Part shown: piece by piece, positions 1-28,977 of the stretch
Position numbering within the stretch: the stretch's first letter is position 1
How the letters are laid out: each line of letters starts with the position of its first letter
From: Candidatus Fermentibacteraceae bacterium
GTDB lineage: Bacteria > Fermentibacterota > Fermentibacteria > Fermentibacterales > JCC-6
Assembly: GCA_041686025.1 (NCBI GenBank)
Contig: JAWLEP010000033.1
Span: forward strand, 1 to 28,977
Reading direction: 5' to 3'
DNA length: 28,977 nucleotides
Notes under the pieces: generated by a model
Databases searched by the model: none
The model's input: the letters and a program-made list of their open reading frames with translations, nothing else
Told to the model about the DNA's origin: nothing
Position numbers and translations under genes: made by a program

Positions 1-139
1 CCGCCATACGCATGACAGCACCCCCCTGAAAACCGTTGGGCTCCCGAGTACGCCAGGCCCTGTGCTTCCTCCGCTGTCTTACAATATTCATGAGGCGCTT
101 CCGACGTTCTCTCATCGGGCCGCAGCGCCCGCGTAGCAC

Positions 140-946
140 ATGGGGAAGACCTTGAGCAACTACGGCAGCATCCTGAGATCGCTGGCATGGCGGGGGCCTA
201 TCGTCCTTCTTGTCATGACCATCTGCTTCGTACACCTGTTCGGTTCCCCGGCAGGGGCCTCCGTCACTTTGGTTGTGGGGCTCCTGTGTGCGGGATTCCT
301 CATGCATCCCCTGGCGGCGCTGATCGCCGAGCCCGTGCGGGAGGTGTTCTTCCGCGACGGCAGCCGGAAGGACAGGATTCCCGGCTACAGCGTGCCGGAA
401 GCCCTGCGTATGCGGGGGAAGTACGAGGAGGCCATGGAAGAGCTGGAGGACATGGCCATACGTTTTCCGGAGGAGGCCGGGCCCTACGGTATGATGATAG
501 ACATCGCGGCGGGCGACCTCGGTGACCTGAAGAGGGCGACGAGCATCTACTCGCGGGGGATGCGCAGGCTGGAGTCGGAAGGGGCCCGGAAGAGTCTTGC
601 GGCGATGTACGACTTCAGGACCGCCGGCTCGGGGCTGCCCGACTACCAGGCGCCGCGGGCCCTGGAGGCCAGGGGCCGCTACGAGGACGCCATGGAGACG
701 TACCTGAAGATGGCCGAGGAGTATCCGGACGAGCTGAAGCCCCACGTGGAGATGATGCGGATAGCCCTTATGGGCCTGCACGACCGAAACCGCTTCCGCA
801 GAATCTACAGACGGGGTCTGGACTCCCTGCAGAAGCGCACCGACCGGGAGCTGCTGGACAGCGAGTACGGCAGGATCGCCTCCATGGCCGACAGGAAGGG
901 GGGGCGTCCGGGGAACCACGCCGGCTCTGCGGACATTCCGGACTGA
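140..946 (+). CDS. Membrane-anchored protein with two N-terminal TM helices and a duplicated TPR-like helical domain
   Basis: 268 aa ORF; hydrophobic segments at about aa 20-62; two similar helical units with an 86-aa period (PGYSVPEALRMRGKYEEAM... / PDYQAPRALEARGRYEDAM...). Confidence 0.7.
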   Translation: MGKTLSNYGSILRSLAWRGPIVLLVMTICFVHLFGSPAGASVTLVVGLLCAGFLMHPLAALIAEPVREVFFRDGSRKDRIPGYSVPEALRMRGKYEEAMEELEDMAIRFPEEAGPYGMMIDIAAGDLGDLKRATSIYSRGMRRLESEGARKSLAAMYDFRTAGSGLPDYQAPRALEARGRYEDAMETYLKMAEEYPDELKPHVEMMRIALMGLHDRNRFRRIYRRGLDSLQKRTDRELLDSEYGRIASMADRKGGRPGNHAGSADIPD

Positions 947-957
947 CCGTCCGTGCT

Positions 958-987
958 TTGACAGCGGACGGCATTGGGCGGTATTCT
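958..987 (+). promoter_or_regulatory. Putative sigma70 promoter for the sulfatase-like gene
   Basis: TTGACA (958-963), 18-nt spacer, TATTCT (982-987); GAAAGG RBS before ATG 1026. Confidence 0.55.
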
Positions 988-1025
988 CGCCTCCTGCGGG
1001 CAGTTCGAACAGATGAAAGGTTAAG

Positions 1026-2363
1026 ATGGGACGTCCGGCGATACTTGCCCTGGCGGCTGTGATGCTGCTGGCGGCTTCGTGCGGAAACGAATCTGCCCGG
1101 GCGGCAGGGGGCCGACCCAACATCCTGCTTGTTCTGATCGACACCATTCGGGCCGACCACATGGGTTCCTACGGCTACCATCGGGATACCACCCCCCACC
1201 TGGACAGCCTGGCGGAGGCGGGAACACGGTACGCTCGAATGATGAGCGGCAGCCCCTGGACACTGCCTTCCATGACCACCACCTTCACCGGACTCACCGA
1301 GAGACAGCATCGGGCCCGCCTGCGGAACAGGACTTTCTACGGTGTTGACCCTTCCCTGCCCTTCATGCCCCTGCTGCTGAAGGACCAGGGCTACCGGACC
1401 GCGGCATTCTTCAACGTGATCTACATGAGCGAGCACTTCGGATTCCACCGGGGCTTCGACCACTTCGACTGCGAGGGGCTGGTGGAGCTGTGGAACAGCC
1501 GCACCGCCGGCGAGACGGTGGACGCCCTGCTGGCCTGGCTGGACGAGCGGGAGGGCGGCCGGCCCTTCTTCGCCGCCCTGCATCTGTTCGACCCCCACGC
1601 CACCTACGACCCGCCATCTCCATACGACACCATCTGGGCGGATCCGGCCTACGAAGGACCCTTCGACTCCTCCTGGGGAATGCGCAGCGACATGGACGAC
1701 GCCAACTCCGGGGCGGTGGTGGTGGACTCCGCCGGCATCCGCAACCTGACCAACCTCTACGACGGCGAGATCGCCTACACCGACACCCAGCTGGGCCGGC
1801 TGCTGGGCGGGCTGCGCCGGAGGGGGCTGGGCGGGGAGACGCTGGTTATCGTCATGGGCGACCACGGCGAGGAGTTCGCCGACCACGGGAAGTTCGCCCA
1901 CGGCCACACGCTGCACGCCGAGCTGCTGCAGGTGCCCCTGATAATGGCCGGCGCGGGAGTGGAGCCGGGAGTGGTGGACACCAGCCTGGTGGGCAACGTC
2001 GACGTACTGCCCACCGTCATGGCCGCGGCCGGTGCATCGACTCCGGAGGGCTCGCCGGGCAGGGACCTGCTCTCACCCTACGAAGGCCCTCCCCGGACGC
2101 TGTTCGCCAGCGGCCTGGGAGGCTCGAGGCAGGCCTGCGCCAGAAGGCTGGACCGGAAGGTGGTCTGGCACCTTGAGCCGGACAGCGCATACGCCTACGA
2201 CCTGGCGGCCGACCCGACCGAGATGAATCCCCTGCCGCCGGACAGCGGGCTGCTGGCGGAGGCCATGGACTACTGGGCCACGCCCCCGCGGGGCAACCCC
2301 CAGGCGGTGCCCTGGACCAACGCGGTGGAGGACCAGCTCCGGGACCTGGGCTACATCAGATAG
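1026..2363 (+). CDS. Sulfatase-like (alkaline phosphatase superfamily) lipoprotein
   Basis: Lipobox LLAASC; RPNILLVLIDTIRADH, SPWTLPSMTTTFTG, HLFDPHATY, YDGEIAYTD, GDHGEEF, C-terminal LRDLGYI. Confidence 0.9.
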   Translation: MGRPAILALAAVMLLAASCGNESARAAGGRPNILLVLIDTIRADHMGSYGYHRDTTPHLDSLAEAGTRYARMMSGSPWTLPSMTTTFTGLTERQHRARLRNRTFYGVDPSLPFMPLLLKDQGYRTAAFFNVIYMSEHFGFHRGFDHFDCEGLVELWNSRTAGETVDALLAWLDEREGGRPFFAALHLFDPHATYDPPSPYDTIWADPAYEGPFDSSWGMRSDMDDANSGAVVVDSAGIRNLTNLYDGEIAYTDTQLGRLLGGLRRRGLGGETLVIVMGDHGEEFADHGKFAHGHTLHAELLQVPLIMAGAGVEPGVVDTSLVGNVDVLPTVMAAAGASTPEGSPGRDLLSPYEGPPRTLFASGLGGSRQACARRLDRKVVWHLEPDSAYAYDLAADPTEMNPLPPDSGLLAEAMDYWATPPRGNPQAVPWTNAVEDQLRDLGYIR

Positions 2364-3303
2364 CCGAAAAGTCCACCGGGACTGTGGTGCCGGCCTCCAC
2401 CTGCACGAAGCGGTGCCAGACCCCCACCCCGCCTGCGGGCAGCCTTCTGGTGAGCATTACCAGCAGCTCGCCCTCTCCCAGGACAAGGGTGTCCGGGCCT
2501 TCGGCTGCGGGCACGGCCCAGTCCAGGGGCAGCCACCTGCCCCGCACCGGCAGGCTCAGGGAGATGCGGAAGTCCCCTTCCCACTGCGGCGGTACGGTCA
2601 CCAGGGAACCGGTTGAGACATGCTCGGAGGTCAGGGGTATGCCGTGGCTCTCCTCCACCGCCAGCACCAGCCCCTCCATGCCGGGGGGATCCACCGCCTG
2701 CCATTCCCCCTCCATCCACACCTCCGCCCAGCTCCGCTCACCGCCCTCGGGGCCTGCGAACCAGCCCTTCACCACCCGGGCCGGCCAGCCCAGCGACCGC
2801 AGTGAGGCCACCAGAAGCACCTGCAGCTCGGCCCCGGTGCCGGCGCCGGACTCCAGCACCCCGGCGGGAGGCTGCATACCTCCCAGGAACTCCCGGGGGA
2901 TGGTGTCCAGGTTGGCCGCCATCCATCGGGACAGATCTTCGGGGCCTTCGACGCCGCGGTGGGTCCAGAAGGCCGCCAGCCTCTCCCGGTAGGCGGTTAC
3001 CGGCTCCCGGGACACCCGGTACCACAGCAGGCACTCCAGGAAGACGCTGTCGGGCATGGAGCCCCGGTGGGCCAGGGTGCCGAGTATGTGGTCGTCAAGC
3101 GCCTCCGGCGTCATCTCCAGCCGGTCCAGCCGGGGGACCTTCCTCAGCAGGTAGAGGGCGCACTCCAGCGTATCGCCCCCGGCCTCTGCCAGGTAGTCGC
3201 TCCACATCTCCGCGTTTCCCTGGGTCTCCGCCAGCAGGCTGTCGACCTCCGCCTCGGCCCCCGGGGAAAGCGTGACCATGCACGCAAGGATTATCCCCGA
3301 CAT
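2356..3303 (-). CDS. Secreted transglutaminase-like paralog, predicted catalytically inactive
   Basis: Start reassigned to ATG 3303 (TGATG overlap with the upstream stop; MSGIILACMVTLS). Aligns with the neighbour (PDSVFL..L..RVS.EP; LRSLGWPAR; WAEVW) but has GTGAEL for GRCEEM and ERSW for NHAW. Confidence 0.75.
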   Translation of the reverse strand: MSGIILACMVTLSPGAEAEVDSLLAETQGNAEMWSDYLAEAGGDTLECALYLLRKVPRLDRLEMTPEALDDHILGTLAHRGSMPDSVFLECLLWYRVSREPVTAYRERLAAFWTHRGVEGPEDLSRWMAANLDTIPREFLGGMQPPAGVLESGAGTGAELQVLLVASLRSLGWPARVVKGWFAGPEGGERSWAEVWMEGEWQAVDPPGMEGLVLAVEESHGIPLTSEHVSTGSLVTVPPQWEGDFRISLSLPVRGRWLPLDWAVPAAEGPDTLVLGEGELLVMLTRRLPAGGVGVWHRFVQVEAGTTVPVDFSAI

Positions 3304-4280
3304 CACTGCCCCTCCTCCAGGTTCATCAGGCAGTGTTCGGGGAGCTCCTCGGATACCGGTCTGAAGAGCGTAGTGTCCCCGGCGGCCACGGTCACCCGGG
3401 CCGAGCTCACCGGCCATCCCCAGCTCAGCAGGTAGACGCCCCCGCCCAGCTCCACCTGCGTTCGGACGGAGTCCAGGGAGGTGATGGGACGGTAGCTGCC
3501 GTAGTTGACAACCGAGACGGTGACCTCCTCCGGCGGAGTCCCTTCGCAGCGCAGCAGGCCGGTCTCGGCGTAGGAGGCGGTGACGTTGAGCACGGAGACG
3601 TCCCCCCGGAAGGCCATGGCCCCGGGTACGGAGTCGGGGGCGATGGCCACCACCAGGGCCGCGTCCCGCGCCCTCTCCGTGAACCAGGTGGAGTTGAGGG
3701 TCTCCTGCTCGGCGGAGATGTCGGTGTAGCGCCAGCCGCCGGGGGTCCAGACCTCCGGCCAGGCGTGGTTGCTGTCCACGGTGGTCCACCAGGGCGTGTA
3801 GGCCTGCCGGCAGGGGATGCCCACGCTCCTCAGGGCGTCCATGAAGAACACGGTCATCTCCTCGCAGCGGCCTATCCCCGACGACCAGGTCACCAGGGGC
3901 GACTGGTCGCGGAACTGGGTGGGCCGGTAGTCTATGACGCTGTCGGCCCAGGCCGACACCAGCAGAACCGCCTCCTCCATGGACTCCGCGCCGGCGACCA
4001 CCGGCAGCACCGCATCCCGGAACCGCGGCCTCCAGCGCACCAGCGGCTCCTGGCTGACTCTTGCCGGCAGGACGTAGCGGAGGAAGACGGAATCCGGAAT
4101 GGACGGCCCCCAGGGCATGGAGTCCCGGGTCCACAGCGCCAGGCGGACATTCTCCTCCATGATTGCCCGGTGCTCGCCGGCCAGGTCCGAGGCCGGGGAG
4201 TGGGCCTCCAGGTGGGCCAGGCAGGCGTCGTAGTCCAGCGCGCCGCCCACAGAGAGCAGCAGCATGATCAGCACGTGCAT
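3303..4280 (-). CDS. Secreted transglutaminase-like cysteine protease/transamidase
   Basis: GIGRCEEM (Cys), ALRSVGIPCR, NHAWPEVW (His), GWRYTD (likely Asp); hydrophobic N-terminus; GGGAG RBS 5 nt before ATG 4280 (ORF track starts at GTG 4286). Confidence 0.85.
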   Translation of the reverse strand: MHVLIMLLLSVGGALDYDACLAHLEAHSPASDLAGEHRAIMEENVRLALWTRDSMPWGPSIPDSVFLRYVLPARVSQEPLVRWRPRFRDAVLPVVAGAESMEEAVLLVSAWADSVIDYRPTQFRDQSPLVTWSSGIGRCEEMTVFFMDALRSVGIPCRQAYTPWWTTVDSNHAWPEVWTPGGWRYTDISAEQETLNSTWFTERARDAALVVAIAPDSVPGAMAFRGDVSVLNVTASYAETGLLRCEGTPPEEVTVSVVNYGSYRPITSLDSVRTQVELGGGVYLLSWGWPVSSARVTVAAGDTTLFRPVSEELPEHCLMNLEEGQ

Positions 4281-4336
4281 ATGCACTCCCGAAGTCTGTG
4301 CCGATATCCGCTTAGAATAGTCTGCTTAGACAATTA

Positions 4337-6547
4337 CTATCTGATTACGGCGAACTTGCCCAGCACCCGGCCGCCCTCGGCCTCCACGCAGTACACGTAG
4401 AGGCCGGAGACCGCGGCGCGGCCCTCGCTGTTGCGGAGGTTCCAGTACGCGGTCCCGCTGTTGCCCCCGCCGCTGCGGTGCTCCAGTGTGACTACCCTCT
4501 CGCCGCTGAGCGTGTAGATGTGCACGTCGCACATGGCGGGAAGGCCGGTGAAGGCCAGCCGGTCCTGGCCCCCCCTCTCCCACGCCGCCGAGCCCCGGTA
4601 GGGGTTGGGCACCACCGAGACGTTTTCCCTCCAGTCGGAGTCGGCCGCCCACCCCGGAGTCACGGGGACGGGCTCCCCCTGCAGCGTCTGCTTGTAGTTG
4701 GTCATGGGGCTCTCTATTCCGGTCTCGGCGTCCACCGAGCAGAGCACGTAGTAGTAGGGGTACCCCCTGGTCACCGTGCTGTCGGTGTAGCCGCTGGCCC
4801 CGGCGTCGAGGTCGGCTACGGGCTCCCAGTCGCCTATGCCGAACACGGAGCGGTAGATCCGGTAGCCTCCGAACGGCTCGTAGCTCTCGGCGTCGTCGCT
4901 CCAGACCATCTCCACGCAGCCGTCTGCGGCCTCGTAGAAGAAGGTGGGCACCGGGGGCACGTCTGGCACCCCCCAGCCGCCGCCGCGATGGTAGGCGTCC
5001 AGCAGGAGGTCCGCATTGCGCCGCAGCTCCTCCAGCCCCCTGCCCACCACTATTCCGCCTATGACGCGGAGGCTGTCGCCGTCGGCCAGGTCCACCGGCC
5101 CCATGGTCAGCAGGAAGGAGAACTCGAAGGGCTGGTTCCCCAGGGCCAGGGGGTTGTCCTGCACTATGGGGAAGGGGCCCGGGTTCTGGGGCACGAAGGC
5201 GTTGGGGGCGGCGGGATCTCCCACCCAGGAGGCCAGGTAGGCGGGACCGTTGCCCCGGCCGCTGGCGCTGTGGTTGTCGCCCCAGATGTACTGGTACTTC
5301 GTGTCGTCGCCCTCCGCCGGGTAGAGACTGTAGTCCCACCAGGTGTGGGACAGGGGAATGGGGACCCCGAAGACGTCGATGGGCCTCTCGATGGTGCCGT
5401 CGGCCTTCTTGATCCAGCAGTCCAGCAGGCGCCAGCCAACGAAACCGTTGCAGGGCGGATTGTAGACCGGCTCTCCCGAGTCGTCCGGGGAGGATGTGGG
5501 CCGGTCGCCGTCCCACATGTAGCTCATGTTCCGGGGGACAACCGCATAGGTCGTGTCGCCGACGGTATGCACCCAGTACTCCCCGGGCATTCCATCGCTG
5601 AACAGGTCCAGTCCGGTATCTTCGTTGACCGGGTAGAGCGTGTCTCCGCCGGAGGCGCGGAAGAGGACCGTGTAGTGGTCGGAGACGCCGTCGGAGTTCA
5701 CGTCGGCGTCCACGATTCCGTCGGAGCCGAGGTAGTTGTAGTGGTAGTAGATGTTGTCCTCCGGGTCGGTGCATTCGGCCTGGGGGTTCTGCTGGTAGAC
5801 GAAGTCGTCGGCCTCGCTGGCCTTTGAGCCGTCGTCGAGCCGGTACTCGAAGGTGGCCTCCGGGTCGTTGCACCAGATGGCGTGGCCGTCGTAGAAGACC
5901 AGATCGTCCATGAAGTAGTCGTCCGACGGGTCCGATGTGGCGATATTGCAGTCGGCGAACACCGAGAAGCAGAAGGCGTCCAGGGGGACGCCGGGGTTTC
6001 CGTGATCGCTGTCGTGGGTGATGCTGAAATCCGAGACCAGGAAGGTGTCGTAGCCCGGAGTGCCCCAGCTGTAGCTCCTGGTGTAGATCTGAACGCCCAT
6101 GGGATCCTCGTTGGCCGCCTCGTACCAGTCGTCGGCGCACCAGTAGGTCTCCTCCAGGGCCGTCTCGCCGGGGCTTACCTTGAGAAGCGGCCAGCCCTCG
6201 CTGGGCCAGAGCTCGAAGGAATGGCTCTGCGCCCAGGGCCAATGGATGCAGCTCACGTACGGAGCCTCCACCGCATCCGGGGTGACGGCGCCGTATGCGG
6301 ACACCCATGGTGCCAGGTACCACAGGTAGCTGGCGCCGTTCTCCCGGGGCCAGGACATGGCCGTGTCGGCCCAGCCGTAGAGGCAGTTCATTACGTAGGA
6401 GTAGAAGTTCCCCTGGGAATGGTAGGCGCCGGCAAGGGGAGGCCGGGCGTCGGAACCCTGGGGAACGGGCTGAGGAAGCGCCTCCCGGCCCCGCGGCTGC
6501 GGCGGCAGGGCAAGGAGCAGGACCGTAAGAAGCAGATGAGCCGTCAT
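4337..6547 (-). CDS. Secreted acidic protein with fibronectin type III domain and T9SS-like C-terminal domain
   Basis: Start ATG 6547 (ATGA overlap; MTAHLLLTVLLLALPP). FN3 motif (GYRIYRS...YTDSTVTRGYPYYYVLCSVD); CTD VVPNPYR...FTGLP...IYTLSGERV...WNLRN...SGLYVY...KFAVIR. Confidence 0.8.
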   Translation of the reverse strand: MTAHLLLTVLLLALPPQPRGREALPQPVPQGSDARPPLAGAYHSQGNFYSYVMNCLYGWADTAMSWPRENGASYLWYLAPWVSAYGAVTPDAVEAPYVSCIHWPWAQSHSFELWPSEGWPLLKVSPGETALEETYWCADDWYEAANEDPMGVQIYTRSYSWGTPGYDTFLVSDFSITHDSDHGNPGVPLDAFCFSVFADCNIATSDPSDDYFMDDLVFYDGHAIWCNDPEATFEYRLDDGSKASEADDFVYQQNPQAECTDPEDNIYYHYNYLGSDGIVDADVNSDGVSDHYTVLFRASGGDTLYPVNEDTGLDLFSDGMPGEYWVHTVGDTTYAVVPRNMSYMWDGDRPTSSPDDSGEPVYNPPCNGFVGWRLLDCWIKKADGTIERPIDVFGVPIPLSHTWWDYSLYPAEGDDTKYQYIWGDNHSASGRGNGPAYLASWVGDPAAPNAFVPQNPGPFPIVQDNPLALGNQPFEFSFLLTMGPVDLADGDSLRVIGGIVVGRGLEELRRNADLLLDAYHRGGGWGVPDVPPVPTFFYEAADGCVEMVWSDDAESYEPFGGYRIYRSVFGIGDWEPVADLDAGASGYTDSTVTRGYPYYYVLCSVDAETGIESPMTNYKQTLQGEPVPVTPGWAADSDWRENVSVVPNPYRGSAAWERGGQDRLAFTGLPAMCDVHIYTLSGERVVTLEHRSGGGNSGTAYWNLRNSEGRAAVSGLYVYCVEAEGGRVLGKFAVIR

Positions 6548-7587
6548 CCCTGCCCCTGCATCGTGCTGATCAGCTCCATCAGGGCGAACAGGAAGCCCTC
6601 GGAATCGGGGTCCAGGCCGTGGCCGTAGCCCGCCTCCCGGCAGAGGAACCATGCGTAGATGAAGCTCTCCCGCCCGAAGGCGCACGAGGCCGCTCCCGCG
6701 GCCACCTGGGCGGCGCTCAGAGACAGCGCGGAGGACCGGTCGGGGTCATCCCCGCCGAATGAGTATGCCGGATCCAGTTCCATGAGGCCCTGCGCGCAGG
6801 CGGCTGCCAGCAGGGGGTCGCCCTCATCATCCCGAAGGTCCTCGAAGACGGTGCGGACGGCCAGGGCGTCCAGCGTTATCTGCCCCGCAGCCCCGCCGGC
6901 ATCGAAGGTTGCGTAGTCGTAGCGAACGTACTGCCCCACGGATACCCAGCCCAGAGACGACCCCAGGTACTCCGCGGTGAAGTAGACGCTGTCGCCCCTG
7001 GCGCTGTCGCAGGTGAAGGGAGACCAGGCCTGGGTGTTGAAAACCTCCAGGCAGGCGATGGGGTCTTCTCCGGCGGGAGAGAAGCGGAAGCCCAGGTCCG
7101 TATCGAAGCCGGCGGAATCCAGGTAGGCGTATATGCGGCCGTTGACCCACTGGTAGCCGGAGTCGGCCGTCATGGCCAGCCAGGCCTGCAGCGAGTCGGG
7201 GGGCAGGTGGGGGTCTATGCACCGGAACACCGTCCACATGGTGTCCTGGACCTGGTACTCGGACCGGTGGAGGCGGACGGCGGAATGGCCCAGGTCCCGC
7301 CCGACGGCCATCAGGAGGTAGCCGTCGGCCTCCTCCCACCTCTCCTCCAGCCAGCCGCAGGCGGTTCCGGCCCCCAGGTAGGCCTCGGCCCGGGTGACGT
7401 CGGTCTCTATGGCGCTCCTGAACAGGTCGAAGGCCTCCTGCGGGCTGCCTTCCGCCAGCGCCTGCCAGCCCAGGGAAAGGTAGCCCTCGTATCCCTCCGG
7501 GTCCGGCATGCCGGCCGGATTGTCCCCGCAGCCCATGAAGAGAAGGAGGGCTATGCACATCCCCGGGAAAGCTCTGCCGCTACTCAA
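6544..7587 (-). CDS. TPR-containing lipoprotein
   Basis: Lipobox LLFMGC followed by a TPR-like segment (GWQALAEG...EAFDLFRSAIETDVTRAEAYLGAG). Start is TTG 7587 or ATG 7560. Confidence 0.7.
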   Translation of the reverse strand: MSSGRAFPGMCIALLLFMGCGDNPAGMPDPEGYEGYLSLGWQALAEGSPQEAFDLFRSAIETDVTRAEAYLGAGTACGWLEERWEEADGYLLMAVGRDLGHSAVRLHRSEYQVQDTMWTVFRCIDPHLPPDSLQAWLAMTADSGYQWVNGRIYAYLDSAGFDTDLGFRFSPAGEDPIACLEVFNTQAWSPFTCDSARGDSVYFTAEYLGSSLGWVSVGQYVRYDYATFDAGGAAGQITLDALAVRTVFEDLRDDEGDPLLAAACAQGLMELDPAYSFGGDDPDRSSALSLSAAQVAAGAASCAFGRESFIYAWFLCREAGYGHGLDPDSEGFLFALMELISTMQGQG

Positions 7588-10045
7588 TCCGTACCACCCT
7601 GCCCGTGCGGGATCTGCCAGCGAATTCCACGCGGAACAGGTAGACGCCGCATGGCACCGCGTTCCCCCTGTCGTCGCGGCCGTTCCACTGTACGCTCCGC
7701 ATGCCCGGACCCGCGTACCCTTCGCGCAGAGTCGCCAACGCTCTTCCGCTCAGGTCGTAGATGCGGACCGTGGCCGGGCCCTCCTCGGGCTGGCTGAAGG
7801 AGATGACTGTGGATGCCCGGAAGGGGTTGGGGGCGGGAGCCTCCAGCACCAGCCTGCCCGGCACCTCGGGGGAGCTCACTCCGGGGCCATGGCCGCAGGC
7901 GTATACACCTCCTTCGGAGAGGCTGCAGTAGATCCGGCCGGACTGCCACCAGTCCTCCACCCGCCTCCAGCCGCTCTCCCCCAGACGGAAGATGCCGACC
8001 TCGCCGGTGGCCGACTCGAAGGAGAGGGTGCCGCCCACGGGGGGGACGCTCACCGGCCCCCCCGTGATCTCCGTCATCAGCCCTCCGTCGCTTCCCAGAG
8101 GGACGCCGGCGGGCAGCTGCGAGCCCATGGCGTCCACCTGGGCCAGGAACAGCACGCAGCCCGGCGGCGCTTCCCCCCCGGAGACCAGCAGCCGCGCTCC
8201 GCCGGCGGAGAGCGAGAGGTCGCCGGAGCCTCCGAAGGCCACGGCGAACTCCTTCTCGGCCTGGTGGGGAAGGCCCAGGCTGTCGTACCCGGAGCAGACC
8301 ATCCGGTATTGCCCCGGGCTCCATGCATGAACCCGCCCGCTCCATATGGGGCCCCAGAACCTGTCCATCTCCATGATCCGGGTGCTGTCTGGCTCTCCGT
8401 CGGGGCCCAGCAGCGAGACCTCCAGCCTGGGGCCCACCCAGTCGAAGCCGTAGAGGGCTTCGCTTTCGGTCCTGTACAGCGAGGAGTAGACCTGCAGGTA
8501 CTCTGTGTTCAGGGAGTTCTGCAGCGCGCTGAGCAGCAGGCCCTTCTCCGCCGTGTCCTGGCTGATGGTGTAGCGCAGCAGGGGCGTTCCCCCGGGGTTG
8601 TTGTTGGAGAGGACCAGGTAGGTGGACCCGCCGGCTAGGTCGAAGGTGCCGGCGTAGAGCTCGTTCAGATCTATCTTCTCCACCGAGGCCACTGTGGTTG
8701 TGTCGGCCAGCACCACCCTGTACGCCGCCCAGTGGGCGTCTAGGTTGAAGCCCGAGCCGTCGTTCTGGTTGTACATGCAGTTCAGGAAGACCTCTTCATT
8801 GCCTCCGGAGTAGTCGCCCGTGAACTCCACGTACTGCGCCGCGAACACCGGTGCGCTCATGCCGTAGCGCGGATGGGCGATCCAGGTGGACAGCGGATAG
8901 GAGTCGAACTCCGTGATGAAGCTGGCGGGGTTGCCGATGTAGGAGAACTCGTAGCCCGTGCCCTCCAGGAACGGGTAGCGGTATATCCCCCCGCCAAAGT
9001 CACCGGCTATGAAGGCGATGAGGTTTGTCACCAGCCAGTCCTCGTAGAGGGGGTAGATGATCCCGGGCAGCAGTGCGCTGTCCGGGGCGGCCGGATCGAT
9101 GGCGGAGGCTATTCCCTCCATGCCCGCGCCGTCGGACCCGGCGATCTCCGGGATCAGGCCGGAACCCTCCCTGTACTCCAGGTACTTCAGCCACAGCAGC
9201 GCGGCCCCCAGGTTCTCCGAGAAGTCGCTTCCCCTCTGGCCGGAGTTCCAGTGGGTCAGCTCAATGCATCCGGCCGTTGCGAAGTCGCTCAGGCAGTCCA
9301 CTATGCCGATGTACTCGTTGAAGGCCGAGGTCAGGCCGTAGCACTCGTACTGCGCGTACATGCCCAGACCCCTGATGAGCCAGCGCTCCTCGTCCGGGTT
9401 GGCGGCTATCCGGAAGAGCTGGCCCAGTCCCATGGGTACCGACCAGGTGTGGATGGCTCCCCGTATCTCCTTCCAGGTGCTGCCGGGCAGGTTCTTGTAG
9501 ACGCCGAGGCTTATGTAGAAGATGTCGTGGTCGTTGCCGGAGACGCCGCTGCCGTCGAAGTCCTCGGGCCAGACGTAGGCCCAGCTCTGCAGCCTGGTGG
9601 CCGGACCCGCCGGCTGCGGCCAGTAGTCCCTCATGTCGGCGAAGACTATCCAGATGCGGTCGTCGTCGTTGGGGGTGTCCGGCATGGGGCCCAGAGCGGA
9701 TGTCACCGTACCCCAGACGTCGACGCCGGCCCCCTCGAACTGGGCCGTGAGGCTGTCCAGCTCCTGCTGGTCGATCAGATCGTCCCAGAGGATCTGGTGG
9801 TCCATGGTGGTGTCGGGCAGGTCTATGAAGCTGGTGTCCTGCACCAGCCAGACTGCATGCTCGGTCACCGCCCGGCAGGTGAACCGGCGCGTCTGGAGAT
9901 CCTCGGTGGCGTAGGAGATGTCGGGCACCAGAAGATCAACGGTGTCCCCCACCTCCATGGAGGCCGCCGAGACGAAGGCCAGGAAGAGCAGGGCCGCAGT
10001 GAATGATGCCGGCCGGAGCCTGCTACCTTTCCGGGGGGCGCCCAT
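7580..10045 (-). CDS. Secreted M30/M6-like (zincin-fold) pseudo-metallopeptidase with FlgD-Ig/T9SS C-terminal domain
   Basis: Start ATG 10045 after GAAAGGAAG; signal peptide; DDRIWIVFAD...NDHDIFYI...DEERWLIRGLGMYAQ...GAALLWLKYL resembles M30/immune-inhibitor-A-like domains but has no HExxH; CTD PNPF...IYDLSGR...WNGRDDRG...GVYLFRV. Confidence 0.7.
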   Translation of the reverse strand: MGAPRKGSRLRPASFTAALLFLAFVSAASMEVGDTVDLLVPDISYATEDLQTRRFTCRAVTEHAVWLVQDTSFIDLPDTTMDHQILWDDLIDQQELDSLTAQFEGAGVDVWGTVTSALGPMPDTPNDDDRIWIVFADMRDYWPQPAGPATRLQSWAYVWPEDFDGSGVSGNDHDIFYISLGVYKNLPGSTWKEIRGAIHTWSVPMGLGQLFRIAANPDEERWLIRGLGMYAQYECYGLTSAFNEYIGIVDCLSDFATAGCIELTHWNSGQRGSDFSENLGAALLWLKYLEYREGSGLIPEIAGSDGAGMEGIASAIDPAAPDSALLPGIIYPLYEDWLVTNLIAFIAGDFGGGIYRYPFLEGTGYEFSYIGNPASFITEFDSYPLSTWIAHPRYGMSAPVFAAQYVEFTGDYSGGNEEVFLNCMYNQNDGSGFNLDAHWAAYRVVLADTTTVASVEKIDLNELYAGTFDLAGGSTYLVLSNNNPGGTPLLRYTISQDTAEKGLLLSALQNSLNTEYLQVYSSLYRTESEALYGFDWVGPRLEVSLLGPDGEPDSTRIMEMDRFWGPIWSGRVHAWSPGQYRMVCSGYDSLGLPHQAEKEFAVAFGGSGDLSLSAGGARLLVSGGEAPPGCVLFLAQVDAMGSQLPAGVPLGSDGGLMTEITGGPVSVPPVGGTLSFESATGEVGIFRLGESGWRRVEDWWQSGRIYCSLSEGGVYACGHGPGVSSPEVPGRLVLEAPAPNPFRASTVISFSQPEEGPATVRIYDLSGRALATLREGYAGPGMRSVQWNGRDDRGNAVPCGVYLFRVEFAGRSRTGRVVRIE

Positions 10046-10208
10046 GGGTGCTTCCTTTCGCAAGGTCTTGAGCCGGTCGCTGCATGATACCCGCACTTTC
10101 TCCGAGGCGTCAATGGAGTTCGTTTCCGCAGGGACGTTTGACCGGAAACGCGGCGGCGGCTAGTGTTAGCTGGGCCATCAGAGCATTGCTTACTTTTGGG
10201 GGAGGACG

Positions 10209-11270
10209 ATGATGCGCATGTGCTTCGGCAGGGGCGTCGGGATAGGGGACTCTCTGCTGCTGGCCGCGCTGCTGCTGTGCAGCTGCATCGACAGCCCCGC
10301 CACCACGGAGCCCCCCAACCCCTACGCCTCCGAGCTGGAGCTGCTGTGGGAGCTGTTCGACGGGGAGTACGCGGGCTTCGAAGGAAGCGGCGTGGACTGG
10401 CAGGGCGTGCTGCAGTCCTACCTGCCCCTGGCGGATGCGGTCTCCTCGGAGGAGGGGATGACGTGGCTCATGTCCGACCTCCTGGGGGAGCTCTCCGACC
10501 CCAACGTCGTCCTGGTATCCCCGCAGGGCGATACGCTGAGGCCCTGCGACCCTTCCGCGGAGCAGAACTGCGACCTGGAACTGCTGGAGGACTACCTGGA
10601 GCCGTGGGACTTCCAGTGGAGGCAGGAGGGCATCTGGGGATTCTGCCTGGCGGGGGAGGACTCCGCCGGATACGTGGTCCTGCAGAGCTGGGACGCCGGC
10701 CTGAACGTCAGCCTGTTCGACAACGTCCTGCAGACCGTTCCCCCCGAGCCCGGCCTGATCATAGACGCCCGGCCCTGCGGCGGCGGCGTGGAGAGCTCTG
10801 TGTACAAGGTGGTCCGCCGTTTCGTGGACGTCCAGCGGGCGGGCTACCTCTGGCGGGAGAGGCAGGGGGCCGGCACCCACGACCTCACCGACCCCGAGCC
10901 GTTCTGGATGGTCCCCCGGCCCTGGCGCTACCAGGGCGAGGTGGTGGTCCTGACTGGCGGGGCCAGCCGGGGTCCGGCGGAGGCCTTTTCCTGCATGATG
11001 GGCCAGCTTCCGCAGGTGACGGTCATCGGAGACACCACCCTGGGGGCCGGCAACTGGCCCGCCGACACCTTTGCCCTCACCGAAGGCCGTCAGGTCCTCT
11101 GCCCCGTGCGGGTGGTGCTGAGGCCGGACTCCGTCGCCATACAGGGAGCGGGGGTGCCTCCGGACCTGTACGTGGAGGCCACCGGGGAGGACTTCTCGCA
11201 GGGAATCGATCCGGTGCTGGAGGAGGCATTCGGGCTGCTGGGCGCCAGCCCCCCCGACCGGCCCCGCTAG
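10209..11270 (+). CDS. S41 family (Tricorn C1 + peptidase S41) lipoprotein, predicted inactive
   Basis: GGAGG RBS; lipobox LLCSC; LWELFDGEY...GVDW (Tricorn C1-like), LIIDARPCGGG, VVVLTGGASRGPAEAF, VTVIGDTTLGAG, QGAGVPPD, DPVLEEA. Confidence 0.8.
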   Translation: MMRMCFGRGVGIGDSLLLAALLLCSCIDSPATTEPPNPYASELELLWELFDGEYAGFEGSGVDWQGVLQSYLPLADAVSSEEGMTWLMSDLLGELSDPNVVLVSPQGDTLRPCDPSAEQNCDLELLEDYLEPWDFQWRQEGIWGFCLAGEDSAGYVVLQSWDAGLNVSLFDNVLQTVPPEPGLIIDARPCGGGVESSVYKVVRRFVDVQRAGYLWRERQGAGTHDLTDPEPFWMVPRPWRYQGEVVVLTGGASRGPAEAFSCMMGQLPQVTVIGDTTLGAGNWPADTFALTEGRQVLCPVRVVLRPDSVAIQGAGVPPDLYVEATGEDFSQGIDPVLEEAFGLLGASPPDRPR

Positions 11271-11276
11271 ATCCTC

Positions 11277-12275
11277 TCAGATCTCCGAGGTGAGCACCAG
11301 CACGTACTCCCCGTTGGCGTGGGAGGTGATGTCCCAGGGGAAGCCGTCCAGCGGAATGGGGTCGGTCTTCTCGCCGGTGATAAAGTCCACGGCGGTAACC
11401 GCGCTGACCCCGTCCCCCAGGTAGCTCAGTACGTAGAACAGGGTGGTCCCGGGCACGCTGCAGATGTCCACCGGATGGCCGGCGATGGGCAGGGCGGTGA
11501 CCTCCGGCTGGGTGAAGTTGACGCAGACGGAGACGCTCCCGGTGCTGCCGTACCAGCTGGGGTGGGTGGCGGCCCATATGGACTCCGCCGGGAAGGCCTG
11601 GGCGCCGGAGCAGACGCTGCCCAGCTCGGCGGCGTCCGAGATGTAGAAGGTGGCCAGGTCCACGGCGTAGACGGTGCCGGCGTCGTCGGCGCAGGCCACC
11701 AGCAGGTAGCGGTCCTGATGGGACTCCACCGTGGCCTCCACCGCCGGCTCGTCCAGGGGGTCGGTGCTCCGCAGAACCGAGTTGTCCGCGGAGTCCACCT
11801 CCCGGATGCGGCCGTCGCTGCCGTCCACCACGTAGAACAGCTGGCTGGCGGGGGAGGCGCACAGGCCCACCGGCAGGGGGCCGGCGGTGATCTCGTCCAC
11901 CACCAGGCCCATGCCCACGTTCACCTCCAGTATCCTCCCCGCAGCCCCGATCACGTAGGCCACTCCCGGTTTCGGAAGGATGATGTCGCCGTATCCGGCG
12001 CCGCTGCTGGGCCCGATGGCGAAGGAGGTGTCCAGCGACATGTCCGGCGAGCTGAACCGATGAAGCCGTCCGGAGCCGGTGGAGACCAGGAAGGACGCGC
12101 TGCCCAGCGAGGCCAGGGCGCGGCCATCGCCGAAGCCCGAGGCCTGTCCCGCCACGGTGTTGTCCTCGACCCGCAGCTTGACCACCCCGCTGGCAGCGGT
12201 GGTGGAGTACTCCACCGGCTGGTGGCAGGCCGCCGCCAGCAGGGCCAGTGCGGCCAGCCTGCGGACGGCTACCAC
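11277..12275 (-). CDS. YVTN/YncE-like beta-propeller lipoprotein
   Basis: Start GTG 12275 overlapping the receptor 3' end (MVAVRRLAALALLAAAC lipobox); repeated blades (AYVIG, GPLPVGLCASP..FYVVD, GHPVDIC..FYVL, GFPWDITS). Confidence 0.75.
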   Translation of the reverse strand: MVAVRRLAALALLAAACHQPVEYSTTAASGVVKLRVEDNTVAGQASGFGDGRALASLGSASFLVSTGSGRLHRFSSPDMSLDTSFAIGPSSGAGYGDIILPKPGVAYVIGAAGRILEVNVGMGLVVDEITAGPLPVGLCASPASQLFYVVDGSDGRIREVDSADNSVLRSTDPLDEPAVEATVESHQDRYLLVACADDAGTVYAVDLATFYISDAAELGSVCSGAQAFPAESIWAATHPSWYGSTGSVSVCVNFTQPEVTALPIAGHPVDICSVPGTTLFYVLSYLGDGVSAVTAVDFITGEKTDPIPLDGFPWDITSHANGEYVLVLTSEI

Positions 12276-14941
12276 TGCGCGCTCACCCCGAACATCACGT
12301 GCCGGGCCGGCGACCAGGCCGCCGGGTTGGAGGTGGCGCCTCCGGGGTCGCCGCCATCCAGGTAGAGGGCCGGGTCGTAGATGTCCACCACGTTCCTCCG
12401 GTCGAAGAGGTTGTAGACCGTGGCCCGGGCCTCCAGGGTCAGCGGCCCCGCCCATATCCTCCGCGAGGCCTGCAGGTCGGTCTGCATCGTCCAGGGGTAG
12501 CGGCGGGTGTTGACCTCCGGGATCGAGTCCGCCGGGGGCGGGCTGAAGGGGAAGCCGCTGCCCCAGGACCAGTCCAAGCTGAGGCCGGCGCCCTCCAGGG
12601 GCCGGAAGCCGCCCATAACCGGCCCTTCCCCGCGGTCCAGAGCCAGCAGCAGGTGCGCGTTGGCCGTGTGGCGCTGGTCCCAGTCCAGGTAGTGCTCGTC
12701 TGCGGGTACGGTTCCGTAGCCCTCCGACGAGTACCGGTACTGCTCGGTGGAGGAGGAGTAGCGGCCCTCGGCCAGGGAGTAGGTGTAGCCCAGGCTCCCC
12801 GACCAGCCGCTTCCCGTGAGCCTGGAAAGGGTGAGCTCCACCCCCTGGACGGTGGCGTAGCTGTCGTCGTTCTCGTAGCGGAAGAAGTAGTCGCCCCCCT
12901 CCGCCGAGCTGGGAGCGGTGCGTACCAGGCCGGTGATCCGCTTGCTGAAGGCGGCGAAGGAGAGGCTGGAGAGCGGGTCGAACCTGTGCCGCACGCCGGC
13001 CTCGTAGGAGCTGGTTCTCACCGCGTCCAGGTCGGGGTTGCCCACGATGGAGTAGGAGCCGGTGAGGTTGTAGTTGGTGCCGAAGAACATCTGGTTGAGG
13101 CTGGGCATCTGGAAGTAGTGGCCGTAGGTGGCGAAGAACACGTCGTTCTCCGATACCGGGTGGGTCATCCCCAGCCTGGGGCTGATCTGGTACTTCGCCG
13201 GGACCTCTTCGGTGCCCTCCCCGCCGGCCTCCACCAGCTCGGTGCTGGGGTCGAAGGCCTCCAGCCTCAGGCCCGTGTTCAGCACCATGGCCCCCGAGAA
13301 GTCGAAGGAGGTCTGCAGGTAGGCGGCGCCGGAGTAGGGACTGGCCCTCCAGTTGCTGACGAAGGTCTGTCCCGGAGCGCCGGAGTAGACGCTGAAGTCG
13401 TATATGTCGAAGTACTTCCCCTCCAGGCCGACCTTGACCTCCAGCATGGGCCCCACCCTGCTGGTCACCGAGGCCCGGCCGGTGGTGACGCTGCTGCTGG
13501 ACTCCAGCCAGACCTCCGGGTGTATGCCGCCGTGGTAGAAGCCCAGGGAGTCGGCCACCCTCTCCTCGGGGTAGAACTCGGCGTACCAGGCCGCGGGGGT
13601 GAGGTCGTCGCCCAGGTAGCCCCCGCCCGGGTCACGGACCCTCCTCCAGTGGCGGAACTCCCCCTGGTCGGCCAGCAGCTCCATCACCGTGCCGTCACCC
13701 AGCAGCCGCGAGAACCTGGCGGTGAGCCCCCAGCTCTCCTCGAACCTTACGGGGAGGGCGTAGTCGATGTGGCCGCCGATGTAGGGCTCGCCGTCAATGT
13801 AGGCCGGCTGGTCGTAACGGGACCATGCCCACTCGTCCCAACCTGACTGGCGGTAGGAGTATCTGCCCAGCAGGCCTATCTGGGTGGAGGGAACCGGCCT
13901 GTAGCTGAGGTTGAGGCAGCCGCTGACGAGGTTCTGCCAGTTGTTGTCCCAGTTGCCCCGACTGTCCCGGAGGTCGAAGCCGCTGCGGCTCCACTCCACT
14001 GCCCCGAAGAAGCGGGCCTCTCCGGGGACCTCCACTCCCAGCGAAGGAAGCAGAAGCCCTGTGAGGGGCTCGGGGCCACCCAGGGAGGCCTGGCCGTCCA
14101 GGCAGTCGCCGCGGAAGTTGGAGTTCTCCGAGGGCTCTGAGTAGTTGCGGGTCTCGCTCTCGCCCCCGAAGGCGGTCATGTCCCCGGCGCCCAGGTCCAG
14201 GCTTCCCTCGTAGTCGGAGCCCCCCTCCCGGACCACCATCCTGACTATACCCGACATGGCGTTGCCGTACTCGGCCCCGAAGCCGCCGGTGGCCACCGAG
14301 GTCTCCGCCAGGGCCGACAGGGGCACGGTGGCCACCATGGCGTTGGTCATGGGCGAGCGTACCGAGACCCCGTCAAGCAGGTAGTCCACCTCGCCCCCCC
14401 TGCCGCCGCGGACGTGTATCTCGCCGCCCCGGGTGGTGATCCCCGCCTGCCTGCCCACCACGTCCAGGACGCTGGCCACGGGCATGGTCTCTATCTCGCT
14501 GCGGTCGATGACGTGCATGGTGGAGGGAACGTCCTCCAGTATCCGGTTGCGCTGGCCCCGGACCTCTATGACAGTCACCCCGCTGGCGGCCTCCGACAGC
14601 TGAAAGTCGATGCGGGTGGTCTGGTCGGAAACCACGGTTACGCCCTCCACGGAGACCGTCTCCATCCCCACCATCCGGGCGGTGAGGGCGTAGTCGCCGG
14701 GGGACAGCCGCGATATCACGTACTCCCCGTTGCCGTCGGCCATGGCCCCGAAGCTGGTCCCCTCCACCAGAACGGTGGCCCCGGGAACCGGCTCTCCCGA
14801 GCCGTCGGTCACCCGGCCGGTGACGGTACCCGTGGTGGAAGCCAGGGAGATCGAGAAAAGTATCAGAGCGGCGACTGGATGTTTCAGAGCGTTGCCCTTT
14901 CGTGTGCCCCGATGAAGTCGGAACATGAACATTGCATACAC
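12269..14941 (-). CDS. TonB-dependent receptor with N-terminal carboxypeptidase-regulatory-like domain
   Basis: GTVTGRVTD..GEPVPGATVLVEGT..GAMAD.NGEY; plug HVRGGRGGEVDYLLDG; AEYGNAMSGIV; SPRLG, GNPDL, YNLFD; terminal aromatic W. Start uncertain (GTG 14941, ATG 14932/14926 or CTG 14887). Confidence 0.9.
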   Translation of the reverse strand: MYAMFMFRLHRGTRKGNALKHPVAALILFSISLASTTGTVTGRVTDGSGEPVPGATVLVEGTSFGAMADGNGEYVISRLSPGDYALTARMVGMETVSVEGVTVVSDQTTRIDFQLSEAASGVTVIEVRGQRNRILEDVPSTMHVIDRSEIETMPVASVLDVVGRQAGITTRGGEIHVRGGRGGEVDYLLDGVSVRSPMTNAMVATVPLSALAETSVATGGFGAEYGNAMSGIVRMVVREGGSDYEGSLDLGAGDMTAFGGESETRNYSEPSENSNFRGDCLDGQASLGGPEPLTGLLLPSLGVEVPGEARFFGAVEWSRSGFDLRDSRGNWDNNWQNLVSGCLNLSYRPVPSTQIGLLGRYSYRQSGWDEWAWSRYDQPAYIDGEPYIGGHIDYALPVRFEESWGLTARFSRLLGDGTVMELLADQGEFRHWRRVRDPGGGYLGDDLTPAAWYAEFYPEERVADSLGFYHGGIHPEVWLESSSSVTTGRASVTSRVGPMLEVKVGLEGKYFDIYDFSVYSGAPGQTFVSNWRASPYSGAAYLQTSFDFSGAMVLNTGLRLEAFDPSTELVEAGGEGTEEVPAKYQISPRLGMTHPVSENDVFFATYGHYFQMPSLNQMFFGTNYNLTGSYSIVGNPDLDAVRTSSYEAGVRHRFDPLSSLSFAAFSKRITGLVRTAPSSAEGGDYFFRYENDDSYATVQGVELTLSRLTGSGWSGSLGYTYSLAEGRYSSSTEQYRYSSEGYGTVPADEHYLDWDQRHTANAHLLLALDRGEGPVMGGFRPLEGAGLSLDWSWGSGFPFSPPPADSIPEVNTRRYPWTMQTDLQASRRIWAGPLTLEARATVYNLFDRRNVVDIYDPALYLDGGDPGGATSNPAAWSPARHVMFGVSAQW

Positions 14942-15178
14942 TTGCCCCCCGCCTGTAGTGTGTCAATCGAGCCCTCTGGAACCGGGAGGACGGCGTGCGG
15001 GGACCCTGTACCGGGGTGACTCTGATTCGTAAATTGTCCATTCCGCCGGTGCCCGGCCGCGCCGGCGGGCTGGGTCATGGCCTCTGCGTCCCCGGCGGGG
15101 GAACGTTGTGCGCCAATACCTGTATATAGCTTGAAGGGGCCGCCGGCCGGCGGCGGGCCATAGCCGGGAAGGCGATAG

Positions 15179-17428
15179 ATGCTACTTGCCATACTGCTGC
15201 TCCTGGGGCAGACGTGCGAATGGGACTTTCAGTCTTCCTTCTCGCGGGTGGACAACATGCATCCCGGTAGCGGGGGGACGATACTGGCAGCCGGACCCGG
15301 AGGGGTCTTTCGGTACGACCCTGCCAGCGGCGACTTCAGCGACTTCTACGGATATCCCGGCCAGCTGCCGGGGCTGGGGGCCAACGACGTTCTGGAGGAT
15401 TCCGACGGCAACCTGTGGGTGGCCCCCACCGACGGCGGCCTGACGGGCCTGCGCGACGGCGAGTGGGTGGTGTACACCGTCTACGAGGGCATACCCGGCT
15501 CGGGCACCATCTACAGCCTGGAGGAGGCGGGGGGCAAGATCTGGGCGGGAACGGACGCCGGAGTGGCCATGGAGGCAGGCGAGGGCTTCGTAAGTCTGGA
15601 CGAGTCCTCCACGAATGGAGGTCTGCCCACCACGAAAGTCTACGACCTGGACCACGACGGGCAGTTCCTCTGGCTGGCCACCGGCAAGGGCGTCTACCGT
15701 CTCGATCTCTCGGCCAGCCCCTACATCGCCGACAGCTGGGACTCCCCCGGCGACACCGGGGGGCTGGGGATCGACTACCTTGCTCTGGGGGAGGGGCAGG
15801 ATCCCGCCGGCGTCGGCTCCCAGGGCGTCTACGTCTTCCAGGACGGAACCAAGTGGACGCTGATGCTCTCAGACTCCGAGGTCTCCCGGGCCGCATGGAC
15901 CTCCTGGGGCCTGCTGGCCGCCGGGGAGGGTGTCCTGCGGCAGGTCTCCGACAGCACCTGGGTGGAGATGGGAACCGGTTTTCCCGAGGGGCTGCCGGGC
16001 AGCTACTACGCCGGCCCTCTGCTGGAGAGGCAGGGAGTGCTGTGGTGCGGCATCGGGCCCATCAGCTACCCCGATGCCTCCTGGGGGCTGGGTCTGGGAG
16101 GGCTTTCGGGACCGGATGACGCCTGGGAGGTCGTTACCATACCGGGTATGCCGGCCAGCAACGTCAACCAGGTGGCGGTAGAGGACGGACTCACCATTCT
16201 GGGCAGCAGGTACTCCGGCCTGCTGGTGGAACACCCCCAGGGATGGCGGCAGTACGGCCAGACGGAGGGACTGCCCAGGTTCCTGCAGGTCTACTCCGCG
16301 ACTGCGGGGCGGGGCAGCGACATATGGTGCTCGGCCTATCACTACGGACTCACCTGGGTGGGCGGCGGCGCCACGTACACCACAGCGGACGACACCGTCC
16401 TGACCTTCGCCTCCGACAGCATCACCTTCCCCCCGGGTCTCAACCAGGTCATCGCCCCCCTCCTGAACAACCAGATCAGGATGATGGCCACCCAGGAGAG
16501 CACCCTCTGGCTGGCCCAGGAGGCCTTCTTCCAGACCCCCGATGAGCCCAGCGGCATAGTGGCCGTAGGCGGCGACCCGCCCAGCCTGGACGACATGACC
16601 TTCACCTCCTACCAGCCGGCGGCCGGCGGCATGGCGGCCAAGAACGTCCGGGCCGTCTGCCCCCTGGGCGCCGACCGCCTGTGGGTGGTCTACGCCGAGA
16701 ACGGCGGCTGCCAGCTGCTGGACCATGGCGGCACCCCCCACGACAGGTCGGACGATCAGTGGCTGCCGGCGGGCAGGGCTTACGGCACCGAGGACGGGCT
16801 GTCCTCCAACACGGTCAACTGCGCCGCCTGCGGGCCGGACGGGACAAGCTACATAGGTACGCCCCTGGGCGTCTATGTTTACAACGGATCCGGCTCCTTC
16901 AGCGAGCTGTCGGGCACGGCAAGCAGCATCACGGCCATGCAGGTGGACGGGGCCGGCCGCCTCTGGGCCAACAGCTCCCGGGGGATGCTCCTGGTGGACG
17001 ACGGCTCGGTGACTGTCTTCGACAGCGACAACTCCCCCTACGTACCCACCTCCCGCGAGGCGGAGGAGGACTTCGCCGCCCTGGGCCCGGACGGCAGCGT
17101 GGTCTACTTCAGCTCCATGTACGGCCTCTGGTCGGTGAGCTGCAGCGGCGGAGGGGGCCAGCAGGGCGGAGGCCCGCTCTTCTACCCCCAGCCATGGAAG
17201 GTGGAGGAGGAGACCCTGGGCATCGCCGGCATACCGGGCGAGGGATCCGTGGAGGTCTCCATCTACCGCGTGGACGGCGGCTTCCTCCGCAGCGTTGGCG
17301 CGCCCTCATCCTCCCAGTGGAGCTGGGACGGCACCGTCGACGGGTCCGTGGTCTCCTCCGGAGTCTACATGGCGCTGGTGAGCTGGGACGGGGGGACCGA
17401 GCTGGTCAAGCTGGCGGTGGTGAGGTAG
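15179..17428 (+). CDS. PorZ-like protein: two-component-regulator beta-propellers plus T9SS C-terminal domain
   Basis: Reg_prop-type repeats (DSDGNLWVA, GLPTTKVYDL, GLSSNTVN, VDGAGRLW); CTD YPQPW...IYRVDG...WDG...SSGVYMALV...KLAVVR. The architecture matches PorZ, but orthology is unverified. Confidence 0.7.
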   Translation: MLLAILLLLGQTCEWDFQSSFSRVDNMHPGSGGTILAAGPGGVFRYDPASGDFSDFYGYPGQLPGLGANDVLEDSDGNLWVAPTDGGLTGLRDGEWVVYTVYEGIPGSGTIYSLEEAGGKIWAGTDAGVAMEAGEGFVSLDESSTNGGLPTTKVYDLDHDGQFLWLATGKGVYRLDLSASPYIADSWDSPGDTGGLGIDYLALGEGQDPAGVGSQGVYVFQDGTKWTLMLSDSEVSRAAWTSWGLLAAGEGVLRQVSDSTWVEMGTGFPEGLPGSYYAGPLLERQGVLWCGIGPISYPDASWGLGLGGLSGPDDAWEVVTIPGMPASNVNQVAVEDGLTILGSRYSGLLVEHPQGWRQYGQTEGLPRFLQVYSATAGRGSDIWCSAYHYGLTWVGGGATYTTADDTVLTFASDSITFPPGLNQVIAPLLNNQIRMMATQESTLWLAQEAFFQTPDEPSGIVAVGGDPPSLDDMTFTSYQPAAGGMAAKNVRAVCPLGADRLWVVYAENGGCQLLDHGGTPHDRSDDQWLPAGRAYGTEDGLSSNTVNCAACGPDGTSYIGTPLGVYVYNGSGSFSELSGTASSITAMQVDGAGRLWANSSRGMLLVDDGSVTVFDSDNSPYVPTSREAEEDFAALGPDGSVVYFSSMYGLWSVSCSGGGGQQGGGPLFYPQPWKVEEETLGIAGIPGEGSVEVSIYRVDGGFLRSVGAPSSSQWSWDGTVDGSVVSSGVYMALVSWDGGTELVKLAVVR

Positions 17429-17430
17429 GG

Positions 17431-17452
17431 GGGGCCGGAGCCTGCCGGCCCC
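17431..17452. terminator. GC-rich hairpin between convergent genes
   Basis: GGGGCCGG-AGCCTG-CCGGCCCC; no clear U-tract. Confidence 0.4.
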
Positions 17453-17470
17453 GGGGAGTCGCTGATGGGG

Positions 17471-18553
17471 CTAGGTCTCCGGGACTATCCTCTTGCTTGT
17501 GTACTGGTTGTTCATAAGGCGGACCAGGCCGGAGTATCCCATTCGGAACGTGATGGTGTCGCCTATCTTCAGCACGGTCCCGCCCTCGCCCACGTTCAGG
17601 ACCGTCAGGTCGCTGCTGGCTCCGGCCAGTCGGTAGTCGGAGTTCACCGGACGCAGCGACGACACCTCCGTGTCCAGCTCGCCCACTGTAACCAGGGCCC
17701 GGTAGCCCCTCTGGCCCGGGGCGTGGTCGGCCTCCTCGTCGGAGTTGAAGGGCATCAGGCCCTCCAGGGTCTCGCCGGTGGGTATCAGGCTCTTCTCCTT
17801 TATCTCCACCACCTCGGCCTCCAGCAGGAACCCGTCGTCGCGCAGGCCCCGCATGATGCCTCCGTTGATCAGGTCGGTGCCCAGCAGTATGGCCTCCCCC
17901 ACCCGGAAGTGGTTGATCTGGGGGGGCACCTGACCCTCCAGCAGGAAGGGAAGGGTGGCGCTCGACCCGGCGGATATGACGGGCAGCTTCCGCTCGAACT
18001 TCAGCTCCAGCAGCTCCTTGTAGAGGACCAGCTGCATGAGCTGGTCGTTGGACGGCACGGTCCCCGACAGGCAGCCCAGGTTGGAGCCGATTCCCAGGAT
18101 CTCGATGTTGGGCAGCACGAAGACGTCCCGGTACATCTTCACCAGCGACCCCGGAAGGATCCCCTCCCGCAGGTCACCCAGCTCTATCATCAGGACTACC
18201 TTGTGCACCTTGCCCTGCTTCTCGGCCTCGTCGTTGAGGGCCTTCACCGTCTTCAGCTCGGTGTTCAGGGAGACGTCGCTGCAGGCTATCACCTCGGCCA
18301 GCTCCCTGGTGTGCGGGGGCCGCAGGAACCAGCGCTCGATGTCCATGCCGCTCTCGGTGAGCCTCTTGAGGTTTTCCAGCCGGGAATCGGCCATGGAGTC
18401 GACTCCGGCCTCGTTGAGTATCCGGATGGCGTCCATGTGCCCGCAGAGGGCCTTGGTAACCACGGTCAGCGTGGCCCCGTGGCGCTCGACCCAGTGCTTC
18501 ACCGCCTGGAAGTTCTGCCGCAGGGCTTGCGGGTTGATCACCACGGTGTTCAC
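17471..18553 (-). CDS. PLP-dependent alanine/ornithine racemase family protein (fold type III, Orr/YhfX-like)
   Basis: VVTKALCG (PLP Lys), ADSRLENL, MIELGDLREG, GSNLGC, ISAGSS, NHFRVGEAILLG, GASSD; GTGA overlap with the GNAT stop. Confidence 0.85.
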   Translation of the reverse strand: MNTVVINPQALRQNFQAVKHWVERHGATLTVVTKALCGHMDAIRILNEAGVDSMADSRLENLKRLTESGMDIERWFLRPPHTRELAEVIACSDVSLNTELKTVKALNDEAEKQGKVHKVVLMIELGDLREGILPGSLVKMYRDVFVLPNIEILGIGSNLGCLSGTVPSNDQLMQLVLYKELLELKFERKLPVISAGSSATLPFLLEGQVPPQINHFRVGEAILLGTDLINGGIMRGLRDDGFLLEAEVVEIKEKSLIPTGETLEGLMPFNSDEEADHAPGQRGYRALVTVGELDTEVSSLRPVNSDYRLAGASSDLTVLNVGEGGTVLKIGDTITFRMGYSGLVRLMNNQYTSKRIVPET

Positions 18554-19011
18554 TTCTCGTACCTCATCTCGGCGTACTTGGAGGTAAAGCCGATCCTCTC
18601 GTACAGCCGCTTGGCCGGGTTGTCGTACTCCACGTGGAGCTTCACGTCGCCCTCGGCCTCTTCCAGGGCGCGCCCGATTATCCGCCCGCCTACGCCGCGG
18701 CCCCTCATGTCCGGACGTACCGCCACGTAGAGGAGCACGTTCTCGGGAATGTAGCCCTTCATGCCGGTGCGCAGCATGACCACCGAGCCCACGGGCTCTC
18801 CCTCCTCCTCGGCCAGGAGAACGAACCCGCCCCTGCCGGGCTCCTCGGAGAGGGAGTATTCGAGGCCGTCCAGTATCTCCTCCACGGGATCGTCGAAAGG
18901 CTTGAGGCTCTCGTGGAGGAACTCCGCCAGGTCCCTCTTCGCTATGTGCTCCTCGAGCTCATCGGCGGTGTGGGATACAGATACGTCAATGCTGTCGGAT
19001 TTGCTGGCCAT
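18550..19011 (-). CDS. GNAT family N-acetyltransferase
   Basis: YVAVRPDMRGRGVG acetyl-CoA motif A; LHVEYDNPAKRLYERIGF. Confidence 0.9.
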   Translation of the reverse strand: MASKSDSIDVSVSHTADELEEHIAKRDLAEFLHESLKPFDDPVEEILDGLEYSLSEEPGRGGFVLLAEEEGEPVGSVVMLRTGMKGYIPENVLLYVAVRPDMRGRGVGGRIIGRALEEAEGDVKLHVEYDNPAKRLYERIGFTSKYAEMRYEK

Positions 19012-19144
19012 GATGCCTTTCCATCACAGGGTTACAGAAGTGGTTTTGCAGGCAAGTTCGGTCGGCAGTATGAATAAAGACCCAGACACCCTCGTCGTCA
19101 ACCCCGACCAGGCCGAAACGGCCCCGGAAAGGCAGTGATCGTCA

Positions 19145-19351
19145 ATGCGGAACACCGTTCTGAAGATCATCAACCCGCTGCTGCTTCTTCTTCTGCTGTT
19201 CCAGCTCACAACCGCGGTTCTGCGAGGCAGCATCTACGATTTCTTCCACAGCTGGCACCCCATCGGGGGCTACGCCCTGGTGGCACTTGGACTGCTGCAC
19301 CTGCTGCTCAACTGGCGGTGGGTGGGGGCCGTATATCGCCACAGCCCTTGA
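19145..19351 (+). CDS. Small two-TM membrane protein (DUF4405-like)
   Basis: 68 aa; hydrophobic helix, then H..G.....L..LH..LNW.W pattern. Confidence 0.65.
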   Translation: MRNTVLKIINPLLLLLLLFQLTTAVLRGSIYDFFHSWHPIGGYALVALGLLHLLLNWRWVGAVYRHSP

Positions 19352-19378
19352 ACTTCAGCAACCGTCATGCTCCGGGGG

Positions 19379-19407
19379 TTGCGCTTCCGGAGCTTGGACC
19401 ATATGTT
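19379..19407 (+). promoter_or_regulatory. Possible sigma70 promoter for tldD-tldE
   Basis: TTGCGC (19379-19384), 17 nt, TATGTT (19402-19407) in an AT-richer intergenic stretch. Confidence 0.35.
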
Positions 19408-19450
19408 TTCTGAACAGCCAAACTTTTTTGAGCGAAGAAGGGATGGATGA

Positions 19451-20815
19451 ATGCTGCAGGAGCTGAGGAAGCTGATAGCCGATGTTCCGGCGGACTTCGC
19501 CGACATCCGCTACGAGGTGAAGAGGGAGACCGAGGTCTCCTTCGCCGGTGCGGACCTCAAGGAGGTCGGCGCCAGCACCACTGACGGCTTCGTGGTCCGC
19601 GTGCTCAAGGACGGAGGCTTCGCCACCGCGAAGGTCACCTCACGCGAGGACGTTCGGCGAGGCCTGAAGATGGCGCTGGAGGCGGCGGAGGTGATAGTGG
19701 ACAGCGGCGGCAAGAGAACCGAGCTGGCCGATGTCCCGGCGGTGGAGGACACGGTTCCGCTTGAGCTGGACGGCGACCCCCGGGAAGTGCCCATGGAGGA
19801 CAAGATCGCACAGGTCAGGAAGTACAACTCCCTGATGCTGGACCGGCCCGAGATCGCCACCACCAACATCCACTACGAGGAGGTCTACCGTAACAAGTAC
19901 TACGTAAGCACCGAGGGAAGCGCCATCAACGAGGAGCTGCTTACCTCCGGCATGGGTGGTGAGGCTGTTGCCCAGCGGGCGGGCCTTCTGCAGAACATCC
20001 GGATATCCGCCGGCGGCAGCGACGGCTGGAACCGGCTCCTTGGCCGAGAGGAGATGTTCGAGGAGCGGGCCGGTCTCGCCGAGCGGCTTCTCGACGCCGA
20101 CCCGGTGAAGGGCGGCAGGTACAACGTGATACTGAGCCCCCTGCTGGCGGGAGTCTTCACCCACGAGGCGTTCGGCCACTTCAGCGAGGCCGACCTGGTG
20201 GAGGACAACGAAAGCCTCCGCGAGAAGATGTCTCTGGGCGCAAAGCTGGGGTCCGACCACGTGACGATCGTGGCAGACTCTACGCCCAGGAGCCAGCTGG
20301 GCTACTACAGGTACGACGACGAGGGCGTACGCGTCCGGCCGGTGACGCTGATGGAGAAGGGGGTCCTCAAGGGACGGCTCCACTCCCGCAGAACGGCCGC
20401 GGCGATGGATGAGCCGGTAACCGGCCACTGCGTCGCCGAGGACCACCGCTTCGCGCCGATAGTCAGGATGGGAACCATATACGTTGCTCCCGGGGAGAAG
20501 AGCTTTGACGACCTGCTGTCCGAGCTGGGTGACGGACTGTACCTGGTGGACGGCAAGGGCGGCCAGACCAGCGGCGAGAACTTCACTTTCGGAGCCCAGT
20601 ACGGCTTCATCGTGGAGGGCGGCAAGCTGGGGCCCATGATTCGGGACATCAACATCATGGGCAACCTCTTCACCACGCTGAAGAGCATCGCCGGCGCGGC
20701 GGACGACCTTCAGATCTCCGAGCGCGGCGGCTGCGGAAAGGGTCAGCTTAACATCAAGTCGGCGCTGGGCGGCCCGCACGTCCTGATCACCGACATGGTA
20801 GTTGGAGGTGTGTAG
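19451..20815 (+). CDS. tldD: TldD metalloprotease subunit
   Basis: FADIRYE N-terminus; THEAFGHFSEAD (HExxxH); YDDEG; PIVRM; C-terminal CGKGQ...GGPH. Confidence 0.9.
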   Translation: MLQELRKLIADVPADFADIRYEVKRETEVSFAGADLKEVGASTTDGFVVRVLKDGGFATAKVTSREDVRRGLKMALEAAEVIVDSGGKRTELADVPAVEDTVPLELDGDPREVPMEDKIAQVRKYNSLMLDRPEIATTNIHYEEVYRNKYYVSTEGSAINEELLTSGMGGEAVAQRAGLLQNIRISAGGSDGWNRLLGREEMFEERAGLAERLLDADPVKGGRYNVILSPLLAGVFTHEAFGHFSEADLVEDNESLREKMSLGAKLGSDHVTIVADSTPRSQLGYYRYDDEGVRVRPVTLMEKGVLKGRLHSRRTAAAMDEPVTGHCVAEDHRFAPIVRMGTIYVAPGEKSFDDLLSELGDGLYLVDGKGGQTSGENFTFGAQYGFIVEGGKLGPMIRDINIMGNLFTTLKSIAGAADDLQISERGGCGKGQLNIKSALGGPHVLITDMVVGGV

Positions 20816-20816
20816 C

Positions 20817-22136
20817 ATGAAGAAGCTCCTGGAGAAGGCGCTGGAGGTGGCCGACCAGGCTGAGGTCTACCACCTCGAGGAGGAGGGCACCAGCGCCTCG
20901 ATGCGCAACGGAAAGCTCAAGGAGATGTCCACCTCCATACAGTCGGGCTACTCCCTCAGGATCATCAAGGACGGCATGCTGGGAACCGCTTACACCAAGA
21001 ACCTGCTGGACCGCGACGAGCTGGTGGCCAACGCGCTGGCCTCGCTCAAGGGTGAGGTGGGGGCGTCGTTCAGCTTCCCCGGCCCTGCTGAGATGGAGGA
21101 GCTTGACACCTTCGATCGGTCGGTGGCCGACGTTACCCCCAGGGAGCTGCAGGCCAGGTGCGGACGGATCATGGAGTTCGTGGCGAAGCAGGACCTGGAG
21201 GGCGAGGTAACGGTGGGCGTCGGATCCGGCCTCGACCGTTTGAGAATCGTCAACTCCGCGGGTCTGGACGTTTCCCAGAGCACCTCGGAGTACGGCGGCG
21301 GCATGATCATGCACTACCCCGGCACCGAGACCGGAGTCTACGCGCAGTACGAGACACGCGGTCCGTCCGATCCGGACTGGGACTACTTCGAGAGGCAGGC
21401 GGGCCTGTACAGGGCCACCGTCCCGCAGGTGAACATACCAACCGGGCGGATGAAGGTGCTCTTCATGCCCACCTCCCTCTACGCGCTCACCTGGAGGCTG
21501 GGAGCCGGCGCAAGCGGCAAGTCCTTCCACACCGAGACGTCCCCGCTGCTTGGCCGGGCCGGCGAGAAGGTCCTCTCCGAGAAGATCAGCATGCGCAACG
21601 TCCCCCACGACACAAGCGTGCTGGGTGCACGGGCCTTCGACGACGAGGGCGTGGCCACGCGAAGCCTGGACGTCTTCGAGGACGGTGTCTTCCGTACGCC
21701 CTACGTGAACCTCGACTACGCCGGAAAGCTGGGCATGGAGCCCACGGCAACCGGTTACCGAAGCACTCGCTGGGGCGGGGAAACCGTGGCCCAGCAGCCG
21801 GTGCCCTCCCTTCAGCATCTCCGCTTCGCCTACGGCGACTCGTCTTTTGAGGACATGCTGGGAATGATGGACAGGGGCGTAGTCGTGTTCGCCCTGCTGG
21901 GAGCCCACTCCGGCAACATCCTCAACGGCGACCTGTCGGTGGGCCTGAACCCCGGCTTCTTCGTGGAGGACGGCCGGATAAAGGGCCGGGTCCGCGACGG
22001 CATGGTGGCCGGAAACGCCTACGAGATGCTGCAGAAGGTGGCGGCCGTCCAGGACGGCCCCTACAACCCGGCCGGAGGACGCGGGCATCCCTGCATCCTG
22101 CTGGACGACGTCAGCGTATCCACCAGAGAGAGCTGA
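20817..22136 (+). CDS. tldE: TldE/PmbA subunit
   Basis: ATG 20817 with GGAGG RBS, 1 nt after the tldD stop; AEVY, FDDEGV, GAHSGNILNGDLS; no HExxxH. Confidence 0.85.
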   Translation: MKKLLEKALEVADQAEVYHLEEEGTSASMRNGKLKEMSTSIQSGYSLRIIKDGMLGTAYTKNLLDRDELVANALASLKGEVGASFSFPGPAEMEELDTFDRSVADVTPRELQARCGRIMEFVAKQDLEGEVTVGVGSGLDRLRIVNSAGLDVSQSTSEYGGGMIMHYPGTETGVYAQYETRGPSDPDWDYFERQAGLYRATVPQVNIPTGRMKVLFMPTSLYALTWRLGAGASGKSFHTETSPLLGRAGEKVLSEKISMRNVPHDTSVLGARAFDDEGVATRSLDVFEDGVFRTPYVNLDYAGKLGMEPTATGYRSTRWGGETVAQQPVPSLQHLRFAYGDSSFEDMLGMMDRGVVVFALLGAHSGNILNGDLSVGLNPGFFVEDGRIKGRVRDGMVAGNAYEMLQKVAAVQDGPYNPAGGRGHPCILLDDVSVSTRES

Positions 22137-22190
22137 TGCCCGGCGGGGACTGAGAGGAGGGGGGCGCCCCGTGCGGAGCCCCCCCCAGAT

Positions 22191-22229
22191 ACGAAGAGAG
22201 CCGGCCCCCGCTGCGGAGGCCGGCTTCGT
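22191..22229. terminator. Hairpin between convergent tldE and nucleotidyltransferase genes
   Basis: AGCCGGCC...GGCCGGCT stem with ACGAAG/CTTCGT complementary flanks; a second G-run/C-run hairpin lies just upstream (about 22159-22186). Confidence 0.55.
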
Positions 22230-22246
22230 CTGCTCAGGGAGTTCCC

Positions 22247-22570
22247 CTAGGTCTCTATCCTTATTCCCTCCCGGCGAGCCCGGTCGATGATGCGGCTGGC
22301 CTGCGTGTGCGCCCACTCGTCCTCACCGCACGGGTAAGGCTCGATGGGGCTCTCGCAGCCCTCCAGCTGGTCCCAGAGGCTCTCCAGATTCTCCATTCTG
22401 CTGCCGTTGTCGAACTCCGGCGAGACCACCACGGTGTCGATGTCTCCGAAGCCGTCGTCCTCTCCGGTTACGCTGGGACCGTAGACCACCGCGAAGCTTA
22501 CGCTCAGACCCGCCTGCTTCAGCTTATCCAGGTAAGCCTTCACCTGCTCGTCCAGCGTTGTGGTAGCCAT
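22247..22570 (-). CDS. Minimal nucleotidyltransferase (MNT, pol-beta superfamily)
   Basis: 107 aa; VVYGPSVTG....GDIDTVVVS resembles hG[S]-x-DxD; C-terminal REGI; GGAGGG RBS. Confidence 0.75.
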   Translation of the reverse strand: MATTTLDEQVKAYLDKLKQAGLSVSFAVVYGPSVTGEDDGFGDIDTVVVSPEFDNGSRMENLESLWDQLEGCESPIEPYPCGEDEWAHTQASRIIDRARREGIRIET

Positions 22571-22710
22571 TGGTTCCCTCCCTTCCGTGCAAGTTCATGT
22601 TACAGCTTAATGAGCATGATGCTTTCCAGCCACGAGCGCGGATTTTATCTCTATAATACCTGCCAAGGGGATTTCTCGGACTAACAGGTCCCGCCGGAGC
22701 CCGGGCCAGT

Positions 22711-22867
22711 TTGCACGGTGCAAGGCAGGCATCCCCCTCAAGTCCGCGTCATAATGGCGCAGCCAGACCGCCCAGGCCCCGCCGCTGTCCGGATTTGTCT
22801 ATGTAAACTATTGAGAAACAGCGAAATAACAGAGCAGGCTGGAAATGGGTGTGGAAAGATATTTGCT
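22711..22867 (+). promoter_or_regulatory. Putative sigma-54 promoter with IHF site and upstream activator palindromes
   Basis: TGGAAAGATATTTGCT (GG-N10-GC, 22852-22867); IHF-like TCTCAATAGTTTA on the minus strand (22804-22816); palindromes TTGCAC-G-GTGCAA (22711-22723) and GCGTCA-TAA-TGGCGC (22746-22760). Confidence 0.6.
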
Positions 22868-22920
22868 CCATCATAGGCTGAAAGGCAGAAGGAAGACCCG
22901 AAAAGCGAAAGGAGGACGAA

Positions 22921-23358
22921 ATGGCACGCTTACCGGCGAGAAGAAGCAGAGGCTACCTTACACCCTTCGACCTCCTCGGAGATGACATGAGGAGGTTCCT
23001 CGGGCTCACCGAGGACGAGTACCGCAACCAGATGGACTGGTTCCCCGCGGTGGACATATCGGAGACCAAGGACTCCATCGAGGTCACCTCCGAGCTGCCC
23101 GGCATGAGCAAGGACGATATCGAGATAGAGGTGGCCAAGGGCGTACTCACCATCAAGGGCGAGAAGAAGGAGAAGGAGGAGAAATCCGAGAAGTCCTTCC
23201 ATCACAGGGAGGTCCGCTACGGTACCTTCTCCAGGTCCTTCAGCCTGCCGGCGGAGGTGAAGGCCGAGGATGCCGAGGCCGAATTCAAGGACGGCGTTCT
23301 CACCGTCACCCTGCCCAAGGAGGAGAAGGCCCTCCACCGCAGGATCGAGATCCAGTAG
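22921..23358 (+). CDS. hsp20: Small heat-shock protein (Hsp20/alpha-crystallin)
   Basis: PAVDISET...ELPG..KDDIEI...LTIKGEK...YGTFSRSFSLP...AEFKDGVLTVTLPK...IEI; AGGAGG RBS. Confidence 0.95.
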   Translation: MARLPARRSRGYLTPFDLLGDDMRRFLGLTEDEYRNQMDWFPAVDISETKDSIEVTSELPGMSKDDIEIEVAKGVLTIKGEKKEKEEKSEKSFHHREVRYGTFSRSFSLPAEVKAEDAEAEFKDGVLTVTLPKEEKALHRRIEIQ

Positions 23359-23376
23359 TCTCAGCTTCACGACCGT

Positions 23377-23406
23377 AAGGGCCCCGGGTGGATCCCGGGG
23401 CCCTTT
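23377..23406 (+). terminator. Probable intrinsic terminator of hsp20
   Basis: Perfect 12-bp stem AAGGGCCCCGGG / CCCGGGGCCCTT, 5-nt loop, short T run. Confidence 0.7.
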
Positions 23407-23512
23407 CGCATCTCCCCTTTCTATCCGGGCCCCGGCCCTTCATAGTCTGCATGGCCGCTGGCCGGCGGAGGGCCGGTCGGGGGCCCTGGCATCTTGCGCG
23501 AGGGGACAGGGA

Positions 23513-24976
23513 ATGGGAAAATTCGCTGGGGTTTTCTGTGCCGTTGCCGTTGCGGCTCTGCTTTTGCCCGGCTGCGGAGGAGGAGGCAGGCCGGGCCTCA
23601 TGGGGGAGCTTCCCCCCGGAATGGACATCTACCTGACCATGTCGCCGGAGGGGGTGGGCGTCCGGGAGATTCTGGGGTCTCTGCGAGAGACCGCCCTCGG
23701 TGGCTCCGAAGAGCTGGCCATCGCCGGCTCCGCGCTGGGAATAGACCCTCTGAGCTGGGACGAATGGGTCACCGCCACCGGCCTGGACCCCGATGCCGAG
23801 ATGGGAGTGGCCGTATACGCCAGCGGCAGCCAGCCGTCCGCCGTGGCCCTCTTCCTGCCGGTATCCGACCCCGCAACCCTGGAGTCCTTCCTGGACGTTA
23901 TCCCGGAGGATGAGGAAGTCAGGCTGTCCCGGTGGCGCGACGACATGTGGGTGATTCTGGCCTCGGAGGTGCCCCAGCAGCTGGACATGATGGCCGAGGC
24001 CCTAGACAGCGGCGAGCGACTGGCCGACGACCAGGACTTCGCCCGGCTGTGGGACGCCCTGGGAGGCGGCGGCGCCGATGCACACCTGTACGTCAGGACC
24101 CACGACAGGCCGGAGCTGGAGGCCGTCCTCCTGGCCCTGGAGGAGGATGGGGGCGTGGCCCGGGTCCGAGCGGCGGCCCTGCCTTCCGGCCCCCAGTTCG
24201 CCCGGTCGCTCTCGGTGATGGAGCGCGGCCCGGCCGGGGACCGTCCCGGCCTGCCTTCGGACGTGGACCTGGTGGTCCGGTCCACCGTGAGCATGGACGC
24301 TGTGGATGACATGGTGCGCGACCAGATGCCGCCGGACGCCGAGCAGGGCCTGGCCATGCTGGGCTTCGAGTCCGTCGACGACATGCTCGCCATGTTCAGC
24401 GGCGACAGCTGGGGCGCCGTGGACCTCTCCTCCGACCAGATCCGGGGTCTGGCCGTCATCGGCCTGGACGACGCCGGCGCCATGGAGGGTTTCCTGAGCA
24501 GGCTCTCCGGCTTCGCCGCCATGGGCGACCAGCAGGTGGACAGGGTCCGGGGGGGAGGCGTCAGCGGCTACTCCATTCCCATCTCTTCCGGCCCGGGCGC
24601 TCCGCCGCTGCAGGTGGGCGTCTCCGGCTCGGGCCTCTACATACTCTACGGCTACTCGCTGGAGGACGTCCCCGGCTGGTCATCCCGGCCGGCGACCGAT
24701 GAGGCGCTGGGAATCGACGGATCCGCTCCCGTCTTCCTGGCCGGCAGCATATCCGGGGTGAGGCGCCGAATCCCCGAAGACACCGGCGAGCTGCTGCCGG
24801 AGGCGGACAGGTTTGCCGCGTCCATCCGGGCCGAGGGAGACGTGGCCGTGATGGAGGGCGCCCTGGACACGGGAGAGGACAGAGCCTTCGCAGCCATGGC
24901 AAGGGCCGTCTTCAGCGCCGGATACAGAGTCTACGAGGCAAGGGTAACCCCGCCCGAGGAGGTTGATTCCAAGTGA
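23513..24976 (+). CDS. Lipoprotein of unknown function (DUF3352-like alpha/beta)
   Basis: Start reassigned to ATG 23513 (MGKFAGVFCAVAVAALLLPGC lipobox); GLDPDAEMG, LADDQDF; GTGA overlap with the next gene. Confidence 0.65.
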   Translation: MGKFAGVFCAVAVAALLLPGCGGGGRPGLMGELPPGMDIYLTMSPEGVGVREILGSLRETALGGSEELAIAGSALGIDPLSWDEWVTATGLDPDAEMGVAVYASGSQPSAVALFLPVSDPATLESFLDVIPEDEEVRLSRWRDDMWVILASEVPQQLDMMAEALDSGERLADDQDFARLWDALGGGGADAHLYVRTHDRPELEAVLLALEEDGGVARVRAAALPSGPQFARSLSVMERGPAGDRPGLPSDVDLVVRSTVSMDAVDDMVRDQMPPDAEQGLAMLGFESVDDMLAMFSGDSWGAVDLSSDQIRGLAVIGLDDAGAMEGFLSRLSGFAAMGDQQVDRVRGGGVSGYSIPISSGPGAPPLQVGVSGSGLYILYGYSLEDVPGWSSRPATDEALGIDGSAPVFLAGSISGVRRRIPEDTGELLPEADRFAASIRAEGDVAVMEGALDTGEDRAFAAMARAVFSAGYRVYEARVTPPEEVDSK

Positions 24977-25536
24977 CCTTTCACGATCTCGTCCGATCCA
25001 CCAGGTCCGTAAGGCGCTTCCACGAGGACAGGAGGATATCCGTGGACGGCCTGCTGCACCTGGTGGAAGCCGCCAGGCTTGCTCCCTGCGCGGCGAACCT
25101 GCAGGTACTGAGGTTCTCGGTGGTGGAGGACCGCGAGCTGTGCGCGGAGGTCTTTCCCGCGCTGAGGTGGGCCGGCTACCTGGAGGACTGGGACGGCCCC
25201 CGGCCGGGCCGGCGGCCCGCGGCGTACGTGGTGATCCACGCCCCCGAGGAGGAGCAGAGGTACACCCGGGTGGACGTGGGCATTGCGGCGGCTTACATAG
25301 TCCTGCAGGCGGGCAGCCAGGGACTGGGTGCCTGCATGATAATGAGCTTCGACAGGGAGGGGCTGGCCGCCGCGGTAGGGTCCCCCGAGGGCTGCCGGCC
25401 GGTGCTGGTGGTGGCCCTGGGCGATCCGGCCGAGGAGGTTGTGCTGGAGGAATCCAGCGGAAGCATCGAGTACTGGCGCGACGCGGACTCCGTGCACCAT
25501 GTCCCCAAGCTCCCCCTGGACAGGATACTCTACTAG
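24973..25536 (+). CDS. Nitroreductase family protein
   Basis: TRSVRRF, ARLAPCAANLQ, DVGIAA..I.L.A...GLGAC, VALG.P, HHVPK. Confidence 0.9.
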   Translation: MTFHDLVRSTRSVRRFHEDRRISVDGLLHLVEAARLAPCAANLQVLRFSVVEDRELCAEVFPALRWAGYLEDWDGPRPGRRPAAYVVIHAPEEEQRYTRVDVGIAAAYIVLQAGSQGLGACMIMSFDREGLAAAVGSPEGCRPVLVVALGDPAEEVVLEESSGSIEYWRDADSVHHVPKLPLDRILY

Positions 25537-25597
25537 CCGACCCCGGGCCGGCCGGACCGGTCCGGGGGGCTCGGACTCGGGAAGGAAAGGCCATCGC

Positions 25598-26854
25598 ATG
25601 ACCACCAGCAGCTCCATTTTCGTCTCCCGGCGCAGGAGGCTGTACGAAAGGCTGGGCGACGGGTTCCTGGCAGTGGTGCCCTCATCCAGCGTCAAAGCCA
25701 GCAGCGCCGACGCCTCCCACCCCCACGTGCCCAGCAAGAACCTCTTCTACCTCACCGGCATCACCCAGCCCCGAAGCTGGCTCCTGGCCTGGAAGACCCC
25801 CGGCGGCGAGGTGAAGGAGAGGCTGCTGATAGACCGCTACGACGAGCACTACGCCAAGTGGGTGGGGGCGCAGATATCCCCGGATGAGGCCACAGAGCTA
25901 AGCGGCGTGGAGGACGTGGCCTTCAACGAGAACGTACCCGCGCAGCTGGACAGGCTGCTGGTGAAGAAGCAGCTGGGGTCGGTGTGGCTGGACTTCCCCC
26001 TGGATGGGATAAGCGGCCTCACCGGGGCCCGCAGCGGCCTGGCAGGCAGGCTGGCCTCAGCCTATCCCCATCTGGAGCTGCGGAGGCTCTCCGAGGAGAT
26101 ATTCCGGCTGAGGATGGTGAAGGAGCCCGGGGAGCTGGAGCAGATGCGGAAGGCCATCGAGCTCACCCGGAAGGGCTTCGAGCACGCCCTCTCCAGGCTC
26201 GGGCCGGGGATGATGGAGTACGAGTTCGAGGCGGAGATGCGCTACCAGTGGCTCTTGGCCGGGGAGCGCCAGGTGGCGTTCCATCCCATAGTGGCCGGAG
26301 GCGGCCGGGCCACCTGCCTGCACTACGTGGACAACGACAACGTGCTGGAGGAGGGCCAGCTGCTGCTGCTGGACTTCGGGGCCCAGTACGGGCTCTACAA
26401 CGCCGACATCAGCCGGACGGTCCCCGTCTCCGGGAAGTACACCGCCCGCCAGAGGGAGCTGGTCTCCATGGTGATCGCCATCCAGGCCAGGGCCATCGAG
26501 CTGCTCCGTCCCGGCATACTGCACTCGCAGTGGAACGATGAGGTAAACGAGGCCTGGGCCGAGATGCTCACCGACGCCGGAATCATCGATTGCCCCGACC
26601 ATCTGGATCAGGTCTACTACCACCGAATCGGCCATCACATCGGCCTGGACACCCACGACGAGAGCCTGGCCCACGTGGAGCTGGAGCCGGGGATGGTGCT
26701 CACCGTGGAGCCCGGCCTCTACCTGGCCGAGGAGGGCACAGGCATCAGGATCGAGGACGACGTCCTCATAGGCGAGGACGGCAACACGGTGCTCTCGGCC
26801 GACTTCCCCAGGACCCCGGACCAGATCGAGGCCATCATGGCCCGGGAGGGCTGA
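25598..26854 (+). CDS. pepP: Xaa-Pro aminopeptidase (M24B)
   Basis: Start ATG 25598 after GGAAAGG; NLFYLTG, LRMVK..E, LHY, LLDFG, ADISRT, HRIGHHIGLDTHD, TVEPGLY, GIRIEDD. Confidence 0.9.
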   Translation: MTTSSSIFVSRRRRLYERLGDGFLAVVPSSSVKASSADASHPHVPSKNLFYLTGITQPRSWLLAWKTPGGEVKERLLIDRYDEHYAKWVGAQISPDEATELSGVEDVAFNENVPAQLDRLLVKKQLGSVWLDFPLDGISGLTGARSGLAGRLASAYPHLELRRLSEEIFRLRMVKEPGELEQMRKAIELTRKGFEHALSRLGPGMMEYEFEAEMRYQWLLAGERQVAFHPIVAGGGRATCLHYVDNDNVLEEGQLLLLDFGAQYGLYNADISRTVPVSGKYTARQRELVSMVIAIQARAIELLRPGILHSQWNDEVNEAWAEMLTDAGIIDCPDHLDQVYYHRIGHHIGLDTHDESLAHVELEPGMVLTVEPGLYLAEEGTGIRIEDDVLIGEDGNTVLSADFPRTPDQIEAIMAREG

Positions 26855-26855
26855 C

Positions 26856-27323
26856 CTGTCCGCCGCCGGTCCCGGCTCCGACCTGCGCTGGATGCGGCTG
26901 GCCATGGAGCAGGCGCGGCTGGCCCTGGACCGCGACGAGGTCCCCGTGGGAGCGGTGGTGGTGGACGACAGCGGCCGTCACTGGTCCGACGGCAACAGAA
27001 CCCGGGAGCTGGGCCAGCCGGGGGCCCACGGCGAGAAGCTGGCCATGGAGGCCGCCTGCAGGGACAGGGGCGACTGGCGCCTTTCCGGCTGCACCCTCTA
27101 CACCACGCTGGAGCCCTGCCTGATGTGCGCCGGCATGGCGGTACTGGCCAGAGTGGAGCGCATCGTCTACGGGGCGTGGGACAAGAGGTTCGGGGCCCTG
27201 GGCAGCGTATACGACGTACTGGAAATGCCCAGACTCAACCACTACCCTCAGGTGCTGGGCGGCGTGATGGCGACGGAGTCCTCGGGGCTTCTGCGGAGGT
27301 TCTTCCGCTCGCACAGGGGCTGA
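26856..27323 (+). CDS. tadA: tRNA-specific adenosine deaminase
   Basis: EVPVGAVVV, AHGE, WRL..CTLYTTLEPCLMCAG, YGAWDK..GA.GS, LNH, LLRRFF. Start is probably CTG 26856 (GGAGG RBS); the ORF track gives ATG 26892. Confidence 0.85.
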   Translation: MSAAGPGSDLRWMRLAMEQARLALDRDEVPVGAVVVDDSGRHWSDGNRTRELGQPGAHGEKLAMEAACRDRGDWRLSGCTLYTTLEPCLMCAGMAVLARVERIVYGAWDKRFGALGSVYDVLEMPRLNHYPQVLGGVMATESSGLLRRFFRSHRG

Positions 27324-27353
27324 GCGCGACCGCCCCCTTCTTCTTCGGCGGGA

Positions 27354-28388
27354 TCAGAGGAAGAGGGAGCTGAGGCTCCTTCCGGTGTGTATCCGCTCGA
27401 TGGCCTCGGCGAACACCGGCGCCACCGACAGGGTGGATATCTTCTCCGGCGGGTGGCCGGCAACCTCGGCGGCCTTCTCGGCGTTGTACTCCACGGTGTC
27501 GGTGATGTAGAGGCGGGTTATGGGGCTGTCCTCTATCACCTTCACCGCCTGTCCCGACAGTATCCCGTGGGTGACGAAGGCGTAGATGTCCTCCGCCCCG
27601 CGGGAAACGGCCGTCTCGGCGGCCAGCACCAGGCTGCGGCCGGACAGGATCTCGTCGTCGCTGATGATCACCTTGCGGTCGGTGAGGTCGTCCACCCCCT
27701 CCACGGTCCTGACCCGGGGGTTCTCGCTGTCGTCAACCCGCTCCTTCTTCACGTATCCGGTGGTGATCCGCGGGGTCCCCCCCTCCCGCTTGATCTCCCG
27801 GGCGGTGTGCATGGCCAGGAAGTCGTTGTCCAGTATGCTGCCCGAGTCGGGGGCTATGAAGGTGAGCCGCTCGGCGTTGAGGGCCATGATCTTCTTGAGA
27901 AAGACGGGGAAGGCGTGGAGCTGGTCCACCGGCTGGTTGGAGAAGCCCTGACTCTGGGGGCAGTGGAGGTTCATGGTGAGCACCCTGTCGGCCCCCGCAG
28001 CCTCGATGAGGTCGAAGATCATCTTGGCGGTGATGGCGATCCTGGGCTTGTCCTTCTTGTCGCTGCGGGCGTAGGGGAAGTAGGGGGTGACCGCCGTTAT
28101 CCTCCCGGCGCTGTCCCGCAGGGAGTAGATCATCTGCAGCAGCTCCATTATGTCGTTGGATATCTGGTTGCACGGCTTCTCGGGCCTCTGGAGGATGGAC
28201 CGCTCCCCGGACTGCATGACGAACACGTCCTTCTCCCGCACCGTGTTCCCCGGGAAGTTGATCATCAGGTTGCCGTTGGAGAACTCGGTGAAGTCCACCG
28301 GCTCCGGCTCGATACCCAGCAGCTCGGATATCCTCTCCCCGAGGTTCTTGCTTGCCCTGCCGTAGCACAGCGCGATGCTGCCGAACAT
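27354..28388 (-). CDS. prs: Ribose-phosphate pyrophosphokinase
   Basis: FSNGN, VREKDVFV.Q, MELL, SAGRITAVTPYFPYARSDKK, MNLH..Q.QGF, APD, DDEI.SG.SL, THGILS, ITDT, SVAPVFAEAI..IH...SLSSLF. Confidence 0.92.
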   Translation of the reverse strand: MFGSIALCYGRASKNLGERISELLGIEPEPVDFTEFSNGNLMINFPGNTVREKDVFVMQSGERSILQRPEKPCNQISNDIMELLQMIYSLRDSAGRITAVTPYFPYARSDKKDKPRIAITAKMIFDLIEAAGADRVLTMNLHCPQSQGFSNQPVDQLHAFPVFLKKIMALNAERLTFIAPDSGSILDNDFLAMHTAREIKREGGTPRITTGYVKKERVDDSENPRVRTVEGVDDLTDRKVIISDDEILSGRSLVLAAETAVSRGAEDIYAFVTHGILSGQAVKVIEDSPITRLYITDTVEYNAEKAAEVAGHPPEKISTLSVAPVFAEAIERIHTGRSLSSLFL

Positions 28389-28409
28389 TGCGAACCCCTC
28401 CCCCCGGGT

Positions 28410-28892
28410 CTACTGGGTCAGCGGCTCTGTCGAGATGGCCTCCAGGTCGTCTATGGCGTCCTGCACGGTGCCCATCAGCACGTATATCATGGCGGCGAAG
28501 GCGTTGAAGCCGATTCCGTCCTCGGTGGTGAAGACGTAGGTGGCGCTGACCTCGTTGGTCTCCGGGTTAACGCTGAACTTGGTAAACGGGTAGTTCCAGT
28601 TGAGCTCGGTCAGCGTCTCCAGGGCCTCCGTCCGCTCCGACCCGGAGCCGGGGACTACCGCCGGCGTCATGGCCTCCATGTAACAGGCCTCGGCCTCCTG
28701 GTCGATCCCGATGTACATGAACGGCCACTGGTCGCCCTGCTCGCTCTGGTTGATGAGGATGAACTCCAGGCCGGACTCGGAGACCTCGTACTGGGCCTCC
28801 AGCGAGTCCAGATAAGTGGTTATTGTCTCGCTGCTTACCGTTGCCGAAGCCGCCGCGGTCAGAACAATCGCCGCCACACAGACGTATCTCAA
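28410..28892 (-). CDS. YbjN-like (T3SS-chaperone-fold) protein with signal peptide
   Basis: TTG start; MRYVCVAAIVLTAAASA signal peptide; LETLTELNWNYPFTKFSVN resembles the YbjN LN....F.KF motif. Confidence 0.55.
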   Translation of the reverse strand: MRYVCVAAIVLTAAASATVSSETITTYLDSLEAQYEVSESGLEFILINQSEQGDQWPFMYIGIDQEAEACYMEAMTPAVVPGSGSERTEALETLTELNWNYPFTKFSVNPETNEVSATYVFTTEDGIGFNAFAAMIYVLMGTVQDAIDDLEAISTEPLTQ

Positions 28893-28977
28893 TTCGAACC
28901 CCCGTTCGTGGGATGGATGATCACGGTCTTCACAGGCTGTAAATATTACAGGTACTTGTTCGAACAGACAGTGGGCT

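Follow-up and report, generated by a model that had tools for sequence, protein, structure and literature searches.

Outer-membrane loci of the SusC/SusD and RagA/RagB type in Bacteroidota cluster a TonB-dependent receptor with surface lipoproteins and secreted proteins, and their copies expand and move between genomes. In the BtuB-BtuG and XusA-XusB systems of Bacteroides, a non-SusC receptor is followed by a propeller lipoprotein. Lipoprotein lids other than SusD, among them BtuG, XusB and others, are documented (bioRxiv 10.1101/2023.03.17.533168). Bacteroidales also carry two-domain S41 lipoproteins (PDB 4L8K; 8VCB, i.e. Q5LIA5 or TspA), and probe labelling singled out TspA as a candidate serine protease (bioRxiv 10.1101/2025.01.15.633241). 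Peptidase M30 is represented by lugdulysin (PDB 7BB8), and the family NF052323, a T9SS-dependent M6-like inactivated metalloprotease, joins a T9SS type A tail to a zinc-protease fold that has lost its activity. Sediments and digesters are home to Fermentibacteria, KSB1 and Calditrichota, which are widespread and uncultured.

The stretch of DNA analysed here (the window) covers 28,977 nucleotides of a Candidatus Fermentibacteraceae bacterium (GCA_041686025.1, contig JAWLEP010000033.1; genome completeness 94.75%). A preliminary description had proposed one candidate surface system comprising a TonB receptor, T9SS-type cargo and dead proteases of three catalytic classes. The nine open reading frames concerned are all intact and lie at about the positions given there:

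2356..3303, minus strand: inactive transglutaminase-like protein; neighbour, outside the block
3303..4286, minus strand: transglutaminase-like protein with intact Cys141-His174-Asp189; neighbour, outside the conserved block
4337..6547, minus strand: secreted beta-supersandwich and Fn3 protein with a PorZ/PorU-type tail (tail protein)
6544..7560, minus strand: TPR lipoprotein, directly downstream of the pseudo-M30 gene in every locus (30/30)
7580..10045, minus strand: M30 (lugdulysin-like) pseudo-metalloprotease with a jelly-roll domain and a T9SS type A/FlgD tail
10209..11270, plus strand: S41 (Tricorn_C1 and S41) lipoprotein, catalytic Ser replaced by G255 and His by N99
11277..12275, minus strand: beta-propeller lipoprotein of YVTN/YncE type, predicted to be a BtuG/XusB-like lid; its gene overlaps the receptor stop
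12269..14941, minus strand: TonB-dependent receptor (CarboxypepD_reg, plug and barrel) that forms the block's core, with an uncertain start codon
15179..17428, plus strand: PorZ-like Reg_prop propeller protein with a tail; core gene, beside the block in this lineage only

The earlier interpretation was partly supported. The real unit is 4337-14941, i.e. receptor, propeller lipoprotein, dead S41, dead M30, TPR lipoprotein and tail protein, while neither the transglutaminase pair nor the PorZ-like gene belongs to it, both being bystanders that adjoin the block only here and in the same-genus genome. As anticipated, the block spans several transcription units (at least three), with the S41 gene on the opposite strand. 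Scanning for promoters and terminators yielded no more than chance predicts (1 for an expected 1.0, and 3 for an expected 3.1). RNA runs contained only small shares, and contigs from four of eight were short and of low depth over block and flanks alike, giving no signal on expression, operons or habitat.

The receptor assignment was confirmed by matches over cut-off to PF00593, PF07715 and PF13620. Its scores against the SusC/RagA-family model TIGR04056 (53.6 bits for a cut-off of 368.25, N-terminal part only) and the BtuB model TIGR01779 (44 for a cut-off of 600) were low. The absence of SusD held as well: no SusD family matched block genes or any other gene of the genome, where PF07980 was found nowhere (the B. 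thetaiotaomicron control was positive). The analogy drawn earlier with polysaccharide utilization loci fits; in contrast to SusC/SusD and RagA/RagB loci, however, the conserved block has no SusC-class receptor score, no SusD and no active hydrolase. The propeller, S41 and TPR proteins each have a lipobox.

For the propeller gene, GTG 12275 is the most probable start, codon 12272 being GTA. Its profile matches YVTN and YncE propellers (E about 3e-5), BtuG-type entries among them. As in BtuB-BtuG and XusA-XusB, a propeller lipoprotein is encoded next to a non-SusC TonB receptor, the profile reaches the YncE-type propellers of the clan, and the two genes are neighbours in most related loci. Unlike those systems, the window propeller is only distantly similar, no Rfam riboswitch, including cobalamin, was found in the window or six related loci, and the locus adds S41, M30, TPR and T9SS-tail partners. 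Profile matches, Atlas features and the position beside the receptor together predict a BtuG/XusB-like receptor lid.

Related receptors occur in all 34 relatives within the order, the window subtype being present in 10 at 63-91% identity, and a module of receptor, one to three propellers and one to three S41 genes recurs across the order. In G002 and G003, neither S41 nor propeller was matched at the thresholds used. Outside the order, five genomes from KSB1/Calditrichota-type loci gave no propeller match (controls were silent too), and the S41 relatives in these few genomes had no receptor within 1.5 kb; so small a sample does not limit the range of the module.

The S41 protein matches PF14684 and PF03572 over cut-off and shares the two-domain layout and lipoprotein type of 4L8K and 8VCB over about 300 aligned residues. 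Alignment to these structures places G255 and N99 at the positions of the nucleophile and the histidine; in contrast to TspA, the window protein has therefore neither catalytic residue, and it adjoins a TonB receptor. The nucleophile serine is missing in 51 of 62 S41 copies. Both Ser and His are kept in 4 of 54 receptor- or propeller-linked copies compared with 6 of 8 stand-alone copies. Four receptor-linked copies with their catalytic residues kept count against the explanation that we favour below. In a quick version of the S41 tree, the replacing residues vary freely between clades, and no new binding residue is therefore conserved at the site. Beside receptors, S41 and propeller copies nevertheless multiply and diverge in concert, which is how substrate-binding lipoproteins behave.

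The preliminary description had assigned 7580..10045 to an M30/M6 fold. Profile (lugdulysin, E 1e-5) and structure model (Foldseek E 7.5e-9) show it to be M30-like and not M6, and Pfam returned no meaningful family for this domain in 30 members. NF052323 was considered as an identity and rejected, since nothing but the tail is matched, at 13 bits for a cut-off of 600, and the family is different, although the concept is the same. Lugdulysin and the window protein share the fold and an E-x-W motif after the active helix; the window protein differs by its extra domains and T9SS tail and by the loss of HExxH (M205-G206-L-G-Q209) and of the third zinc ligand, a Glu replaced by R225. HExxH with the downstream Glu is found in none of 30 orthologues, as opposed to 96 of 132 distant matches. 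Arg225 is invariant and Gly206 near-invariant, which in the alignment suggests a kept pocket. Four distant M30 proteins that lack HExxH carry, as a fusion, a region resembling the tail protein. In a quick M30 tree with long branches, pseudo-M30s from Fermentibacteria and from KSB1 do not group together, and the tree leaves a shared origin undecided; in it, P0084 is wrongly labelled active owing to a chance motif elsewhere.

Of the three T9SS/FlgD-type tails claimed, that of the M30-like protein is over cut-off (TIGR04183, 25.5 for 23; PF13860, 31.1 for 27), while 4337..6547 and 15179..17428 matched only the NF052228 tail, far below cut-off. The tail protein is a paralogue of the cargo preceding PorV in the core operon. 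Its model (pLDDT 92) resembles the N-terminal part of dextran dextrinase (VIA Z 18.9, rmsd 3.3, 255 aligned; Z-scores are from a re-examination of Foldseek matches); the modelled fold thus occurs in sugar-active enzymes and would fit peptides poorly.

The core operon reads receptor-ExbB-ExbD-ExbD-TonB-tail protein-PorV-GWxTD-GWxTD-pseudo-M30-TPR in 11/11 fetched loci, the ORF filter not having called the TonB ORF in 3 of 11 and ExbD1 in 1. KSB1 and Calditrichota loci have a similar order without GWxTD; with a KSB1-type query, receptor-tail protein-PorV-M30-like-TPR was found in 8 of 10 loci, with the TPR gene at the same position. The TPRs of the window lipoprotein are N-terminal, and the KSB1 lipoprotein matches it over the N-terminal 56 columns only. 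The genome encodes a T9SS-like set of SprA, PorU-like, PorV-family and PorZ-like proteins: SprA and four PorV-family genes are over cut-off and the PorU-like protein scores 418.8 for a cut-off of 420. GldM gave no match in the genome, nor in controls. The core PorV copy was not found in this assembly, which is broken at the core operon. Literature searches, with supplements and subscription journals outside their scope, returned nothing on 'GWxTD', and nothing joining T9SS, TonB, PorV and Calditrich; among the matches listed for pseudoproteases none concerned TonB partners, and among those listed for Fermentibacter and TonB none concerned this locus by title.

The window-type block is patchy, being present in 11 of 34 relatives: it is contiguous in 7, whereas contig ends cut it in the other 4. 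Its genes group in a separate clade, with a branching unlike that of the core copies, and are 79-92% identical to those of G006, which belongs to another genus and has a PorZ of only 46% identity. The block is an extra copy, probably mobile, assembled from two modules: a part of the core operon and the order-wide receptor-propeller-S41 module. Because of their single origin, the 12 occurrences are not independent.

Beside what was observed (gene content, loss of catalytic residues, purifying selection, linkage across genomes, folds and the genomic T9SS-like set), we lean towards an explanation in which 4337-14941 is an extra, likely horizontally moved, SusD-less TonB uptake system, whose propeller is predicted to cap the receptor and whose dead proteases are likely surface subunits that capture ligand without cutting it or act as adaptors. 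The M30 and beta-supersandwich tail proteins would be exported through the T9SS-like route using a PorV encoded elsewhere, and the TPR lipoprotein would hold the pseudo-M30. The pseudo-S41 and pseudo-M30 grooves might then bind ligand uncut and hand it over to the propeller-capped receptor, energized by the core operon's TonB/ExbBD genes. Counting against this explanation are the spread of the block over at least three transcription units, its single origin, the short match of the KSB1 TPR lipoprotein, the separate placement of the KSB1 pseudo-M30s, the sugar-enzyme fold of the tail protein and the core PorV missing from the assembly. Peptides, to which we give an even chance, are favoured as ligand, given the protease folds and reports that the group lives by fermenting amino acids; glycans or glycopeptides are less likely.

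Several other explanations can be weighed against this one. Two independent modules could share one mobile island, receptor-propeller-S41 on one side and, on the other, pseudo-M30-TPR-tail protein serving the core receptor instead. Each module indeed stands alone in most genomes, and the block, which arose once, encodes no PorV, GWxTD or TonB of its own. Yet both halves stay joined despite rearrangements and tandem duplications (G011, G012, G027) and across two or three families, and we regard such independence as rather unlikely. The dead proteases could also, instead of binding nutrients, be adaptors for assembly or quality control that hold the secreted tail proteins or the receptor in the manner of chaperones. 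The constant pairing of pseudo-M30 with the TPR lipoprotein and the free variation at the lost S41 residues are consistent with this. The joint diversification of S41 and propeller copies and the conserved M30 site argue the other way, making it unlikely.

The first proposal, a single surface system of all nine genes with three dead catalytic classes, is largely refuted by synteny and very improbable. The transglutaminase pair starts 50 bases after the tail-protein gene on the same strand, as in the same-genus genome G001. However, of the 26 relatives having the pair only 1 shows it beside the block, and of 34 relatives only 1 shows the PorZ-like gene there; in the single-contig genome G027 the pair and the PorZ-like gene lie 0.5 Mb and 1.0 Mb away, respectively, and G006 has the block but no dead-transglutaminase match. 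The inactive transglutaminase has, moreover, another account (see below). Synteny thus upheld the tie of M30 and S41 to TonB-receptor loci across genomes, and not that of the pair or the PorZ-like gene. Finally, genes in decay, or still active through alternative catalytic residues, are hardly credible. A two-piece M30-like gene in G015 and a dN/dS of 0.34 in the dead transglutaminase, about twice the 0.15 of the active one, point in that direction. Nevertheless, all frames are intact here, none of the columns conserved in the M30 or S41 alignments is a His, and the three dead-enzyme genes are under purifying selection (dN/dS 0.16-0.34, with 0.16 for S41). The losses are old and selected and do not reflect recent decay.

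The favoured uptake system names candidate parts for large-nutrient capture at the outer membrane in a SusD-free genome. The S41 family offers a natural experiment, since its active and dead paralogues are sorted by receptor adjacency. If true, the reading would add bacterial surface examples of pseudoproteases as binders. More tentatively, dead proteases may be partners of TonB receptors of a new class: the S41 and M30 folds would have repeatedly lost catalysis once tied to a receptor to become peptide-capturing lids in a mobile, SusD-free protein-foraging system of uncultured FCB-group bacteria.

The catalytic replacements reported for the transglutaminase, M30 and S41 proteins were real in all three, and 3303..4286 keeps its C141-H174-D189 set. 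The dead transglutaminase has G157 and R190 where its neighbour has C141 and H174; catalytic Cys and His occur in 0/27 of its orthologues compared with 21/21 partners. As query it found nothing among longer proteins and no PDB match, and a fused two-repeat family (PF01841) was reached via the active partner. In these proteins (Prevotellaceae, Delongbacteria, Maridesulfovibrio and others), the first repeat carries Cys and His in 52/52 and the second neither residue in any of the 52. The dead protein matches the inactive second repeat of this widespread family and is explained as having split off; it differs in that the window has two separate adjacent genes and that, around the His site, the dead protein has retained a longer loop. 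The PorZ-like protein, with Reg_prop repeats and a tail, scores 31 bits against NF052228 (cut-off 260) in the tail region only. Its gene lies between glycosyltransferase-like and GNAT-like genes in 3/3 fetched relatives, and these two are adjacent on contig C16 of the present genome; it is a core gene moved beside the block in this lineage only.

The nine ORFs of the preliminary description all had intact reading frames, and their domain calls stand:

2356..3303 (-), dead transglutaminase-like (TG) protein
3303..4286 (-), active TG protein
4337..6547 (-), tail protein
6544..7560 (-), TPR lipoprotein
7580..10045 (-), M30-like protein of 821 aa
10209..11270 (+), S41 lipoprotein
11277..12275 (-), YVTN/YncE-type propeller lipoprotein
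12269..14941 (-), TonB-dependent receptor
15179..17428 (+), PorZ-like protein

The catalytic replacements proposed for three protease classes were borne out. G157 and R190 of the dead TG occupy the positions of Cys141 and His174 of its neighbour, the M30-like protein carries M205-G-L-G-Q209 in place of HExxH and R225 in place of the third ligand, and G255 and N99 of the S41 lipoprotein align with the Ser and His of 4L8K and 8VCB. The M30 (lugdulysin) fold was recovered by profile match (E 1e-5) and by the model (pLDDT 84.6, Foldseek E 7.5e-9). Pairwise dN/dS between the window genes and the same-genus genome was 0.34 for the dead TG, 0.26 for M30 and 0.16 for S41; the active TG and the receptor each gave 0.15.

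The nine genes had been proposed to form one surface system. We searched 34 relatives belonging to the same order, plus 6 genomes from outside it, and this proposal failed for both flanks: among the 34 relatives, the TG pair and the PorZ-like gene each adjoin the block in the same-genus genome (G001) only. A dead-TG match occurs in 26/34 relatives, adjacent to an active TG at 20 of their loci. In the single-contig genome G027 the pair lies 0.5 Mb from the block, and genome G006, of another genus, has the block and no dead-TG match. Cys and His are present in 21/21 active TG genes and 0/27 dead ones, window copies included. Among 63 longer homologues of the active TG examined in other groups, 52 contain a second repeat; both residues are kept in the first repeat of 52/52 and in the second of 0/52, so the TG pair is best regarded as the split version of a common two-repeat protein with one active and one dead repeat. 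The pair is a bystander to the receptor block. In six relatives (loci L082-L087) no active partner was seen within 1.5 kb, so the dead TG may there function alone or together with a distant partner. The PorZ-like gene, likewise a bystander, was found in 34/34 relatives, flanked in 3/3 fetched ones by glycosyltransferase-like and GNAT-like genes (labels read from sequence). These two genes are adjacent on contig C16 of the present genome, which points to the PorZ-like gene having moved in this lineage.

The pseudo-M30 is a core-operon gene. All 34/34 relatives have a domain-level match to it, while genomes outside the order gave tail matches only; the TPR lipoprotein directly follows it at 30/30 loci, and HExxH is present at 0/30. 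The order receptor-ExbB-ExbD-ExbD-TonB-tail protein-PorV/PorQ family-GWxTD-GWxTD-pseudo-M30-TPR was observed in 11/11 fetched loci; TonB escaped the ORF filter in 3 of them and one ExbD did so in 1. In 24/34 relatives the coordinates place receptor, tail protein and M30 together on one stretch of a contig. Of the present genome's own core operon, the first half sits at the ends of contigs C19 and C81; the second half could not be located in the assembly, probably because of an assembly gap. Most core loci have three membrane-type genes upstream of the receptor (L138:17947-19999 in G001:C7; C19:53920-55972 in the present genome, with a second set on C5); they have no Pfam or NCBIfam match and are a candidate inner-membrane partner. 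In G015:C15:42794-45026, another relative, the core M30-like gene is split in two pieces, which may be a frameshift or assembly error.

Among the best 150 of 409 M30 profile matches, 132 were distant; of those listed, 96/132 have HExxH..E, the remaining ones spanning the site mostly do not, and among them are several tail proteins from KSB1. A fusion to a region resembling the window tail protein was seen in four distant proteins that lack HExxH. Scanning with a KSB1-type subfamily gave 10 loci, 8 of them with the order receptor-tail protein-PorV-M30-like-TPR lipoprotein (five KSB1/Calditrichota by name, a sixth Calditrichota, one Actinomycetota and one other bacterium) and two, from Poribacteria, with another order; for 2 of the 8, the loss of HExxH was seen directly in the sequence. 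Against kinship of the Fermentibacteria and KSB1 loci, the TPR match spans only 56 N-terminal columns, and a quick tree did not join the two pseudo-M30 groups.

The pseudo-S41 is part of a second module, usually a receptor with 1-3 propellers and 1-3 S41 genes, of which this genome holds another copy on C16. S41 matches occur in 32/34 relatives and propeller matches in 31/34; G002 and G003 have neither at the thresholds used. Leaving aside short partial matches, 62 near-complete copies of S41 were compared: His and Ser are both present in 10, His only in 6, Ser only in 1 and neither in 45. Intact copies number 4 of the 54 linked to a receptor or propeller (by coordinates, one on a 2-kb contig by clade) and 6 of the 8 stand-alone ones. 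Several clades contain intact copies, and the residues that replace Ser and His are not the same throughout. This pattern suggests repeated loss, as judged from a quick tree and with related copies not being independent. The nearest solved relative is Q5LIA5/TspA, which competitive probe labelling picked out as one of two candidate serine proteases (bioRxiv 10.1101/2025.01.15.633241). Stand-alone S41 genes at L159, L162, L175 and L176, mostly intact, follow a gene reading like a small outer-membrane barrel, and intact and dead S41 occur in tandem in relatives G020 and G011.

The window block is a composite of a core-operon part and the receptor-propeller-S41 module. Its subtype receptor, propeller, S41, M30, TPR and tail protein occur together in 11/34 relatives (contiguous in 7, interrupted by contig ends in 4), and none of 9 fetched block stretches contains PorV, GWxTD or TonB. 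In trees of 20 and 21 rows, the window-type copies of the M30 and tail genes separate into clades of their own (SH 100), within which copies from family f3 group with f1 genera; core copies do not. Between G006 and the window the block genes are 79-92% identical, PorZ 46%. The simplest reading is a horizontal spread of the block.

The tail protein (residues 25-640) gave a confident model (pLDDT 92.3) that shows a beta-supersandwich plus Fn3; the former resembles N-terminal domains found in enzymes of the GH15/GH94/GH116 type (Z 18.9, rmsd 3.3, 255 aligned). Its close homologues bearing a name are Candidatus Fermentibacteria, with unnamed look-alikes in Calditrichota, Rhodothermota, Bacteroidota and Fidelibacterota. 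A paralogue that lacks Fn3 and ends in an ordinary type A tail is not near any receptor (C66:3252-5180); several relatives have similar copies.

The window is the entire contig C33 of a genome of 2.70 Mb that is 94.75% complete. This genome has SprA, PorU-like and PorV-family genes, and at least 30 of its proteins carry a tail similar to the block's; a genome search found no SusD, and a GldM search gave no match in the genome or in the controls. Two tandem pairs of PorU-like genes lie on C11 and C13, one adjoining a PorV-family gene. The block, whose content, folds, catalytic losses, selection and linkage are established here, is slightly favoured to be an accessory SusD-less uptake system. 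Tail proteins would be exported to the cell surface, the propeller lipoprotein may be a lid on the receptor by analogy with precedents (bioRxiv 10.1101/2023.03.17.533168; PMC10404256), the dead proteases could be capture or adaptor subunits, and energy would come from the core-operon TonB/ExbBD. The block is predicted to work like a TonB utilisation locus but is not a member of the SusC/SusD type, nor did comparison place it with BtuBG. A literature search returned no paper on this cassette; new are the receptor-propeller-S41 module, the association of receptor linkage with S41 inactivation, and the mobile composite block.

Other genes of the window were also read. An ornithine-racemase-like gene (17471-19011, -; NF040742 303 vs 480) lies downstream of a GNAT acetyltransferase and has a paralogue on C39. 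The gene at 27354-28388 (+) reads by eye like a ribose-phosphate pyrophosphokinase, and Pfam returned no family for it. The genome encodes nine paralogues of an exported sulfatase-family protein (1026-2363, +), a large number for a fermenter of 2.7 Mb.
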